Assembly (NCBI GenBank): GCA_041750555.1 | Contig: JBGSZB010000036.1 | Span: 17,473-81,472 of the forward strand | Direction: 5' to 3' | From: Candidatus Dojkabacteria bacterium | GTDB lineage: Bacteria > Patescibacteriota > Dojkabacteria > J137 | DNA length: 64,000 nucleotides | Part shown: one piece after another, positions 1 through 64,000 of the stretch | Layout: each line of letters opens with the position of its first letter | Position numbering within the stretch: the first letter of the stretch is position 1 | Program-made: the position numbers and the translations under genes | Notes under the pieces: model-generated | Database searches by the model: none | Seen by the model: only the letters and a program-made list of their open reading frames with translations | What the model was told of the DNA's origin: nothing

Positions 1-800
1 AGAGTTTAATTAAAAGTGGTGCTCTAGATTCATTTGGAGATAGAAATGAATTATTAACTGTAATGCCTGAGATATTAAGTAGATCATCTAAACTTAGAGA
101 TAATAAAAATATAGATAACTTCTCTCTTTTTGAAGATGATAGTGAAGCTAAAGCAGAACTTACTAAAACTAATTTCCCAAATACTGTAGTTAAATCTACA
201 GAATTTGAAAAAATGAAATGGGAAAAAGAACTTTTAGGACTATATATCTCCCTACACCCAATGGATGGATTTGAATGGCTAACATTATTTAGCGATTACA
301 TTCATTTAGATCAATTAGATAGTGTTAAAGATGGTAAGAATATTAAAACTATAGCTACAATTGTTTCAAACAAGATAACTCAAACTAAAAGGGATAATTT
401 AAAAATGGCTATACTTACCTTAGAAGATAAAAATGGTAAATGTGAAGCTGTAATGTTTCCAAGAGTTTATGATAAGTATAAACACTTTATACTAGATACC
501 TCTCCATTAATAATTAGAGGTGTATTAAATACAAGAGAAGAGAGACGTACCTTTATTATTAATGAGATTGAACATGGTAAAACATTAACTAGACCTAAAA
601 GAGTAAATATTGATATTTCAACTGTAACAGATAAGCTTGAATTAGATGAGTTAAAGAGTTGTTTTGATGATAACGGTGATACTGAAGTTGTTATTAGATA
701 TGGATCAAAGGGTAAATATAAAACATTTAGTAAAAAGATTGACTTAAATGATAATAGCTCTATAGAGTGTTTAAAAAAATGGGTTAAGGTTAGTATTTAA
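1..800 (+). CDS. dnaE: DNA polymerase III alpha subunit, C-terminal fragment (5' end lies outside the window)
   Basis: The reading frame is open from position 3 (SLIKSGALDSFGDRNELL...) in frame with the 63..800 ORF. WEKELLGLYISLHP and the following OB-fold-like region match the DnaE C-terminus. Confidence 0.75.
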   Translation, partial: SLIKSGALDSFGDRNELLTVMPEILSRSSKLRDNKNIDNFSLFEDDSEAKAELTKTNFPNTVVKSTEFEKMKWEKELLGLYISLHPMDGFEWLTLFSDYIHLDQLDSVKDGKNIKTIATIVSNKITQTKRDNLKMAILTLEDKNGKCEAVMFPRVYDKYKHFILDTSPLIIRGVLNTREERRTFIINEIEHGKTLTRPKRVNIDISTVTDKLELDELKSCFDDNGDTEVVIRYGSKGKYKTFSKKIDLNDNSSIECLKKWVKVSI

Positions 801-1753
801 TCAATAAAAATATATCCTTCTCCTTTTTTAGTAAATATTAGTGTTTTATTTATTCCCTCATTTATTAACTTTTTTCTTAATCTTTCAATTGTCTTAGAAA
901 TTGCTTGTAAAGAAAACTTTTCATTAGGTTTACTCCAAATACTTTCTGCTATTTCATCGAAAGTAATTAATTGTTCTTTCTTTAGAATAAAATTTGATAG
1001 TAACTTTTTTTCACTTAAAGTTAGGCTTTTAAGTTGTTTATTGTTAAAGATAATGTTTCCATTTTCAATACTTAATATAGATTTGTTAGGGTATCCAATC
1101 TTAATAAAGTTTTTATCACTTGTTAAGACTGCATCAATTATTTCATGGTTTGTATCTGTTTTACTATGTCTAACAATATTTGAAATTGAAGTATGATCTG
1201 TAAAGAACTTTTGTAATAATTGATTTTCTTCCCAAGAATATGAAGTGATGGATCTAATAATCATTGCAATTATTGCTTCAATAATATCTTTTTCATCAGC
1301 ATCAAATCTAGGATATAGATAAATTAGATTATTATTTATTCTTCTAAATGAACATATGGTTCCACATACCGTTGGGTAGATTTTAATGCTTAAATTACTA
1401 ACCTGAAATATTTTGCTAATTAGTATTAAAGCTTCATTTATTCTATTATGATCAATCCTAAGTGTAGGTAAATCTGTATCAAAAATAGATATAAATTCTG
1501 GTAATTTAATCTCTTCTTTATGGTAGTTATCTAACCAAAAATCTTCATCTATCTCTTTAATCGTATTATTAGTGATTAGATTATTTAAAGTTCTAGGTGG
1601 TATTAAAAGTGTTTTAACTCTTATCTCTTTATTTATTGTAGTGGCAAGATAGAACCCCTTACTCTGATAGAACCCTTTTTTTATATATGAAAGTGTTAAT
1701 AACAGTTTTCTCTTATCATTATTTATGTTTTCAATTATTTCAAAATTTAACAT
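797..1753 (-). CDS. Putative transcriptional regulator: unknown ~230-aa N-terminal domain fused to a C-terminal OmpR/PhoB-type winged-helix DNA-binding domain
   Basis: The C-terminal ~75 aa (LTLSEKKLLSNFILKKEQLITFDEIAESIW...TIERLRKKL...TKKGEGYIF) fit the trans_reg_C pattern. No receiver domain is present. Confidence 0.5.
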   Translation of the reverse strand: MLNFEIIENINNDKRKLLLTLSYIKKGFYQSKGFYLATTINKEIRVKTLLIPPRTLNNLITNNTIKEIDEDFWLDNYHKEEIKLPEFISIFDTDLPTLRIDHNRINEALILISKIFQVSNLSIKIYPTVCGTICSFRRINNNLIYLYPRFDADEKDIIEAIIAMIIRSITSYSWEENQLLQKFFTDHTSISNIVRHSKTDTNHEIIDAVLTSDKNFIKIGYPNKSILSIENGNIIFNNKQLKSLTLSEKKLLSNFILKKEQLITFDEIAESIWSKPNEKFSLQAISKTIERLRKKLINEGINKTLIFTKKGEGYIFID

Positions 1754-1878
1754 AAGCCCTACTAGATAATTAAATAGCTACGTAGGGATTATATATCTGC
1801 AGTTTTAAATTGTCGATTTAATGTCATGATGATTAATGAAACGTAAGTTAATATCAACTATATTTTTTAATAAATTAT

Positions 1879-2487
1879 ATGAAATTACAAAGAATCGATA
1901 ATGTATTGGAAGGGTTGATTCCTCTTATGAGTCCTCAAATACAAATATACTTTCTTACTAATGCATATAAGTCTGGATTTAAACCCTATCTCCAATTAGT
2001 TTTTAAGTATTTTCTTGATCCATCTAAGTTAACACCTGAGGAAAGAGCGAAAATTAAGGTAATTGAAGGTGCAACAACAGATTTAATGAATTTTGTAATA
2101 AAAAATAAAGATACATGGAAGAACTTTTTTCAAATTATTGATCTATCATTATCTGATTTTGATGGTAATCCATATAGATTAGATTCAGAAGTTTTAGAAA
2201 AATTGGAGATATGGGATGTAGCTGAGTACTCGTTTATAAGTATGTTAGATTTAGTTCAACGTTTTTTCTACTTTGAAGACGAAGATCCAAATATACTTAG
2301 AGAATATCCGCTAGATCAAGATATTCTTGATTTTACTATTGAAATACTGAAAAGGTATTGGATTAATAATAAAGCGACAGAGTCTTCATTAATTTATATT
2401 TGGTTATTAAAAAGAATCGGTTTATCAAAAATGAATGAATTATTAGCAAGTAGTTCAGATAAATCTGGAACTCCATTAGAATGTTAA
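1879..2487 (+). CDS. hypothetical protein
   Basis: 202-aa ORF in a gene-dense context with no recognisable motif. Confidence 0.35.
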   Translation: MKLQRIDNVLEGLIPLMSPQIQIYFLTNAYKSGFKPYLQLVFKYFLDPSKLTPEERAKIKVIEGATTDLMNFVIKNKDTWKNFFQIIDLSLSDFDGNPYRLDSEVLEKLEIWDVAEYSFISMLDLVQRFFYFEDEDPNILREYPLDQDILDFTIEILKRYWINNKATESSLIYIWLLKRIGLSKMNELLASSSDKSGTPLEC

Positions 2488-2573
2488 TAAATGATTTGTA
2501 TACTATTGTTTTTAATAATGGTTGATATGAATAAGTAATAATGGAATAATAGTATGTTTAAATTTTTTAAAAT

Positions 2574-3518
2574 ATGAATAGTACATTAAGTAATAATCAA
2601 TTAATGCAACCACCACAAAATACACCTATGAATAATTCACTACCACCATTACCCCCAATAAATGAAGTTGTTAATCCAACTCCTGTGCCATTACCAACAG
2701 TAACAAATGTCGTAGAAAATCTAGAGCCTACGATTGCAAGGGTAGAGTTAAATGATAAAGTTAATGATAAACCATTAGAAGTTGAAAAGAAAAAGGTTAA
2801 TTCAAAGAATGCTAATACTATTATAATTGTGTTAGGAGTTATATTTGTAATAGTATTAATAATACTATCATTTCTATTAGGTAGATTATCAGCCCCAGTA
2901 ATAACTAAAACTATAGATAATACAGATAATCAAGATGAAGAAGTTGTAAGTGTATTTGATTCATCATTATGGTTAGCTAGAGCACAAAACGGTAGTGGTT
3001 CATATGAAGTAACTGATAATGCTTTAACTATGTCTCTTAAAACTAGTCTTTTAGAATCTGGAACAGCATTTGCAAGGTATGATTTAAAAGAAGAATTACC
3101 TACTAACTTTGATGTTTCAGTTACAATGAGTGACTATGTATTAGATAGCGCTGTTAGTTCATCACTAAATAGGTTAGTATTTGGATTTGATGCTAATGAT
3201 ACTAATTTTTTTAATATTAGGCTTGTAACAGATGCTAGTGGATCATATTTAGATAGTAGGTATGTATCAGATAGTGTTAATGAAACTAGTGAAAAAGTTG
3301 TAATAACAGGAACTCCAGAAATTACATTTAGTGCTAAAAAAACTAGCAATAGTGTTACACTAAGTTATTCTCTAGATGGAGCAACTGCAATAGTTATTAG
3401 AGATATAGAGAACTTTATTGATCTTTCATTAACACCTTCTCTTCAATTATATGCAAATGTTAACAATACAATAGCTGAAGAAATTGAGGCTAAGTATAGT
3501 GCTTGGAGTGTAGAATAG
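2574..3518 (+). CDS. membrane-anchored protein with Pro-rich N-terminus and extracytoplasmic domain
   Basis: Pro-rich N-terminus, a single hydrophobic helix (IIIVLGVIFVIVLIILSFLLG), then a ~200-aa Ser/Thr-rich domain, followed by an intrinsic terminator. Confidence 0.4.
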   Translation: MNSTLSNNQLMQPPQNTPMNNSLPPLPPINEVVNPTPVPLPTVTNVVENLEPTIARVELNDKVNDKPLEVEKKKVNSKNANTIIIVLGVIFVIVLIILSFLLGRLSAPVITKTIDNTDNQDEEVVSVFDSSLWLARAQNGSGSYEVTDNALTMSLKTSLLESGTAFARYDLKEELPTNFDVSVTMSDYVLDSAVSSSLNRLVFGFDANDTNFFNIRLVTDASGSYLDSRYVSDSVNETSEKVVITGTPEITFSAKKTSNSVTLSYSLDGATAIVIRDIENFIDLSLTPSLQLYANVNNTIAEEIEAKYSAWSVE

Positions 3519-3614
3519 ATATTTGATATAATTACAGAATGGAAAAGAATAAATTAACTAACAAATTTTTTATGATGTTTAACTATAAATAAAGGGGTTT
3601 AATTTTGTATATCT

Positions 3615-3640
3615 AAAACCCCTTTAAGGGGTTTTTTTAT
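3615..3640 (+). terminator. rho-independent terminator (aaaacccc-tttaa-ggggtttt followed by a T run)
   Basis: An 8-bp GC-containing stem, 5-nt loop and T-tract about 100 nt downstream of the 2574..3518 stop. Confidence 0.6.
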
Positions 3641-3742
3641 TGCTTTTTATATTTTATTTTAAAATTATCTTTATACTTTAAAGATTAAATATATTAAAGA
3701 GTAATATGTATTTTATTTAATTATTAAGTTATTATTAAAGAC

Positions 3743-5197
3743 ATGAACACATTCTATATTACAACACCAATATTTTATCCTACAGGAACACCACATATTG
3801 GCACGGCTTATACCGTTTTTATAGCTGATACATTAGCTAAATATTATGCTCAAAAATTAGGATCTGATAATGTTTTGTTTTTAACAGGAACTGATGAACA
3901 TGGAGGTAATATTGCTAAAAAAGCTAGTGAATTAGGAGTTACTCCAATTGAATATGTAAATGATTATGCAGAGCGTTACAAAAGGATATGGAGTGGTTTA
4001 AATATATCAAATTCATATTTTATTAGAACAACTAATCCTGAACATGAAGAATTTGCAAAAGAATTAATTCAAAAGTCTTTTGATAATGGAGATATATATG
4101 AAGGAACGTATGAGGGGTGGTATTGTGAGAGTTGTGAGAGTTACTATTCTGAAGAAGATTTAATTGATGGTAAATGTCCTAATCATCCAACTAAGTTACC
4201 AATATTTACTAAAGAAAAAAACTATTACTTTAAGTTATCAAAGTATTCTGATTGGTTATTAAATTACATTGAAGAAAATCCCGAATTTATTACTCCAATT
4301 AAATGGAGAGAATATGTTAAATCATTAATTAGGGAGAGATTAAAAGATATTCCAGTAACTAGAGCTAATGTTTCTTGGGGAATAGAAGTCCCATTTGATA
4401 AATCTCAAACAATATATGTTTGGTATGATGCACTACCTAACTATTTATCATATTTAAACTTTAAGGATAGTTTAGAAAAAGATTATTATAATAGATTCTG
4501 GGGTAACAGTGTACATGTAGTGGGTAAAGATATTATTAAATTTCATGCAATACTTTGGCCTGCAATGTTAAAGTCTGCAGGTTATCCAATATTTAAAAAA
4601 CTTTTAGTACATGGTTTCTTTACTGTTAATGGTTTAAAGATTGGTAAGAGTAATAACAATGCAATAGATCCCCTAGAGTTAGGTGAAAAATATACTAATG
4701 ATGCAGTTAGATATGCACTTTTATCTGAATTCCAAATAGGTAATGATGGAGATTTTAGTATTGAAAGATTAGAGTCTAAATACAATGGTGAATTAGGTAA
4801 TAACTTTGGTAATTTATTAAATAGAGTTATACATTTAGCTAATCTTAAAGATGTAAATCTTCATGAAGATATTGAGATTGATAAGGATGTAAGTACATAT
4901 ATATCTACTATTGAAAATGAATATATTAACAATATTGAAAGTTTTAAAATATTTGAAGCTATACAAAATGTATCTGAATTATGTAGTTTTGGTAATAAAT
5001 ATGTAAATGATAAAAAGCCTTGGGAAATAACAGATACTAATGAATTAAAAAGTGTATTAATAACTCTAAGAGTATTGCTAGAAAAAGTAATAGAGCTTTA
5101 TTCTCCAATAATACCTGATAGTAGTTTAAAAGCATCTAATGCACTAAAAAATCAAGAAAAGATTATTCTATTCCCTAAATTAGAATTAAAGAGTTAG
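3743..5197 (+). CDS. metG: methionyl-tRNA synthetase (short form, no C-terminal dimerisation domain)
   Basis: HIGH-type motif TPHIGTAYT, KMSKS-type motif KIGKSNNN, Zn-knuckle CESCESYY...CPNH, length 484 aa. Confidence 0.9.
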   Translation: MNTFYITTPIFYPTGTPHIGTAYTVFIADTLAKYYAQKLGSDNVLFLTGTDEHGGNIAKKASELGVTPIEYVNDYAERYKRIWSGLNISNSYFIRTTNPEHEEFAKELIQKSFDNGDIYEGTYEGWYCESCESYYSEEDLIDGKCPNHPTKLPIFTKEKNYYFKLSKYSDWLLNYIEENPEFITPIKWREYVKSLIRERLKDIPVTRANVSWGIEVPFDKSQTIYVWYDALPNYLSYLNFKDSLEKDYYNRFWGNSVHVVGKDIIKFHAILWPAMLKSAGYPIFKKLLVHGFFTVNGLKIGKSNNNAIDPLELGEKYTNDAVRYALLSEFQIGNDGDFSIERLESKYNGELGNNFGNLLNRVIHLANLKDVNLHEDIEIDKDVSTYISTIENEYINNIESFKIFEAIQNVSELCSFGNKYVNDKKPWEITDTNELKSVLITLRVLLEKVIELYSPIIPDSSLKASNALKNQEKIILFPKLELKS

Positions 5198-7017
5198 TTA
5201 TTTGAAGTATTAAGGGTTAATAGGTCATTTAAACTTACAGAGCTATTTAAATATTGCTCATAAGTTACAAATTTAACAGCTCCTAAATCTCTATCTGCTC
5301 TATAGTTATTAACTGAGTTTAGTAGTTCTTTAATAGAATCAATTTCTAAATCTAACCAATCAATATGTGATGAATATGATATTAATCTATCATACCCAAG
5401 AATTGTATTTAAAGGATATTGTTGTTCAAATATCTCAATTAATTTAGTAGCTTCTTGTGTATATCCATCTAAACCGTTATTAGGAATTTCAATAATATTA
5501 AGATATGTATTGTTAAATTCTTCCCTAACTATATTACTAAACTCATTAAAGTTATCTGTAGATATACCATTAGATATATTTTCTTTTAAAGGAATATAGC
5601 TTTGAACTTGGGTATCTAACTCCCAAGATTGTAAAACATCATTTTTACCTAATTTAACGCTTTCTCGGGCTGATGAATCATATACAAATCCTGATTCTAC
5701 TAAAGCTTGTAGTATATCGCTATTCATAAACCAACCACCACTTCTAAAGCCTTTAATACTATCTATTTCATAATCACTATACTTTTTAAATTGAGTTTTT
5801 AATTTATCAATAGACCAGTTTAAAAGAGTTTTAATCTCATCTTTTGAGTAGTTAGTAATTAATGTATCATAACCATTTTCTCCATTATCCCAAGTTTCCC
5901 CTTCATATTTTGCATTAATTCCAACCTCTTCAATTAAATCATGTTGCATATGTAAGTGTAGTGCTAAATCATCTCCTTTAGTTAATCTATCACTTACCCA
6001 ATCAGTTATTTCTTCTCTTTTAACTTCATTAGTTTTAATATATATGTATATTCTTGGATTAAAAAAGTGAGTTACATTAATACCATATTCACTTAAAGTA
6101 TTTTCTAAAATTTGAAATTGATTATTACTAGGTATTATTCCTTCATAATCAATACTCCAAGAGATATATAGTGGGTGGGTGTATATAAATGTTGAGGTAT
6201 TGGATTTGTATATTTGATTATTGTTTCTAACTATTAAGTAAACCTCATTAACACCATTTATTAATTTAGAGTTATCTAAAACAATATTGTTATTAAGTAA
6301 CTTAACTTTAGAATAGTCAGTAATATTATTGTTGTATATAGCCCATATATCACTATTGTTTAAATCAATAGTACTATTAACTCTTAAATTAATATCATTT
6401 AATGTTTTCTCATTTAAATTCCATAGTTTCTCACTAAATATATTAATTAGTGTTTGCTCTTCATAAGACAAATTAGAAAAAGATATTTCGCTTATTTCTT
6501 CTCTACTTAAGTTATCTCTATTAATTAAATATTCATTAATATTTGAAGTTCTATCTCCATAGTAAATATAGTAATTAGTAAAGTTATTATTTTTATTAAA
6601 TTTAATTATTGTATCAATATTATCCCGATTAAATATTTCATAACTTAAATATTGATAATTACTATTACTTAAGTTATACCCTATAATATTTATATCTAAT
6701 GCACTATCTAAACTCTTTTTATCTAAAACTAATTCAGCATGGTTTAATTTAAAATATACTTCACTATTACTACTTAATATCTCTCGTCTAAAGGGGGAAG
6801 AGTCACTTATCCAACTTAAACTATTATCATTTACTGATAAATTATCGGGAACTTGTGGTAATTGAGAATTAAGATATGAGAATATTAAATTAATTATTAA
6901 AAGTGTTAGAAATATTAATATTGAAATTAATATATATCTATTTCTCTTAACTACTAAGATCTTTTTAAGATTGTACTTTATTTTAAATTTTAAGTTATGC
7001 ATTAAATTTATAAGCAT
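5194..7017 (-). CDS. membrane-anchored secreted protein, possibly a divergent polysaccharide deacetylase (CE4-like) domain
   Basis: N-terminal TM helix. The C-terminal region has SIDYEG...HLHMQHD...FRSGGW, reminiscent of NodB motifs (TFDDG / HxxxH / RPPxG). The assignment is weak. Confidence 0.35.
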   Translation of the reverse strand: MLINLMHNLKFKIKYNLKKILVVKRNRYILISILIFLTLLIINLIFSYLNSQLPQVPDNLSVNDNSLSWISDSSPFRREILSSNSEVYFKLNHAELVLDKKSLDSALDINIIGYNLSNSNYQYLSYEIFNRDNIDTIIKFNKNNNFTNYYIYYGDRTSNINEYLINRDNLSREEISEISFSNLSYEEQTLINIFSEKLWNLNEKTLNDINLRVNSTIDLNNSDIWAIYNNNITDYSKVKLLNNNIVLDNSKLINGVNEVYLIVRNNNQIYKSNTSTFIYTHPLYISWSIDYEGIIPSNNQFQILENTLSEYGINVTHFFNPRIYIYIKTNEVKREEITDWVSDRLTKGDDLALHLHMQHDLIEEVGINAKYEGETWDNGENGYDTLITNYSKDEIKTLLNWSIDKLKTQFKKYSDYEIDSIKGFRSGGWFMNSDILQALVESGFVYDSSARESVKLGKNDVLQSWELDTQVQSYIPLKENISNGISTDNFNEFSNIVREEFNNTYLNIIEIPNNGLDGYTQEATKLIEIFEQQYPLNTILGYDRLISYSSHIDWLDLEIDSIKELLNSVNNYRADRDLGAVKFVTYEQYLNSSVSLNDLLTLNTSNN

Positions 7018-7154
7018 TTACTTTAGTATATGTTATTTAATTAATAAACTCTTAAGATTTTTTAGAAACATATATATTCCTGATTATATATATTTTTAGA
7101 ATATTTAATAATTCTGTAGTAATATTATTACACATAATTTATTACTTTTTTAAA

Positions 7155-8582
7155 ATGTTAAAGGTATACAATAGTTTAACTAAAACATTGGAAGAGTTTA
7201 ATCCAATGGTTGAAGGTAAGGTTAGCATGTATACTTGTGGTCCGACTGTATATAGTTATCCAACTATTGGGAATTGGAGAACATATATCTTCTCAGATGT
7301 TGTTAATAGAAGTTTAAGATACTTAGGGTATGATGTTTCATTTGTAATGAATTTAACTGATGTAGGGCATCTAACAGGGGATAATTTAGGTGATTCATCA
7401 AGTGGTGAGGATAGGTTAGAGAAGGCAGCTAAAAGAGAGAAAAAAAGCGCATGGGATATTGCTAAATTTTATTCTGATGATTTTGTTAATGGAGTAAATA
7501 GATTAAATATTTTAAATCCAATAATCTTTTGTAAGGCTACTGAACATATTCAAGAACAAATTGATTTAGTTAAAAAAATTGAGGAGAGAGGTTTTACATA
7601 CTCCACAACTGATGGAATATATTTTGATGTTAAAAAATATGAATCTAATGGAAACACTTATGGTGAATTATCTAACCTAGATCAAATTTTAGAAGGAGCT
7701 AGAGTTGAGATTAACCCAGAAAAAAAAGACCCAAGAGATTTTGCTTTATGGAAGTTTAGTCCTAGAGATTCTAAAAGAGATATGGAATGGGATTCTCCAT
7801 GGGGAATGGGTTTCCCAGGATGGCATATTGAATGTAGTGCTATGGGCATGAAGTATTTAGGAGAACAGATAGATTTGCATTTAGGAGGAGAGGATTTAAG
7901 ATCAACTCATCATCCTAATGAGATAGCTCAAAGTGAAGCTGCAACAGATAAGAAACCCTTTGTTAAGTATTGGATGCATGGAGCATTTCTTCAAGTTGAT
8001 GGTGGTAGAATGGGTAAAAGTTTAGGTAATGCATATACCTTATCAGATATTGATGAAAAAGGAATTAATCTAATAGCGCTAAGATATTTCTATTTCTCAT
8101 CTCACTACAGATCTAAACTTAATTTTACATGGGATGCACTAAAATCTAGTGAAACTACACTAAATAAACTAATTAATACTGTTAAAAGGTTATCTAGTGA
8201 AGTTGAGACTTTGCATAATATTGATTTAAATATTAATTTAGATTATCAAACTAAGTTTATACAGTATTTAGAGAATGACTTTGATATGCCAAAGGTATTA
8301 AGTTTAATGTGGGAGTTAATTAAAAGTGATTTATCATCTTCAACTAAATTAGCTACGTTATTAGATTTTGATCGTGTATTAGGTTTTAATTTAACTAATG
8401 TTTTAGATCAACCTAGTAGTATTGATATAAGTGATGAAGTTAAAACTCTTTTACTTGAAAGAGATGTAGCTAGAAAGAAAAAAGATTTTAATGAATCAGA
8501 TAGAATTAGAGATATATTATTTAATGAGTATCATATTAAAGTATATGATACTGATAAAGGACAAGAGATAGAGGAGGTTTAA
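7155..8582 (+). CDS. cysS: cysteinyl-tRNA synthetase
   Basis: CGPTVYSYPTIGNWRTY (HIGH-like), KMGKSLGN (KMSKS), WHIECSAM zinc site, 475 aa. Confidence 0.9.
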   Translation: MLKVYNSLTKTLEEFNPMVEGKVSMYTCGPTVYSYPTIGNWRTYIFSDVVNRSLRYLGYDVSFVMNLTDVGHLTGDNLGDSSSGEDRLEKAAKREKKSAWDIAKFYSDDFVNGVNRLNILNPIIFCKATEHIQEQIDLVKKIEERGFTYSTTDGIYFDVKKYESNGNTYGELSNLDQILEGARVEINPEKKDPRDFALWKFSPRDSKRDMEWDSPWGMGFPGWHIECSAMGMKYLGEQIDLHLGGEDLRSTHHPNEIAQSEAATDKKPFVKYWMHGAFLQVDGGRMGKSLGNAYTLSDIDEKGINLIALRYFYFSSHYRSKLNFTWDALKSSETTLNKLINTVKRLSSEVETLHNIDLNINLDYQTKFIQYLENDFDMPKVLSLMWELIKSDLSSSTKLATLLDFDRVLGFNLTNVLDQPSSIDISDEVKTLLLERDVARKKKDFNESDRIRDILFNEYHIKVYDTDKGQEIEEV

Positions 8583-8971
8583 GCCTCTATTGAGAATAGT
8601 CTATTTTTTACATCAGCTACATTTTTTAAAGTACTATCTGCATCTATAGTAATTTGATCTAATTCAATCTCTATTAATTCTTTAAAACTTGTACCAAAGA
8701 ATTCAATTATGCATGTAACTACATGTATAAGTCTAGGATCTCTTTGAAAAGTTTTTAAAAAAATACGTAGTAATTTTAAAAAGTTATCATCCAATTCAAA
8801 GTCTATAATATCTTCATATTCAAAAAGTTCACTTACAACCTCTAATCTTGAATTAATACCCTCTTTAAATGCTTCTAACGAATTGAATACTTGCCAATTT
8901 CTTAATAGAATAAGATCATATTCAAGGTTTTTATATGTTGTGAATAGAAACTCTCTATCATGTATTGCCAT
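8579..8971 (-). CDS. small acidic hypothetical protein, member A of a 4-gene tandem paralog array
   Basis: Shares the motif L..F...F..D.RL..VV.I with the ORFs at 8992..9363 and 9848..10240. Its stop codon overlaps the cysS stop (TTAA). Confidence 0.5.
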   Translation of the reverse strand: MAIHDREFLFTTYKNLEYDLILLRNWQVFNSLEAFKEGINSRLEVVSELFEYEDIIDFELDDNFLKLLRIFLKTFQRDPRLIHVVTCIIEFFGTSFKELIEIELDQITIDADSTLKNVADVKNRLFSIEA

Positions 8972-8991
8972 TTAAATATATAAACTCAGAT

Positions 8992-9363
8992 TTAAGCTTC
9001 TGTAGGGTAATATATTGATATAAGACTTCGTGCTCTAACTGCAGTTTCTCTTGAATTTTTTTCTATTTCTTGTAAATTTTCTCTAATAAAAGGTTTTACA
9101 TCTGCAGGACATAAAGCGTTTAAAACATAAACTACTTGAGTTAATTTTTCATCTGATCCAAATATCTCAAAAAAAAGAGATATGTATTTTAGATAAAATA
9201 TAAAGGCTTCTTCACTTTCTATTTTAATTCCTCTGCCTAAATACTGAACTTTATTAACAATACGTGCAGTAAATTCTTTACTATCTTCTAAAGTTCTAAG
9301 TATAATTAAATCATCACGAAGCTCGGCATGCGATTGATCAAAGTGATTAATTAATTTTGGCAT
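8992..9363 (-). CDS. small acidic hypothetical protein, paralog B
   Basis: YLKYISLFFEIFGSDEKLTQVVYVL aligns with paralog A (LLRIFLKTFQRDPRLIHVVTCII) and paralog D (LLALYLEVFKDDRRLTTVVEIIL). Confidence 0.5.
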   Translation of the reverse strand: MPKLINHFDQSHAELRDDLIILRTLEDSKEFTARIVNKVQYLGRGIKIESEEAFIFYLKYISLFFEIFGSDEKLTQVVYVLNALCPADVKPFIRENLQEIEKNSRETAVRARSLISIYYPTEA

Positions 9364-9403
9364 TCAATTTAAAATAATAAATATAAAGATATGATAATAC
9401 TAG

Positions 9404-9817
9404 TTAGCTTAATATATCAAGTATATAACTTATTATTAATAACCCTTCGTCACTTAATGGTTCAGATATTACTCCTATTAACTCTCTTAACCTAGATAAA
9501 TCATCACTGTTCGAAGTATTATTTTTAAAAATATTTATAGCCTCAATATTTTCTGGAGTTGATAGAGTAGTCTTAATGAATTCTAGAATTTCTTTAAAAT
9601 TATCATCAGCTTTAAAAGCTTTAATAATGAATATAACGTATAGAAGCTTTGTATAGACATCCTCTGTTGCAAGCAAGGTTTCAAACCCTTCTTTTATTCC
9701 TGCAAGCGATCTGTTTTGATACAATTTAATATCTGTTACTTTTACTTTCATATCAAGTTCCATAGAATCATCATTCATATTCATTCCTCTTCCTAATGGT
9801 TTATTTGGATCACCCAT
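9404..9817 (-). CDS. small acidic hypothetical protein, divergent member C of the array
   Basis: Same size, strand and spacing. Weaker similarity (LLYVIFIIKAFKADDNFKEILEFI). Confidence 0.4.
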   Translation of the reverse strand: MGDPNKPLGRGMNMNDDSMELDMKVKVTDIKLYQNRSLAGIKEGFETLLATEDVYTKLLYVIFIIKAFKADDNFKEILEFIKTTLSTPENIEAINIFKNNTSNSDDLSRLRELIGVISEPLSDEGLLIISYILDILS

Positions 9818-9847
9818 ATATTTAAATTAAAAGATTAAATAATATAC

Positions 9848-10240
9848 TTATTGTTCTTCTGAAAAACGTTTTCTTAAAAGATCATCTACCCGACCAAGTG
9901 TTGCTTGAGTATCCTGTTTAATATACAGCAGTTTTTGATGAATAAACTCTGAACATTCACTACACTCTGCTAATATAATCTCAACTACAGTTGTTAATCT
10001 TCTATCATCCTTAAATACTTCCAAGTAAAGAGCTAAAAGACTTAAAATATCATCTCTTCTACCTTCCATTGTCATTAGCATATTGTTTTTAGCTATAACT
10101 CCAAATCTAATTGCCTCTATGAATCTATCTCTTTCTAACACTTCATCCAATTTTTTAAGTTCTTCTAAATCAGCTATTACTCTAGCTTTGAGATCTCCTA
10201 TTGTAGTTTTTAAACCAATAAGTAAATTTTTATCTGGCAT
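9848..10240 (-). CDS. small acidic hypothetical protein, paralog D
   Basis: The motif is shared with paralogs A and B. Confidence 0.5.
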   Translation of the reverse strand: MPDKNLLIGLKTTIGDLKARVIADLEELKKLDEVLERDRFIEAIRFGVIAKNNMLMTMEGRRDDILSLLALYLEVFKDDRRLTTVVEIILAECSECSEFIHQKLLYIKQDTQATLGRVDDLLRKRFSEEQ

Positions 10241-10293
10241 AAAAAAGATATTTAACTATGTTGATATTAACACCAAATCATTAACTTATTCAA

Positions 10294-11259
10294 TTATTCA
10301 CAACTTTGTAGATACTTCAAACTAAAGCTAGATAAGTCTAATAGATTAATTACGCCATCGTTGTTAACATCTCTACTACCACAACTTTTAGTGTCAAGGG
10401 TTTCTACACACTCTTTAGAATATACTTTCATAAATTCAGTTAAATCTAGAGAATTAATAAACTGATCGTTATTAAAATCCATTGCACCACATAAAACATC
10501 TAAATTATTATCATTAATTAATACCTTAGATATCTCTACTGAAACATTAGCTCCTGTAGCAAAATTACCTGTATAACAAGCATCAATTCGGGAAGCTACA
10601 CTAATTAACTTGTTAGTACCAGTTTCTAAAATTGGACTACCACTATCACCAAAACATAATCCACCACTTTCTCCTCTAAAAGATATTGAATCTCCACCAA
10701 AAGATGTGCTTTCAACACAAAGAGTAGCGCTTTTCCTTAATGGACTTGAAGTTTCTAGAGAATCTTTACCATAACCTACAACTGTATAGTTACAAGAAGT
10801 TGATGCTGTAGCTACCTCTGCATATTGATCTAGTAATATATCTTCACTTAGAATAACAATTGAAATATCACTTGAGATATTTCCATCTAAAATCCAATTA
10901 GGATGAATAAATATCTCTTTAGATCTAATATACTTAGTTTTATCATAGTCAAAGTTTCCTAATTGAAAAAATACTTCACTTGTATCATCAACACAGTGAG
11001 AAGCAGTAACTACAGTATTTTTGTTAATTAATGCTCCTCCACATAGCTCAAACTCAGTAAACGATATCTCACTAACAATATATCCAACAAATGGATAACC
11101 ACTTTCTAATTTACCGCCAAATATAGCGCCAGAATCAAGTGGTGCATTAGATTTTCTTAATCTTTCAGTAACTCCTATTAAAAGAAATATACCAAAAAGA
11201 ATAAAAGTTAATATTAAAACTCTTTTAATTAATTCTTTTTTTGCTAAATTATCATTCAT
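10294..11259 (-). CDS. secreted trypsin-like (S1) serine protease with two C-terminal dockerin-type repeats
   Basis: N-terminal signal/anchor. His site VVTASHC and Ser site GDSGSP. Two DxNxDGxINxLDL repeats (DFNNDQFINSLDL, DVNNDGVINLLDL). Confidence 0.75.
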   Translation of the reverse strand: MNDNLAKKELIKRVLILTFILFGIFLLIGVTERLRKSNAPLDSGAIFGGKLESGYPFVGYIVSEISFTEFELCGGALINKNTVVTASHCVDDTSEVFFQLGNFDYDKTKYIRSKEIFIHPNWILDGNISSDISIVILSEDILLDQYAEVATASTSCNYTVVGYGKDSLETSSPLRKSATLCVESTSFGGDSISFRGESGGLCFGDSGSPILETGTNKLISVASRIDACYTGNFATGANVSVEISKVLINDNNLDVLCGAMDFNNDQFINSLDLTEFMKVYSKECVETLDTKSCGSRDVNNDGVINLLDLSSFSLKYLQSCE

Positions 11260-11260
11260 A

Positions 11261-11893
11261 TTAAATAGGGTTTCTTTTTCTTCTAAAAAGTATAAGAGTC
11301 ATTGAAATAATAAAAAACGATATAGAGATAATTAACCCTATACTACTAAATATTAAAACATCATCGTTTGTATCTATATTAAATCCTCCAATAGTAACTA
11401 TATCTTTTTCATCTTCCTTTACAATCTTATCCTCTAAACTATCTAAATCTTCTCTTAAATCTTCTCCATTAGAATAAAAACTACCATTAGCTTTAACAAT
11501 TGAAAACTTATCGCTATCTAATACTTTAAAAGTTAGAAATCCTAGAGATTCATTTAAAGTTAATTCACTATCCTTAACGAGTGTTGCACAAACCCTATTA
11601 TCAGTAAAATATTCTCCATTTGTACAATCAGGATTTACAATTACAAAATCTTTAGCATTATATATTTCAAAATCAGTAATCCTGATCCCTGTAGAAATGA
11701 TGCTAATCTTTACACCATTCTCACGATCTTCAGGAGTTGCTTTTAACTCTAAGGTATAGCTTTCTCCATTAGTAAACGATGTATAGTTGTTAACTAAGTA
11801 ATATGCTTTTGCATTAAAGGTAATATTTGAGAAGATACTAAACATTAAAAATGTAATTAGTAATATTTTTCTATGTAATTTTATAGAATTCAT
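11261..11893 (-). CDS. surface protein with signal peptide and C-terminal TM anchor plus basic tail
   Basis: MNSIKLHRKILLITFLMFSIFSN signal. C-terminal hydrophobic segment followed by RRKRNPI. Confidence 0.4.
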   Translation of the reverse strand: MNSIKLHRKILLITFLMFSIFSNITFNAKAYYLVNNYTSFTNGESYTLELKATPEDRENGVKISIISTGIRITDFEIYNAKDFVIVNPDCTNGEYFTDNRVCATLVKDSELTLNESLGFLTFKVLDSDKFSIVKANGSFYSNGEDLREDLDSLEDKIVKEDEKDIVTIGGFNIDTNDDVLIFSSIGLIISISFFIISMTLILFRRKRNPI

Positions 11894-11978
11894 TAAATTT
11901 AGTTAACAAGTCATTCTAATATATTACAAGTGAAGTTTAAATAACTAATTAATAACCAATAATTAACTCTAATAATTA

Positions 11979-13433
11979 TTAGTTATTTAATATTACTTTT
12001 GAGGCTTTAAAGAGAGTATCTTCATTAAACATATTTGCCATTAATTGAATTCCTATTGGTAAACCTTTACTATCTACACCAAGAGGTAAACTAATTGCAG
12101 GAATTCCAGCTAAATTAGCAGTAACAGTAAATATATCTACTAAATACATTTGAATAGGATCATTAATCTTTTCTCCAATTTTAAATGCAGTAGTTGGAGA
12201 TACAGGAGAAATTATTACATCTACATCTTTAAATGCATTTTTAAATTCATTTTTAATCTTTTCGCGAACAAGACTTGCTCTTTTATAGTATTGATCTGAG
12301 TAACCCTTACTTAGTGCAAATGTTCCAATCATTATTCTTCTCTTTACTTCTTCTTCAAAATATTTACTTCTACCCTCACTCAAGTTTTCTTCATAATTAT
12401 CGCTCTCTATTGGTCCATATCTTACACCATCATATCTTGCTCTATTAGAAGATATTTCAGATGGAACTAATACATAGTAACAAGCTAGAGCGTATTTAGA
12501 TGATGGAAGAGATATATCTTTAATTTTAAATCCTTTATCTTTTAATTCTTTAATTTTTAAATCAATAGCCTCCTTAATTTCAGGATTTAATCCATCAATA
12601 AAAAACTCAGGAGCTACTCCAAATGTAATGTTTTTTAATTCAGATTCTTCTATTTTATTTAATGAATCTAAATAGTTAATTGTTTCAGTTTCTGAAGTTG
12701 TTGCATCATTAATATCTTTTCCAGCCATAATGCTCTCTAAAAGAGCCATATCTTCTAAGTTTCTTGTAAAGAATCCTGGTGTATCAAATGAAGAAGCCAT
12801 AGCACCTATTCCATATCTAGAATTCCTACCGTAAGTTGGTTTTAAACCTAAAAGTCCTGTAAAAGATGCAGGTAATCGAACTGATCCCCCTGTATCTGTA
12901 CCTAATGAAAAGAAGCCTACACCACTTAATAGTCCACTAGCACTACCTGAACTTGATCCTCCAGGTGTTCTTTCTAAATCTAGAGGATGTTTAGTTGCTC
13001 CATAACCAGAATTTTCTCCACTACTTCCAAACCCCCAAGGATCACAATTAGCTTTAGCTATTAATATACCTCCTTGATCTAAACATTTTTGAACTACAGT
13101 TGAAGTATATACAGCAATAAAGTCACTCATATATTTAGAACCAAATGTAGTTCTAATTCCATCCACCATGTATAAATCTTTAACAGTGAATGGTATTCCA
13201 AGTAAACTTTTATTTTCTAAATCAGTGTCCCCATTTTGAATTTTCAAATCTAATTCTAAAGCTCTATCAAGCGCACTATCAATTATTGTTATAAAAGCAT
13301 TAGTGTCGCTATTAACACTATGAGCTCTCTCTAAATGCTCTTTAATTAAATCAACAACCCTTAATTCTTTATTTCTTATTCTTTTAACTGTATTAGTTAT
13401 TGTATCTATATTTGGTATTTCTAATTTATTCAT
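11979..13433 (-). CDS. gatA: Asp-tRNA(Asn)/Glu-tRNA(Gln) amidotransferase subunit A
   Basis: Amidase signature GGSSSGSASGLLSGVGFFSLGTDTGGSVRLPASFTGLLGLKPTYGRNSRYG. 484 aa. Confidence 0.85.
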   Translation of the reverse strand: MNKLEIPNIDTITNTVKRIRNKELRVVDLIKEHLERAHSVNSDTNAFITIIDSALDRALELDLKIQNGDTDLENKSLLGIPFTVKDLYMVDGIRTTFGSKYMSDFIAVYTSTVVQKCLDQGGILIAKANCDPWGFGSSGENSGYGATKHPLDLERTPGGSSSGSASGLLSGVGFFSLGTDTGGSVRLPASFTGLLGLKPTYGRNSRYGIGAMASSFDTPGFFTRNLEDMALLESIMAGKDINDATTSETETINYLDSLNKIEESELKNITFGVAPEFFIDGLNPEIKEAIDLKIKELKDKGFKIKDISLPSSKYALACYYVLVPSEISSNRARYDGVRYGPIESDNYEENLSEGRSKYFEEEVKRRIMIGTFALSKGYSDQYYKRASLVREKIKNEFKNAFKDVDVIISPVSPTTAFKIGEKINDPIQMYLVDIFTVTANLAGIPAISLPLGVDSKGLPIGIQLMANMFNEDTLFKASKVILNN

Positions 13434-13643
13434 AGTTTTATTAATTTAATGCAATTATATCTTTTACTATTCTTATTGAGAAGTGTTGTAATATATTTTA
13501 AATTTTAGTACAATAACAGAATTGTTTACAGAAATGAATAACAAATGAATATATTAAATGTCTTTACAACCTTAACTATTTTAAATCTCATTATTATTGA
13601 GAGATTTATTAGGAGGTAAAGATATATATTTTTAAATATTAGA

Positions 13644-13667
13644 AACCTCCTAAAAGGAGGTTTTTTT
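13644..13667 (+). promoter_or_regulatory. hairpin aacctcct-aaa-aggaggtt plus a T run, whose 3' arm is the AGGAGG Shine-Dalgarno of the downstream gene
   Basis: A perfect 8-bp stem sequesters AAGGAGGT 8 nt upstream of the ATG at 13670, followed by TTTTTTT. It is either an SD-occluding regulatory hairpin or a terminator. Confidence 0.4.
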
Positions 13668-13669
13668 AT

Positions 13670-14221
13670 ATGTACTTAAAAAGTAAAGTTGAGACAAAGG
13701 GCTATAGTGAAAAATTGCTTGAAGTAAAAAGAATATATGAGCGTGTTATGGTCCCACGCAAAAATATTATTTATGGTATCCAACCAATAAATCATAGAGA
13801 AGGAGATGAGAGTGAGTCACAATTTTCTAACGAAAGAATTAGATCAATTTTCAAAAATCTTAAAACCTATGGTATAGCTATAATTCCTCCAATTACTTTA
13901 GTTATATTTAGGGGTACACCAGTAATCGTAGATGGTCATCATAGATATAGAGCTATTGGCAAGTATAATGCTTGGTTAAGGCAAAATGGAGAAGAAGAAA
14001 TTACACATATTCCTGTAGATATATTAGATTATGAAGATTATAAGAAGGTAATGCAGTTAGATGAAAGTAACTCAGATGATATGTTTCTGTATCTTGTAGA
14101 ATGTGCAGCAATAAGCTTTATTTCATTAATTGAGCAAACTAAGACCGATTTAGAAAAACCTTTAATAATGCCCGTTCTTCCATTTAGAGAGAATATTGGA
14201 ATAGGAAATGATGAGCAATAG
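13670..14221 (+). CDS. ParB/sulfiredoxin-like nuclease-domain protein
   Basis: GTPVIVDGHHRYRAIG matches the ParB N-terminal domain motif (DGhHR). 183 aa. Confidence 0.5.
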   Translation: MYLKSKVETKGYSEKLLEVKRIYERVMVPRKNIIYGIQPINHREGDESESQFSNERIRSIFKNLKTYGIAIIPPITLVIFRGTPVIVDGHHRYRAIGKYNAWLRQNGEEEITHIPVDILDYEDYKKVMQLDESNSDDMFLYLVECAAISFISLIEQTKTDLEKPLIMPVLPFRENIGIGNDEQ

Positions 14222-14241
14222 TGATGATATAATTTATCTAT

Positions 14242-14484
14242 ATGGAAAATCAATGTATTGAAGATAAATTAAACAGTTATAGAGTAAAAACTTTCAGGGA
14301 GTTAACAACTCTTGTTTGGAGGATTGCTGATAGATATGCTTATTATGAACTCATAATGAGGGAAATTGAAAATGGTTTTTCTATACTAGAGGCAGAAAAC
14401 CAAGTAAACAAGATCTTTGCAATAAGGAGCTTTGAGGATTTTTTAAATTTTGAGTCTGAAAAACTTGGGATACTCGAATCCTAA
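14242..14484 (+). CDS. small hypothetical protein
   Basis: 80-aa ORF directly downstream of the ParB-like gene. Confidence 0.3.
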   Translation: MENQCIEDKLNSYRVKTFRELTTLVWRIADRYAYYELIMREIENGFSILEAENQVNKIFAIRSFEDFLNFESEKLGILES

Positions 14485-15933
14485 TTAATCAACCCCTAAT
14501 ATATATTTATATACATTGTAAACACCATTAGATTCTGTATCTGAAGTTCTATCATCTAATAGAATGTATGATGATTTACCATTAATAGTGATATATGTAT
14601 TTAAATCAATAATATATTCTTGAGAAATAACTTCATTAAGATTTAAACCATCATAATCACTAATCCATAAAGATTTAGTTTCATTATCATTACTACTTAA
14701 AATCATAATACTATTACCATTAGGAGTATATTTAACAAACAAAGTATCTAAATTAATATCAAAACTAGATTCAAAATCAGTATATGTTTTAGAATTACCT
14801 ACAGTTTCTTCAAACTTAATACTTAAGTATTTATTATCTTCTTGTTTAAATAATAAATTTAAAAAGTTAGGAGATATATCTACTAATTCATAATTAAAAT
14901 CAAAAACTCTAGTAAATGATTTATCTAAATCAATAAATATATATTTAGAATTAGTTTTTAAAAGAATAATTTCATTCTCATCTCTAGAAATATATATATT
15001 ATTTACACTATCATCTAATTCAATTAAATCTTCTAAATCTAATACTTCAGCAGCTTGTTTATTAGAATATTCAAATATCTTATTTAAATCTTTTCTGTAG
15101 TAATAAAGAGCTTGACTGTTATTTGCAAATATAGAAGAGGTTTTTAATGAATTGTATTCTATAACACTTAAACTTTTAGAAGATAATTCGTAATAACTTA
15201 AAAGATTATTTGATAATAAAATTAACCCTTCTGAGTTTTGAAACCAACTAAACTTATCTGGATAAAATCCTAAAGTATCGTTAAGTTTAGTTAATGTTGA
15301 AGTTGATATATTTAAATAATAAAGTTCTTTTGTTGTTTTTAAATCAATAATTAAATTATTATTGTTATTTGAAACACTTATTGAATAATCATCTAGTTTT
15401 TTAATAAACTCACTATCTAATTTAATAATTTGAGATGGAGTATTGTTACTAAAATTTAAAAATCCTCTATTTAAACCTAATCTCCAAATACCAATATCTT
15501 CAACCTCTTTAGAATCCTTAATTAAATAATAAAGATATTCACTATTATCTGGTACATATATTTTATCAACTCTAGAATCAGTAGTTTTTTCAAATAATAC
15601 TCTTACAGGAGATAATTGAGCTACAATATCTTCTACAACACCACTTCTTAAATTTACAATTCTTTCCCAATCTCTATACCCATCTTTTTTTAAAGTTACT
15701 TTTGTTATTCCAGGAGTTAACCATTCAACTCTATTTTCATTCTTACTAACCTCCACATCGTTAATATATATACTTACATCTGTGGGAGAACTATTAACTC
15801 TTAAAATACTTGTATTGGTAACAACTCCATTATCATCTATTCTATTACCTTGTGCTAAGGTAATTACGTATATAGATACAGCAGAAAACAGTAATAGCGA
15901 TAAAATTGTAGATAATAATCTTCTCTTCATCAT
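14485..15933 (-). CDS. secreted PEGA-domain protein
   Basis: Signal peptide. VNSSPTDVSIYINDVEVS...LTPGITKVTLKKDGYRDWERIV fits the PEGA domain. Long Asn/Ser-rich C-terminal region. Confidence 0.5.
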   Translation of the reverse strand: MMKRRLLSTILSLLLFSAVSIYVITLAQGNRIDDNGVVTNTSILRVNSSPTDVSIYINDVEVSKNENRVEWLTPGITKVTLKKDGYRDWERIVNLRSGVVEDIVAQLSPVRVLFEKTTDSRVDKIYVPDNSEYLYYLIKDSKEVEDIGIWRLGLNRGFLNFSNNTPSQIIKLDSEFIKKLDDYSISVSNNNNNLIIDLKTTKELYYLNISTSTLTKLNDTLGFYPDKFSWFQNSEGLILLSNNLLSYYELSSKSLSVIEYNSLKTSSIFANNSQALYYYRKDLNKIFEYSNKQAAEVLDLEDLIELDDSVNNIYISRDENEIILLKTNSKYIFIDLDKSFTRVFDFNYELVDISPNFLNLLFKQEDNKYLSIKFEETVGNSKTYTDFESSFDINLDTLFVKYTPNGNSIMILSSNDNETKSLWISDYDGLNLNEVISQEYIIDLNTYITINGKSSYILLDDRTSDTESNGVYNVYKYILGVD

Positions 15934-16025
15934 GGTAAGTATATCACTATAATTTTATGGTTTGTAGTATCATTTTAGAACATTTTTTATATATAATTAC
16001 CAAGCTGTAGTAATATATCATTAGT

Positions 16026-17147
16026 ATGAAAAAAGTTTTAATATTAGTCCCATATTCTTACCCATCTAAATGTGGTGTATGGAGTAGAGCATACTTAGAT
16101 GCTAAATATCTTAAATCAAAAGGATTTGATGTAACAATATTTAGTTCTAATATATTAAAAGGAACTAATGAAAAATTACCTAAAAGTGATGAAATAGATG
16201 GAATAAAGATACTGAGATTTAAAGTATTGTTTAAACTAGGTGGCTCTTCAATGTTTTGGTTTTTTGCTATAAAGTTTTTAAGATTAAATCCAAGTATAGT
16301 TCATACACATGGATTTAGACACCCTCATTCTTTAATGAGTTTAATATTAGGAAAATTAACATTTAAAAAAGTATTATTAACAACTCATGCTCCATTTGAA
16401 AAAGATAATAACAGATCAATATTTTTAAAAATTATAGATACTCTTTACGATTTAATAATTGCAAGAATTGAATTAAAGTTATACAACAATGTAATTAGAA
16501 TATCTAATTGGGAAGTACCGTATTTAAAAAAGTTAGGAGTTAAAAATAGTGTTTTTATACCTAATGGAGTTAATGAAATATTTAATGAAGGAGTAACTTC
16601 TCCTTCTAAAAGTGATGTTCCATTTAAAAGAGTAATATTTATGGGGAGGTTAGATCCTGTAAAGAGATTAGAATGGATAATTAATGTTGCAGAGCAAATT
16701 GAAACTTCTAGTAATAATGTTTTAAAAGATATTAAGTTCTTAATTAGGGGAAGTTTAAATGGTTATGATTCTTTAGAATCTAAAAGTAGTAATTTAACCC
16801 TAGATAAAACTTCGTATGACTATAGTGAATTTATAAGAGAATTAGATACAAGTGATATTTATATATTACCAAGCATTAGAGAAGCTCTTCCATATACATT
16901 ATTAGAGGCAATGTCTAGAGGTAAAATTGTAATTACATCTAATAGCTTAGGGGGTTTAGAAGTTGTAAAAAATGGTATTAATGGATTTATTGTTTCAAAT
17001 GAAACAGAGCTTAGGGAAGTTTTAGAATATATTTATTCTAATTGGGATAAAATGTATAAGATAAGGACAGAAGCTATAAATAGAGCTTTAGAGTATAATA
17101 TTAATCTAGTTAATGAAAAACTTGGTAAAATATACAAACAATTTTAA
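16026..17147 (+). CDS. glycosyltransferase family 4 (GT-B, group 1)
   Basis: C-terminal EALPYTLLEAMSRGKIVITSN motif typical of GT4. 373 aa. Confidence 0.7.
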   Translation: MKKVLILVPYSYPSKCGVWSRAYLDAKYLKSKGFDVTIFSSNILKGTNEKLPKSDEIDGIKILRFKVLFKLGGSSMFWFFAIKFLRLNPSIVHTHGFRHPHSLMSLILGKLTFKKVLLTTHAPFEKDNNRSIFLKIIDTLYDLIIARIELKLYNNVIRISNWEVPYLKKLGVKNSVFIPNGVNEIFNEGVTSPSKSDVPFKRVIFMGRLDPVKRLEWIINVAEQIETSSNNVLKDIKFLIRGSLNGYDSLESKSSNLTLDKTSYDYSEFIRELDTSDIYILPSIREALPYTLLEAMSRGKIVITSNSLGGLEVVKNGINGFIVSNETELREVLEYIYSNWDKMYKIRTEAINRALEYNINLVNEKLGKIYKQF

Positions 17148-17163
17148 ATATTAGAAATTTTTT

Positions 17164-17802
17164 ATGAAGATACCGTCAATAGTTTGGATAATTCTATTAG
17201 TAGTTATAGGTGGAGCTTTTATAATATTTTTATCTCAAAATAAAGCTACCCCAACCGATATTACACTACCTCTTGATGTTGAAGTTTATTCTGACTATAA
17301 CTGCCCTCACTGTGCAACCTTAGTTCCATATGTTTATCAGGTTGTAGAAACTTATGGAGAAGATTTAAATTTAGAAAAGAGACACTTACCATTTTTAACT
17401 GATTCCTCATATACGTATGCATATGCTGCAGAAGCTGCAAGAGACCAAGATAAGTTTGATGAGTACAACTTAGAGTTATTCAAATGGTTAGAGTATGTAA
17501 GAAATAGTGAATCTACAACATTTGAATACTCCGATGAAGAAAAAGAACTATTCTCAAATGATGTTAATTTAGAAACTATTGCACAAAGATATAGTTTAGA
17601 TTTAGAAAAATTTAACTTTGATAGAAATTCAGAAGAAATTAAAGATAGAGTAATACTTGAAAAAAGTAATGTTGTTAAAAGATTAGGTGGTCAATTTACA
17701 CCTGTAGTATTTATTGAAGGTGAGAGATATGAATTAACTACATTTAATGACTTAAGTAATAGAATAGCTGAATTAATTAATTCTGTTAAAGATAATAAAT
17801 GA
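17164..17802 (+). CDS. DsbA-like thiol:disulfide oxidoreductase, membrane anchored
   Basis: N-terminal TM helix. CPHC active site (YSDYNCPHCATL). Confidence 0.7.
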   Translation: MKIPSIVWIILLVVIGGAFIIFLSQNKATPTDITLPLDVEVYSDYNCPHCATLVPYVYQVVETYGEDLNLEKRHLPFLTDSSYTYAYAAEAARDQDKFDEYNLELFKWLEYVRNSESTTFEYSDEEKELFSNDVNLETIAQRYSLDLEKFNFDRNSEEIKDRVILEKSNVVKRLGGQFTPVVFIEGERYELTTFNDLSNRIAELINSVKDNK

Positions 17803-18545
17803 GATTAAATAGATTCTTTACACCTAGAAAACACATTGGTGTTGGAAGTAGTGTAAAGCTTGAAGATAGTGATATTAGTCATATTAGAAAAGTCTTAAGA
17901 CTAGCTCCTGGAGCTCAAATACTTTTATTTAATAATTCAAAAGAATATTTAGCTACTTTAAAAATAGTTTCTAAAGACTTTATAACAGCAGAAATTAAAG
18001 AAAAAGTTAAAGAGTTTGATAATGAGAATACTCGTGAAGTAACTCTATTCCAATCCCTACTAAAGGCTGGTAAGTTTGATTTAATAATTGAAAAGACAAC
18101 AGAATTAGGTATTGATAAATTTATTCCATTAGAAACTGAGTTTTCCCAATCTAAATTAGAAGATGCATCTAAAAAGATTATGAGGTGGAAGAATATTGTA
18201 ATGGCAGCATCAAAACAAAGTGGAAGAATAAAAATGATGGATATATTAAATCCAATAAAGGTAAATAATATAGAATCTTCCCTTATAGAAATAGGTATTG
18301 AAAAGTTAATTGTTTTTGTATCTGAATCTAATTTAAAAAATTGTGAATTTAAGAATATTAAAGATTTAAAACTTGATAACTTTAAAAGAGTAGGAGTAGT
18401 TATTGGAAGTGAAGGAGGGTTTTCCCCAACTGAAATTGAAACTTTTAAAAAACTTGAAGCTATGTTTATAACAATGGATAATGTAGTTTTAAGAAGTGAA
18501 ACTGCATCAGTGTTTTTTAGTGGAATAATTAAGAATCTATATTAA
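17799..18545 (+). CDS. rsmE: 16S rRNA (uracil1498-N3)-methyltransferase
   Basis: MRLNRFFTP N-terminus and C-terminal IGSEGGFSPTEIE...LRSETA motif. 4-nt ATGA overlap with the upstream gene. Confidence 0.75.
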   Translation: MRLNRFFTPRKHIGVGSSVKLEDSDISHIRKVLRLAPGAQILLFNNSKEYLATLKIVSKDFITAEIKEKVKEFDNENTREVTLFQSLLKAGKFDLIIEKTTELGIDKFIPLETEFSQSKLEDASKKIMRWKNIVMAASKQSGRIKMMDILNPIKVNNIESSLIEIGIEKLIVFVSESNLKNCEFKNIKDLKLDNFKRVGVVIGSEGGFSPTEIETFKKLEAMFITMDNVVLRSETASVFFSGIIKNLY

Positions 18546-18587
18546 CTTATATTCAATTATTAATATTGAATACTTTATCTATTAATA

Positions 18588-19937
18588 TTGAAGTTTATGC
18601 TTACTAATATAAAAAACTTTAAAGGTGTGTTAATTCATTTTCTTTTAATATTTTTAACATATATCCCTTTCTTAATATTTAGTTTAATTGAAGTTAGTAA
18701 AGGGGTGAGTAGTGATACTTTAATTCAGTATGTTCAATCTAATATTGGGATTCTTGGTTTATTATTAATGTTATGGCAGGTAACATTAGGTGTTAGATCA
18801 ATTGCAACTATATTTACTAAAGACATTATATGGCTTAACTCAATTCATTCATTCTTTGGAAAATATGGTTTTGTTTTAATAATGTTACATCCAATTCTTT
18901 ATTATTACAGAAGGTTAATTGATGTTGGAGCTATATCATTACCTAATTTAAGTTTAGTTCGTGATCAATATATATTTTTAGGTCAATTAGCAATATTTCT
19001 ATTAGGTAGTTTATGGGTAACTTCAGCAATATTTAGAAATAAATTACCATATAGGTTATGGAAATTTATACACTTTGTATCATACCCTATAATATTCTTA
19101 GTATTTATACATAGTCTTAATATTGGAGTAATTTTAAATACTCCAAGAAGTGATGTATTAAGATACGTTTGGATTATTCTTTTTATTATCTTTATTCTTG
19201 CATCAATTTATAGATTAATTTTCCAAATAGGAATATTAAAGTATAAATATGTTGTATCAGGTGTAACTAAGGTTGCTCTAGATACCTCTAAGATTGATTT
19301 AAAACCTATAAATAAAGTATTAAATATTAATCCTTCTCAGTTTCTATATATTCAAAACAATATTTTTGATGAAGCTCATCCATACACAATATCTCATAAA
19401 AATATGGAAAGTAATGAGATAAGTATTACTGTTAAAAATTTAGGTAAACATAGTGAGTATTTAAATGAATTAAGAATTGGCCATAAAATATATTTAGATG
19501 GTCCATATGGAGTATTTATGCAGGATAAGTCTTTGTTGGATAAATACCCTCTTGTATTATTAGCTGGAGGTATTGGTATTACTCCTTTTGTTGATTATAT
19601 TAATTCATTAAAAACTAAAGAATTAAATCATGATGTTATATTGTTTTTTGGAGCTAAAACTATTGATGATTTAGCTTTTAAAAGTGACTTTGATGAGGTT
19701 TCAAGATTAAACCCTAGGTTTAAGGTTATATATGTCTTAAGTGATGTTAAAGAGAGTATTTCAGGCTTTGAAACTGGATATATTACAGAGGAATTAATAA
19801 AAAGATATATAACTGAGTTTAATAACAGAAAGTATTTTGTATGTGGACCAACATTAATGTTAGAAAAGGTTGAGGAGATTTTAAAGAGTAATAATGTAAG
19901 TATTGATGATATTTATAGTGAGAAGTTTAGTTTCTAA
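18588..19937 (+). CDS. ferric reductase-like (NOX-type) transmembrane flavoprotein oxidoreductase
   Basis: N-terminal 6-TM region with conserved His. HPYTIS FAD-binding motif. GGIGITPF NAD(P)H-binding motif. The track start is TTG; the likely ATG is at 18597. Confidence 0.7.
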   Translation: MKFMLTNIKNFKGVLIHFLLIFLTYIPFLIFSLIEVSKGVSSDTLIQYVQSNIGILGLLLMLWQVTLGVRSIATIFTKDIIWLNSIHSFFGKYGFVLIMLHPILYYYRRLIDVGAISLPNLSLVRDQYIFLGQLAIFLLGSLWVTSAIFRNKLPYRLWKFIHFVSYPIIFLVFIHSLNIGVILNTPRSDVLRYVWIILFIIFILASIYRLIFQIGILKYKYVVSGVTKVALDTSKIDLKPINKVLNINPSQFLYIQNNIFDEAHPYTISHKNMESNEISITVKNLGKHSEYLNELRIGHKIYLDGPYGVFMQDKSLLDKYPLVLLAGGIGITPFVDYINSLKTKELNHDVILFFGAKTIDDLAFKSDFDEVSRLNPRFKVIYVLSDVKESISGFETGYITEELIKRYITEFNNRKYFVCGPTLMLEKVEEILKSNNVSIDDIYSEKFSF

Positions 19938-19952
19938 TATTAATATACTAAT

Positions 19953-20708
19953 TTATTGAGAAGTAAGGAGTAAATATAACTCATCAATGTTTTTAATAAC
20001 TTCTGTATTTAATTTTAAATTAGCTTTGTTACATAATTCTTTAATTTCATTTAATGACCAGTACCTTTGTTTAATAAAAGAAGTATAGGTCTTCGTATCT
20101 ATTGAGTTTTTAATATTTGTTACGATAATCTCTTCTTTTGATATTGAAGTATTAGTTTTACTAAAGTATTTATATGTTTTCCAATTTAAATCATATCTAA
20201 ATTCTGAATCTTGAGTAGTGTAGCTAAAATCAAATTGAGATGGATTAATATTTTCTGGGTTATCAATGTTTATAAGTATTTTGCCGTTTGTTTTTAGTAA
20301 TTTTTTACACTTATTTAAAAGTCTAATGGCATCTTTTTTTGTTAATGCTATTTCATTAAATGTATTCCAAAACATTATTATTAAATCATACTTTACTTTA
20401 GTATCAAATTTAAATATATTCTTGTTATGTAATTTAATGTTCATTTGTAAATCTTTATCAATAGTAGATAACTTTTCTTTAAATAACTGTAGTAATGATT
20501 TAGAACTATCTACAACATCAACTTTAAAATTTTGAGTGGCTAAAATTAAAGAATGTCTTCCACTACCTCCACCTATGTCTAGCACTCTACTATGAGGTGG
20601 TAAGTATTTATTAATTAAACCAATTTCTAGATTAGTAGCATCATCTCCTTTAATAAAAGAATTTACTATATCGTAGTATTTAGCTGTATTATCGTTACTA
20701 TTCTTCAT
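19953..20708 (-). CDS. class I SAM-dependent methyltransferase
   Basis: VLDIGGGSGRHS motif I. Confidence 0.65.
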   Translation of the reverse strand: MKNSNDNTAKYYDIVNSFIKGDDATNLEIGLINKYLPPHSRVLDIGGGSGRHSLILATQNFKVDVVDSSKSLLQLFKEKLSTIDKDLQMNIKLHNKNIFKFDTKVKYDLIIMFWNTFNEIALTKKDAIRLLNKCKKLLKTNGKILINIDNPENINPSQFDFSYTTQDSEFRYDLNWKTYKYFSKTNTSISKEEIIVTNIKNSIDTKTYTSFIKQRYWSLNEIKELCNKANLKLNTEVIKNIDELYLLLTSQ

Positions 20709-21816
20709 TTATTAATTCAGATATTGGGAAATAATTAATTTCAGAAATGTTTTTAGCATTAGCATATATCATAGCTAATCTATCTAATCCCATTCCTATT
20801 CCTGATACATCTGGCAATCCTGATTTTAATGCATCAATTAGATCATAATCAAAAGCTATCTCTTTCATTTTTAATCTTTTTCTGGCATTTTGTTCTTCAA
20901 TAAATCGTTTCTCTTGTTCATCTCCATCAATTAATTCTGTATATCCATTGGCTATCTCTTTATTAAACATGTATAGTTCTACCTTTTGACATACAAGTGG
21001 GTTAGCAGGATTTTCTTTAGTTAGTGGACACATTATTTTAGGGAAATCGTATAGAAATACAGGTTTATCTATTGGTAATTTATCTTCTATCTCTGAGCCA
21101 AATATTAATTCAAATATTGTTTGCCATTCATCATCGTTATCTACTTTGTAACCTCTATTTTTAGCAAAATTAATAAAATTATTTGTATCATTAATATCAC
21201 TTAATTCAATATTTAAATATTTCTTAAGTATTTCAGGTATTGAAAATCTATAGAAGGAGTCTTTAATATTAATTGTTTTACCAAGGTAATCTAGCGTTAA
21301 TGGTATATTCTTTACCTCCTTTAAGTTATTTATTTCATCAACACTTAAGTTTGAAATTTCTTTAATAGAGTAGTGTTGTAGGGCTTTAATGTATTTAAGT
21401 ATAAATCTCAAGAGTTCTTCAGTAGAATCCATTAAGTTAATATATGTATTACCTAGTTCATACCATTCTAACATTGTAAATTCTGGAGAGTGATTAACCC
21501 CTATATCTTCTAACCCTCTTAATACTTTTGTAATTACAAAATGATTACCTAATCCTGCACTTAATATTTTCTTGTTATATGTTTCTGTAGTAGGGGTTAA
21601 ATATGCTTTTAATTTCCTTTTGTTACTTAATTCAATTGTAGTTTCTAAAACATCTAAGTATCTCTCTTGTGGAAGCGCAGTTGTAATTATGGGGCTTTCT
21701 AACTCGTGATAGTTTCTATCCTCAAAAAACTTTCTACATGCTTTAATTATATATTCCTTAGTAAAATACCTTGGGAATAGGGTTGGATTATTTTTTAATT
21801 GTTTCCAAGTTCTCAT
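20698..21816 (-). CDS. epmA: EF-P lysine lysyltransferase (class II lysyl-tRNA synthetase paralog lacking anticodon-binding domain)
   Basis: NPEFTMLEWY is identical to E. coli EpmA. Motif 3 GMGLDRLAMI is present. There is no N-terminal OB domain. The gene is adjacent to efp. Confidence 0.75.
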   Translation of the reverse strand: MRTWKQLKNNPTLFPRYFTKEYIIKACRKFFEDRNYHELESPIITTALPQERYLDVLETTIELSNKRKLKAYLTPTTETYNKKILSAGLGNHFVITKVLRGLEDIGVNHSPEFTMLEWYELGNTYINLMDSTEELLRFILKYIKALQHYSIKEISNLSVDEINNLKEVKNIPLTLDYLGKTINIKDSFYRFSIPEILKKYLNIELSDINDTNNFINFAKNRGYKVDNDDEWQTIFELIFGSEIEDKLPIDKPVFLYDFPKIMCPLTKENPANPLVCQKVELYMFNKEIANGYTELIDGDEQEKRFIEEQNARKRLKMKEIAFDYDLIDALKSGLPDVSGIGMGLDRLAMIYANAKNISEINYFPISELINEE

Positions 21817-22373
21817 TATTCTTTAGAGAAGTATGTTCCAGTATCTGTGTTAATTACTATTCTTTCTCCATTTTTAATAAATAGAGGTACTTGTACTTTA
21901 AATCCAGTTTCTACTGTAGCTTCTTTAGATGCATTAGTTGCTGTATCTCCCTTAACTGCATCAAAGGTATCTATTATCTTTAATGTTATCTTTTGAGGTA
22001 TTTGAGCATATATTGGGTTACCTTCATAGAATGATATTATATATTTACCATCTTCATGAAGGAAATCTGTACCCCCAGGTATTAAATCCATTAATACATT
22101 TACTAAATCATATGTTGTTGGATCCATAAATACTGCACTGTTTCCCTCTACGTATGAATACTGCATTGTTTTAGACTCTATTTCTAATTCTTCTACCTTT
22201 TCTCCTGATCTAAATACATGATTAAATATTTTTCCACTTTTAATACTTTTAAGTCTAACTCTGTTAAATGCTCCACCTTTACCAGGGGAATAAAATTCTT
22301 TTTCTATTAAAACATGAGGTTCGTTATTAAACTCAATAATCATTCCTCTTCTTAATTCTGTTGTACCTGCCAT
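21816..22373 (-). CDS. efp: elongation factor P
   Basis: SPGKGGAFNRVRLKS loop carrying the modified Lys. 185 aa, three OB/KOW-like domains. Confidence 0.9.
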   Translation of the reverse strand: MAGTTELRRGMIIEFNNEPHVLIEKEFYSPGKGGAFNRVRLKSIKSGKIFNHVFRSGEKVEELEIESKTMQYSYVEGNSAVFMDPTTYDLVNVLMDLIPGGTDFLHEDGKYIISFYEGNPIYAQIPQKITLKIIDTFDAVKGDTATNASKEATVETGFKVQVPLFIKNGERIVINTDTGTYFSKE

Positions 22374-22411
22374 ATATGTATATTTATAAAGTTGATGTAT
22401 TTTAACAGATA

Positions 22412-24673
22412 TTAGATATTGTTAGAAGGTTTAATCTCTCTTTCTACAACATTATATCCAGGTAATCTAATTGTAAAATTTGAACCAACTCCTACCTTAC
22501 TTTTAATTTCAATTGTACCTCTCATTAATTTTACTAGGTTAAATACAACGTATAGTCCTATTCCTGTTCCTCCAGGTCTAATTACGTTCATTCTTTCATT
22601 ACCATCACTTAAGTATGTATTAACTCTAAAGAACTTTTTACCAAGGTTTGGTATAGCGTCTTCTGGAATACCTTCTCCTGTATCTTTAACTGTAACTACT
22701 ACATATCCATTCTCTTTATATGCTTCTACTCTAATTTCTCCCTTCTCTGTATATTTAACTGCATTACTAACTAAATTATCTACAACCTCTTGTACTTGAT
22801 CACGGGCTGCAAACGCTATTATTTCTCCCTCTCCAAATACAGAGTATAGCTTAATACCTTTTCTAGTAGAATCAGATGTATTACCCTCAATTGCTACATT
22901 AACAACATCTTTTATATCTACTTTCTCCATTATTATCTGCACCCTGTTATTTTCAATTCTTGTAGAGGAGAGTACTGTTTCTAAGATTTTAACTTCTCTT
23001 CTAATGTTTTCTAAAGCTTTTGTATACAAGTTATTTAATTCAAATTGTGTATCACTTTCATCTACTTTACCTATTGCACTTTTCATCATTGCTACTGCAT
23101 TTCTAGCTATACTTAATGGTGTTCTTAATTCATGTCCTAGTATATCCATCATATCTTTTTCTTTACGTAGTTGTTCAGATAACTCTTGGTTTTTTTGTTG
23201 AATTTCTTTGGTTGCTATTTCAACTTCCTTTTTAAGATTTAAGTTAAACACTTCAACTTCTTCATAAAGTTTAGATCTTGCAAAAGCAACCCCAGTAATT
23301 TTCGCAAGATTTGTAATAAAATCTAGTTGGCCACTTTCATAGGGATAGCTAATATTTTCTTCGCCTAAAATCAAGATTCCGATAAGCTCTTTAGGATCAA
23401 GAATAGGAACCATTAATCTAATATTATGCCTTTCAAGAATATTTTTTATTTTCATCAAGTCATCGAGATTATGAGATGAATTGTTAGGATTTATATTAAT
23501 AAGATCGTAGTTTAAAGGTTCAAATTTAGTTAATTGAAAAACCTTAATTACCTCGATTATCTCATCCTCATTGAAGATGTTTGGAAAGTTATTTTTCAGA
23601 TTTGAAATCAATTTTCTTTTGAGGTTTGTAAAATATATACTAAAATATTTAGGTCTTAGTGTGGTATTTAATGTGTTAAATAATGATTCGGATATTTCAT
23701 CTGTATCAAGCTTATTACTTATCTGTATGTTGTACTTGGCTAATTGTTCTGAAGGGTCGTATCCTGAGTTTAGTACTCTTTTAGTAACATTACTTTGTAA
23801 TGAAATTCGCAATTTGTCGTAAATTAGTAGAAAGGTTATACCAACTGGTATCCCTGTCAAAAGTGCGTTTATATTAAATACGCCTCCCCATAGGAAAGTA
23901 TCGATTATAAAGGATATATAAAATCCAGCCATCAGTACTATTGTTAAAACTGATATATAAATCAATCTTCCAAAAAGTATTCTAGTCTCAAAAAGTTTAT
24001 ATTTCAGAATTGAGTAGGCTATAGCTAAGTTAATTGGTATGCTAGTAAAGATACCTAGAAAAGATAGCCTAGAATTACCTAAAACTATTGGGAGAAGAAT
24101 ATTAGTTAACAAAGTTGAAATCAAAGTTATAATTATTCCACTATATACAATATTTACTGAAATCTTAGTCTTTATGTTATTTAGATGTCTGTGTGATCTT
24201 ATTATCCAAAATATACCTATAGTTACAATAACAATAAATAGTACAATTACTGGATAAATGTCGCCATAGAAAATCTTTTTAATAGCTGGATCTGTTCCTT
24301 CTATAACTAAATTTGTAAACAAGCTTAATAATCCTAAAATCAAGCTAAGAAGAAAGAATGGAATAGTAACTACACTTTTAGTTTTGAAACTAGAATTTAA
24401 GTCTTCATTTCTGTAGTGATATACAAATAAAAACAGATTGGAGATCAAAAGTGGGGCTGCAAACCACATTGACTTAGCAGCAGTATATGATACTTCTTGG
24501 CTTATATATGAGGAGAAAAAATAAAGACTCAAAACCCAAATGATGCTTGATATAATTAAAAATGAAAAGAAAAGTCCACTTAACTTTTTATTAATAAGAA
24601 AATGTCTAGCTGATATAAAAATGAAAACACAAAAAAGTGGAATAATAATGTAAAGTGCTAATTCAAGTATCAT
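22412..24673 (-). CDS. multi-pass membrane sensor histidine kinase
   Basis: About 8 N-terminal TM helices. H-box LGHELRTPLSIARNAV. N and G boxes (DTGEGIPEDAIPNLGKKFFR, GGTGIGLYVVFNLVKLMRG). Confidence 0.8.
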   Translation of the reverse strand: MILELALYIIIPLFCVFIFISARHFLINKKLSGLFFSFLIISSIIWVLSLYFFSSYISQEVSYTAAKSMWFAAPLLISNLFLFVYHYRNEDLNSSFKTKSVVTIPFFLLSLILGLLSLFTNLVIEGTDPAIKKIFYGDIYPVIVLFIVIVTIGIFWIIRSHRHLNNIKTKISVNIVYSGIIITLISTLLTNILLPIVLGNSRLSFLGIFTSIPINLAIAYSILKYKLFETRILFGRLIYISVLTIVLMAGFYISFIIDTFLWGGVFNINALLTGIPVGITFLLIYDKLRISLQSNVTKRVLNSGYDPSEQLAKYNIQISNKLDTDEISESLFNTLNTTLRPKYFSIYFTNLKRKLISNLKNNFPNIFNEDEIIEVIKVFQLTKFEPLNYDLININPNNSSHNLDDLMKIKNILERHNIRLMVPILDPKELIGILILGEENISYPYESGQLDFITNLAKITGVAFARSKLYEEVEVFNLNLKKEVEIATKEIQQKNQELSEQLRKEKDMMDILGHELRTPLSIARNAVAMMKSAIGKVDESDTQFELNNLYTKALENIRREVKILETVLSSTRIENNRVQIIMEKVDIKDVVNVAIEGNTSDSTRKGIKLYSVFGEGEIIAFAARDQVQEVVDNLVSNAVKYTEKGEIRVEAYKENGYVVVTVKDTGEGIPEDAIPNLGKKFFRVNTYLSDGNERMNVIRPGGTGIGLYVVFNLVKLMRGTIEIKSKVGVGSNFTIRLPGYNVVEREIKPSNNI

Positions 24674-24738
24674 AGTAAAAACTTCTATATATATCGCTAT
24701 TCTACAAGAATAACATTTACTTGTGAATACTCAACTTG

Positions 24739-26697
24739 TCAAATTTCAGCTACGAGTTCTATTGCTTTATGTATTTTGATTAAATCTTCCGCTGGGGATT
24801 CCCAGAACTTGATTACAACATCATAGTCGATTGTGGTTTTCCCCAGTTCCCGCATAATATGATCTAAATAAGGTTTAATCTCATTGATTGCTCCTTGTTC
24901 AAGAAGTCTCATGGTTTGTTCTCTAAGCCAATTAATAGATATGCATAAAACTTTTCCTACTGGAGAGGAGAAGTAGCCACTCATGCCTGCAGTTATTGAT
25001 TTAGTTTCAGATGTAGGTTTAACAAGAGTATTAATTAATACGTAATTACCATTGGTACTTGGAACCATTCCAGATAGGCCTATGTTCGTCATTGCTAGCA
25101 ATCCTGGATTTGGTTGAATAAATGCTGTGGTCATTGGAACACCATTTTTTGTGTTGACAATTTCATTAACTTTTCTGATAAATTTCGTAATATGAAATTC
25201 AATTCCAGTGCCAAGTCCTTCAAGCTCAGGAAATATCCTATGCCTCAATTCTTTATCCTCAAGTTTAACTAATCTTCCTGGCTCTCCTTCGAGAGTCTCT
25301 GAAAAATCAATTTTATTAAATACTTGAAACCTTGGGTCAAGCATAGGTGAATTGATTGGAGTCTCCATTCTTAAGAAGGGTGAAACTTTTCTGATTAATG
25401 TATCATTTGAAACAAGTATTTCTCTTATGAACGCCCTTATCTTATTATAATATTTTGCGTACTCAGGTTTTATACCATGCTCATCAAACTTATCTTGTAA
25501 ATCAATGCCCCACACCTCTTTAAGTAAAGCTATAGTTTTGCTATCTAAGGTAGTGACTTCGTCTGTTAAGAAACTCATTAATAAATCTAATTCACTCCCC
25601 CCATTTGCTATTAGATCATATGTTTCCTTTAACCTATTACTTCCAACTGTTCTTCTGCTTAGCGTATCTAACCTTGAAAAAGAATATCTTATCCCACCCG
25701 CTATTACTGGTTTACTCAAATTATCACTCATCGTTCCTGAAACTGGGATAGATATAATATCATCTCCAAAGAACTCATGGCTTAGTATGATTGATTCAAT
25801 TAACTTGAGATTCAATTGACTTGTCTCAGGGAGTTTAGCTACCTCAGAAGTTCTAGAGTTGGTATAGTCATGGTTAACATAATTATTTCCGAGAATTTCA
25901 AGATATTTAGCTATTACAAGTATTGTTTTTAAAAGTTTTTTATCAGTAATAGTTTTCGTTAAGTTGAGTTTAAATAATTCAATCTTCCCATTACACAATG
26001 CTAAAGTCTCAGCAACGGTTCGTATAAAAGTTCCAGAAACATGGACAAGGTATGCTTTATTTGATTTAGTTGCATCATTTATACTCGTAATATCTTCCAC
26101 AATTGCTACCCCATTGGTTGCATTTTTTTCAAACTCTATAGCTAAGTCATTAAGAAAGCTATCGTTTTCTTGGTCGCTTTGTCTGTCTGAATGATCTACT
26201 AAATTAAAAGTATTTAGTTTTGATAATTGAGTGTTGATCAATTCTTGCAATACATCGCCCTTCGGCATCAAAGCCTCAGCAAGAGATAGTTTGAGTTTTA
26301 AAAACCCATTACTTATTCTATCTATTATGACGAACATACCTATCCAATTTCCATCCCTACGATAGTTTATTATCTCGTTAATGTTTGCTCCTACAATTTC
26401 GTCAAATATACCTATATCAAAATCTTCACCTTGCTCTGTTGCAAAATGTTTAATCAAAGCTAGAATTAATTCTTTTATTATTGTTTTATTAAATTCTTCA
26501 GCTCTTTCCAAATCTTTACTCTCTTTGTCTAAAGGACTTTCGAGTTCTAAAAAATCATCTCTATCTATAGTATCCATAGATCCATAATTGTATGTTGTAT
26601 CATCAAAGGGTATAGGCTTAGGAGCTGGTAATAGCGGGATGTCAGGAACCTCTGTAAAGACTAATTGCTGGGATTCCCTTAACTTATAGTCTAACAC
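24739..26697 (-). CDS. large hypothetical protein (652 aa) of atypical, higher-GC composition
   Basis: Intact ORF with an SD-like tagggagtt upstream. Local GC is up to about 49%, against a roughly 28% background. No recognisable catalytic motif. Confidence 0.5.
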   Translation of the reverse strand: MLDYKLRESQQLVFTEVPDIPLLPAPKPIPFDDTTYNYGSMDTIDRDDFLELESPLDKESKDLERAEEFNKTIIKELILALIKHFATEQGEDFDIGIFDEIVGANINEIINYRRDGNWIGMFVIIDRISNGFLKLKLSLAEALMPKGDVLQELINTQLSKLNTFNLVDHSDRQSDQENDSFLNDLAIEFEKNATNGVAIVEDITSINDATKSNKAYLVHVSGTFIRTVAETLALCNGKIELFKLNLTKTITDKKLLKTILVIAKYLEILGNNYVNHDYTNSRTSEVAKLPETSQLNLKLIESIILSHEFFGDDIISIPVSGTMSDNLSKPVIAGGIRYSFSRLDTLSRRTVGSNRLKETYDLIANGGSELDLLMSFLTDEVTTLDSKTIALLKEVWGIDLQDKFDEHGIKPEYAKYYNKIRAFIREILVSNDTLIRKVSPFLRMETPINSPMLDPRFQVFNKIDFSETLEGEPGRLVKLEDKELRHRIFPELEGLGTGIEFHITKFIRKVNEIVNTKNGVPMTTAFIQPNPGLLAMTNIGLSGMVPSTNGNYVLINTLVKPTSETKSITAGMSGYFSSPVGKVLCISINWLREQTMRLLEQGAINEIKPYLDHIMRELGKTTIDYDVVIKFWESPAEDLIKIHKAIELVAEI

Positions 26698-26741
26698 ATT
26701 ATTTTTCTAACTCCCTAATTATAGCATTTCCAGTTAAAAAT

Positions 26742-26769
26742 GACAAAGCTTGGTAACTCAAGCTTTGTC
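26742..26769 (-). terminator. perfect 11-bp inverted repeat (gacaaagcttg-gtaact-caagctttgtc), probable terminator of the XRE operon or an operator
   Basis: On the minus strand the stem is followed by ATTTTTAA. It lies between the XRE1 stop and the 652-aa gene start. Confidence 0.45.
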
Positions 26770-26889
26770 TAGAAATTAATTACAGCTACAGAGAAAGAAT
26801 TCTATAAAATTACAATTCTTATATCTTTTCGAAAATATTATAAGGTTTCACTACGAAAACTCTACTATTAATTGTACAGATATTTAAGT

Positions 26890-27615
26890 TTATAAAGTAC
26901 GATAATGTAAAACCATAAACCTGTGATTACCCCATAGTGGCTCTACTGCATATTGAAGCTTTATCTTTTTTCCGAAAACACTAAACATTACTGTTCTGCT
27001 TGCGTTATCTCTAAAGTTTTTATCTTTACTTTCTTTAGAAGCAATATTCCATAATTCCAATGCCAAAGGATTGCTCTTTATGTATTGTAAAATATTCTCA
27101 TAATCTTCGTCACCTTCCATGAAATACATTTCTGAATAAGTTCTCAGAAACATATTATATGCAATTTCATTTAGGTAGTTCTTATCAATAAATTTATTAA
27201 TACCTAAACTGTTATCAAATAGTATCTGAGGCATATATTTTAATAATATCTTTTCTTTATCAAATCTCCCTAATTTACAGAAACAATCAGATATATCAAT
27301 TAAGCGTGATCTATCATCTACACAATATGATAAAGTTTTAAGTTGTCTATAATAAGGTCTAAGTATACTTCTTGCTTCCTCTATTTCTCGGATGTTAGGT
27401 GGTTTTGAGATGTTTCCGTTTAAATAGCTATATTCTAAAGAGTTTAGTTTTAATGCTCTTGAAATCTTATCTAGTGTTTCTTTTGTAGGGTTAGTAACAT
27501 TACTTTCAATTCTGCTAATTACTCCTGAAGATGCTCCAATTAAAACCTCTAAGTCTAATTGAGATAAACCCTTTAATCTTCTAAATACTCGTATTTTATT
27601 TCCTAATGTGTTCAT
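26890..27615 (-). CDS. XRE-family HTH regulator paralog 1 (HTH plus ~200-aa C-terminal domain, possibly MmyB-like)
   Basis: The likely true start is the internal MNTLGNKIRVFRRLKGLSQLDLEVLIGASSGVISRIE (HTH_XRE), not the upstream track start. The C-terminal motif HFMEGDEDYE is shared with paralogs 2 and 3. Confidence 0.6.
   Translation of the reverse strand: MNTLGNKIRVFRRLKGLSQLDLEVLIGASSGVISRIESNVTNPTKETLDKISRALKLNSLEYSYLNGNISKPPNIREIEEARSILRPYYRQLKTLSYCVDDRSRLIDISDCFCKLGRFDKEKILLKYMPQILFDNSLGINKFIDKNYLNEIAYNMFLRTYSEMYFMEGDEDYENILQYIKSNPLALELWNIASKESKDKNFRDNASRTVMFSVFGKKIKLQYAVEPLWGNHRFMVLHYRTL
27485..27615. repeat. ~130-bp direct repeat (copy 1) covering the HTH-coding 5' ends of XRE paralogs 1 and 2
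   Basis: About 88% nt identity with 28255..28384, including a 45-nt identical core (taagtctaattgagataaaccctttaatcttctaaatactcgtat). Confidence 0.7.
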
Positions 27616-28384
27616 TGTTATTAAATTTTTTAATAAGTTGTGAAAATCTATTGTTAATCCTATATTCCACCATCCTAAATCTAGGATTAAAGTATATAGG
27701 TTCAAGATAGAAGTCTAAATCAAATGAAATACCTAGGAATTTAAACTTAACCTTTAAATCATTTGGGTCCCTGAAATAGTTATCGGATTCAAGTTCTTCA
27801 GCTTTTCTCCATAATTTTATTGATAGTTCGTTTTGATTAATTCTATCTACCATCTCTTCGTAACATTCGTCTCCCTCCATAAAATGCATCTCAACATAGG
27901 TGGTCCTAAAGACATTGAGAGCAGCTCTCTCAAAATCATCATCAGATAAAAATTTTTTTGCTGGTGAATCATTGCTTGTTACAATATTTGTAAAATATTC
28001 CATTTCTAATCTTAATAGATCTTCATTAGAAAATTTTGCTAATCGTTTAAAACCGTTTGATAGTTTTATTAACCTATTTCTATCATCTAATATGTATCCA
28101 AACACCATAGGATTTTTTAAATGATCGGACATTTTATCTATAACTTCTTTTATTTCATTTTCAGTTGGAGGAAATGCAGTTCTTCCAATTAAATATTCAA
28201 CCTGAAGTTTATTCAAATCCAAAGATTCTATTATTTTAAATATCGTCTCTTTATTAGGATTAGTAACATTACTTTCAATTCTACTAATTACCCCAGAAGA
28301 AGCACCTATTAATACTTCTAAGTCTAATTGAGATAAACCCTTTAATCTTCTAAATACTCGTATCTTATTTCCTAAGGTATTCAT
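27596..28384 (-). CDS. XRE-family HTH regulator paralog 2
   Basis: The N-terminal 43 aa are identical to paralog 1. Its 3' end overlaps the paralog 1 start by 20 nt. Confidence 0.6.
   Translation of the reverse strand: MNTLGNKIRVFRRLKGLSQLDLEVLIGASSGVISRIESNVTNPNKETIFKIIESLDLNKLQVEYLIGRTAFPPTENEIKEVIDKMSDHLKNPMVFGYILDDRNRLIKLSNGFKRLAKFSNEDLLRLEMEYFTNIVTSNDSPAKKFLSDDDFERAALNVFRTTYVEMHFMEGDECYEEMVDRINQNELSIKLWRKAEELESDNYFRDPNDLKVKFKFLGISFDLDFYLEPIYFNPRFRMVEYRINNRFSQLIKKFNNNEHIRK
28255..28384. repeat. ~130-bp direct repeat (copy 2)
   Basis: See copy 1. Confidence 0.7.
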
Positions 28385-29175
28385 ATACTTGTAATCTTTT
28401 TCAATAACTTTAAAGCAGTATTAGTTGGAATATATTCTACAATCCTAAATTTTTGATTAAACCAGTATGATTCTAGAGAATATGTCATTTTGAAATTAAC
28501 CCCATATGCTCTAAAAGTGATAGTTCTACTTTCCCAAGGGCTATGTGCAGGTATCTCTTTACTAGTATATAAATCCCAATATTTTTTAGCTAAATCATTG
28601 TTATTTATCTTTTTAATCATATCTTCATAACATTCATCACCAATCATAAAGTGGGTTTCTGTATAACAATGAGAGAATACATTTTGTAGTGTTAATTCAT
28701 AATCTTCATTAGTTAGATATCTTTTAATAGGTATTGAATCATCAGTTGCAATAATTGGCATATATTGCATTAATATCTTATCCATATCCTTTTTATCCCA
28801 TTTTGCTAAACGTATAAATGCATCTGACATTGCAATCATTCTTTCTCTATCATCTACAATATATGCAAAAGTAAAAGGTTTACTAAAGTAATCCTTAATT
28901 TGTTCTCTAACTAAATCAATTTCATCTTGAGTTGCAGGATATGCAGTATCTCCTATTAAATAGTCAGCTTCAAAGTTATTTAATTTTAAAGTTTTAATTA
29001 TCTTAATTAATGTCTCTTTACTAGGATTAGTACCTCCAGATTCAATTCTACTTATTACTCCATTAGAAGCTCCTATTGCTACTTCTAGGGATAGTTGAGA
29101 AAGTCCTTTTAGATTCCTAAAGACTCTTATTTTCCTACCAATGTCTTTGTATGTTTCTTCACCTCTATATCCCAT
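28381..29175 (-). CDS. XRE-family HTH regulator paralog 3
   Basis: IGRKIRVFRNLKGLSQLSLEVAIGASNGVISRIESGGTNPSKETL HTH. C-terminal FAYIVDDRERMIAMSDAFIRLAK...HFMIGDECYEDM...FRIVEY aligns with paralogs 1 and 2. Confidence 0.6.
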   Translation of the reverse strand: MGYRGEETYKDIGRKIRVFRNLKGLSQLSLEVAIGASNGVISRIESGGTNPSKETLIKIIKTLKLNNFEADYLIGDTAYPATQDEIDLVREQIKDYFSKPFTFAYIVDDRERMIAMSDAFIRLAKWDKKDMDKILMQYMPIIATDDSIPIKRYLTNEDYELTLQNVFSHCYTETHFMIGDECYEDMIKKINNNDLAKKYWDLYTSKEIPAHSPWESRTITFRAYGVNFKMTYSLESYWFNQKFRIVEYIPTNTALKLLKKITSI

Positions 29176-29236
29176 AGTAGATAAAGGATTTTACATAAAT
29201 TATATTGTTTTTACTATATTTTTATGTATAAAACAA

Positions 29237-29250
29237 TGTATTGCAATACA
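29237..29250. promoter_or_regulatory. palindromic operator-like site TGTATTGCAATACA (TGTAT-N4-ATACA), about 60 bp upstream of XRE paralog 3
   Basis: Perfect 14-bp palindrome. The same dyad recurs at 29736 and 33573. Confidence 0.45.
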
Positions 29251-29260
29251 AATTTGGAAA

Positions 29261-29686
29261 TTAGTTTAAATTGTTCTCAATCCATTCTTTGGCAAATTTT
29301 GGGACTAAATTTATTTCCTTAACTTTCTTCAAATCAACCCATTGAGGTTCATAGAAATTATTAGGGCAGTTTTTGAGTAGTTCCTCACCACCAAGTTTAA
29401 GCTCTCCTGATAGATATTCACACATGTAGTAGTAATCAAAATTATTTCTATGTAAATCTCTAAATTCAAATACAGGAATAATATTGCTTACAAATATCCC
29501 TGTCTCCTCTTCCAATTCTCTTGCAACAACTTCCTCATATTTTTCACCTATCCTAATATGACCTCCTGGAATAACCCAATAGATCTTCCCCTTATATTTT
29601 CTATATATTAATAGGATTTTGTTATTGTTAATTACAATCCCTGCGTGCCTTTGGTTGCTAATTCTCGTATCACTATCTAAATGCAT
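29261..29686 (-). CDS. NUDIX hydrolase
   Basis: Nudix box GGHIRIGEKYEEVVARELEEETGI. 141 aa. Confidence 0.8.
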   Translation of the reverse strand: MHLDSDTRISNQRHAGIVINNNKILLIYRKYKGKIYWVIPGGHIRIGEKYEEVVARELEEETGIFVSNIIPVFEFRDLHRNNFDYYYMCEYLSGELKLGGEELLKNCPNNFYEPQWVDLKKVKEINLVPKFAKEWIENNLN

Positions 29687-29735
29687 ATAGTTAGATTAAA
29701 TATTTAAAATATAACAAAAAATATAATTAAAAGCA

Positions 29736-29751
29736 TTGTATTGTAATACAA
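29736..29751. promoter_or_regulatory. operator-like dyad TTGTATTgtAATACAA (TGTAT-N4-ATACA), about 50 bp upstream of the NUDIX gene
   Basis: 7-2-7 inverted repeat, 13 of 14 positions identical to the site at 29237. Confidence 0.45.
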
Positions 29752-29763
29752 GTTTTATAGATT

Positions 29764-30387
29764 TTAAATAAATTTAAACGAGTTAAGTATTGTATTAAAA
29801 TCTTCCAAATAACTTGAATTATCTGTGTGTCCATCTACTGAATAGCTATTAAACTTTCTAAACATAACTTTAACTGCATCTTTACCATTTCCATTCCAAT
29901 AAGAATAATATTCGAGATTATTACTTTGATGTTTATATAAAATAGTCTCATATTCAGAACTTATATCAACACTTATCCATTCTTCAGATGCTGCACCATC
30001 ATACTCCATAGCTTGTTTCTTAAGGTCACTACCTTTGTCTGGAAAGTAAAGGATAGTTACTATTTCATTTTTACTAAATCCGCCATATGCTTTTGGTCTA
30101 AGACCCATATCTTCCCTTTTTGGAACAAACTCCCATATGTCTGGATAATTATAACTAAATTTGCCAGAAGGATGTGTGTAGGTTTTTAGATCTTCTTGAA
30201 AATATGTTATAGAATCATTGTCAGTATAGGAAATTGGGGTATCATCTTTATCGTTCATCGGCACATCGCTGTTTGTATTAATATTTAGAGGTGAACTATT
30301 AATCTGATTTATTACAAGCAATATTATAGAAAATAAAGCTATTATAAAAAACAAGCCAATAGAAATAATTATAAATTTCTTTATCAT
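29764..30387 (-). CDS. membrane-anchored hypothetical exported protein
   Basis: N-terminal TM/signal anchor. First gene downstream of the fibre/CHAP cluster. Confidence 0.4.
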   Translation of the reverse strand: MIKKFIIISIGLFFIIALFSIILLVINQINSSPLNINTNSDVPMNDKDDTPISYTDNDSITYFQEDLKTYTHPSGKFSYNYPDIWEFVPKREDMGLRPKAYGGFSKNEIVTILYFPDKGSDLKKQAMEYDGAASEEWISVDISSEYETILYKHQSNNLEYYSYWNGNGKDAVKVMFRKFNSYSVDGHTDNSSYLEDFNTILNSFKFI

Positions 30388-30393
30388 TTTTTC

Positions 30394-31041
30394 TTAATTA
30401 ATAAATAAGTTTACACTACTACCGTTTTGGAACGTACTATCTGGTAATATACTGATACTACTATTGCTAGCTACTGAGCAGTTAAATGTTTGACCCGATA
30501 CTACAGTCATATTTTGGATAGTAGTACTACCAGAACTACAACTACTTGTTATCTGTAGATAATGATCACCACTAGCTGACCCTCTTTCGTTATAGTTACC
30601 ATCTCCATAATTATAATTCCATTCAGAAATAAATACAGTACCGTTTGTATTTATTTTTTCAACCCACGCAACATGCCCTGCTGAACCTGATCCACCATTA
30701 TTAGCATCCCAGTTTACAGGATTACCAACACTTGGAGTTGTACTTACACTATAACCAATATAACTTGCAGCAGTATCCCAGTTTTCTGCATTCCCCATTT
30801 TTGATGTTAATCCATTTGGACCAGTTGGATTGTTATGGAATGGAACGCCAGCTTGATTTATTTTCCACATAACATAAGAGGTACAGTTTCTTGTATAGGT
30901 ATTCCATTGATCAACCTCATCTTCAGGTGAATCTGCATATGGATAACCAGTTGAATTACTTGGATATTCCCATGCATATATCTTGTTAGGTATTAATACT
31001 GTAAAAAAGACTAAGATTAATATTTTAAATAGATTTTTCAT
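30394..31041 (-). CDS. secreted CHAP-domain protein (putative peptidoglycan amidase/peptidase)
   Basis: Signal peptide. Cys in NCTSYVMWKINQAG and His in GHVAWVEKIN in CHAP-like spacing. Confidence 0.7.
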   Translation of the reverse strand: MKNLFKILILVFFTVLIPNKIYAWEYPSNSTGYPYADSPEDEVDQWNTYTRNCTSYVMWKINQAGVPFHNNPTGPNGLTSKMGNAENWDTAASYIGYSVSTTPSVGNPVNWDANNGGSGSAGHVAWVEKINTNGTVFISEWNYNYGDGNYNERGSASGDHYLQITSSCSSGSTTIQNMTVVSGQTFNCSVASNSSISILPDSTFQNGSSVNLFIN

Positions 31042-31889
31042 AATATTTCGTTAAAATTTAGTTTAAATGTAGTATCTTCAGAATTATTTTCTCTTCTATT
31101 TTCGTCCAACCGTCTAGACACCTTTAATTGATTATCTGAATACTCAATTTTGTCGTAGTTAGGAAGTTTTCCACTTTCATCTATATTAAAAACATTCTTA
31201 GACTTTATTTTTTTACTTACTGTATCGATAATACTTACATCAACTCCCGTTTGTTTACAATTTAAATTTTCACACATACTTCTTGTAGTTAAATAAGCAA
31301 AAGATTTATTGTTTATCCAGCTTCCGCTAGGAGAATATGTTTTATCAACATTTAGCTTTGTTTTCCCTGTATTAATATCTATAAATGATATGTTAGTTTC
31401 TCCAATACTTTGAGCTCTTTCAGCTAAAACAAGAGTTTTTGAATCTGGACTAATAGCTATTGGGAATTTATGATACCCAGAGTTGTCAAATTCTATCTTT
31501 TTGATCACTTTATTATTTTTAAATGAGTATACATAAATATATTTCTCACTTCCCCAGCTTGAAGTTGACTTCTTAGTGTAATAAAAAAGTTTGATTGTCT
31601 TATCTAAAATTCCCTCGTTAAAATTCAATTGCTCTAAAGTATTTCCTTTCGATTTCATATAAACCTTTTCATTTAATAATTGAAATGAATCAGTTTTCGG
31701 ACTATCAACTAAAGGAAAACTTAAAGGATAGCTGCTAACCAACCTATCCTCTAAAGGTACTGATCTATTCTGAGCATAAACTAGTGAACTTAAACTCATT
31801 ATTCCTGTACTCACTACACTTAAAGTTAATAGAGCAGTTAGTGAATACTTAAAATATGGTATCTTCCTCATATTATTTAACATTAACAA
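31038..31889 (-). CDS. secreted beta-propeller-like (TolB-like) protein
   Basis: Signal peptide. Repeat-like segments such as IAISPDSKTLVLAERA. Confidence 0.45.
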   Translation of the reverse strand: MLMLNNMRKIPYFKYSLTALLTLSVVSTGIMSLSSLVYAQNRSVPLEDRLVSSYPLSFPLVDSPKTDSFQLLNEKVYMKSKGNTLEQLNFNEGILDKTIKLFYYTKKSTSSWGSEKYIYVYSFKNNKVIKKIEFDNSGYHKFPIAISPDSKTLVLAERAQSIGETNISFIDINTGKTKLNVDKTYSPSGSWINNKSFAYLTTRSMCENLNCKQTGVDVSIIDTVSKKIKSKNVFNIDESGKLPNYDKIEYSDNQLKVSRRLDENRRENNSEDTTFKLNFNEIL

Positions 31890-32643
31890 ATAAATTCTCT
31901 AATCTCTCGATTCTTTCTAATAACTCACTATTCTCAAGTATAAGATTATTTATCTCTTTCTCTTGATTAATAGTGTATAAAGTTAACTCCTCAATCTTTT
32001 CCATATGCAGTCTCTGCATTTCACCTAAAGATAATCCTTCACTTCCAATCTCCTTTGCATCAGGAATGTTAGGTAAGTGATTAAACTCACTTATATATTT
32101 CTCAACATCACTTAAACTCATTAAATTGTAATTATCATCAAAAACATAATCTGGCCATGAAGCTGCATTACTTGTTACTAATACTTCTTTAGCTTGTACA
32201 GTCCCATAAACTGATAGCTTTAAATTAGCTCCAACATTAGACGATTTCATTACAATATTTCTCCAGGGAGACAGTAATAGATCTCCTCCACATCCTGCGC
32301 AACCTGAATATGACCCTGCAGGTTGTTCTATGGCAAGTCCATAACTACCTAGTAGTGAGTGACCATATGGATAAGTTCTAATATTCCAGTATCTATTACT
32401 TACGTGTTCTAATCTCATATGAGTATATTTGGCATTAGCATCGTTTCCTCCTTTTGTTTGTAACTTAACATTTGCTTCAGGGACATTTGTACCAATACCC
32501 ACAGCTCCATTGTTATAGTAGATTGCATAACCATTATAGTTCCATGGGAAGTCACCAAGTGCTGCGTGTGCTATTTCTGGTTTAAGTCCTACTAATGCTA
32601 TAAATATAGCAAACCCTATTAGTCCTAACCTTTTAATTTTCAT
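31873..32643 (-). CDS. secreted tail-fibre-like protein, paralog 1
   Basis: Sec signal peptide. GIGTNVPEA-type N-terminal repeat. Conserved C-terminal module WPDYVFDDNYNLMSLSDVEKYISEFNHLPNIP...LSLGEMQRL..KIEELTLYTINQEKEIN followed by a coiled coil. Confidence 0.55.
   Translation of the reverse strand: MKIKRLGLIGFAIFIALVGLKPEIAHAALGDFPWNYNGYAIYYNNGAVGIGTNVPEANVKLQTKGGNDANAKYTHMRLEHVSNRYWNIRTYPYGHSLLGSYGLAIEQPAGSYSGCAGCGGDLLLSPWRNIVMKSSNVGANLKLSVYGTVQAKEVLVTSNAASWPDYVFDDNYNLMSLSDVEKYISEFNHLPNIPDAKEIGSEGLSLGEMQRLHMEKIEELTLYTINQEKEINNLILENSELLERIERLENLFVNVK
31950..32165. repeat. ~215-bp repeat (copy 1) encoding the shared C-terminal fibre domain
   Basis: About 85-90% nt identity with 32730..32945. 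Confidence 0.7.
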
Positions 32644-32685
32644 GCTTACATATTAAAAAATAAAATAGTTTTTCAATGTTAATAT

Positions 32686-33525
32686 TCACTTTAATTTTTG
32701 GATTAAATAATTTACTTTATCTTTTAATTCGTTAATCTCTTTCTCTTGATTAATAGTATAAAGCGTTAATTCTTCAATCTTTTCCATTTGTAATCTTTGC
32801 ATATCTCCTAAAGATAATCCTTCAGCTTCAACTGCTGTAGCGTTAGGAATGTTTGGTAAATGATTAAACTCACTAATATATTTCTCAACATCACTTAAAC
32901 TCATTAAATTGTAATTATTATCAAATACGTAGTCAGGCCAATTACTTGAATTTAAATTAACTCTAACTTCTCTAGCATAAAGAGCATTGTTAGTTATCTT
33001 AACTCTTGTTACATCGTCAGTTACAAATTCAAAACTATCTCCTGTAGTAAATTTCCATGTACCAGTACCCGCTCCTCCTGCAACTCTTGAAACTGACATT
33101 GTTCTTCCATCATTGTTTTTTAAAGTCAGAATTTCGCCATTGTTAATTAAGTTAGTACGACCTTTAATAGTTGTAAGTCCATTATTCATATCAACATTTA
33201 AAAACTCACTCCCTATTCTATTTCTAACAATAAAGTTTTTAGTGTTACTTCCAGGATTAGCTAATCTTCCAACATATACCTTACTATTTACTTCATCTAC
33301 AAAGATTTGACCTTGAGTTGTACCACTTGGTTTAGATCCAACATCTAAAAGTCCACTAGGAGAATTATTACCAATTCCAATGTTGCCCTCGTTATAGAAG
33401 ATGTTAGATCCTGAACTAGACCAGCTTCCTGGGGCTGAGAGTATAGGAGTAGTAAATGAATTAAAAAGTGTAACTGTAACTATAAACACACCTAGACTAT
33501 ATAGTAATTTATTTCTCATAAACAT
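32686..33525 (-). CDS. secreted tail-fibre-like protein, paralog 2
   Basis: Same architecture. The C-terminal ~70 aa are about 85% identical to paralog 1. Confidence 0.55.
   Translation of the reverse strand: MFMRNKLLYSLGVFIVTVTLFNSFTTPILSAPGSWSSSGSNIFYNEGNIGIGNNSPSGLLDVGSKPSGTTQGQIFVDEVNSKVYVGRLANPGSNTKNFIVRNRIGSEFLNVDMNNGLTTIKGRTNLINNGEILTLKNNDGRTMSVSRVAGGAGTGTWKFTTGDSFEFVTDDVTRVKITNNALYAREVRVNLNSSNWPDYVFDNNYNLMSLSDVEKYISEFNHLPNIPNATAVEAEGLSLGDMQRLQMEKIEELTLYTINQEKEINELKDKVNYLIQKLK
32730..32945. repeat. ~215-bp repeat (copy 2)
   Basis: See copy 1. Confidence 0.7.
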
Positions 33526-33572
33526 TAATTAAAAATTATTAATTCCAGTATTGAGTTTTTAATATTTTTCAA

Positions 33573-33592
33573 CAATGTATAGGAATACATTG
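33573..33592. promoter_or_regulatory. operator-like dyad CAATGTAT-agga-ATACATTG (TGTAT-N4-ATACA), about 50 bp upstream of the fibre/CHAP operon
   Basis: Perfect 8-4-8 inverted repeat in the divergent intergenic region 33526..33711. Confidence 0.45.
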
Positions 33593-33711
33593 ACAATGTA
33601 AGAAGTAGGTGAGATATCTATTGGTTAGTAAAGAATTAATATACTTTTAATAAATAAATATTTCTATAGGGTAAATATTCATAATATAATTAAGTAGTTA
33701 ATAAAAATTTT

Positions 33712-34128
33712 ATGGCTAAAACTGACGTTAAAACTGTAAAAAACAATAATTCAGTATTAGAGTTTTTAAATAGTATTAAGGATTCTAAAAGGCGAGAGGA
33801 TGGTTTAAAACTATTAAAAATATTTAATGAAGTTTTAAATGATAACCCTAAAATGTGGGGAGATAGTATGGTTGGATATGGAAATTACCATTACAAATAT
33901 GTAACTGGAAGAGAAGGGGATATGTTTAAAGTTGGGTTTTCTCCTAGAAAACAATATTTAAGTATATATACAATGGGGTATACCGATATGGGTGATTTGT
34001 TAAATAAGTTAGGTAAACATAAGTTAGCTAAAGCATGCTTATACATTAAAGATTTAAATGATATTGATATTAATGTATTAAAAGAAATTATTAAAAGAGG
34101 TTGGGATATGATGGAAATGAGGTACTAA
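33712..34128 (+). CDS. DUF1801 (YdhG-like) domain protein
   Basis: WGDSMVGYGNYHYKY..GREGDMFKVGFSPRKQYLSIY matches the DUF1801 pattern as recalled. Confidence 0.55.
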   Translation: MAKTDVKTVKNNNSVLEFLNSIKDSKRREDGLKLLKIFNEVLNDNPKMWGDSMVGYGNYHYKYVTGREGDMFKVGFSPRKQYLSIYTMGYTDMGDLLNKLGKHKLAKACLYIKDLNDIDINVLKEIIKRGWDMMEMRY

Positions 34129-34170
34129 ACATCTATTATTATAAATGGTAGTATATATTATTAACATTTT

Positions 34171-35193
34171 ATGGATAATCAAAATCCCACTCCAACTAAT
34201 GTAACTCCTGTAGAGAAACCCCTAGATATTACAGAGCAACCAACTAGTTTAGAACCCCTAAATACACCTGTAAGTGAAGTGAAACCTGTTGAAAATATTC
34301 CAACACCTGTAAGTGGTGTTAAACCAGTAGTAAATGAAGTTCTACCAACACCACCAGTTAGTGAAAAAAGTGGGGGTAATGGTAAGAATAAGGTGTTGTT
34401 TATAGTTATTGCAGTTGTTATTGTTTTACTAGTGACCATTGGAGCAATTATTGCTTATCTGTTATTAAATAATTCTAATAGTGCAAATAACGCAAGTAAT
34501 AATACAAGTAATACCGATACTAATAATAGTAATGATACTGATGTTGAAAATGATGATACAGATGTAGATAGTGATAATGCAAGTGATCAATTACCTGATA
34601 GTGATGAAAATGTAGATGATGTTTGTGAAGTTAATAATTACACCACAGCAGATTATCCTGATTTTAATTTTGATTATGATTGTAATTGGGAATTAGTAGA
34701 AGATGAAGTAACAGAGGTTACAGATGATATATTTACAGATGGAGTAGCATACAATAAACATCAAATTACTTTAAGGAAAGATAATAGTGAATTATTCTTT
34801 ACAATTAATAAAGTTATTTGGGAAGGATATCCTAGTTGTGCTAATGATGAATTTGAAATTTTAAGTCCTACACTAACTAGAATTGATAGTGGTGCCCGAA
34901 TGGGTAATACTTTATACAGCTATATTGGTAGAGTAGATTTACCAGGAAGTAGTGATTATGAAGAAACACTTGATATTTGGTATCCAGAAGATGTTGAAGA
35001 ATTTGCTTACTGTGGTTTAATTACAATTCCTTTTGGAACAGAATCTAGTGTTGTTTCTGAAAGTGATACAGGTATTCCATTAGGTCAAGCATTTAATATG
35101 ATTGTTAATGTTGAATTAGCTATAGATAATAGTGATGATATGACTGAAGTATTAGAGATGGCTGATTTAGTTGTATTAAGTATGGAGAATTAA
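34171..35193 (+). CDS. membrane-anchored acidic (Asp/Asn-rich) protein with Pro/Thr-rich N-terminus
   Basis: A single TM helix (VLFIVIAVVIVLLVTIGAIIAYLLL). Low-complexity N/D/S linker and a Cys-containing C-terminal domain. Confidence 0.4.
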   Translation: MDNQNPTPTNVTPVEKPLDITEQPTSLEPLNTPVSEVKPVENIPTPVSGVKPVVNEVLPTPPVSEKSGGNGKNKVLFIVIAVVIVLLVTIGAIIAYLLLNNSNSANNASNNTSNTDTNNSNDTDVENDDTDVDSDNASDQLPDSDENVDDVCEVNNYTTADYPDFNFDYDCNWELVEDEVTEVTDDIFTDGVAYNKHQITLRKDNSELFFTINKVIWEGYPSCANDEFEILSPTLTRIDSGARMGNTLYSYIGRVDLPGSSDYEETLDIWYPEDVEEFAYCGLITIPFGTESSVVSESDTGIPLGQAFNMIVNVELAIDNSDDMTEVLEMADLVVLSMEN

Positions 35194-35702
35194 TAGTTAT
35201 TATCTATACTATTTAAAGCATGAACTAATTCAGGTAAGTGATCCACGTTAAAGTGAGAGATATCATTTTGAAGAGTTGTAACTGCACTATATCTATTTTC
35301 AGGACCAAATTGAATTTTTAAATCTTGTTCATTCAATGACTTGTATAGCTCTATTAAGTCTATACAGCTTTGTCTAAATTCGTTATATACTTCATTCCAA
35401 GTTAAATCCCTTCTAAGCTTAACTTGTTGATCATTAAATTCATTAATTTCTTCATCACTACTTATCCATCTTTCTATCTCTTCCCCAGCAATAGCTTTTT
35501 CTATATCTTGAATTGTTAAATTATTCCACCCACTAAAGTGAGCTAATAAATCTTTTAAACTCCATTCTCCAAATAAAGGGATTTCTCTTTTCTCAATAGG
35601 AAAGCTATTAATTATTACAAAATATCTTTGCATTACATACCCTAACTGATAAATCTCTTCATTTACTCTATCTAAACTATTTGTAGGTATATCTAAATGC
35701 AT
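35190..35702 (-). CDS. ClbS/DfsB-like (DUF1706) four-helix-bundle protein
   Basis: WSLKDLLAHFSGWNNL resembles the ClbS family signature (DLVSYLLGWN). Assignment from memory. Confidence 0.4.
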   Translation of the reverse strand: MHLDIPTNSLDRVNEEIYQLGYVMQRYFVIINSFPIEKREIPLFGEWSLKDLLAHFSGWNNLTIQDIEKAIAGEEIERWISSDEEINEFNDQQVKLRRDLTWNEVYNEFRQSCIDLIELYKSLNEQDLKIQFGPENRYSAVTTLQNDISHFNVDHLPELVHALNSIDNNY

Positions 35703-35880
35703 ATATTAATATTAATTAATGGATTTTAACTTTAAATTAATAAAATTGTCCATTTATATTAAAGAATATATAATATTGTAGTTATCTTAAAGAAATGAGA
35801 GGTAATGTTTCTAAAAGAGAAGAAGGTTAATTCCGATTCTCTCAGTGGTCTGAGTAAATTCAGATCACTGTTTAATTACA

Positions 35881-36510
35881 TTAAAGATTATTGTTTGGCA
35901 ATGGTATTTTCTCTCTAGAAATATAATTAATGTATTCCTCACCTAGTCTTGTTAAAAATACTTTGTTATCTGTAATTTCTAAAACTTTAGTTGCTTTTAA
36001 AAATTCTAAATACGTAGAGAAATCCCAATCGAAAGGGCTTTGCCCAAGCTTTGTTTTCAAAAAATAATTGTTAACAAACTGAATATTTATAGACTTAGTG
36101 TTAGATTGCCATATAAGTTTAAGAAGATTGAATTGTGAGTCAAAAATAAAATTATGAATAAATTCAAAATGTAATTTCAGTTCTGCTACATTAGCCTTAA
36201 GCTTAAAGTCATTTCTTTCAATTTCAACGGTGGTTAATGCCTTAAGTGCAGCTTTAAAATCATTACTATCTTGATTAATAATTTCTGAGGGATTTCTATC
36301 AATTTCTTTCTGTTTATTTATCTCAATTTCTACACCACCAGGTAGTTTAGCTTTTAATTCATAGATATATTTTGAAAAATATGATAAAAAACTTATTATA
36401 TGTTTCTTGAAGACTAATGCTAACAAAACCACCACTAAAGGCCACACCACTATTGCACAGAAGGAAATAAATGAAGAAGTTGTAAACTTAAAAATTTCTA
36501 AAATATCCAT
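35881..36510 (-). CDS. hypothetical membrane protein
   Basis: N-terminal TM helix. Immediately adjacent to the tRNA-Gly 3' end. Confidence 0.4.
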   Translation of the reverse strand: MDILEIFKFTTSSFISFCAIVVWPLVVVLLALVFKKHIISFLSYFSKYIYELKAKLPGGVEIEINKQKEIDRNPSEIINQDSNDFKAALKALTTVEIERNDFKLKANVAELKLHFEFIHNFIFDSQFNLLKLIWQSNTKSINIQFVNNYFLKTKLGQSPFDWDFSTYLEFLKATKVLEITDNKVFLTRLGEEYINYISREKIPLPNNNL

Positions 36511-36527
36511 TCCATCTAAATTAACTT

Positions 36528-36599
36528 AGCGGGTAGCGGGAATCGAACCCGCCTCATCAGTTTGGAAAACTGGCATAATAACCGATATACTATACCCGC
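36528..36599 (-). tRNA. tRNA-Gly (anticodon UCC), no encoded CCA
   Basis: Reverse-complement reads GCGGGTATAGTATATCGGTTATTATGCCAGTTTTCCAAACTGATGAGGCGGGTTCGATTCCCGCTACCCGCT. The anticodon loop is TTTCCAA. The T-arm GGTTCGATTCC and the acceptor stem match bacterial glyT-type tRNA. Confidence 0.85.
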
Positions 36600-36711
36600 A
36601 TGTCTGTAATTATATTACATTCGTTACATTCAGTAAACACATATCTTATAGTAATAATTAAAATTTAAAATATAAACATCTGATATAATCAATTTGATTT
36701 AAATAGCTTCT

Positions 36712-38481
36712 ATGAATAACTATACTTGGAATTTAGAACAGATATTAAAAACAAAAGACTTCAATAAAAATTTAAAAATATTAGAAACTAAAGCAAATAA
36801 ATTTATTAAAAAATGGAATCCTAAACTTGATAATGGATATAGAGATGATTATTTAAAAGACCCTAAAATATTAAAAGTTGCTTTAGATGAATATGAACAA
36901 TGGTTAACTAGTGGAGGAAGCTTTGGAGATATAGGTTACTATTACAGTTTAAGTACAAGCTTAGATCAGAATAATAGTGAATTAAAAGCTAAGTTTAATA
37001 AAATATATAAAGTAGCATTAAAAATAGATAATGATATATCTTTCTTTTTACATAAGGTAAGTAAAATTGATAAAAAGTTACAATCAATATTCTTAAAAGA
37101 TAAAACTTTAAGTGAATATAAACATCTTTTAGAAAATATATTTAAGGAATCTCGTTATTTATTAAGTGAAGATGAAGAAAAGATATTAAATATTAGTTCT
37201 AAAACTTCATATAGTAATTGGGTAGATTTAACACAAAGTTTACTATCTAAATCTCAAAGACCATTACTTACAGAAAAGGGTGTAATAATTGAGAATTATT
37301 CTGGAATAGTTAATAAACTAGATGATAGTAATAGAAAGTATAGAGAGAGTGCTAGGGATTGTTTAAATGATATTTATGAATCATTAATAGATGTAGGAGA
37401 GCATGAAATAAATAGCGTATTAGAATACAAACAATTAAGTGATAATTTAAGAGGTTTTAAACGAAGTGATGAGAGTAGACACTTAAGTGATGACATAGAT
37501 ACAAATGTTGTTGATAGCTTAATTGAGAGTGTAACTAAAAACTTTGATATTTCTAAAAAGTATTATGAACTTAAAGCTTCTGAATTGAATTTAAAATATT
37601 TAAGATATTTTGAGAGAAATATTAAAACTGGTACATTAGATACTAAATATACTATTGAAGAAACTTATGAGATTTTAAGAAATGTATTTAATAAATTATC
37701 ACCTAAATACAAAGAGATATTAAATTCATTTATTAGGGAAGAAAGAATTGATGTTTATCCTAAAAAAGATAAAGCTAGTGGTGCATTCTGTAGCTATAAC
37801 TCTAAAAAGAATAAGCCATTTATACTTTTAAACTTTGAGGGTAAGATTCGGGATATAACAACACTAGCTCATGAAATGGGGCATGGAATTCATTTTACTT
37901 TAATGTCTAAACAAAACTCTTTAAACTATGGAGCACCTATGTCTACTGCTGAAGTTGCTAGTACATTTTTTGAAGATTTTGTAATTGAACATTTAAGTAA
38001 TAACTTAGATATAGCTGATAAAAAAGTTTTAATGTTTGAAAGAGTTAATGATGTAATAGCAACTATTCAAAGACAAGTATCTTTCTATAATTTTGAAATT
38101 GATTTACATAATAGCTTTAAAGAGTTAGGTTACTTATCTCAAAAACAAATTGGAGAGATATTTATTAAAAATATTAAAGCATACTTAGGAGATAGCGTTG
38201 TAATAGAAGAAGGAAACGAAAATTGGTGGATGGGTATTACTCATATTAGAAACTATTTCTATGTTTATTCTTATGCTTCTGGATTATTAATTTCTAAAGC
38301 ACTACAAAGTTATGTGAGAGCTGACCCTAACTTTATTAATGATGTAACTAAGTTCTTTGAATCGGGATCATCATTATCTCCTAAAGATATATTTAATAAA
38401 TTAGGTATAAATATTTCAGATAATAAATTCTGGTTAGATGGATTAAATTTAATTAGAGAGGATATTAAGTTATTAGAATAA
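36712..38481 (+). CDS. pepF: oligoendopeptidase F (M3B family)
   Basis: HEMGHGIH zinc motif. 589 aa. Confidence 0.8.
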   Translation: MNNYTWNLEQILKTKDFNKNLKILETKANKFIKKWNPKLDNGYRDDYLKDPKILKVALDEYEQWLTSGGSFGDIGYYYSLSTSLDQNNSELKAKFNKIYKVALKIDNDISFFLHKVSKIDKKLQSIFLKDKTLSEYKHLLENIFKESRYLLSEDEEKILNISSKTSYSNWVDLTQSLLSKSQRPLLTEKGVIIENYSGIVNKLDDSNRKYRESARDCLNDIYESLIDVGEHEINSVLEYKQLSDNLRGFKRSDESRHLSDDIDTNVVDSLIESVTKNFDISKKYYELKASELNLKYLRYFERNIKTGTLDTKYTIEETYEILRNVFNKLSPKYKEILNSFIREERIDVYPKKDKASGAFCSYNSKKNKPFILLNFEGKIRDITTLAHEMGHGIHFTLMSKQNSLNYGAPMSTAEVASTFFEDFVIEHLSNNLDIADKKVLMFERVNDVIATIQRQVSFYNFEIDLHNSFKELGYLSQKQIGEIFIKNIKAYLGDSVVIEEGNENWWMGITHIRNYFYVYSYASGLLISKALQSYVRADPNFINDVTKFFESGSSLSPKDIFNKLGINISDNKFWLDGLNLIREDIKLLE

Positions 38482-38485
38482 CATT

Positions 38486-38920
38486 ATGGGATTTTATACA
38501 AAAAGAGTTTCTATAAGACATCTTCCTTATGAAAAAATAAGTGGAGAAATTTTCAGAAAAGATTCTAGGGATAGAGAAGGCTCTGGAAGATATGGAGATA
38601 GTGCCTCTAAAGTTAAGTACGGCATTGATGAGAAATTAGAACTTGAACAACGTAGAATAAAAGCTATAGAAGATAGTTTTGTAGATTTAGAATCATTGAG
38701 AAATGTCGTAAAGATTTTGTCGGCTATTGTTTTAAAGATTGGTACAATTATCCCAATGTCTATCCTGAAAACTTATAATTTGGAACAAGAAGAGATTGCT
38801 GAATCTTTAGAATGTTTAAGTGAATTAGGCTTTTTAGATTATGATGAAGCTTCAGGATGTATTAAGTTTAGTATAACTAAATCTGAGGCAGCTTATTTTT
38901 TAAATCTTGCAGAAAGTTAG
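38486..38920 (+). CDS. hypothetical protein
   Basis: 144-aa ORF 4 nt after the pepF stop. Confidence 0.35.
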   Translation: MGFYTKRVSIRHLPYEKISGEIFRKDSRDREGSGRYGDSASKVKYGIDEKLELEQRRIKAIEDSFVDLESLRNVVKILSAIVLKIGTIIPMSILKTYNLEQEEIAESLECLSELGFLDYDEASGCIKFSITKSEAAYFLNLAES

Positions 38921-38959
38921 TACTTTGTAATATATTGGGGTGTATAATCAAATTACTCT

Positions 38960-39886
38960 ATGATAAAAATAAATAACATAACAAAAAAATATAACGAACT
39001 AATTGCAGTAGATGATTTAAGTTTAGAGATAAATAAAGGAGAAGTAATAGGATTACTTGGTCCTAATGGAGCTGGTAAATCAACTACTATGAAATTAATA
39101 AGTGGATTCTTAATACCAGATAGCGGAGAAATATTAGTTGATGGAGTAAGTATAGTAAGTAATCCATTAGAAATTAAAAAAAGATTAGGGTATATGCCTG
39201 AAAACAATCCATTGTATAAAGAATTAAGAGTAGTAGATGTATTAAAAAATGCTCTACAAGTTCATCAGGTATCTATTGAATTACACAGTGAATATATAGA
39301 TTATGCAGTTAAAGTAACTGGTTTAGAAAATGTATATTTTAAAAATATTTCAGAATTATCAAAAGGATATAAACAAAGAGTGGGAATTGCATTAAGTTTA
39401 ATACATAAACCAGATATATTAATTTTAGATGAACCAACAGAAGGTTTAGATCCTAATCAAAGATCAGAAATTAGAAAATTAATTAAAGATTTAGGTAAAA
39501 ATAAAACAGTAATAATAAGTACACATGTAATGCAGGAGGTAGAAGCAATGTGTAGTAGGGTTGTAATAATAAATAAGGGTAAATTAATTTATGATGATTC
39601 AATTTCAAAACTATCTAAGGGTAACCATAAAAAAACAACAATTGAAGTTAGTGGTGAAGTATTAAATAAAAAATTAACTAAAGAAGAGATATTAATTGAT
39701 AAAAGTGATGATATTAATTTAGAAATTAGTAAAACTAATAAATTTAAATTAGAGATTTCTACAAAGAAACAAAAAGAATCTGTTTTAAATTTAAATAACT
39801 TAATAAAAAATGGAAAGATACTAATAGAGGAATTAAACATTAAAAAATATGATCTTGAAGAAGTATTTAAAGAATTAACAAAATAA
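38960..39886 (+). CDS. ABC transporter ATP-binding protein (GldA-like)
   Basis: Walker A GPNGAGKST. Signature LSKGYKQRVGIA. Walker B ILILDEPTEGLD. Confidence 0.8.
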   Translation: MIKINNITKKYNELIAVDDLSLEINKGEVIGLLGPNGAGKSTTMKLISGFLIPDSGEILVDGVSIVSNPLEIKKRLGYMPENNPLYKELRVVDVLKNALQVHQVSIELHSEYIDYAVKVTGLENVYFKNISELSKGYKQRVGIALSLIHKPDILILDEPTEGLDPNQRSEIRKLIKDLGKNKTVIISTHVMQEVEAMCSRVVIINKGKLIYDDSISKLSKGNHKKTTIEVSGEVLNKKLTKEEILIDKSDDINLEISKTNKFKLEISTKKQKESVLNLNNLIKNGKILIEELNIKKYDLEEVFKELTK

Positions 39887-39887
39887 T

Positions 39888-42203
39888 ATGAGTAAATTAC
39901 AACTAAATTTAAAAAAATTTAATATTAAGAAACCAAAATTAAGCAAATCATCCTTAAAAAGTTCTTTAAAGAGTATTGTTAATAGATTTAAATTTAAATT
40001 AAACTTAAGAGTATTACTTTCTCTTGTATCTAAAGAGCTATCACTCTTTTTCTCAACTCCTGTCGGATATATTATTACAATTGTATTTATTGTAGCTTTT
40101 GGTGTAATAGTATTTAGTGTTGCACAGTTTACCCAGTATGGAACAAGTGATTTAACTCAAATATTTGGTTATTTAGCATTTTTGCTAGCTATTGCAATTC
40201 CTGCAATTACTATGGGTTCCATATCTAGGGAGAAACAAAGTGGAACAATTGAATATATTTTAACTCAACCAATTAGAGAATCAGAATATGTTGTTTCTAA
40301 ATTAATATCATATTCATTAATTAGTATATTTTTAATATTAACTACAATTCCATTCAGTATTTATACTTCTACCTTAGTTCCACTAGATATAGGGCAACTT
40401 ATAATGCAATATATTGGAACTATTATCTTAAGTATATGTTTAGTAGGAGTTGGTGTTAGTGTTTCCTCAATATTTAAAAGTGAAATTCCATCATTTATTA
40501 CAAGTGTAGTAATAAGTGCAATATTAATTCTTTTAGGATCTCAATTACTTAGATTACCTGTAAGTTTAGATAGTATTGTAGATAAATTTAGTTTAATTTC
40601 TCATTACCAATCAATTTCAAGAGGTGTTTTAGAATTAAGAGATATCCTATACTTTATTGTATTTATTCTCTTAACATTTGTAATCTCCTTCTATTTAATA
40701 GCTAGGGAGAAGTATCCAAGTAATTCTAAAATTAAAACATATTTATCTAACTTAACAATATTTACTGTTGTATTAATTCTTTTTATTGGATACTTTGGTC
40801 AATTCATTAGATATAGAATTGATTTTACTAGTAATGATATATATACACTAAGTGATACAACAAATAATATAATAAATAATGCACAGGATGTAATTAACCT
40901 TGATCTATATCTTTCAAGTAATCTACCACTTGAATTACAATCTCAAGTTCGTGATGTTGAAAATATTTTAAGTGATTATGTAAGTTATTCTGCTGGAAAA
41001 GTTATATTAAACACATACAATCCCGATTTAGATAGTGAAGCTGAAAGTAAGGCTGAAAGTAATGGAGTAAGCCAAATTAGATTTCAAGTAAGTAGTACTG
41101 ATTCATCTTCAGTTAGTGTAGGATATTTTGGGTTAGTAGTTAATTACAAAGATCAAAAAGAAATTTTAGACTTTAGTAGTGAAGCTGTATTTAATAACGT
41201 AGAGTATGAGGTAAGTAAAAGAATATTAAAATTAACTAAAGAGGAAAAGGAAAATATATATTTCTTATCAAATAATGTAGATACTACAAGAAGTGGTAAT
41301 TATGCTACATTTAATTCTCTTTTAACTGAGTTATTTAATGTTAGTGATCTAGAAATTAATGATGATACAACACTACCTGAGGATATGGATGTATTAGTTA
41401 TTGCATCTCCTAATGGAGAATTTAGTGATGCAATCGTTAATAAAATTAGGGAGTATTTTAATAATGGTGGTTCAGTTATGCTACTATCTAATCCAATAAC
41501 TATTGTAGATTTAGAACAATCTCCTACTGAAAACAATGGAAGTTTAGCTAATCTTTTTGAAGATTATGGAGTAACTATCAATTCAAATATTGTATACGAT
41601 TTAGAAAGTAATAACTTAGTTAATGTTGGATATTTATTCCCTGTGAATTACCCTCTATGGATTATTCCAGATAACATAAATCAGAATAGTGCGGTTTTAA
41701 GAGAAGTTTCAAGATTATCACTTCTTTGGGCAAGTGAATTAAGTATTGATGAGTCTAAGGGTGCTGTTTCTTTAATTAAAACAACACAGGGATCTAATGT
41801 ATTTAACTTTAGTGAGTTAAACTTAAGTTTTGATCAACAATGGACATATAAATCATCAGATTCGTCTAAAAGTATTGCAGCATCAATTGAAAGGGATAAT
41901 GGGGGTAAAGCAATAATTGTTGGAGATGCTAAGTTCTTATCTGAGAACTTTGAATTAGTTAATCAACCAGATAACTTAAACTTTGGATTATCTTCTATTG
42001 AATGGTTATCTAATGCTGAATCAGTATCTAGTATCTTATCTAAAAACAGAGTAGCTGAGAAGATAATATTTACTGATACAGAGTCTAACTTAATATTAAT
42101 AGTTTCAATTGGTTTACCAATTGCTCTAGTAGTATTAATTGCAGGTGGTAGATACTATACAAGAAGAAAACAATCTAAGTTAAAGTATAGTGTTGGAAGT
42201 TAA
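39888..42203 (+). CDS. ABC-2 family permease fused to a GldG-like auxiliary extracytoplasmic domain with C-terminal TM anchor
   Basis: EKQSGTIEYILTQPI ABC-2 hallmark and 6 TM helices in the first ~260 aa. Then a ~450-aa exported domain and a terminal TM (IALVVLIAGGRYYTRRKQ). Adjacent to the ATPase. Confidence 0.55.
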   Translation: MSKLQLNLKKFNIKKPKLSKSSLKSSLKSIVNRFKFKLNLRVLLSLVSKELSLFFSTPVGYIITIVFIVAFGVIVFSVAQFTQYGTSDLTQIFGYLAFLLAIAIPAITMGSISREKQSGTIEYILTQPIRESEYVVSKLISYSLISIFLILTTIPFSIYTSTLVPLDIGQLIMQYIGTIILSICLVGVGVSVSSIFKSEIPSFITSVVISAILILLGSQLLRLPVSLDSIVDKFSLISHYQSISRGVLELRDILYFIVFILLTFVISFYLIAREKYPSNSKIKTYLSNLTIFTVVLILFIGYFGQFIRYRIDFTSNDIYTLSDTTNNIINNAQDVINLDLYLSSNLPLELQSQVRDVENILSDYVSYSAGKVILNTYNPDLDSEAESKAESNGVSQIRFQVSSTDSSSVSVGYFGLVVNYKDQKEILDFSSEAVFNNVEYEVSKRILKLTKEEKENIYFLSNNVDTTRSGNYATFNSLLTELFNVSDLEINDDTTLPEDMDVLVIASPNGEFSDAIVNKIREYFNNGGSVMLLSNPITIVDLEQSPTENNGSLANLFEDYGVTINSNIVYDLESNNLVNVGYLFPVNYPLWIIPDNINQNSAVLREVSRLSLLWASELSIDESKGAVSLIKTTQGSNVFNFSELNLSFDQQWTYKSSDSSKSIAASIERDNGGKAIIVGDAKFLSENFELVNQPDNLNFGLSSIEWLSNAESVSSILSKNRVAEKIIFTDTESNLILIVSIGLPIALVVLIAGGRYYTRRKQSKLKYSVGS

Positions 42204-43159
42204 ATAATTTTAGCTAAAACTAAAAACTCTACAATTAAAAGAGAAGAATATAGTCCCATTAATACAAAACCCTCTAACTTTGTAATAGTTTTACCAGTCC
42301 ATGAAGCAACTCCAAAAAGAATAATAGATATTGTTAAAATGGTTAGAGTAGGAGTTAATTCAACCCCATTGTTAATATTAAATCCACCTGAAAGTATAGC
42401 TAGTATCCCAAGTATACCAACATTAGCACATGCACTACCTAAAAAGTTTCCTAGTAATAAGTTCTCACTATCATTATCTTCTCTTTTAGAAGTTAATAAT
42501 ACAGAAAGTTCTGGTAAATTAGTACCAAATCCTAAAAGAAGAACACCTACAATACTTGGAGGAATTAGTAAAAGAAGAGCTAATTCACTAGATAAATCTA
42601 CAATAAATTTAGACGCAATAATTAATAAAAAGATACCAATAAAACTTTTAACTAATAAATGTAATAGTTTTTTAATATTAACCTTAACATGTTTTTTTAA
42701 AGCATTGCCATTTAAAGCTTTGTTTAAATACAATATATAAAGGACATAGGTGAATAATAGAAATATACCTTCAACAACTGTTAATCTAAAATCAATTACA
42801 CTAATTACCCCAAGGGAGATTAAACCTAATCCTGTAATAATCTCTTTCTCTCTAAACCTTCTTTGTAATTTAATACCTCTATACTTAATAGCAGAAAACC
42901 CAACTATTAATGTTAAAAGTACTGCTTGAGCACCAAATAGATTACCTAGTGATAATGTAGGTACTTCTTGACTTGATTGAATAGCAACTGATATTTCGGG
43001 TAAGGATGTTAATACCCCTAGTATTGCAAATCCTACAAAAACCTCATTAAGTTTTAACTTCTTAGCTAAAAAAACAAAACTTTCTTCTACAAGTCCAGCT
43101 GATCTAACTAAAATAAATATTAATACTACTAATCCTAAAATTATTACTCCTAGTTCCAT
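42200..43159 (-). CDS. Ca2+/cation antiporter (CaCA family, YrbG-like)
   Basis: Two alpha-repeat motifs (LTSLPEISVAI and GFGTNLPELSVLL). About 10 TM helices. Confidence 0.65.
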   Translation of the reverse strand: MELGVIILGLVVLIFILVRSAGLVEESFVFLAKKLKLNEVFVGFAILGVLTSLPEISVAIQSSQEVPTLSLGNLFGAQAVLLTLIVGFSAIKYRGIKLQRRFREKEIITGLGLISLGVISVIDFRLTVVEGIFLLFTYVLYILYLNKALNGNALKKHVKVNIKKLLHLLVKSFIGIFLLIIASKFIVDLSSELALLLLIPPSIVGVLLLGFGTNLPELSVLLTSKREDNDSENLLLGNFLGSACANVGILGILAILSGGFNINNGVELTPTLTILTISIILFGVASWTGKTITKLEGFVLMGLYSSLLIVEFLVLAKII

Positions 43160-43217
43160 AAGATATTTTAACTGTTCTAACTATCTAGTATACTGTAATA
43201 AATAAAGAAAATTAAGT

Positions 43218-45071
43218 ATGTTAGAAAAATTAGAACAGATATCAAAAAACTTAAGATATTGGATAATTAAATCTACAACAAAAGCAGGCTCTGGTCACTT
43301 AACATCAAGCTTATCTGCAGTTGAATTAATGAGTGTGTTGTTTTTTTCAGGAATTTTGAAATATGATATCTCTAATCCAAAAGATATATCTAATGATAAG
43401 ATAATATTTTCCAAAGGACATGCTGCTCCTCTTCTTTATTCTCTATTTGCATTAGCTGGAGGTATAAAATTTAATGAACTATTAACCCTAAGAGAATTTG
43501 GATCAGTTTTAGAGGGACATCCATCTGTTAGATTACCATTTGTAGATGCTGCAACAGGATCCCTAGGACAAGGATTGTCAGTTGGAGTAGGGATGGCGTT
43601 AAATGCTAAATATTTAGATAAATTAGATTACAAGACATATGTATTACTAGGTGATGGAGAAACAGAAGAGGGTCAAATCTGGGAAGCATGCCAAATTGCG
43701 AGTACTTACAATTTAAACAACTTAATAGCAATTGTAGATATTAATACATTTGAACAAAGTACTAAAACAATTCATGGGGGAGAGATATTAAGATACAAAG
43801 AGAAATTTCAAGCTTTTGGTTGGGATACATATATACTTGATGACGGTCATGATATTAATAAAGTGTTAAAAACATTTAACTCAATAGATTTTAATATTAA
43901 CCATCCTAAAGTAATTTTAGCTTCTACAATTAAAGGAGCAGGTGTTTCATTTATTGAGAATAAAATGGAGTGGCATTCTAAAACATTAAGTGAAGAAGAC
44001 TCTATTAAAGCCATAAATGAGTTAGATATTAAAGATTTAAATAGTGTAAATACAGTTTTTGAAATTGAAAAACCTGACATTATTCAAACGAGTCAATATG
44101 TTAAAAAAGAAGCAAGTAGTTTTAAATTAAATACAGAGCTATTCTCATTAAATTTAAATGAAAAACTAGCTACTAAAAATGTTGTAGGAGATATTTTAAA
44201 TAAATTAGGAAGTGATAATGAAGATTTAGTTGTATTAGATGCAGGAGTAGATAATTCAACTTCTACACAAAAGTTTAAAGAGAAATATCCTGATAGGTTC
44301 TTTCAAATGTATATATCAGAACAAAATATGGTATCAACTGCTGTAGGGTTATCTAAGGTTGGTAAAATTCCATTTGTTTCTACATTTGGAGCATTTTTTA
44401 CAAGAAGCTTTGATCAGATACGTATGGCTTCATATTCAAAAGCAAATATTAAATTAATTGGAGCATATTCTGGAACATCATTAGGTAAGGATGGTTTTTC
44501 TCAAATGGCTTTGGAAGATATCTCAATGATGAGAAGTGTTAGAGATTCAGTAATTCTTTACCCAAGTGATGCACTATCAACGCTAAAAGCTCTTGAATTA
44601 GCCTTAAACTTTAATGGCTTGGTATATATTAAAACAACTAGAGAACCAACAAACAATGTAAATACAGATTTAACTAATATTAATATTGGAGATCATATAT
44701 TACTTAGAGATTTAGAGAACCCTAAAGTTACTATTATATCTTCTGGTATTACACTACATGAATCACTTATAGCACATGATAAATTACTAGAACAAGATAT
44801 TAATACTCAAGTTATTGATCTTTTTACTATTAAACCGCTTGATTCTGTAAAGTTACTTAAGAGTATTAAATCAACAAAGATATTAGTTGTAGAGGATCAT
44901 CATAGTGAGGGAGGTATATTTGAAGCTGTTACATCTAGTTTAATTAACAATAACTTAAGTTTTTATTCCTTAAGTGTTAAAAAGATGCCTCAGAGTGGTG
45001 AACCAAGCGAACTTTTAGCTTATGAAGAGATAGATTCTAATGCAATTATTAGAAAAGTTTTAGAGCTTTAA
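43218..45071 (+). CDS. tkt: transketolase (N- and C-terminal halves fused, short form)
   Basis: TPP-binding SGHLTSSLSAVELMSVLFF and GDGETEEGQIWEA. C-terminal pyrimidine-binding and C-terminal domains. 617 aa. Confidence 0.85.
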   Translation: MLEKLEQISKNLRYWIIKSTTKAGSGHLTSSLSAVELMSVLFFSGILKYDISNPKDISNDKIIFSKGHAAPLLYSLFALAGGIKFNELLTLREFGSVLEGHPSVRLPFVDAATGSLGQGLSVGVGMALNAKYLDKLDYKTYVLLGDGETEEGQIWEACQIASTYNLNNLIAIVDINTFEQSTKTIHGGEILRYKEKFQAFGWDTYILDDGHDINKVLKTFNSIDFNINHPKVILASTIKGAGVSFIENKMEWHSKTLSEEDSIKAINELDIKDLNSVNTVFEIEKPDIIQTSQYVKKEASSFKLNTELFSLNLNEKLATKNVVGDILNKLGSDNEDLVVLDAGVDNSTSTQKFKEKYPDRFFQMYISEQNMVSTAVGLSKVGKIPFVSTFGAFFTRSFDQIRMASYSKANIKLIGAYSGTSLGKDGFSQMALEDISMMRSVRDSVILYPSDALSTLKALELALNFNGLVYIKTTREPTNNVNTDLTNINIGDHILLRDLENPKVTIISSGITLHESLIAHDKLLEQDINTQVIDLFTIKPLDSVKLLKSIKSTKILVVEDHHSEGGIFEAVTSSLINNNLSFYSLSVKKMPQSGEPSELLAYEEIDSNAIIRKVLEL

Positions 45072-45095
45072 ACTTAATAAAAGATATACCATGTA

Positions 45096-46397
45096 TTAAA
45101 TCTTTAGGGAATTAATATTTTTAATATTAATTGATGAGTTAATATTGCTAAACCCTAATCTTTTAGCTTCTTTAATACGTTTATCCTGCATAAATACTTT
45201 TCTAATCTCTCCCGTTAATCCTACTTCTCCGAAGTAAACATTGTTTTTTGGAATAGGAGTATCTTTAATACTAGAGATAATTGATGAAATTATTGCTAAA
45301 TCTATTGCAGGATCATTAATTTTAATACCACCTGTTACATTTACAAACACATCGTATTCCCATACTTTAATTTTTAAACGTTTTTCAATAATTGCAATAA
45401 GTATAAATAAACGATTTAAGTCAAATCCTGAAGTTGCTCTTCTTGGATTACTAAAGTATGTCTTAGTAGCTAGGGCTTGTATTTCAATAGCAACTGATCT
45501 TGTTCCCTCTAATGCAATTGTATAGCATGATCCAGAAGATTCCTCAGATGATTGAGTAAATAGCTCTTTAGTGTCACTAATACTTTTTAAACCATCTTGT
45601 TCCATTTTAAATAATCCTGCCTCGTCTGAGGGTCCAAATCTATTTTTTTCAACCTTTAATATTCTTAACTCTAATCTTTTTTCACCCTCTAAATACAATA
45701 CAGTATCTACCATATGTTCAATAATTTTTGGTCCTGCAATATCTCCTGATTTAGTTACATGACCAATAAGTATTGTTGTAATATCTAATCCCTTAGCTAG
45801 GGAAGTTAATCTATTAGAGCTCTCTGCAACTTGAGATACTGAACCTGTACTTGAATTTAAATCAGGTGAATAAAGTGTTTGAATAGAATCTACTACTAGA
45901 AAATCTATATCACTAGAGTGTGATGCAATATATGTTTCTAATGCATTTACATTATTCTCACTTACAAACTCAACATTTTTTAATTTCAATTTTAATCTAT
46001 CAGCTCTATCTTTAATTTGGTAAGGAGATTCTTCACCTGCAATGTATAAAATATTTAAACCCTGAAGTGATAATTCTTCAATAATTTGTAGAGTTAATGT
46101 ACTTTTACCAATGCCTGGTTCTCCTGAAAAAAGAATTACTTGTCCTTTAATAAGTCTACCTCCTAATGCATTATCAAATTCAGATATATTAGTTTTAATA
46201 ATATCTTTTCTTTTTGTTGCTGTTATATTATCTAATTTTACAGGAGTTATCTTGACATCTTTCGTAGCCTTTTTACTTTTAACATTTCTACTAGTTAATC
46301 CACCTTCTTTTTCAACTAAGGTATTCCACATTTTACAGCTTTCACACTGTCCCATCCATTTAAGGAATTCTTTATTACAATTTGAACATATGTACAT
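45096..46397 (-). CDS. radA: DNA repair protein RadA/Sms
   Basis: C4 zinc finger CSNCNKEF..CESC. Walker A GEPGIGKST. KNRFG motif. Lon-like C-terminal domain. Confidence 0.9.
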   Translation of the reverse strand: MYICSNCNKEFLKWMGQCESCKMWNTLVEKEGGLTSRNVKSKKATKDVKITPVKLDNITATKRKDIIKTNISEFDNALGGRLIKGQVILFSGEPGIGKSTLTLQIIEELSLQGLNILYIAGEESPYQIKDRADRLKLKLKNVEFVSENNVNALETYIASHSSDIDFLVVDSIQTLYSPDLNSSTGSVSQVAESSNRLTSLAKGLDITTILIGHVTKSGDIAGPKIIEHMVDTVLYLEGEKRLELRILKVEKNRFGPSDEAGLFKMEQDGLKSISDTKELFTQSSEESSGSCYTIALEGTRSVAIEIQALATKTYFSNPRRATSGFDLNRLFILIAIIEKRLKIKVWEYDVFVNVTGGIKINDPAIDLAIISSIISSIKDTPIPKNNVYFGEVGLTGEIRKVFMQDKRIKEAKRLGFSNINSSINIKNINSLKI

Positions 46398-46454
46398 ATT
46401 TAGGTTAGAATCTATCTTTGAGTATACATTATATTAGTTATTTTTTACAAAGTT

Positions 46455-46958
46455 ATGACTAAAAAGATAGATGGTATTGATTATCAAGAAATGAATGTTC
46501 AATTTCATTCAATTATTTCAATTTCACATATAGAATTATTTGATCCAGAGCTTTTAGAGTTTGTAGAGGCTGTGAAAAATCTTGATTACAATTTCTTATA
46601 TGGTAGAGGATGTGAGTTAAGAAACAAGGTTCTAACGGAAATAATACGTTCACCTTTAAGTTTACAGATAAGTTATGATGAGGGTTATATAAATTTAATC
46701 AAGAAATTAAGCATTCTTTTTTTTGGATTATTAAATGATGGAAAAACTTGGATTGATATAGCTGACTATAGTGATGGTTTTTCACAAGACTATGACAAAA
46801 TGGATCTTTACGCTCTGAGGAATATAGTAAATGCACGTATAAAAAACTTATTTGAAAATCAAAATCCAATGGAATTTAAATCCAGAATTAGAATTATTTT
46901 AAAAATGCTTGCAATAATTCTTACACACAGGGATTTTACTCACCTAACTTCATCTTAG
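46455..46958 (+). CDS. hypothetical protein
   Basis: 167-aa ORF with no motif recognised. Confidence 0.35.
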   Translation: MTKKIDGIDYQEMNVQFHSIISISHIELFDPELLEFVEAVKNLDYNFLYGRGCELRNKVLTEIIRSPLSLQISYDEGYINLIKKLSILFFGLLNDGKTWIDIADYSDGFSQDYDKMDLYALRNIVNARIKNLFENQNPMEFKSRIRIILKMLAIILTHRDFTHLTSS

Positions 46959-48099
46959 AAGTATTAGCTTTACTTAAAATACTAGATTCAAAAGTGTAAG
47001 TTAGTTTCTCTTTTTTGTTAAAACTCTCAAGAGAGTAATCTATTAAGTTTTTAAGTAATTCATTTAACTCCATACCACTTTTCTTCCATAAATGGTGATA
47101 AATAGTTCCGGGTAATGTATTTATTTCATTTGCATAAAACTTTTTGTAGGTTCTATTGTATAAGAAATCAATTCTTGCAATACCTAGACATTCAAATGAT
47201 CTATAAATTTCAAGAGCCATATTAGTAATAGCTTCAGTAGTTTTTTTATCAAGCTCTGCTGGAATTACTAATTTCTTTTCTGCATTTCCAGTTTGAGCTC
47301 CTCCATCTGAAATATATTTATCTTCATAAGTAAATAGATCTTTAGTAAATATACTTTCTTGAATTAATGAGGCTTTAGGATTTGTATTTCCAATTACTGC
47401 AATAGTTAAATCACTTAAGTCTGTAATTAATTCTTCTACAATTACCTTTGTATCATAATGAAGGGCAACTTCAATAGCATTAATTAACTCTTTATCAGAA
47501 TTAGCCTTAGATATACCAATTGAAGAACCTAAGCTTGATGGTTTAATAATAACAGGCCATGGTAAATTAGCTTTAATATCTTTTAAAACATTATCACTAT
47601 TCTCAAGATATTGATCTTTACTAAAGAATACAAACTTAGCAGTAGGAATGTTAAATCTTTGATACATTAACTTTGTTAATACCTTATCAATAGTTATACC
47701 ACTAGTAGTTACATTACAACCAACATATGGAATATTTAATAGCTCAAAAACTCCCTGTATGGTACCATCCTCACCATTTCGTCCATGAAGGGCAGGGAAT
47801 GCTAATTCAATACTTACTTCGTTACTAAAGAGTGTTTTAGGAATTAATACTATGCCATTGTTTTTCTTAGTAAAACTTAAACTTATTCTTTTAGCGTTTT
47901 TAAATTCTTGATTTTTTAAATTTTTAAAGTAATTAATGTCTTTAAACTCTTCACTATAAAGCCACTCACCTTTTTTTGTGATATAAACAGGAATTACATT
48001 ATGTCCTAAATCAATTAAACCTTTAATTACTAAGTTTCCTGTAATTATTGATACATCATGTTCAGGGTTTCTTCCTCCGAAAAATACTCCTATATTCAT
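46936..48099 (-). CDS. ddl: D-alanine--D-alanine ligase
   Basis: ATP-grasp. FFGGRNPEHDVSI N-terminus and ALHGRNGEDGTIQGVFELLNIPYVGC. Confidence 0.85.
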   Translation of the reverse strand: MNIGVFFGGRNPEHDVSIITGNLVIKGLIDLGHNVIPVYITKKGEWLYSEEFKDINYFKNLKNQEFKNAKRISLSFTKKNNGIVLIPKTLFSNEVSIELAFPALHGRNGEDGTIQGVFELLNIPYVGCNVTTSGITIDKVLTKLMYQRFNIPTAKFVFFSKDQYLENSDNVLKDIKANLPWPVIIKPSSLGSSIGISKANSDKELINAIEVALHYDTKVIVEELITDLSDLTIAVIGNTNPKASLIQESIFTKDLFTYEDKYISDGGAQTGNAEKKLVIPAELDKKTTEAITNMALEIYRSFECLGIARIDFLYNRTYKKFYANEINTLPGTIYHHLWKKSGMELNELLKNLIDYSLESFNKKEKLTYTFESSILSKANTSKMKLGE

Positions 48100-48167
48100 T
48101 TTTAATCTCTAATAACTAAATTCATTACTTGTCTATGATAATACGAAAACTAAATTTTGATAATATC

Positions 48168-49661
48168 CTAGAAGTAATTATCACTCCAATCGTTTTGCAT
48201 TAGTACAACATCGTTTGGTTTTAAATGTTTAAATAGCTCTTTATATGCTCTTTCTCCCATCTCATACCATATTATATTTTCTTCCTTAAAGCCCTCGCTT
48301 ATTAAACTCTCATAAATATATTTTGTAGATGAATTTTTTATTAATATTACTAAATCAGCAACGTTAGATAACCTTAATCCCACTTCTAAATGAATATCAC
48401 GGGTTAAATTTCCAGCTTCTACAATTCCTGGAGTTAAATATACTTTTCTTCTGCCTTTAAATCTATTTAAAACATTAATACCTTCAAAAAATCCATTAGA
48501 GTTTCCATTATATGTATCATCAATTAAAAGTATATTATCATTTAAATGTTTGGGCTCTAACCTATGTTCAAATGGTTTAATTAGAGCTGTAGCTAACTTA
48601 AATTCGCTTTTGTTAACTCCTAAGAATTCTCCAATTACAAGACTCATAGCTACATACCCTATAATATATTCTGTTACGAATGGTAGTTTAATATTTTCAA
48701 TATTTAAATCTTTATACTTTAAATCAAATTCTATTAAAGCTTTATCTAAATCAAATTTAACTTCACTTGATTTAACATTACTAAGTTTAGAATTATGTGA
48801 GCTAAAAAATTTAATATTATCCTCATTAAAGTTATTAATTCTCTCTTTATTTAAATACTTTTTGTATTCACTAACTATTAATTCATCATCACCATTTAAT
48901 AGTATTAAAGAGTTATCTTTTGATCCCTCTACAATTTCAAATTTAGTTGATATTGCATTCTCCATTGATCCATAACGTTCTAAATGAGCTTCATTAATAC
49001 CTGTTATTATTGAGATATTAGGAGGAGTTAATTTTGTAATTTCTAAAACATCACCTTTATAGTATTCTCCCATTTCAACTATAAAAATCTCAGTTTGAGA
49101 ATTAATATTATTAAATATTGTTCTTGCAATACCAATAGGTGTATTGTTATTCCCTTGTGTTGCAACTACATTAAATTTTTCTTTAAGAATTGTATAAAGT
49201 ACTTCTTTAGCACTTGTTTTACCATAACTTCCTGTTATCCCAATAATTTTAATATTTGGAAAAGTATTTAACTTTATCTTTGCATTCTTAATTATTCTTC
49301 TCTTTAAAACTTCTTCAAAAGGTTTAGTTAATGTACTAGCTTGTATAGCAAATATGAAATGGAATATATCAAGGATATATAGTGTTAAGAGATAAATTAG
49401 TATATGAATATAAATATTAGTAAATTCACTTATAAATGAATTTAGTAAGTATGTAATTATAAATGCGAATATTAATTTTAGAAGTATTGCTAATGCAATA
49501 TTTAATATAGCTTTACTAGTATAAACTAAGGGTTTTCTAGTTTTTCTATAAAAAAAACCATTATGAAATATTGAGTTTAAAAATCTAACATAATCATATT
49601 CTTCTAATTGAAATATATATGTTTGATAAGCAATTATTCTCCAAGGATAAAATTTATTCAT
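48168..49661 (-). CDS. murF: UDP-MurNAc-tripeptide--D-Ala-D-Ala ligase (MurF) with an unusual ~120-aa multi-TM N-terminal extension
   Basis: GITGSYGKTS P-loop and DDTYNGNSNGF (MurF DDSYNAN-type). The N-terminus has about 3 predicted TM helices. Forms an operon with ddl. Confidence 0.75.
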   Translation of the reverse strand: MNKFYPWRIIAYQTYIFQLEEYDYVRFLNSIFHNGFFYRKTRKPLVYTSKAILNIALAILLKLIFAFIITYLLNSFISEFTNIYIHILIYLLTLYILDIFHFIFAIQASTLTKPFEEVLKRRIIKNAKIKLNTFPNIKIIGITGSYGKTSAKEVLYTILKEKFNVVATQGNNNTPIGIARTIFNNINSQTEIFIVEMGEYYKGDVLEITKLTPPNISIITGINEAHLERYGSMENAISTKFEIVEGSKDNSLILLNGDDELIVSEYKKYLNKERINNFNEDNIKFFSSHNSKLSNVKSSEVKFDLDKALIEFDLKYKDLNIENIKLPFVTEYIIGYVAMSLVIGEFLGVNKSEFKLATALIKPFEHRLEPKHLNDNILLIDDTYNGNSNGFFEGINVLNRFKGRRKVYLTPGIVEAGNLTRDIHLEVGLRLSNVADLVILIKNSSTKYIYESLISEGFKEENIIWYEMGERAYKELFKHLKPNDVVLMQNDWSDNYF

Positions 49662-50430
49662 TTATATATTTAATTAATACTTCTCTAAATTTATCACTAT
49701 TATCTAGAAATGGAAAATGTTTAGCATTTTCTATAATTTCAAGCTTTGAGTTTTTAATGTTGTTATTTAAAAAATGGGCATCACTTAATGGAGTAGCTGG
49801 ATTGTCATCATTTTCTCCCCATATAATTAATGTATTAATATTAATTAAGGGTATTCTTGGTGTTAAATCTTCATTAACAATGTTTTTAAATGTGTTTCTA
49901 AGTGTTTTAAAGTTAATGTAATCATCAGATCCCCATAGTTTAATAATGCTTTCCCTAAAATTACTAAGTAGGGGTAGATTAAATATTACTTTTAAAGGTT
50001 TTAATATATTTTTAGATTTAGAGTTAATTGAATTATCATTGTGGTTTATTCCTGCACTATCTACTAATATTAAATTATTTAGTATTTTATTTATTTGATT
50101 ATTACTTCCAAATTTAATACCAATCCTTCCACCTAATGAATGCCCTATATATGTAATATCTTTTAATTCTAATTTCTGTATAAATTGAAGTATTGTTTCT
50201 AAATATTTATCTAGTGTATAGTTATCACTCTTTAATTCTGATTTACCAAATCCAGGTAGATCTAAGCAATATATATTAAATTTATCTTTAAACTCGTTAT
50301 TAAATACTTTAAACCATAGTTCAGAGTTACTTCCCCAACCATGGATAAAAAGAAGAACTGGTTTATTAATGTTACTATTTGTATAGTAGGTTAAAAGATT
50401 ATCATCAATTAATATTTGTTTCTGATCCAT
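49654..50430 (-). CDS. alpha/beta-fold hydrolase
   Basis: GHSLGG nucleophile elbow. HGWGSN oxyanion region. C-terminal His. Confidence 0.7.
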   Translation of the reverse strand: MDQKQILIDDNLLTYYTNSNINKPVLLFIHGWGSNSELWFKVFNNEFKDKFNIYCLDLPGFGKSELKSDNYTLDKYLETILQFIQKLELKDITYIGHSLGGRIGIKFGSNNQINKILNNLILVDSAGINHNDNSINSKSKNILKPLKVIFNLPLLSNFRESIIKLWGSDDYINFKTLRNTFKNIVNEDLTPRIPLININTLIIWGENDDNPATPLSDAHFLNNNIKNSKLEIIENAKHFPFLDNSDKFREVLIKYINE

Positions 50431-50431
50431 A

Positions 50432-50677
50432 TTATTTGGGAGTTATCATTTTTTGTATTAATCTATTTATTGTATCAGATAAACTGTTTAATTTGTTTAC
50501 ATGATCATCTTGAACACGTTTTAAACTATTAGCGTAATTATTTGCTATATCTTCTAATTGTTTACTATATCCCTCTAAAGTTGATCTATCAGATTGAGGT
50601 TGATTAGGATCAGCTAATAACTGTGTTATTTGTGTTTTTAAATTATTTATTGTTCCAACTATTTCTCCTGGATTCAT
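50432..50677 (-). CDS. small coiled-coil hypothetical protein
   Basis: 81 aa, heptad-like pattern. Abuts the hydrolase gene. Confidence 0.35.
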   Translation of the reverse strand: MNPGEIVGTINNLKTQITQLLADPNQPQSDRSTLEGYSKQLEDIANNYANSLKRVQDDHVNKLNSLSDTINRLIQKMITPK

Positions 50678-50786
50678 AAAACTATTTAACTATATACATT
50701 TTACCATCAAATAGTATCCTGTAGTATTTTTATGGTTGCAGAAGATATATATGTGGTAATAAACTATCTTTGTTTAAAAGAATATA

Positions 50787-51791
50787 ATGGCACAGTCAGA
50801 TATCAATCTGTCAGAAGTTTTAGAAAGATCTGGAGCTAATACTGTAACTCTTCCTGTAATGCATCATATTGGCTCCATAGAATATGCTATATCTAGTGTA
50901 CTTAGGCAAACTATTAATTTAAATGAGGGTGAGCAAATAGATGTTGATCCTGTGGCTATTATAGGTACTATGAGGGCAGGTAAGACATTTTGTGCAATAT
51001 CTATTGCAAATAAAATTTCTGAATCTGGTCTTAAAACTTATTTTTATAGTCTTACTGATAATAGAGGTAGGCATTTTAATAGAAATGGTCTTGGGCTTAA
51101 CCCTAATGTTATTAATGGGCAAGTTGAAAAAGACTCTAATGCAATCACAGGTTTTATTGAAAGAATTAATTGTGGAGAAATTGAGAGTGGTTCTGTATTG
51201 TTCCTTTCAGAAAAACAGTTTGCTAATGATTTCGGTGATAAAGCTGAAGAACTTATCTCTGTTGCAAGAAGTAAGGGGGTAAAGATAGTTTTTGACTGTC
51301 TGTATAGATTTTTTAGAGGTGATCTTGTTCCTTCAACTCAAAGGTTATTAGCAAATATTTGTACAAATTCAGTTTACTCCATGGTTTCTATTGATTGTTT
51401 TGATCAAACAAGAGAGGCTGAAGTTCCTGCTAGATTCTTAAGGTTCTATGAAGATGGATCAAGTATTAATGGTGATATAGATAATTCAACTTTCTACAAG
51501 GGTTTAAGTAGGGAAGATATATTATCAATGATATATCAGATTAAGAATAACCAATCCCTTAAGGGTAAACTTTGTAGAACTGACGAGATGGGCAGAATAT
51601 ACTATCTACTGCCAGCCCATTGTTCAGATAAAGACGTTGTCCTTGGTGGTGATGAAATATATTTACCTACATCTATTGATACACTTCAAGGTATTGTGTC
51701 CGTAGTAACGGAAGAATTGCCTGATATTAGAGAGAAAATGCAGTATTCAGTTGAGGTGACTAAGAATAATTACTATATGGTTGAGGCTTAG
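50787..51791 (+). CDS. P-loop NTPase-like hypothetical protein with atypically high GC content
   Basis: Walker A-like GTMRAGKT and hydrophobic-D/E VLFLSE. No family recognised. Confidence 0.45.
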   Translation: MAQSDINLSEVLERSGANTVTLPVMHHIGSIEYAISSVLRQTINLNEGEQIDVDPVAIIGTMRAGKTFCAISIANKISESGLKTYFYSLTDNRGRHFNRNGLGLNPNVINGQVEKDSNAITGFIERINCGEIESGSVLFLSEKQFANDFGDKAEELISVARSKGVKIVFDCLYRFFRGDLVPSTQRLLANICTNSVYSMVSIDCFDQTREAEVPARFLRFYEDGSSINGDIDNSTFYKGLSREDILSMIYQIKNNQSLKGKLCRTDEMGRIYYLLPAHCSDKDVVLGGDEIYLPTSIDTLQGIVSVVTEELPDIREKMQYSVEVTKNNYYMVEA

Positions 51792-52054
51792 TTATCTTTT
51801 AAAGCACTTCTTAGATTTTTATATATTTCTTCTTTACTATCTGTTGTCATATCTGGTCTTACCCTAGCCATTACGTTATCAAGCGGATAGCATAAGGATA
51901 CTTCATGATTTGACTCATTTATAAAAAAGTCACGAATTAATGTTAATATTCCCGGACTTGTAATATGTATACTGTAACGATTTAAAACTCTAATAATACT
52001 AAGTATTTGCTGGGTTTCTATCTCGTTATTTTTTCCACCTATAACATTTTGCAT
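51788..52054 (-). CDS. small hypothetical protein
   Basis: 88-aa ORF convergent on the P-loop gene (4-nt overlap). Confidence 0.3.
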   Translation of the reverse strand: MQNVIGGKNNEIETQQILSIIRVLNRYSIHITSPGILTLIRDFFINESNHEVSLCYPLDNVMARVRPDMTTDSKEEIYKNLRSALKDN

Positions 52055-52108
52055 TTATATCTTTTTAACATTTTATCGTTGAATTATACTACATCTATAT
52101 ATAAATAT

Positions 52109-52585
52109 ATGTATAATACTTTCATGATATCAGCAGGAATCTTAATGTATAGAATAGTTAATGGCTTAGAAGTATTTTTAGTACATCCTGGAGATCCATA
52201 TAGATGTAAAACTGAGTATGGTGTATGGAGTATACCTAAAGGATTAAGAGAAGATGGAGAAGAATTAATAGATACAGCAATTAGAGAGTTTAATGAAGAA
52301 ACAGGCTTCAATATATTAATTAATAGAGATAAATTAATAGATTTAGGAATTGTTAAAACTAGCTACAAAGATATACAAATATATGGATATAATCTAGATT
52401 TAGGAAATAATTTAAAAGTTAAAAGTAATACATTTAAAATGGAGTGGCCACCTAAATCAAATAAACAAATGGAATTTTTAGAAGCAGATAGAGGAGAGTA
52501 TTTTAATATTAATGAAGCATATATGAGATTGAATAAGAATCAATTAGAGTTTTTAAATAGATTAAAGAGTTATTTAAAAATATAG
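52109..52585 (+). CDS. NUDIX hydrolase (second copy in the window)
   Basis: Nudix box IPKGLREDGEELIDTAIREFNEETGF. The start is placed at ATG 52109 to avoid overlapping the convergent ORF. Confidence 0.7.
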   Translation: MYNTFMISAGILMYRIVNGLEVFLVHPGDPYRCKTEYGVWSIPKGLREDGEELIDTAIREFNEETGFNILINRDKLIDLGIVKTSYKDIQIYGYNLDLGNNLKVKSNTFKMEWPPKSNKQMEFLEADRGEYFNINEAYMRLNKNQLEFLNRLKSYLKI

Positions 52586-52595
52586 TTAGATAAAA

Positions 52596-52620
52596 AAAGA
52601 CCCCATTTCTGGGGTCTTTT
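52596..52620. terminator. bidirectional rho-independent terminator (aagacccca-tttc-tggggtctt flanked by A and T runs)
   Basis: A GC-rich 8-9-bp stem between the convergent NUDIX and beta-helix genes, with T-tracts on both strands. Confidence 0.6.
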
Positions 52621-52638
52621 AATTTACATTAAATTTAG

Positions 52639-55600
52639 TTAAACATTTACAGGTCTATTTCTAGTGTAAACATAGTAACCACCTCCTATAAAGACAATTA
52701 CTAAGATAATTAATAATATTAACCATAAATTAAATCCAGTACTAGAAGTTGAATAAATTCCAAAGTTAACATTAGATGTATTTGAATTAACATCAAAATC
52801 AAAATTATCTTCACCACCTAAGAAGAATCCTTCAGGAATATCTTCTGTATCTACTTTAACAATATAGTTACCTGGACATAATTCTGTTTCCCAGTAACCA
52901 ATTGAGTTTGTAGTTAGACTAGCTATTACAACTTCGTTATTATCTTCATCTAATACTCTAATAGTTAAATCTACATTATTTACACCTTCTTCGTTATTAT
53001 CTTTTGCATTGTTTCCACTGTTATCCTTAAATACAAATCCTGATACTCTAAATTGAGTTTCACAAACTTGATCAATTAAACCTTCAATATCTCCATTATT
53101 TTCTTCATTTTCATTATCATTATCATCTGTATTCTCACCTTGAACTTGAGGAGCTCCAATACCTGCTACATTAATAGTAACGCTAGCATTTGCAACATCT
53201 CCATCAACATCACTAACATTAACACTACATATATAGTTACCTGATGTTAAGTTAAGTACATTACTTAAAACTGCAGTATCATTTGTTGAAGATATTACTC
53301 CTGAACAAATTCCACCAAAAGTATATGTGTAAGCTGGATTACCAACACTACCTAATATTGCATTAACATTAAAGTTAATGTTTGGAGCTACAAATATTGT
53401 TCCTGCATTATTTATTGCTGGTAAATTACCACTTAAGAATATTGTTGGAGTTAAATCTGTTGGTTCAACGATTTCTTCTTCACTCTCACTTACAATTACA
53501 GTTATATCATCTGTTGCACTATCACCATCTTGATCCATAACCTCAACTGAACATGTATATGTTCCAGGAACTGATGGAGTATTTATTGTTAATGAATTAC
53601 CACTACATCCTGCAAAGTTACCATCAAACCAACTAACAATAGTTGTAGGTTCGTTTCCGCCAGTAATATTTGCACTTAATGTAATTGCTTCTTCAATAGT
53701 ATTTTCTGATGGAGAAGCTACAATCTCTACAGTTGGAGCTAAATCTTCAACCATGTTTATGCAGTATACATCAACACTTTCTCCACCTGGAGTATAGAAT
53801 GAACTCTCTATTACTTCACTTGGAACAATCTCTCTATCCTCATAATATGCGTAACAACCTAAGTTTAAAAATCCTTCTTGTTCAGTTTCTGTAATTTCAT
53901 AAGTTCCTGGGAATACATGAAATGTATGTATTAATGAATCTTCTCCATTATCACTTATTAGTCCATTATCACTATTTAAAACCATAAATCCTGAAATACC
54001 TACTTCAAATTCTGTGCTACTTGTTATATCTTCAAAGTTTGAAGTTATTAACTCTTTATGTACATTAATTTGACTTAATTCATAAGTGTAATCAATACTT
54101 CCAAGTTCTGTTGGATAATCATTTAAAAATGAAATATCATCATTTGAATTACAAACTCCATGTAAGAATGGAGAAGTATTACAGTCATGAACTAATTTCT
54201 TTTCAACTTGATTATTAAAGAATGGACCAACACCTGCTGACCAAAGTAGTGTTGATTTAGCATCAATATTAAATTCAGGTACATTGTAGATAAAGTCTAA
54301 TAGATTTGATGTAAATGTATTTCTCCAGAACATTTTGTTTTCAAATCCTTCATATTGATTTAATTCATTTTTAAATGCAGTATTTCCAGCTCCTCCGTAA
54401 TATACAGCAGAGTGTAATGCTCCATTAAATGTATTGCTTGATACATAAATATCTTCAATTCCATCAGTTGGAGTTACTCCATTTAATGAAGTATCATATC
54501 CACCAACCATTAAAAAGAAGTTAGATACGCCATTTGAATTAAAAGTATTTTGATCAATATATACATTATCTATAACAGCTCCATTAGTCCAACCTTCCCA
54601 AATTTGAATTGCAGTATTAAAGTTTCTTTCAAAAAGATTAGATCTAATTTCTGCTTTAGATAATACCTCAGCATATATTGCTCTAGACTTTAAATTTCTA
54701 AATTCGTTATTCTCAATTAATACATTATTCAAAACAGGATTACCAAATCCAGCTAAAAATGTTTCTTCACCTGCAACATATATACCATAACTATTAGCTC
54801 TATCCATTCCATTTACAATATTGTTTGTAAAGTTAAAACCTTGAACTTTAGCAGTTGATGCAACTTTAATTGCAACATTATTGTTAATAAACTCAGAGTT
54901 ATTAACATCAATATTTGTGCTATATAGTGTATTATCTAAACTTAGTGCATAGTTACTAAAGTTTGAAAATCTAACGCCAGTTATTGTTAAATCATAAACT
55001 ACTCCTCTAATATCAAATCCTCTGTTAGCTGGAGTAGCACCTTCTCTTAAAGCAAAATCTTCAAAGGTATATTTGTTACCACCTTTAACTAAAATTGTTC
55101 CTTCTATAATAGTATTATTAAATCCGCTACCTAATATAGTTAATCCCTCAAGTTCTGGATCGTTTTCTATTACGATGTTTTCGTTATAAATTCCTGTATC
55201 AATGGTTATTGTATGAGGAGTATTAATATCAGTTGCTGCAAAATCAATAGCTTCCTGTATTGTTGCAAAACATACTCCTATTGCATAAACACCACCTGGA
55301 CAACTAATTGCAGGAGTAGGTGTTACAAAAAATATTGTAAAGTGATCTGAAATAAATCTAACTACATTATCTAATTTCTCTACTTCGTTAATAGTAAAAG
55401 ATGATTCATTTACATCCTCCATATATTTAACTTTAGCATCATCTCCAAATTGATTAGGTAATGTCATTTCGTAGTTAAAAGTTCCATCTGTTAAATTTGA
55501 TTTGAATTCATAACCTAAAACTATGTTTCCATTAACTTCTACCTCTTTTTCTTCAATAGTTAAATATGAATTTTCTATGTTTGATGTGATTGTTAAAAAG

Positions 55601-55947
55601 TTAATTGTTACATCATTATTTAATGGGTAAACATATAAAGTGTCAGTTTTTATATTATTTATTGTATATAGCCCCTCACTCAAAGTATAAGTTGTTTCAT
55701 TAACAACAATTTCGCTAGTTTCTTTTTCTTCAGTTAAGTTAATAACTTCATCTAGTGTTACATCTGTAACGTCATTTATTTCTTCTTCACTTACGACATC
55801 TTCATTAACTACTTCACTAGTTTGAGTTGGATAAGATAATGGAGCTTCTTGTGCTTGTAGAGCAAAAGGAACTAAGAATGGGTTTAGTACAACTAAACCA
55901 GTTATGATTAGATTTAATAATCTTAATCTTTTAGTATTTTTATTCAT
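52639..55947 (-). CDS. large cell-surface protein with right-handed parallel beta-helix (pectin-lyase-fold) repeats and C-terminal TM anchor
   Basis: Signal peptide. Repeated NN..I.N/G-rich PbH1-like units. Ig-like Thr/Ser-rich segments. Terminal LWLILLIILVIVFIGGGYYVYTRNR anchor. Confidence 0.55.
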   Translation of the reverse strand: MNKNTKRLRLLNLIITGLVVLNPFLVPFALQAQEAPLSYPTQTSEVVNEDVVSEEEINDVTDVTLDEVINLTEEKETSEIVVNETTYTLSEGLYTINNIKTDTLYVYPLNNDVTINFLTITSNIENSYLTIEEKEVEVNGNIVLGYEFKSNLTDGTFNYEMTLPNQFGDDAKVKYMEDVNESSFTINEVEKLDNVVRFISDHFTIFFVTPTPAISCPGGVYAIGVCFATIQEAIDFAATDINTPHTITIDTGIYNENIVIENDPELEGLTILGSGFNNTIIEGTILVKGGNKYTFEDFALREGATPANRGFDIRGVVYDLTITGVRFSNFSNYALSLDNTLYSTNIDVNNSEFINNNVAIKVASTAKVQGFNFTNNIVNGMDRANSYGIYVAGEETFLAGFGNPVLNNVLIENNEFRNLKSRAIYAEVLSKAEIRSNLFERNFNTAIQIWEGWTNGAVIDNVYIDQNTFNSNGVSNFFLMVGGYDTSLNGVTPTDGIEDIYVSSNTFNGALHSAVYYGGAGNTAFKNELNQYEGFENKMFWRNTFTSNLLDFIYNVPEFNIDAKSTLLWSAGVGPFFNNQVEKKLVHDCNTSPFLHGVCNSNDDISFLNDYPTELGSIDYTYELSQINVHKELITSNFEDITSSTEFEVGISGFMVLNSDNGLISDNGEDSLIHTFHVFPGTYEITETEQEGFLNLGCYAYYEDREIVPSEVIESSFYTPGGESVDVYCINMVEDLAPTVEIVASPSENTIEEAITLSANITGGNEPTTIVSWFDGNFAGCSGNSLTINTPSVPGTYTCSVEVMDQDGDSATDDITVIVSESEEEIVEPTDLTPTIFLSGNLPAINNAGTIFVAPNINFNVNAILGSVGNPAYTYTFGGICSGVISSTNDTAVLSNVLNLTSGNYICSVNVSDVDGDVANASVTINVAGIGAPQVQGENTDDNDNENEENNGDIEGLIDQVCETQFRVSGFVFKDNSGNNAKDNNEEGVNNVDLTIRVLDEDNNEVVIASLTTNSIGYWETELCPGNYIVKVDTEDIPEGFFLGGEDNFDFDVNSNTSNVNFGIYSTSSTGFNLWLILLIILVIVFIGGGYYVYTRNRPVNV

Positions 55948-56054
55948 AAATATGTAATAAATGCTATATAAATCATGTTAATTTTAGCTTTTTTACTCAA
56001 TATATACAATATATCATTGATATATTTCTAATCTTGGTATTTATTCACTATAAG

Positions 56055-57320
56055 CTATTTAACTTTAATTATTTCATTAATATTTGTAGTGTATTCTGGA
56101 GAAATATGTTCTTTTTTCATTTTCCAAAATTGCTTAACTCCACAGGATGAACATTTAATAATCTCTCTACCATATCTATTATTTAAATAATCAAAAGCCT
56201 TCATTAGACCATCATTATTATCCATGTTTGTAATATCGTTATTAAAATATAGTTGTCTATTAGTAGATGGAGTAATACCAAGTAACATCACAGTAGCCTT
56301 TTTATATAGGTATCCACTTTTATAAATCTTTTTTAATGCATATATTCCACATCTTATTAAATCAGGGTTAAAGCTTGAAGGTTGTTTAAGAGAGTTTATA
56401 TAGTAATTAAAGTATTGAGGTATATCATCTCTAAATTTATTTGTTTTAATTGAAACATAAACATAGCTAGCTAGGGATTTTTGAGCTCTTAATTTCTCTG
56501 ATGCTCTTGAGATATAGGAGGAAACTGCTTCTTCTAATTCTTTATAGCTAGTTACAGCTCTCCCAAATGATCTAGAAGAGAGTATCTGTTTTCTATAAAT
56601 TACTTCATCTGATCCGATTTTACATTTTAATTCTTTTAATTCATCAGCTATTCTAACCTCAGTTATACTAAAATTCTTTTTTAACCAAGTTCTATTACTA
56701 TCTCTTAATTGTAATGCGTTATATATTCCATAACTATTTAATTTAAGTGTTGTTTTATACCCTATACCCCATACTTCTGAAATATTTAAATCTTTTAAAA
56801 ATATATCGCAATCTTTCACTTCTTCCCATAAAAATACACCACTATTTTTTTTAGCCACATGGTTACATATTTTAGAAAGTGTTTTATTTGGAGCAACTCC
56901 AATTGATACAGGAATACCACTTCCTCTAATTACCTTATCTCTAATATTAGCTATATATTCTTTTTTAAAATCTAAGTCTTTATTACTAAACCACTTAGGG
57001 AATTTTATAAAGGCTTCATCTATTGAATATATTTCAATATCTCTAACCTCAGCTTTTAAAATATCCATAACTCTTCTACTCATATCTCCGTAAAGAATAA
57101 AGTTAGCTGAAAATACTTTTACACCTTTTGTTTCTACTATATCTCTACATTTATGAATGGGTTCTCCCATAGGGATTTTTAATTCTTTAGCCTCCCTAGA
57201 TCTTGCTACTATGCACCCATCGTTATTTGATAGTACAACTATAGGTACATTTTTTAATTTAGGATTAAAAGCTCTTTCACAAGAGGCATAAAAGTTGTTA
57301 CAGTCTAATAGACCTATCAT
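56055..57320 (-). CDS. umuC: Y-family translesion DNA polymerase (UmuC-like)
   Basis: MIGLLDCNNFYASCERAFNPKLKNVPIVVLSNNDGCIVARSREAKELKIPMGEP closely matches the E. coli UmuC N-terminus. Confidence 0.85.
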   Translation of the reverse strand: MIGLLDCNNFYASCERAFNPKLKNVPIVVLSNNDGCIVARSREAKELKIPMGEPIHKCRDIVETKGVKVFSANFILYGDMSRRVMDILKAEVRDIEIYSIDEAFIKFPKWFSNKDLDFKKEYIANIRDKVIRGSGIPVSIGVAPNKTLSKICNHVAKKNSGVFLWEEVKDCDIFLKDLNISEVWGIGYKTTLKLNSYGIYNALQLRDSNRTWLKKNFSITEVRIADELKELKCKIGSDEVIYRKQILSSRSFGRAVTSYKELEEAVSSYISRASEKLRAQKSLASYVYVSIKTNKFRDDIPQYFNYYINSLKQPSSFNPDLIRCGIYALKKIYKSGYLYKKATVMLLGITPSTNRQLYFNNDITNMDNNDGLMKAFDYLNNRYGREIIKCSSCGVKQFWKMKKEHISPEYTTNINEIIKVK

Positions 57321-57348
57321 AATTAGAATTTATCATAGGTGTACCTAA

Positions 57349-58542
57349 CTATTTAAGATATTTTCTATCCTTCAATTCATCTGGAAAGTGTTGTTGATCT
57401 AATTTCTTATCTTTGTATTCAGGTGCATATTTATATCCTTTACCATAACCTAAATCTTTCATAAGTTTAGTAGGGGCATTTCTAATAACCATTGGGACTG
57501 GTAGAGATCCATATTTATATACATCTTCTTGTGCTTTACTTAGGGCAATATATGAGGCATTACTTTTAGGTGCTTTGCCAAGATATTCACATAGTTGAAT
57601 TAAAAAAATATCACACTCAGGTCTACCAAGTTTCTGACATGCTTCAAAGACAGTATTAGCTAAAATTAAGGCTTGGGGATCACTATTCCCTATATCTTCA
57701 CTAGCAAATCGCAACAATCTTCTTGCAATGTATAATGGATCTTCTCCACCAACTAACATTCTTGTAACCCAATAAATTGCTGCATTTGGATCTGAATCTC
57801 TTAATGATTTATGTATAGCTGAGATAATATTAAAATGATCTTCACCCCGACTTTCATATTGTAAAAAGTTCTCCACTGAATTTTTAATTGTTTCTTTTGT
57901 AATCTTTTTAGAGCTTCCAGATAATGTAATTAAACTCTCTAAAATATTAGAAGCATTTCTTAAATCTCCATCAGATAGTTTGGCTATTAACTCCTTAGAT
58001 TCTTTATCAACTTTAATAACTTCATTATCAAGCTTTAATCTTTCTAGAATAAATTCAATAAACTTTAAAACATCATTTTCATTATGTTTTTTAAATGTAA
58101 AAACTCTAGTTCTTGAAAGTAGAGCAGGTATTAAACTAAATGATGGATTCTCTGTAGTTGCACCAATTAATGTTATTACTCCTTTTTCTACATATGGAAG
58201 TAGAGCATCTTGTTGGGATTTGTTCCATCTATGAATTTCATCTAAAAAAAGTATTGAACTTCTATTCTCTTTATATGTTTTTAATGCTTTAGTAATAATC
58301 TTTTTTAAATTATCTTTACCACTCATTACAGCTGATAATTTATAGAAATCGTAGTTAAGTGTTTTAGATAAAATATATGCTAAGGTAGTTTTCCCAGTTC
58401 CAGGTGGACCCCAAAATATCATTGAAGGTATCTTATTATTTTTTACAAATTCTCTAATTGCCCTACCACTTCCTACTAAATGTTCTTGTCCTATAAACTC
58501 ATCAAGGGTAGATGCTCTATATTTTGATGCTAGTGGTTCCAT
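57349..58542 (-). CDS. rarA: replication-associated recombination protein A (MgsA)
   Basis: N-terminal [12 protein letters not shown]. Walker [13 protein letters not shown]-terminal [21 protein letters not shown]. Confidence 0.85.
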
Positions 58543-58794
58543 GTTATTTAAATGTTATATATTAATTATTTAGTATTTTAATTAAAAACAAAGACAGATA
58601 GGCGTTTTAATAATAATTTAGCTAACTTTTAAAAATAGCTTATGTACAAAATAGTTATTCAATTTAAAATATATTTAAACTCTTTAAAGTAGCTTAGTTT
58701 TTTTAATTTAACTTATTATATATAGTGTATACCTAAATATATAAAGAACATAATAAATATTATAAGCTTTGACAGAATTTAATCATCTAATTTA

Positions 58795-59535
58795 ATGTAT
58801 TTAGTTAAAGTAAATAAAATGGTTCAAAATTCTGTTGAAACAATTATACATAGGAAAATTCTAATACAATACCTTTTAAAACAATCCCCATTATTTTTAA
58901 CAAGATCTCAATGTGTTAATTTCATATTAGAAGCAATTAGTGAATTAGATTTAGATATCCCAACTAATAGAATTAATGAAGATAATATTATCTTATGGAT
59001 AAGAGTACTTAAAGCTAATTTCTTCACTAATTGTAGTAAATTAAGCACTGAATATAGGTTTAATATATCTACAAATTCAGTTTCTATTCATCCACTACCT
59101 TTCATTATTGATAAGAGTACTTTTACAGGGTTTGAGAATCCTGAGATAGAATCTGATATTTACAACTTATTACTATTACTATTGTATAACCAATCAGATC
59201 TTTTAATTGGAATGCTAAGAAGTTACTTTAATAAAATAAAATATATTTCTCAAGGGTCTGATGATTTAATATTATGTTTTTATAGAATAACAGAGCCAAC
59301 TGCAATTAGTAGGCACTCTAGAATATTAAGAGTGCATCCAGTTTATGAAGGTGAATCTATTATGTATTTTAGACAAAGAGTTCACGAGTTTAATAGACAA
59401 CTATATAATCTATGTTTAAAGTATGAAGCTAACTTTCTATTTTCATTAGCCTTACCTGAAAAAGCTAAAGGAAGAGCTTTAACTTTATCTATATTTAATT
59501 CACATCAAGAGTTATTAGATTATTTAGAATCTTGA
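58795..59535 (+). CDS. hypothetical protein
   Basis: 246-aa ORF immediately upstream of umuD. Confidence 0.35.
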   Translation: MYLVKVNKMVQNSVETIIHRKILIQYLLKQSPLFLTRSQCVNFILEAISELDLDIPTNRINEDNIILWIRVLKANFFTNCSKLSTEYRFNISTNSVSIHPLPFIIDKSTFTGFENPEIESDIYNLLLLLLYNQSDLLIGMLRSYFNKIKYISQGSDDLILCFYRITEPTAISRHSRILRVHPVYEGESIMYFRQRVHEFNRQLYNLCLKYEANFLFSLALPEKAKGRALTLSIFNSHQELLDYLES

Positions 59536-59584
59536 CTATTAAGGTTACACCTATAGTATTATTTAAATATATAACTTTAATAAT

Positions 59585-59968
59585 ATGTATTTACCAATTT
59601 TTCTAAGTAGCATTAAAGCAGGTTTTCCATCTCCTGCTGATGACTACATTGATAAATCAATAGATTTAAATGAAGAATTAATATCTCATCCCTCTAGTAC
59701 ATATTTAGCTCGAGTTAGTGGAGATTCAATGAGAGATATTGGAATATTTCCCAATGATATATTAATAGTAGATAAGTCATTAACTCCTAAAATCCGTGAT
59801 ATTGTTGTAGCTAGTATAGATGGAGAATTCTTAGTTAAGAGATATATAAAGAGGGGGAATCAGATAATATTAAGATCTGAAAATTCTAATTACAAAGATA
59901 TATTAATTTCAACTGAAGAATTTGATTTATGTGGAGTAGTAATATATTCAATTAGAAAACACAGTTAA
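59585..59968 (+). CDS. umuD: UmuD-like S24 peptidase (LexA-type self-cleaving domain)
   Basis: AGFPSPADDYIDKSIDLNEELISHPSSTYLARVSGDSMRD...VKRY matches UmuD (Ser in GDSM, Lys in VKR). Confidence 0.85.
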   Translation: MYLPIFLSSIKAGFPSPADDYIDKSIDLNEELISHPSSTYLARVSGDSMRDIGIFPNDILIVDKSLTPKIRDIVVASIDGEFLVKRYIKRGNQIILRSENSNYKDILISTEEFDLCGVVIYSIRKHS

Positions 59969-59987
59969 TACTTTAAGGATATTACCC

Positions 59988-61177
59988 TTATTGTCTAAAG
60001 ATAACTTCTTCTCTAGAGAACATCTTTACAGAGATATATAGCGCTATTAAAAACATTGAGATTGTGGCAATAAACGAAGCTAAGTAATTAAGAATAATAA
60101 AGTCACCTAGTAACACTTGTTTAATTAGTGCTACTTGACCAACTAGTGGTATAAAAAATAATGCAAGTGGAGTATTAATATCAAATGCTTGACCACTTAA
60201 TCCAATAAATACTGAAGCTAAAAGTAGAGGTAGAATATATAATCCTCCTTCCTTTTGATTTCTAGAATATATACCAAGTAGAACAAGTAGGGATGAAACT
60301 AAGAATGATAGTGGTAATAATATTAAAATATTTGAAATAACTTATCAAAGCCAATAATAATATTACCAATTTCTCCACCTTGTTGACCCATTAGGGATTG
60401 TGGCATTAAGGTAAAAGTTAGCGTAAGAGATGCAATATTTAAAACTAGAGAGAATAGGGATAAAACTAAAATAGCAGATATCTTAGAAATACCAATAGTT
60501 ACTCTGGAAGCATTAATACTTAATGTAGTAGCTAATGTATTTTTTTCTTTTTCTCCTGCTGTTAATTCAATAGCAAATTGAGCAGCTCCTTGAATTAATG
60601 CAATTAATATTACATATGGTAAAAAGAATAGAATAAAAGAACTTTGTGCAGGTTTATTCTCTACTTCTTGTAAAGTAATAGTTGAAAATACAATTGGATT
60701 TAAACCTGCTTCAGTTATTCCTAAGTTACTTAATATATTAGCTCTTTTAATAATATTATATTCTTCAATTAATGGTTGTACTTTAATTAAACTTCCAGTT
60801 GAAGAATTAGAACTTTGATCATAAATATATTTAATACTTAAGTTAGCCTCTAAACTATTAATTTCTAAATAACCTTTAATGTTCTGATCTTTTAAATCAA
60901 TATTTGGTGTATCACTTTCTAATATTCTTAAAGTATCCTTATTCTCTAAAAATGATATTAACTCTTGAGACTCTACAGAATTAACATTATCTACAATACT
61001 TAAAACTAATTCTTCATTTTTAATCTGATCAGTTTGAAACTTTTCTAATAAACTTATACCTGTAATTAATAATGGAGTTAATACAACTGACATTACTATA
61101 AAAGATAAAAATGATTTTTTATCTCTTACAATGTTTAGTAACTCTTTTTTAAATAATTTTATAAATTTATTATTCAT
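59988..61177 (-). pseudogene. ABC-2 (NatB-like) permease interrupted by a -1 frameshift near 60323-60341
   Basis: The 284-aa ORF ends at 60323. An open frame continues in another phase to a TAA at 59988..59990 and encodes TM-rich permease C-terminal sequence. One extra A in the A4 run at 60326-60329 would restore a ~395-aa protein. Confidence 0.6.
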
Positions 61178-61208
61178 TATTACTTATTTCATTAAATACA
61201 ATTTCTAA

Positions 61209-61955
61209 TTAAAGTTTATCTTTAACTAAATTAAAAAATATCTCTTCAATTGTTTCTAACTTATATTTCTTTTTTAAATCTAAAACATTACCTGAATCTA
61301 ATACTTTACCCCTATGAAGTATTGCTACATCATCACAAAGTTCTTCAGCATCACTCATTATATGTGTACTGTATAAAATTATTTTATTCTCTTTTTTTAA
61401 TTCAAGTATTTGGTCTTTAACAGCCCTAGATGCAAATATATCTAATCCATTAGTTACTTCATCAAAAACTAATACTTCAGGGTTAGTTACTAATGCTCTT
61501 GCAATTGATACTTTTTGTTTCATTCCTGTAGAAAAGTTAACACATGTATCGTTTAAAAAATCATTCATCCCTAATTTATTAGATAACTCACTTATTTTTT
61601 CCTCTAGTTCCCTATTTTTTAATCCAGAAAATTCTCCAAATAGTCTCATCATTTCGTAAGGAGTTAATCTATCATATACCTGTGTTTCTCCAGATACAAA
61701 GCTTACTCTTTTTCTAAGGTTTTTAATTTTTTTATATGATTCGTTATTTAAAAATATCTCACCACTTTGAGGAAATGTTAAATTAGCAATAATTCTCATA
61801 GTTGTAGTTTTACCAGCACCATTAGCTCCAATTAAACCAAATATTTTACCCCTACTTGATTTAAAACTTACATCTGTTATTCCAACTCTAGATTTCTCTT
61901 TAGTCTTTTTATCAACTCTATTAAATTGTTTTGTTAAGTTTTTAACTTCTAACAT
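61209..61955 (-). CDS. ABC transporter ATP-binding protein
   Basis: Walker A GANGAGKTT. Signature FSTGMKQKVSIARAL. Walker B VLVFDEVTNGLD. Confidence 0.8.
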   Translation of the reverse strand: MLEVKNLTKQFNRVDKKTKEKSRVGITDVSFKSSRGKIFGLIGANGAGKTTTMRIIANLTFPQSGEIFLNNESYKKIKNLRKRVSFVSGETQVYDRLTPYEMMRLFGEFSGLKNRELEEKISELSNKLGMNDFLNDTCVNFSTGMKQKVSIARALVTNPEVLVFDEVTNGLDIFASRAVKDQILELKKENKIILYSTHIMSDAEELCDDVAILHRGKVLDSGNVLDLKKKYKLETIEEIFFNLVKDKL

Positions 61956-62014
61956 ATGGAATATTAATTCTATGTATTATAATACTAAAGTTAATTAGTT
62001 GTTAAATTATTGTT

Positions 62015-62398
62015 ATGTCTAAATTAAGTAAGGTTAAAAGAGTGTATAAAAATAGTTTTGTTGATGAGTTTAAAGAGTTTGCTTTTAAAGGTAATTTAAT
62101 AGAACTCGCTGTAGGTATTATTATTGGTACTGCATTTAATAAGTTAGTTCAATCATTAATTACTGATATTATTATGCCACCAATTGGTAAATTATTAGGT
62201 AATACATCATTTAGTAATTTATACATTAATTTAAGTGATACAACTTATTCATCACTAAATGATGCTATAGAAGCTGGAGCTCCTGTTATTAAGTATGGTT
62301 TATTTATTAATGAATTAATTAACTTTATAATATTAGCTATAACTGTATTCTTAGTTATTAAGTTTGTATTAAGGGTTAAGAGAGAGGAGAAAGAATAG
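62015..62398 (+). CDS. mscL: large-conductance mechanosensitive channel
   Basis: FKEFAFKGNLIELAVGIIIGTAFNKLVQSLITDIIMPPIG matches the MscL TM1/periplasmic loop. Confidence 0.9.
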   Translation: MSKLSKVKRVYKNSFVDEFKEFAFKGNLIELAVGIIIGTAFNKLVQSLITDIIMPPIGKLLGNTSFSNLYINLSDTTYSSLNDAIEAGAPVIKYGLFINELINFIILAITVFLVIKFVLRVKREEKE

Positions 62399-62423
62399 TA
62401 ATTTTATTTTTTAGTATAAAATC

Positions 62424-63026
62424 ATGAAACTAAATCAACAGATTGAGGGTGGAGGATTACAATCGAGTATTAATACTCTTAGAGAGAAGTTTAATACAGT
62501 GCCAAGAGATTTAACGCCTCAGGAGTCAACTTTGTTTCAAGGATTAGTTAACATAGCAGATGGATTATTGGATCAACTTGCTAATTTAGATAGCTTGACT
62601 GACGAAGAAGTTGAACGACTTCAGGGAACTTTAAAAGTATCAATTAATCAAGGTTTAAGTTCAACTATACCTGATTATATATATAGAAGTAAATTCAATC
62701 TAGGTACTTCGCCAATAGTTCTTAAACAATACATTGAGTTAATTAATAATTATTTAATGATTATTATTAATGAATTTGATTTCGGATACGATTTTGATAG
62801 AGTTACTGATTTGTTATCAGCTCTACATGATAACCTTGAAGACCTTACCAAATTGAATAACGAACAAGTTTCAGATATATTTAATTTATTAGAAAAAATA
62901 AAGCCACCTTTAGATGAACTTTTCGAAGTAAAATTCGGAGGTATTTTAGGAGATTTTTTTAAAAATTCATTAGTAAATATTGCTAATAGACTTACTAAAA
63001 TCAAAATTCAAAGAAGACTTTTTTAA
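62424..63026 (+). CDS. hypothetical protein
   Basis: 200-aa ORF. Confidence 0.35.
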   Translation: MKLNQQIEGGGLQSSINTLREKFNTVPRDLTPQESTLFQGLVNIADGLLDQLANLDSLTDEEVERLQGTLKVSINQGLSSTIPDYIYRSKFNLGTSPIVLKQYIELINNYLMIIINEFDFGYDFDRVTDLLSALHDNLEDLTKLNNEQVSDIFNLLEKIKPPLDELFEVKFGGILGDFFKNSLVNIANRLTKIKIQRRLF

Positions 63027-63095
63027 GGAATAGTATAAATGAAATCAATATAGGTTAGTATTATTTAATTTATGGTATATTAATTTAGTTAAATA

Positions 63096-63890
63096 TTGTT
63101 TATGAGTAATAGTAAAGATTTAGAAACAAGGTCTTTGGACACTTTGATATTAGATAATATTAGGGGTTTGACTATGAATGAGTTGAGAGAATCTTGTAGC
63201 TCATTAGTTAATCAAGTTTTATCTAAATTGGAGCAAAGTGATTTTAAAGATGCACATCCTATATATTCTCTTTACAGAGACTTTCTGGTTGCACAATTCA
63301 CAAAATATTCCAGTGATATTTCATCTGGTCGATACGATAATTATAGAGACTTACTTGAAAAAGTTTATGCAACAGCTTATAAAGCTTACTCCGAAAATAT
63401 ATATGACAGTTACATGGTTGATATTGATACTTATTTGAAATCAAAAAATAAAGCTCAGATCCAAGAAGATCCAGATTATCTAGATGATTTTTTATATATG
63501 ATTCTAGAGTATTTTGAAAATGGCTTTGATGAGATTGTGGATTATATTGAGTCAATGGGTAAAGTTATGTTTATTTCTAGGCAAGATCTTTCTAATTTGA
63601 TTCTAAATATAAGGGCATTTAAAAGGAAAAGAGGTCGAGTAACCTCATCATCTCTTGAAGTTTCTCCAGATGTTCTTTTTATGAAAGAAAACTTCTCGGA
63701 CTTTAACCTAGTGAGTAGAAGTATCTATGAAGGGTTATTTCAGATAAGAGAATATTTAGTTAATATAATAAATAAGAAATTTAAAGGCGATTTGTTTGCA
63801 AATCTATTAAATGCTTCAATGTTACAGGATACTCAATTTGAATTACATTATCTAAAGAGATTGCTGGAAAGAGAAAGAGAAGCAGCATAA
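63096..63890 (+). CDS. hypothetical protein
   Basis: 264-aa ORF. Confidence 0.35.
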   Translation: MFMSNSKDLETRSLDTLILDNIRGLTMNELRESCSSLVNQVLSKLEQSDFKDAHPIYSLYRDFLVAQFTKYSSDISSGRYDNYRDLLEKVYATAYKAYSENIYDSYMVDIDTYLKSKNKAQIQEDPDYLDDFLYMILEYFENGFDEIVDYIESMGKVMFISRQDLSNLILNIRAFKRKRGRVTSSSLEVSPDVLFMKENFSDFNLVSRSIYEGLFQIREYLVNIINKKFKGDLFANLLNASMLQDTQFELHYLKRLLEREREAA

Positions 63891-64000
63891 TTTCTAGGAA
63901 GTTTTTACAGTTAAACTTATTCCTATAATACTCCCTAGTAAGTTACTACCTAAATCTAACCATGTATCATAGATACTGTTGTTAAATATTAAGTTAAATT

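What the first reader, a model, noticed from the sequence alone, without database searches (positions are those of the whole stretch)
8579..10240. Array of four tandem paralogous small acidic proteins between cysS and a dockerin-bearing protease
Four co-oriented ORFs of 123-137 aa are separated by only 20-40 bp. Three clearly share a motif block (LLRIFLKTFQRDPRLIHVVTCII, YLKYISLFFEIFGSDEKLTQVVYVL, LLALYLEVFKDDRRLTTVVEIIL) and the fourth is a diverged member. They lack signal peptides, are predicted helical, and matched no family I know. Tandem arrays of diverged small cytoplasmic paralogs are typical of immunity/antitoxin-type or other diversifying gene families. Here they sit directly downstream of a secreted trypsin-like protease with dockerin repeats and a surface protein, in the same transcriptional direction.
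Basis: seen in the sequence. Interest (0 to 1): 0.55.

Follow-up and report, generated by a model that had tools for sequence, protein, structure and literature searches.

The report
Swappable orphan small-protein gene array
Four small, helical, cytoplasmic proteins of a family found in only one narrow group of ultra-small (CPR/Patescibacteria) bacteria are encoded in a tandem array that is gained, lost and swapped between lineages; they are real and fast-evolving, but their function is still unknown and they are not tied to the neighbouring protease.

Summary

- **Paralogy:** A, B and D are demonstrable paralogues (hhalign P 5e-5 to 6e-4). C shares only a 19-32-residue motif (P 0.05-0.19) and a similar helix order.
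- **Homologues:** no known family, solved structure or viral protein matches. Among about 15 billion proteins, the only homologues are orthologues in one sister lineage.
- **No link to the protease:** seven more distant relatives keep the gatA-anchor-protease operon directly against convergent cysS, with no array. The array is a lineage-specific insertion, not an obligate partner of the protease.
- **Variable content:** the sister genome has C-B-A but lacks D, as a clean indel of about 400 bp. A third contig is a recombinant carrying a different first gene.
- **Divergence:** four-fold synonymous sites differ at 4/89 positions in the array against 400/951 in flanking genes. This points to recent exchange.
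- **Selection:** ω is about 0.42 in the array against 0.09 or less in the flanks. ω is significantly below 1, so constraint is relaxed and positive selection is not shown.

An immunity-type binding role remains an inference. Interest is moderate to low.

The parts
9848..10240 (-). Gene D (130 aa): first gene of the array and a paralogue of A and B. It is present in this genome but absent from the sister lineage L092.
   Evidence: ORF. Coding statistics. hhalign to A gives P 1.3e-4 and to B P 5e-5. A clean indel of about 400 bp against L092. AF2 model with six helices, pLDDT 65.
9404..9817 (-). Gene C (137 aa): an all-alpha protein. Its membership of the A/B/D family is unproven; it shares only the motif FKxDDxFxxILEFI.
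   Evidence: P 0.05-0.19. The orthologue P0020 is 77% identical. AF2 model pLDDT 78.5, pTM 0.73, seven helices.
8992..9363 (-). Gene B (123 aa): a paralogue of A and D.
   Evidence: The orthologue in L092 is 80.5% identical.
8579..8971 (-). Gene A (130 aa): a paralogue of B and D and the last gene of the array. Its stop codon overlaps the cysS stop by 4 bp, tail to tail.
   Evidence: The orthologue in L092 is 77% identical.
9971..10039 (-). Family motif in D (aa 68-90, LLALYLEVFKDDRRLTTVVEIIL), on helices 3 and 4 of the model. The equivalent blocks are 8705-8773 in A, 9121-9195 in B, and the weaker one at 9572-9646 in C.
   Evidence: Alignments. Coordinates.
10250..10293 (-). A 44-nt element directly after the protease stop codon. 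It is 100% identical in contig L087 and partly conserved in L092. The variable cassette region starts immediately after it. By eye it reads TTGAAT-N18-TAATAT with an upstream TG, which resembles a promoter; this is an inference only.
   Evidence: The consensus promoter scan did not call it and is uninformative in this AT-rich DNA.
10294..11259 (-). Upstream neighbour: a membrane-anchored or secreted trypsin-like protease with a C-terminal dockerin. It is conserved in relatives that lack the array.
   Evidence: Pfam hits. Hydropathy. Homologues and their contexts.
11261..11893 (-). Upstream neighbour: a 210-aa protein with an N-terminal signal and a C-terminal TM anchor. It is always paired with the protease in relatives.
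7155..8582 (+). Convergent cysS, the other border of the insertion site.

Best explanation
What is shown:
1. The four ORFs are real protein-coding genes. They form a lineage-restricted accessory cassette array inserted at the tail-to-tail junction between a conserved gatA / anchor protein / trypsin-dockerin protease operon and cysS. The host is one genus-level clade of a low-GC (about 26%) Patescibacteria (CPR) bacterium.
2. A, B and D are old paralogues (25-32% identity) of a previously undescribed all-alpha family. The proteins are about 130 aa with six helices, give only weak helical-repeat-like fold resemblance, and carry a motif h-h-x-x-F-x-x-D-x-[RK]-L-x-x-V-V. C is either an extremely diverged member or an unrelated helical protein recruited into the array.
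3. The array behaves as an exchangeable module. Its gene content differs among all three known haplotypes.
4. Its synonymous-site divergence between two lineages is at least 5-10 times lower than that of flanking genes. That indicates recent transfer by recombination anchored in the conserved flanks.
5. Its proteins change much faster relative to synonymous change (omega about 0.4 against 0.09 or less) while the reading frames are preserved.

What is inferred: the products are cytoplasmic, acidic protein-binding modules used in some conflict or interaction. The most likely roles are orphan immunity-type neutralisers of foreign toxins or phage factors. Different alleles and paralogues would recognise different partners, and turnover by recombination would supply variety. 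They are not dedicated partners of the adjacent protease. They may be read through from the protease operon or transcribed from the conserved 44-nt element upstream of the first gene.
For: Coding:
- Codon statistics match housekeeping genes.
- The three orthologues keep identical lengths, and the 1239-nt C-B-A block aligns without a single indel.
- The probability of staying stop-free under neutral substitution is about 0.08 per gene, about 6e-4 jointly.
- ML omega is 0.42, and the likelihood-ratio test against omega=1 gives p=2e-4.

Paralogy.

Orphan status:
- The word-index searches with D and C found only each query itself and, for C, P0020.
- The exhaustive search of 1.84 billion representatives with the A/B/D profile returned only three clusters, those of A, D and a 123-aa B-type protein.
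- There are no Pfam, NCBIfam, PADLOC or PHROGs hits.
- There is no PDB sequence hit and no Foldseek PDB or BFVD hit better than E 0.4.
- There are no viral contigs.

Insertion: the order GT-PEGA-...-gatA-p210-protease, then convergent cysS-o607-metS, is conserved in seven distinct relatives. The protease and cysS are 12-143 bp apart, or separated by one unrelated gene, and none has the array.

Variable content:
- L092 has C'-B'-A' only.
- L087 follows L092 at about 270 informative sites, then the window at 23 consecutive sites, then runs into a novel ORF.

Recent exchange:
- Four-fold sites differ at 4/89 in the array against 400/951 in the flanks, Fisher p=7e-15.
- ML dS is 0.28 against 1.6 or more (saturated) in the flanks.
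- The array spacers are 39/40 and 19/20 identical, whereas flanking intergenic DNA is heavily diverged and gapped.

Fast protein evolution:
- The Nd:Sd ratio in the array against the flanks gives Fisher p=4e-7.
- Substitutions are spread evenly over codon positions.

Binding-module inference: both AF2 models are helix-hairpin stacks, and their weak best matches are TPR, HEAT, ARM and designed helical-repeat proteins. The proteins are acidic and have no export signal.
Against: - No toxin, secretion system, recombinase, phage or plasmid gene lies in the neighbourhood, and the rest of the window is housekeeping.
- No immunity, antitoxin or defence family matches.
- Overall omega is below 1, so diversifying selection is not demonstrated. 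Site-level tests are impossible with two sequences.
- The low dS rests on one genome pair.
- The third haplotype is a 1.6-kb metagenomic contig that could in principle be misassembled.
- The functional part of the statement is inference by analogy only.
Confidence: 0.4

Rival explanations
1. These are young orphan genes drifting under relaxed constraint. They would be a lineage-specific family of small proteins with a marginal or dispensable cellular role and no conflict function. They would sit at a permissive tail-to-tail intergenic site, and copy-number changes and recombination would be incidental.
For: - The family is restricted to one narrow clade.
- omega is elevated but below 1, with no evidence of positive selection.
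- D can be absent with the rest of the locus left intact.
- No partner genes are present.
- No fold or family resemblance was found.
Against: - A, B and D diverged to about 30% identity yet keep length, helix pattern and motif, so the family has been maintained through long divergence.
- The frames are kept open with zero indels.
- omega is significantly below 1.
- The array seems to have been exchanged between lineages and retained afterwards. That is easier to explain if it confers some benefit.
Confidence: 0.3
2. These are protease-linked accessory proteins. They would act as cytoplasmic inhibitors or chaperones, in the manner of staphostatin or a pro-peptide, that hold the co-transcribed trypsin-like protease inactive or export-competent before secretion.
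For: - D starts 53 bp downstream of the protease stop on the same strand.
- No terminator-like site is predicted anywhere in the array.
- The proteins are small, acidic and cytoplasmic.
- The L087 recombination tract includes the dockerin-coding 3' end of the protease.
Against: - Seven relatives carry an orthologous protease (40-50% identity) and its anchor partner with no array and no detectable homologue of it in the locus.
- D, the gene nearest the protease, is dispensable in L092.
- The predicted fold is all-alpha, unlike staphostatins, which are beta-barrels (this last point is from my own knowledge).
- Four paralogues for one protease is not parsimonious.
Confidence: 0.08
3. These are exported effector or surface-interaction proteins of an episymbiont. 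They would leave the cell by a non-classical route and act on a host cell, and their variability would reflect host adaptation.
For: - The array shows accessory, variable, fast-evolving behaviour.
- Its neighbours are cell-surface proteins: the anchor protein, the dockerin protease and a PEGA protein.
- A, B and D share a C-terminal tail [FY]-[SP]-x-E-[AQ] that could be a recognition tag.
Against: - No signal peptide or TM segment is present.
- No secretion-system genes were found in the parts of the window examined.
- The C-terminal motif is short and is not shared by C.
Confidence: 0.1
4. This is not a biological feature: the ORFs are chance open frames or pseudogenised remnants.
For: Shuffles of this AT-rich 1.66-kb region occasionally give stop-free runs of more than 100 codons (95th percentile 101, maximum 202). 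The NG86 omega confidence interval includes 1.
Against: - Four ORFs tile 95% of the region on one strand with housekeeping-like codon statistics.
- Paralogy is detectable at the protein level.
- The orthologous ORFs are intact and of identical length.
- The neutral simulation gives about 6e-4.
- ML omega is below 1 at p=2e-4.
Confidence: 0.02

Closest known systems
Orphan immunity-gene arrays of polymorphic-toxin systems and acquired interbacterial defence clusters (Zhang/Aravind-type Imm arrays; Ross et al. 2019, as cited in PMC13622651)
   Same: Both are tandem, co-oriented arrays of small cytoplasmic, often acidic proteins. Both consist of diverged paralogues with variable copy number between close relatives, show horizontal exchange, and evolve fast at the protein level.
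   Different: - No adjacent toxin gene and no recombinase or mobile element.
- No match to any Imm, antitoxin or defence model.
- The array sits in a housekeeping region.
- Neutralising activity is untested.
Staphostatin- or Spi-type intracellular inhibitors encoded downstream of secreted proteases
   Same: A small cytoplasmic protein gene lies directly downstream of, and co-oriented with, a secreted protease gene, with no terminator-like site predicted in between.
   Different: - The array does not co-occur with the protease across relatives.
- The predicted fold is all-alpha rather than beta-barrel.
- There are four genes rather than one.
Integron gene-cassette arrays
   Same: Both have short, co-oriented, promoter-less cassettes packed head to tail. 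Cassette content differs between relatives, and variability begins at a fixed point downstream of a conserved element.
   Different: - No integrase was found in the ORFs scanned.
- The spacers are only 20-40 bp, with no attC-like inverted repeats.
- The cassettes are paralogues of each other.
Small alpha-solenoid (TPR, HEAT or ARM-like) protein-binding modules
   Same: The AF2 models are stacks of antiparallel helices, and their best, non-significant, Foldseek matches are TPR, HEAT, ARM and designed helical-repeat proteins.
   Different: E-values are 0.6-4 and TM-scores 0.2-0.47. There is no sequence repeat signature and no Pfam TPR or HEAT hit.
Lineage-specific paralogous families of small helical proteins that evolve by recombination (for example the Borrelia paralogous gene families)
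   Same: Both are tandem paralogues that are all-helical, restricted to one lineage, and diversified by gene gain, loss and recombination. A BBK01 family-12 chain appears among the weak fold matches.
   Different: The Borrelia proteins are plasmid-borne surface lipoproteins. These proteins are chromosomal and have no export signal. No homology was detected.

Membership tests
Polymorphic-toxin immunity / orphan immunity array | Match to a known immunity (Imm, SUKH, CdiI and similar) or antitoxin family | tested here: not met
   No hit at or above the curated cut-off in Pfam, NCBIfam or PADLOC. The best is bDLD2 at E 0.07.
Polymorphic-toxin immunity / orphan immunity array | Adjacent toxin gene with a variable C-terminal domain, or location in a mobile defence island with a recombinase | tested here: not met
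   The neighbours are cysS, a conserved S1 protease, an anchor protein and gatA. Every other window ORF scanned that matched a Pfam family is a housekeeping or ordinary cellular gene.
Polymorphic-toxin immunity / orphan immunity array | Tandem diverged paralogues with presence/absence variation and horizontal exchange between strains | tested here: met
   Paralogy. D indel and alternative first gene. Low neutral-site divergence.
Polymorphic-toxin immunity / orphan immunity array | Binds and neutralises a cognate toxin | not testable with these tools
   This needs co-expression or binding assays, or complex prediction.
Staphostatin-like co-transcribed protease inhibitor | Gene directly downstream of, and co-oriented with, the protease gene | tested here: met
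   A 53-bp gap on the same strand, with no terminator-like site.
Staphostatin-like co-transcribed protease inhibitor | Co-conservation with the protease across genomes | tested here: not met
   Seven relatives carry the orthologous protease with no array.
Integron cassette array | attC recombination sites (imperfect inverted repeats) between cassettes, and an intI integrase | tested here: not met
   The spacers are 20-40 bp and no structured inverted or direct repeats were found. No integrase appeared among the ORFs scanned; not every ORF in the window was scanned.
Diversity-generating retroelement target | Template/variable repeat pair, a nearby reverse transcriptase, and adenine-specific substitutions | tested here: not met
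   No repeat pair. The substitution spectrum is not adenine-specific: A>G 21, G>A 19, T>A 18, T>C 14, C>T 14. No reverse transcriptase appeared among the ORFs scanned.
TPR/HEAT-like helical-repeat proteins | Significant structural or profile similarity to a helical-repeat family | tested here: inconclusive
A/B/D family (defined here): membership of gene C | Statistically significant sequence or profile similarity to A, B or D | tested here: inconclusive
   Leave-one-out E is 0.12. hhalign P is 0.19, 0.076 and 0.046 for different profiles. The motif position and helix order agree.

The most novel reading that the evidence does not exclude
The array could be a new class of exchangeable 'orphan immunity' or anti-host-defence cassettes in episymbiotic Patescibacteria. 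On this reading they are small helical binding proteins that neutralise toxins or defence effectors delivered by host bacteria or competitors. They would be swapped between epibiont lineages by homologous recombination anchored in conserved housekeeping flanks, with no mobile-element machinery.
Probability: 0.15. Interest if true: 0.7.

Novelty: new member of a known kind. Interest (0 to 1): 0.3.

Why it matters
If the functional inference holds, these cassettes would offer a handle on how genome-reduced CPR epibionts cope with attack from hosts or competitors, an area with almost no molecular data.

Even without a known function, the locus is a clean, datable example of recombinational exchange of an accessory module between diverged Patescibacteria lineages. 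Neutral divergence is about ten-fold lower than in the flanks and one breakpoint is mapped. The locus also adds a new orphan all-alpha family.

As it stands, this is one more lineage-specific hypothetical-protein family, of which CPR genomes hold many. The immediate impact is therefore modest.

Tried and rejected
1. **Known families.** Scans of Pfam, NCBIfam, PADLOC and PHROGs gave only sub-threshold noise such as USP8_dimer, SecB and bDLD2.
2. **Homologue searches.**
   - The word-index search with D found only itself.
   - The exhaustive profile search found only the family's own three clusters.
   - The search with C found a single orthologue, which proved the key lead.
3. **Synteny through cysS.** I fetched 80 genome loci. 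The best cysS match was 62% identical, and there was no shared neighbourhood and no homologue of the array. Synteny was only recovered through the protease homologues.
4. **Fold searches.**
   - Foldseek against PDB and BFVD gave nothing significant for either model.
   - A profile search of PDB sequences gave only noise, ribosomal protein S8 at E 0.5.
5. **Viral origin.** Two IMG/VR scans found no relative.
6. **Metagenome DNA scans.** Scans for the conserved 44-nt element core and for a conserved stretch of B both found nothing.
7. **Promoter and terminator scan.** It was uninformative in 26% GC DNA, with 35 promoter-like sites against 26 expected.
8. **Integron, DGR or DNA-level tandem-repeat structure.** None was found.
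9. **Positive selection.** NG86 suggested omega of about 0.6-1.05. An ML codon model that accounts for the AT-biased codon frequencies gives omega 0.42, significantly below 1. I therefore dropped any claim of positive selection.
10. **Weak window hits to the family profile.** The ORFs at 33712 and 38486 were rejected. The first is a DUF1801 protein and both had E above 0.005.
11. **Cohesin identity of the 210-aa anchor protein.** It has no Pfam or PDB sequence support.
12. **Looking up the NCBI record through protein A.** The look-up failed.
Full report
**1. Observation**

The window contains four minus-strand ORFs:
- A, 8579-8971, 130 aa
- B, 8992-9363, 123 aa
- C, 9404-9817, 137 aa
- D, 9848-10240, 130 aa

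They are transcribed in the order D, C, B, A. The spacers are 30, 40 and 20 bp.

Upstream on the same strand lie three genes:
- a protease with Pfam Trypsin (2e-19) and Dockerin_1 (1.6e-6) hits and an N-terminal hydrophobic anchor;
- a 210-aa protein with an N-terminal signal and a C-terminal TM segment;
- a gatA-type amidase.

cysS is convergent and overlaps the stop codon of A by 4 bp.

The four proteins are acidic, with pI 4.5-5.4. They have no hydrophobic segment that could serve as a signal peptide or TM helix.

The ORFs are real genes.
- They cover 95% of the region on one strand.
- Their in-frame codon log-likelihood (0.52-0.62 bits per codon, negative in both other frames) and GC1>GC2>GC3 profile match cysS, metS and gatA.
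- Their AT-rich leaders without a Shine-Dalgarno sequence look like those of every other gene checked in this genome.

**2. Paralogy**

- Leave-one-out profile searches against all 80 ORFs of the window recover A, B and D as the top non-training hit (E 1e-5, 4e-7 and 5e-10). C scores E 0.12 and is not the top hit.
- With orthologues added, pairwise hhalign gives A-B P=6e-4, A-D 1.3e-4 and B-D 5e-5.
- C against the five-sequence A/B/D profile gives P=0.076, over only the motif region.
- The AF2 models are all-alpha. D has pLDDT 65 and pTM 0.60 with six helices. C has pLDDT 78.5 and pTM 0.73 with seven helices.
- In both models the motif sits on the third helix, the turn and the fourth helix. 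C has one extra C-terminal helix.

So three genes are paralogues beyond chance. The fourth is plausible but unproven.

**3. What it is not**

- No Pfam, NCBIfam, PADLOC or PHROGs family reaches threshold.
- A profile search of PDB sequences gives only noise.
- Foldseek of both models against PDB, and of the D model against BFVD, gives nothing better than E 0.4. The weak top matches are TPR, HEAT, ARM and designed helical repeats.
- There are no relatives on viral contigs.
- There are no attC-like or other structured repeats and no DNA-level tandem repeat.
- Apart from a few ORFs with no Pfam match, the ORFs scanned in the rest of the window are housekeeping or ordinary cellular genes: aaRS genes, EF-P, Mur and Ddl ligases, RadA, transketolase and ABC transporters.
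- No toxin, secretion system or mobile-element gene was seen among them.

**4. Distribution**

- The organism is a Patescibacteria/CPR bacterium with about 26% GC. The closest cysS among one genome for each of about 186,000 species is 62% identical, and those loci share no neighbourhood with the window.
- All four proteins are singletons at 90% identity.
- An exhaustive HMMER search of the A/B/D profile against 1.84 billion representatives returned only the three clusters that hold A, D and a 123-aa B-type protein.
- A search with C found one 77%-identical protein, P0020.

Searching with the protease opened up the context. The gene order GT-PEGA-...-gatA-anchor-protease, then convergent cysS-o607-metS, is conserved in seven distinct relatives whose proteases are 40-50% identical (L082/83/84, L085, L086, L088, L089, L090, L091).
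- In five of them the protease and cysS are only 12-143 bp apart.
- In the other two a single unrelated gene intervenes (Peptidase_S51 or Inositol_P).
- None has the array or any detectable homologue of it in the locus.

The array is therefore an insertion specific to one shallow clade. The protease and its anchor partner function elsewhere without it.

**5. The sister lineage and the evolutionary signature**

P0020 lies on a 70.9-kb contig (L092) with the same locus but only three array genes, C', B' and A'.

Amino-acid identity:

| Gene(s) | Identity |
|---|---|
| C | 77% |
| B | 80.5% |
| A | 77% |
| Neighbouring genes | 60-88% |

D is missing as a clean indel of about 400 bp. The indel starts right after a conserved 44-nt element downstream of the protease stop and ends at D's stop codon.

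The C-B-A block (1239 nt) aligns without a single gap, and its two spacers are 39/40 and 19/20 identical. Flanking intergenic DNA is heavily diverged and gapped.

Divergence and selection measures, window against L092:

| Measure | Array (C, B, A) | Flanking genes |
|---|---|---|
| Substitutions at codon positions 1/2/3 | 13/23/17, 13/16/11, 14/11/23 | about 3-fold excess at position 3 |
| Four-fold sites differing | 4/89 | 400/951 (Fisher p=7e-15) |
| NG86 dS | 0.17 | 0.79 |
| NG86 omega (95% CI) | 0.74 (0.51-1.09) | 0.20 |
| GY94/F3x4 ML dS | 0.28 | 1.6 to saturated |
| GY94/F3x4 ML omega | 0.42 (LRT against 1, p=2e-4) | 0.005-0.09 |

Nd:Sd in the array against the flanks gives Fisher p=4e-7. 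A neutral simulation with the observed substitution spectrum keeps each ORF stop-free only about 8% of the time, about 6e-4 jointly.

Read together:
- The genes are maintained as coding sequences under weak purifying selection.
- Their proteins change much faster per synonymous change than their neighbours do.
- The block shares a far more recent common ancestor between the two lineages than the surrounding chromosome does. That means it was exchanged by recombination.
- Positive selection is not demonstrated.

**6. Direct evidence of recombination and a third haplotype**

A 1.6-kb contig (L087) is 98% identical to L092 across the anchor and protease genes.
- It follows L092 at about 270 informative sites.
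- From position 1399 it switches to the window's allele at 23 consecutive informative sites. It is 100% identical to the window over about 110 nt of the protease 3' end plus the 44-nt element.
- It then breaks abruptly, at the same point as the D indel, into a different ORF: MAGLDRNFVENSKNRLGRELETLKESPLFQNDGDFENSIR....
- The N-terminus of that ORF resembles A only weakly (shuffle p about 0.01).

The first slot of the array thus exists in three states: D, empty, or 'E'. The caveat is that L087 is a short metagenomic contig. A chimera cannot be fully excluded, although its 3' part matches neither known sequence.

**7. Mechanism**

Shown:
- This is an accessory, exchangeable cassette array at a tail-to-tail junction.
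- It is not coupled to the protease.
- No terminator-like site is predicted between the protease and D or within the array, so read-through from the protease operon is possible.
- By eye, the conserved 44-nt element reads TTGAAT-N18-TAATAT with an upstream TG. It might be a promoter. The consensus scan neither calls it nor is informative in this composition.

Inferred:
- Small, acidic, cytoplasmic helix-stack proteins that are variable in copy number and exchanged between lineages are most simply binding or neutralising modules in some conflict. Orphan immunity-type proteins are the nearest analogy.
- The main rival is a dispensable orphan family drifting under relaxed constraint.
- Protease-inhibitor and exported-effector readings are less likely, for the reasons given under the rival explanations.

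**8. Comparison with known systems, and verdict**

The array behaves like orphan immunity-gene arrays in its tandem diverged paralogues, presence/absence variation and horizontal exchange. It fails the membership tests that could be run here: there is no Imm, antitoxin or defence family match, no toxin gene and no mobile element.

It is not an integron array, a DGR target or a staphostatin-type inhibitor.

It is best filed as a new orphan protein family forming a lineage-specific variable accessory array. That is a known kind of thing, and a common one in CPR genomes.

The most notable result is the evolutionary signature: neutral divergence about ten-fold lower than the flanks, with a mapped recombination breakpoint. 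Interest is moderate to low (0.3).

Noticed in passing
window 10294-11893 (minus strand); L082-L092: The dockerin-bearing trypsin-like protease is always paired, in every relative, with an upstream protein of about 205 aa that has a signal peptide and a C-terminal TM anchor. That partner could be the cell-surface, cohesin-like docking protein for the dockerin. No Pfam or PDB sequence similarity to cohesin was found.
   Followed up: partly
window 13670-14484 (plus strand); L082 3719-5681; L085 643-3834; L092 5843-6565: There is a second variable islet in the same conserved neighbourhood, between PEGA and gatA. The window has a 183-aa ORF containing a DGHHR motif, which from my own knowledge recalls ParB/Srx-like domains, plus an 80-aa ORF. 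L092 has an unrelated 240-aa gene there. More distant relatives carry tandem runs of ORFs of about 173-183 aa. The window ORFs have no Pfam hit and no homologues in the relatives' loci.
   Followed up: partly
window 26890-29175 (minus strand): Three adjacent, similar-sized ORFs of 271, 262 and 264 aa lie here, and at least the first two carry an N-terminal HTH_3 (XRE-type) domain. This looks like another tandem paralogue set.
   Followed up: no
window 8579-8582; L085 6572-6575; L086 3456-3459: Where the array is absent, the protease and cysS coding regions overlap tail to tail by 4 bp, as called in L085 and L086. In the window, gene A overlaps cysS in the same way. The insertion therefore restored the same compact tail-to-tail arrangement.
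   Followed up: no
L092 3690-4325 compared with window 15934-16025: L092 carries an extra 211-aa gene between the glycosyltransferase and the PEGA protein, where the window has only a 92-bp spacer. This is another small-gene indel between the two lineages.
   Followed up: no
window 2500-19000 compared with L092: Synonymous sites of ordinary genes are saturated between the two lineages (ML dS 1.6 to effectively infinite) even though amino-acid identity is 72-88%. NG86 and ML estimates of omega differ about two-fold for the array in this genome, whose GC3 is about 0.1-0.2. Simple counting methods are unreliable here.
   Followed up: yes
window 52639-55947 (minus strand): A 1102-aa protein has weak Pectinesterase, PKD/Ig-like and SdrD_B domain hits. 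It is probably a large surface protein of this CPR bacterium.
   Followed up: no

Follow-up and report, generated by a model that had tools for sequence, protein, structure and literature searches.

We found that three copies of the inverted repeat TGTAT-N4-ATACA in a 64-kb stretch of DNA (the window) belong to a real, mechanistically ordinary transcription factor regulon; we call it real because related genomes carry the motif ahead of genes from these same families. Our preferred explanation, to which we give a probability of about 0.6, is that the adjacent XRE-type regulators would bind the dyads as dimers and activate three transcription units in a class II-like manner. The original prediction, that one dyad ties XRE regulators, a NUDIX hydrolase, and a secreted CHAP/fibre operon into one regulon, was supported in every computational test that we ran.

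The sites are as follows.
Dyad 1, 29236..29251, minus strand: minus-strand read TTGTATTGCAATACAT, with a perfect palindrome of 14 bp (29237-29250) as its core; proposed site for the regulator in the XRE3-XRE2-XRE1 promoter.
Candidate -10 of the XRE promoter, 29208..29218, minus strand: TAAAAA at offset 22 (29213-29208) or TATAGT at offset 17 (29218-29213).
Dyad 2, 29736..29751, minus strand: minus-strand read TTGTATTACAATACAA; proposed regulator site in the NUDIX promoter; PWM score, 23.5.
Dyad 3, 33575..33590, minus strand: ATGTATAGGAATACAT, with 8-bp arms CAATGTAT/ATACATTG; proposed regulator site; PWM score, 12.8, the weakest of the three.

Exact matches to TGTATNNNNATACA occurred three times in the window, compared with 0.18 expected from dinucleotide-preserving shuffles, and 0 of 100 such shuffles reached at least three. 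The dyad observation is real and above chance; copies with one mismatch were at background (12 in the 64-kb window, the 3 exact ones included, versus 7.45 expected). The cores lie at 29237-29250 (TGTATTGCAATACA), 29737-29750 (TGTATTGTAATACA), and 33576-33589 (TGTATAGGAATACA), within 1 to 3 nt of the predicted coordinates, in which core and flank starts had been mixed. All three are intergenic, and intergenic DNA makes up 6.4% of the window by our own ORF calls. As predicted, the window's other intergenic regions hold no further exact copy. The distances to the start codons, first put at about 60, 50, and 50 bp, were 61 nt to XRE3 (29175), 50 nt to NUDIX (29686), and 50 nt to fibre1 (33525), all on the minus strand.

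The genes downstream of these sites, and the hairpin that closes the block, are listed here.
XRE3, 28381..29175, minus strand: 264 aa; HTH_3 head and PAS-like sensor domain.
XRE2, 27596..28384, minus strand: 262-aa paralog; Pfam HTH_3; its start overlaps the XRE3 stop (ATGA).
XRE1, 26890..27615, minus strand: 241-aa paralog; Pfam HTH_3; lacks the last C-terminal helix in the alignment.
Intrinsic-terminator-like hairpin closing the XRE operon, 26742..26769, minus strand: 11-pair stem (5 G-C), 6-nt loop, ATTTTT tail.
NUDIX hydrolase, 29261..29686, minus strand: 141 aa; Pfam NUDIX E value, 1e-18; own dyad promoter.
fibre1, 32686..33525, minus strand: 279 aa; secreted and beta-rich, with a C-terminal coiled coil; heads the five-gene operon.
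fibre2, 31873..32643, minus strand: 256 aa; fibre1 paralog with 39% identity.
p283, 31038..31889, minus strand: 283-aa secreted protein; ortholog at the same operon position in locus L051.
CHAP, 30394..31041, minus strand: 215 aa; secreted CHAP-domain peptidoglycan hydrolase; Pfam CHAP E value, 6e-16; 60%-identical ortholog in the L051 operon.
p207, 29764..30387, minus strand: 207 aa; membrane anchored by an N-terminal hydrophobic helix; last gene of the operon; ortholog in L051.

The genes are co-oriented as predicted, and they number nine (three XRE, NUDIX, and five in the operon) rather than ten. Pfam upheld the labels of the three XRE genes (HTH_3), NUDIX, and CHAP; "fibre-like" and "beta-propeller" found no confirmation in the searches. 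We found no Pfam, NCBIfam, or PHROG match for fibre1, whose 1,686 homologs in Dojkabacteria and Bacteroidota are all annotated as hypothetical, and no significant fold match for its AF2 model (pLDDT, 73.8). Searches with p283 gave only weak matches to the hydrazine synthase beta subunit (E values, 0.006 and 0.02), and p207 matched Pfam PsbP_2 weakly (E value, 0.006). The perfect 11-bp hairpin predicted to close the block was recovered as an 11-pair stem followed by a T-run; it has the form of an intrinsic terminator that ends in ATTTTTAACT on the minus strand and lies 121 nt past the XRE1 stop, and it overlaps a canonical sigma-70-like promoter of the next gene, TTGTCA-17-TATAAT (26746-26718).

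We compared the window with 60 related loci, mostly from Candidatus Dojkabacteria, and with 70 metagenome loci. The commonest intergenic palindrome of the comparison loci is TTGTATTGCAATACAA, and the dyad is its core. In a census of palindromes with 5-mer arms (the window plus the 60 loci), TTGTA-N6-TACAA ranked first among intergenic sites (27 intergenic, 6 genic), followed by TGTAT-N4-ATACA (23 and 3) and GTATT-N2-AATAC (19 and 5); the three are one motif. The suggested search for intergenic enrichment was borne out, with 23 of 26 exact dyads in related genomes lying in intergenic DNA, which accounts for 8.5% of bases.

We found that the motif belongs to a longer, directional promoter module (AAAAT-dyad-TG-N20-TAnAAT). 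A TAnnnT hexamer stands at offset 22 after the 16-mer at 15 of 37 sites in the forward direction, compared with 1 of 37 in reverse, and in the metagenome set it was present in 18 of 28 modules versus 3 of 49 chance hits. At the -35 position, TG alone is conserved across the 37 sites. Counted from the predicted -10, the 16-mer covers about -50 to -35, with its center near -42.5. These are features of class II activator sites: a symmetric site at about -41.5 or -42.5, at a fixed distance from the (here predicted) -10, and a poor or absent -35 hexamer.

In the window, dyad 1 (PWM score, 23.0 of a maximum of 26.4) lies 60 to 61 nt upstream of the XRE3 ATG and, in the gene direction, is preceded by CCAAAT and followed by TG; of its two candidate -10 boxes, the one at offset 22 occupies the position conserved in related loci. 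Dyad 2, 49 to 50 nt upstream of the NUDIX ATG, is followed by TG, 20 nt, and TATATT (29713-29708) at offset 22. Dyad 3 separates two divergently oriented genes, fibre1 on the minus strand and a DUF1801 gene on the plus strand, and in the minus direction TG, 20 nt, and AATACT (33552-33547) at offset 22 follow, placing it 49 to 50 nt upstream of the fibre1 ATG. It combines a weak match (12.8) with a poor -10 (AATACT). The -35 hexamers of the window's dyad promoters are TTGTTT, ATGCTT, and TTGTTG. This weakness is a special feature of these promoters, because ordinary ones such as the nearby TTGTCA-17-TATAAT occur here. The constant spacing from dyad to -10 arises in part because the dyad edge supplies the TG of the -35.

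Directional flanks and a fixed -10 distance would also suit an alternative sigma factor that reads the motif directly as a promoter element, with no dimeric regulator. However, a sigma factor needs no twofold symmetry, and we found that the arms are equally conserved and vary together, as in the palindromic variants TGTAATGCATTACA (L014) and TGTACTGCGGTACA (L042), in which both arms are altered. Moreover, about 20 to 21 nt separate the proximal arm from the -10, too long for a -35 element. We regard this alternative as very improbable.

We give least weight, close to none, to the proposal that the palindromes are RNA hairpins (attenuators or terminators between operons) or chance or duplicated sequence. 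Dyad 1 does lie 10 nt past the NUDIX stop codon and dyad 2 starts 13 nt past that of p207, and some dyad variants retain G-U-compatible pairs. Against this, the stem would comprise only 5 to 7 A/U-rich pairs without a T-run, a terminator scan missed the dyads, and the sequence, beyond mere pairing, is conserved across phyla. The dyad also lies outside the transcript of its own promoter, because the conserved -10 is downstream of it. Chance was excluded by the shuffles, and duplication is countered by the flanks of the three sites, which have nothing in common beyond the module.

The Escherichia coli LexA SOS box has the core CTGTAT-N4-ATACAG, the inner 14 bp of which coincide with TGTAT-N4-ATACA. 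We rejected a gammaproteobacterial-type LexA box, as the CTGT-N8-ACAG ends are absent: the outer C/G is T/A here, and the base before TGT is T in 35 of 37 sites (in the window: ATGT, TTGT, and ATGT). In addition, the adjacent regulators have a PAS-like C-terminal domain and no S24 peptidase, and the targets seen are not SOS genes.

Which protein reads the site is suggested by its association with the XRE family. XRE operon heads carried the site in 17 of 60 cases, compared with 29 of 565 other heads (Fisher P = 1e-7). In a reciprocal, motif-first scan of the metagenome loci, 7 of 28 bona fide modules, which lay on short contigs, had an XRE-family gene 54 to 167 bp away, whereas none of 49 chance hits did. 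The association was repeated in a separate lineage of 40 to 48% GC (L039-type loci).

The module also recurs upstream of homologous XRE operons, fibre-family operon heads, and NUDIX genes in related loci, so that the dyad is kept at homologous positions, as had been proposed for checking. All five fibre-family operon heads found carry it, two with CHAP and one with an M23 cell wall hydrolase. The syntenic fibre-p283-CHAP-p207 operon of L051 retains TTGTATTGCGGCACAA-TG-N20-TACAAT, L005 has the module at a fibre and M23 peptidase pair, and module-bearing fibre genes are also present in L125 and L001; in L001, one variant, TGYGCCAYGGYACA, is common to the XRE and fibre promoters. NUDIX genes likewise lie in dyad-promoter operons in L033, where the gene is a homolog with 50% identity, and in L058. 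Overall, the targets seen were XRE, NUDIX, secreted proteins, peptidoglycan hydrolases, GreA, and FGE-sulfatase.

It is unlikely, in our estimate, that a different transcription factor encoded elsewhere (e.g., a CRP/FNR-like protein) binds the dyad and that XRE operons are merely frequent targets. The shape of the dyad (5-N6-5 or 5-N4-5 at about -42) and its geometry resemble CRP/FNR/NtcA sites, a canonical dyad is missing from about 70% of the heads of XRE-family operons in the related loci, several close homologs included, and many module targets are far from any XRE gene. Recognition helix residues followed dyad presence only as a trend (P = 0.15). Yet the reciprocal scan and the repeated association in the 40 to 48% GC lineage point to the XRE HTH family, and Pfam revealed no further DNA-binding regulator among the 30 window proteins scanned, a set that excludes about 30 other ORFs of 100 aa or more.

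The three XRE proteins score 33 to 40 bits against Pfam HTH_3 (cutoff, 23), and 25 of 25 family members match. XRE2 is 46% identical to XRE3. The first 43 aa of XRE2 and XRE1 are identical despite about 12 synonymous DNA differences, whereas their C-terminal domains are only 34% identical, and their sensor domains 34 to 38%. Residues Y105, D108, S117, M177, and D180 of the C-terminal domain are conserved. The paralogs have a two-domain architecture, an Xre HTH with a packed C-terminal domain that is alpha/beta and PAS-like in the predicted model, without TPR. Members of the family form tandem arrays of 2 to 4 genes in many loci and occupy three separate loci on one 1.19-Mb chromosome.

This architecture is that of the MmyB/MltR regulators (MltR, PDB 3pxp), which likewise join an Xre-type HTH to a ligand-binding, PAS-like domain about 190 aa long, have many paralogs per genome, adjoin their targets, and use a (pseudo)palindromic box. 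Regulators of that class are marked by a small amphipathic ligand that sits in the PAS-like pocket and switches their DNA binding. At the sequence level, however, the XRE family does not belong to them: Pfam PF17765 (MLTR_LBD) matched none of the three paralogs at an E value of ≤0.01 and none of the 25 family members at ≤5, and the family profile found HTH domains only, and not 3pxp, among PDB sequences. The window family also differs in coming from CPR (Dojkabacteria), a group absent from the published MmyB-like distribution, in its tandem cotranscribed paralogs, and in its targets, secreted or cell wall proteins and NUDIX rather than antibiotic or SDR genes.

Lambda cI at OR2/PRM and class II CRP/FNR sites provide a precedent for activation through contact between the bound dimer and RNA polymerase. 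As at these and NtcA sites, the dyad is symmetric near -42, abuts or overlaps a weak -35, and keeps a strict -10 spacing. Its half-site is TTGTAT, its promoters are predicted only, its GTA-N6-TAC differs from the GTA-N8-TAC of NtcA, and the XRE proteins lack both a cNMP-binding domain and an S24 peptidase domain. RNPP activators (ComR and PlcR) combine an XRE HTH with a sensor, a palindromic box that replaces the -35, and autoregulatory loops. They resemble the signal-sensing XRE activator proposed here, with a palindromic box at a fixed distance upstream of the -10. We rejected RNPP (PlcR/ComR/Rgg) membership; ComR and PlcR match the XRE model over the HTH only, and the peptide-binding TPR sensor is replaced in the model by the alpha/beta PAS-like domain, with no evident peptide gene.

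The original prediction proposed an XRE operator with autoregulation. The regulon idea stands; given the center near -42.5 and the weak -35, the module geometry more likely reflects activation than a classical repressor operator. Repression by the same regulators is possible but doubtful: a dimer at -50 to -35 would block sigma region 4, with negative autoregulation and ligand-induced derepression of NUDIX and fibre/CHAP. The site overlaps, and could occlude, the -35 position, and modules adjoining XRE genes often have the wrong orientation for activating them (in L020, L022, L033, and L058 they point away). XRE-family proteins characterized so far are mostly autorepressors (PMC12565409). However, the -35 is nearly absent, and therefore the dyad promoters look activator dependent; the spacing equals that of class II sites in strictness; and the MmyB-like regulators, which are nearest in structure, have an activator among them, MmyB of Streptomyces coelicolor (PMC3406030).

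We therefore return to activation by the adjacent regulators. The motif, its geometry and conservation, its link to the regulator family, and the fold of the regulators are shown by the analysis; from this correlative evidence we infer binding of the dyad by the XRE proteins, activation as its outcome, and the sensing of a ligand. Dimers with a Cro/C1 HTH head and a PAS-like sensor would bind the three dyads, each laid out as an A-rich flank, TTGTATTGCAATACAA, TG, 20 nt, and a -10 box, with the -35 reduced to (A/T)TG. Bound at about -50 to -35, the dimer would contact RNA polymerase and drive three units: the XRE3-XRE2-XRE1 operon, which ends at the terminator at 26742 and would be positively autoregulated; the NUDIX gene; and the fibre1-fibre2-p283-CHAP-p207 operon. 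With near-identical DNA-reading heads and diverged sensors, the paralogs probably feed different ligand signals into the same sites.

In Caulobacter, a cluster of paralogous XRE transcription factors is reported to control the holdfast adhesin (PMC10688885). It resembles our system as a radiated XRE paralog cluster tied to surface attachment, in regulatory logic only; it differs in belonging to Alphaproteobacteria and its phage. A broader reading, which we offer tentatively and consider rather unlikely, is that Dojkabacteria, along with certain other lineages inside and outside the CPR, carry expanded tandem arrays of a previously unrecognized XRE-PAS sensor family, with a shared head and diverged sensors, that converge on one activator site at -42.5. 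Heterodimers might be involved, because hybrid half-sites exist. Several signals, possibly host derived, would then switch on an episymbiont attachment and attack kit of secreted fibre-family proteins and peptidoglycan hydrolases. That would, if true, give this uncultivated phylum its first defined signal-responsive regulon.

A pattern search for the dyad TGTATNNNNATACA in the 64-kb window returned exactly 3 copies, starting at 29237, 29737, and 33576, against a chance expectation of 0.18, and 0 of 100 dinucleotide-preserving shuffles reached 3. All 3 exact copies are intergenic (intergenic DNA makes up 6.4% of the window) and lie 61, 50, and 50 nt, respectively, upstream of minus-strand start codons. 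When one mismatch was allowed, we found 12 copies, including the 3 exact ones, against 7.45 expected, which is background; two one-mismatch copies, at 22377 and 61973, are in intergenic DNA.

The original prediction placed the dyads in a block of ten co-oriented genes, a number that we corrected to nine. Pfam identified three HTH_3 proteins (241 to 264 aa), a NUDIX hydrolase, and a CHAP hydrolase in the block. Both "fibre" proteins, the 283-aa protein (p283), and the 207-aa protein (p207) had no significant family match in Pfam, PHROGs, or NCBIfam.

Features in and around the dyad block
20698-22373, minus strand: EF-P gene directly upstream of a 372-aa class II aminoacyl-tRNA-synthetase-like gene
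22412-24673: histidine kinase
24739-26697: 652-aa protein
26718-26769, minus strand: overlap of the XRE-operon terminator hairpin with a near-consensus sigma-70-type promoter
26742-26769: the hairpin, with an 11-pair stem and a T-run on the minus strand
26746-26718: the promoter, TTGTCA-17-TATAAT (11/12, extended -10)
26890-27615: XRE1
31873-33525: "fibre" proteins
36528-36599, minus strand: tRNA gene, the sole Rfam gathering-threshold match in the window
61972-61987: near-dyad ATGTATTATAATACTA (one mismatch), between divergent genes 61209-61955 (minus) and 62015-62398 (plus)

The hairpin said to close the block is indeed terminator-like, because of its stem and T-run. The promoter that overlaps it apparently drives the 652-aa protein and the histidine kinase. 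The genes flanking the block are ordinary chromosomal ones (EF-P, histidine kinase, transketolase, and ABC transporters), and the EF-P and synthetase-like pair resembles EF-P with its lysylating enzyme of the EpmA/PoxA type.

XRE3 has only 24 relatives in a large protein database, and the named ones come from Candidatus Dojkabacteria. We scanned genomes with the XRE family and obtained 60 loci, mostly from Dojkabacteria metagenome-assembled genomes (MAGs). An unbiased palindrome census, covering all 5-mer arms at spacers of 0 to 10, was then run on the window and these loci (1.0 Mb, of which 8.5% is intergenic). TTGTA-N6-TACAA ranked first (27 intergenic and 6 genic copies), TGTAT-N4-ATACA second (23 and 3), and GTATT-N2-AATAC third (19 and 5). 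These three palindromes are one motif with the 16-bp consensus TTGTATTGCAATACAA, and the enrichment between genes anticipated for the dyad was found.

The flanks, AAAAT to one side and TG to the other, gave each site an orientation. A -10-like TAnnnT stood exactly 22 nt after the 16-mer at 15/37 sites in the forward direction and at 1/37 in reverse. Counted from the predicted -10, the 16-mer covers roughly -50 to -35 and is centered near -42.5; at the -35 position TG alone is conserved. Ordinary promoters of this genome do have a -35 element, as is seen in the canonical TTGTCA-17-TATAAT promoter at 26746-26718. The three promoters of the block fit the module pattern AAAAT-dyad-TG-N20-TAnAAT:

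P_xre (XRE operon): TTGTATTGCAATACAT-TG-N20-TAAAAA
P_nudix (NUDIX gene): TTGTATTACAATACAA-TG-N20-TATATT
P_fibre (fibre/CHAP operon): ATGTATTCCTATACAT-TG-N20-AATACT

The near-dyad at 61972-61987 was rejected as a module, being just 16 and 27 nt from the two start codons.

Class II activator sites and lambda cI bound at OR2/PRM have this geometry, with a site centered near -42.5 and a weak -35. On this geometry, XRE-PAS dimers bound to the dyads would activate all three promoters of the block, P_xre (their own), P_nudix, and P_fibre, each with a weak -35. The predicted transcription start sites are about 7 nt past the -10, close to 29201, 29701, and 33540 on the minus strand. Repression from the same dyad site is a possible but distinctly less favored outcome. 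The shuffles speak against chance, the -10 located beyond the dyad against an RNA hairpin, and the equal conservation of both arms against an element read by a sigma factor. We consider all of these together highly improbable, and the sigma-factor, RNA-hairpin, and mobile-repeat readings were rejected. The dyad shares its inner 14 bp with the Escherichia coli SOS box. We rejected that reading as well, since the SOS box's defining C/G ends, regulator type, and target genes are all absent at the dyads.

Proteins with this XRE HTH head are typically 240 to 270 aa long and often occur in tandem arrays of 2 to 4 genes. In the related loci, a site with a PWM score of ≥12 lay upstream of 17/60 XRE operon heads versus 29/565 other heads (Fisher P = 1e-7), and the exact dyad was present at nine XRE operon heads, typically 48 to 67 nt from the start codon. 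The 60 loci had been chosen through their XRE gene, and we therefore performed a reciprocal, motif-first test. When the metagenome collection was scanned for exact copies of TTGTATTGCAATACAATG, 77 matches came back: 28 with the upstream flank signature, which are real modules, and 49 others. The -10 at offset 22 was present in 18/28 flank-signature matches versus 3/49 others. An XRE-family gene lay 54 to 167 bp away from 7/28 modules versus 0/49 other matches, even though the loci of the 49 contain almost three times more DNA.

Two-fold symmetry is kept in variant sites (TGTAATGCATTACA in L014 and TGTACTGCGGTACA in L042), and in the locus with the closest homologs (L001), the same variant, TGYGCCAYGGYACA, is in both the XRE and the fibre-gene promoters. 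The association between recognition-helix residues of the type GS[IL]SRIE and the canonical dyad was a trend only (Fisher P = 0.15) and was given no weight. Given the XRE genes beside the modules, we regard binding of the dyad by an unrelated factor as improbable; dimers of the XRE-PAS regulators are the most likely proteins to bind it. XRE1 and XRE2 agree at each of the first 43 residues, although about 12 synonymous changes separate their DNA there, and the sensor domains of XRE1, XRE2, and XRE3 are only 34 to 38% identical, which argues for a common DNA specificity with differing sensors. XRE1 falls about 20 residues short of its paralogs in length; the family's last C-terminal helix is missing from it, and this copy may be altered in function.

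In MltR dimers, the two recognition helices are separated by about 10 bp, and MmyB is an activator whose presumed targets are pseudo-palindromic B-boxes (PMC3406030). At the level of sequence, the sensor domain here falls outside Pfam MLTR_LBD (0/25 relatives match at E ≤ 5), and a family profile does not find the MltR structure 3pxp.

Several promoter-distal half-sites are hybrid or altered (L008 8981, L053 9529, L025 6684, and L001 5185 and 9141), either combining TGCGCC... with ...AATACA or reading TGYGCCAYGGYACA; recognition by particular paralogs or by heterodimers might explain them. We also observed that the module promoter is directed away from the adjoining XRE gene in several loci:

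L022, ~6800-6912: outward-facing module
L033, ~9850-9974: outward-facing module
L028, ~9050-9174: outward-facing module
L058, ~3152-3301: outward-facing module

These lead into unannotated stretches of ~60 to 100 nt with a terminator-like hairpin at the end, which are candidate small RNAs and matched no known RNA family in Rfam. L028 and L033 have a second dyad in the opposite orientation ~130 bp away.

A near-identical ~60-nt module, spacer included (GGAAAT-TTGTATTGCAATACAATGCAATTTTTATGAAAAGATGC-TATAAA), occurs in a lineage with 40 to 48% GC (L039 at 5150; L062, L063, L067, L078, L080, L090, L094 to L096, L098, L103, L109, L119, L120, L122, and L127); one genome record is labeled Nitrospirae. 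The module precedes varied genes, often with an XRE-family gene ~100 bp upstream. The pairing of HTH head and site is thus not confined to CPR.

The dyad is kept at homologous loci, as the single-regulon proposal implied. In L051, a syntenic fibre-p283-CHAP-p207 operon (35 to 60% identity) lies behind TTGTATTGCGGCACAA-TG-N20-TACAAT and adjoins a short XRE gene. A family HMM found five fibre-family operon heads in all DNA fetched (the window, L001, L005, L051, and L125), and the module or a variant is upstream of 5/5. An M23 peptidase follows the fibre-family gene in L005, mirroring the CHAP hydrolase of the window. Modules also precede NUDIX genes, at 34 nt in L058 and within an operon in L033. 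Further module targets encode LGFP-repeat proteins, a GreA-like factor, and FGE-sulfatase-like proteins, and so the regulon is broader than a surface module. By a crude signal-peptide count, secreted proteins were not enriched among the first genes of predicted modules (7/29 versus 279/1,049 overall); it is particular conserved families, and not a general secretion bias, that carry the surface theme.

The "fibre" proteins belong to a large family (1,686 matches) common to Dojkabacteria and Bacteroidota. Its members, all annotated as hypothetical and covered by no Pfam model, share the invariant motif WPDYVF...HLP...KIEELTLY near the C terminus, with a coiled coil after it. Two functional labels in the original prediction were not verified. 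The fibre1 model, of moderate quality (pLDDT 73.8), had no significant PDB match (the best was a Bdellovibrio fibre, E = 0.5), and PHROGs and NCBIfam were empty for "fibre-like." For p283, called a beta-propeller, we found weak hydrazine synthase beta subunit matches alone (E = 0.006 and 0.02). The claim of one regulon is supported computationally by the motif, the XRE link, and conservation, with nine genes and with these labels unconfirmed.

Literature searches turned up no account of an XRE regulon in Dojkabacteria or Patescibacteria. Ligand-sensing XRE regulators that act at a palindromic, autoregulated site are already a known kind, of which this would be a predicted member. Conceptual surprise is limited, because the mechanism is that of a standard dimeric HTH regulator at a palindrome. 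To our knowledge, hardly any work has addressed gene regulation in CPR/Patescibacteria, since most members resist growth. The locus offers a testable regulon with a 16-bp site, a promoter architecture, and a candidate ligand-sensing regulator family. Conserved in its output are NUDIX enzymes and secreted proteins of the fibre family, the latter accompanied by a CHAP or M23 cell-wall hydrolase; such outputs are of the type expected in host-cell contact or attack. The motif could predict coregulated genes in Dojkabacteria MAGs. Its main value is that it gives an uncultivated CPR lineage a defined regulatory motif that is phylum-wide and tied to secreted proteins and cell-wall hydrolases.
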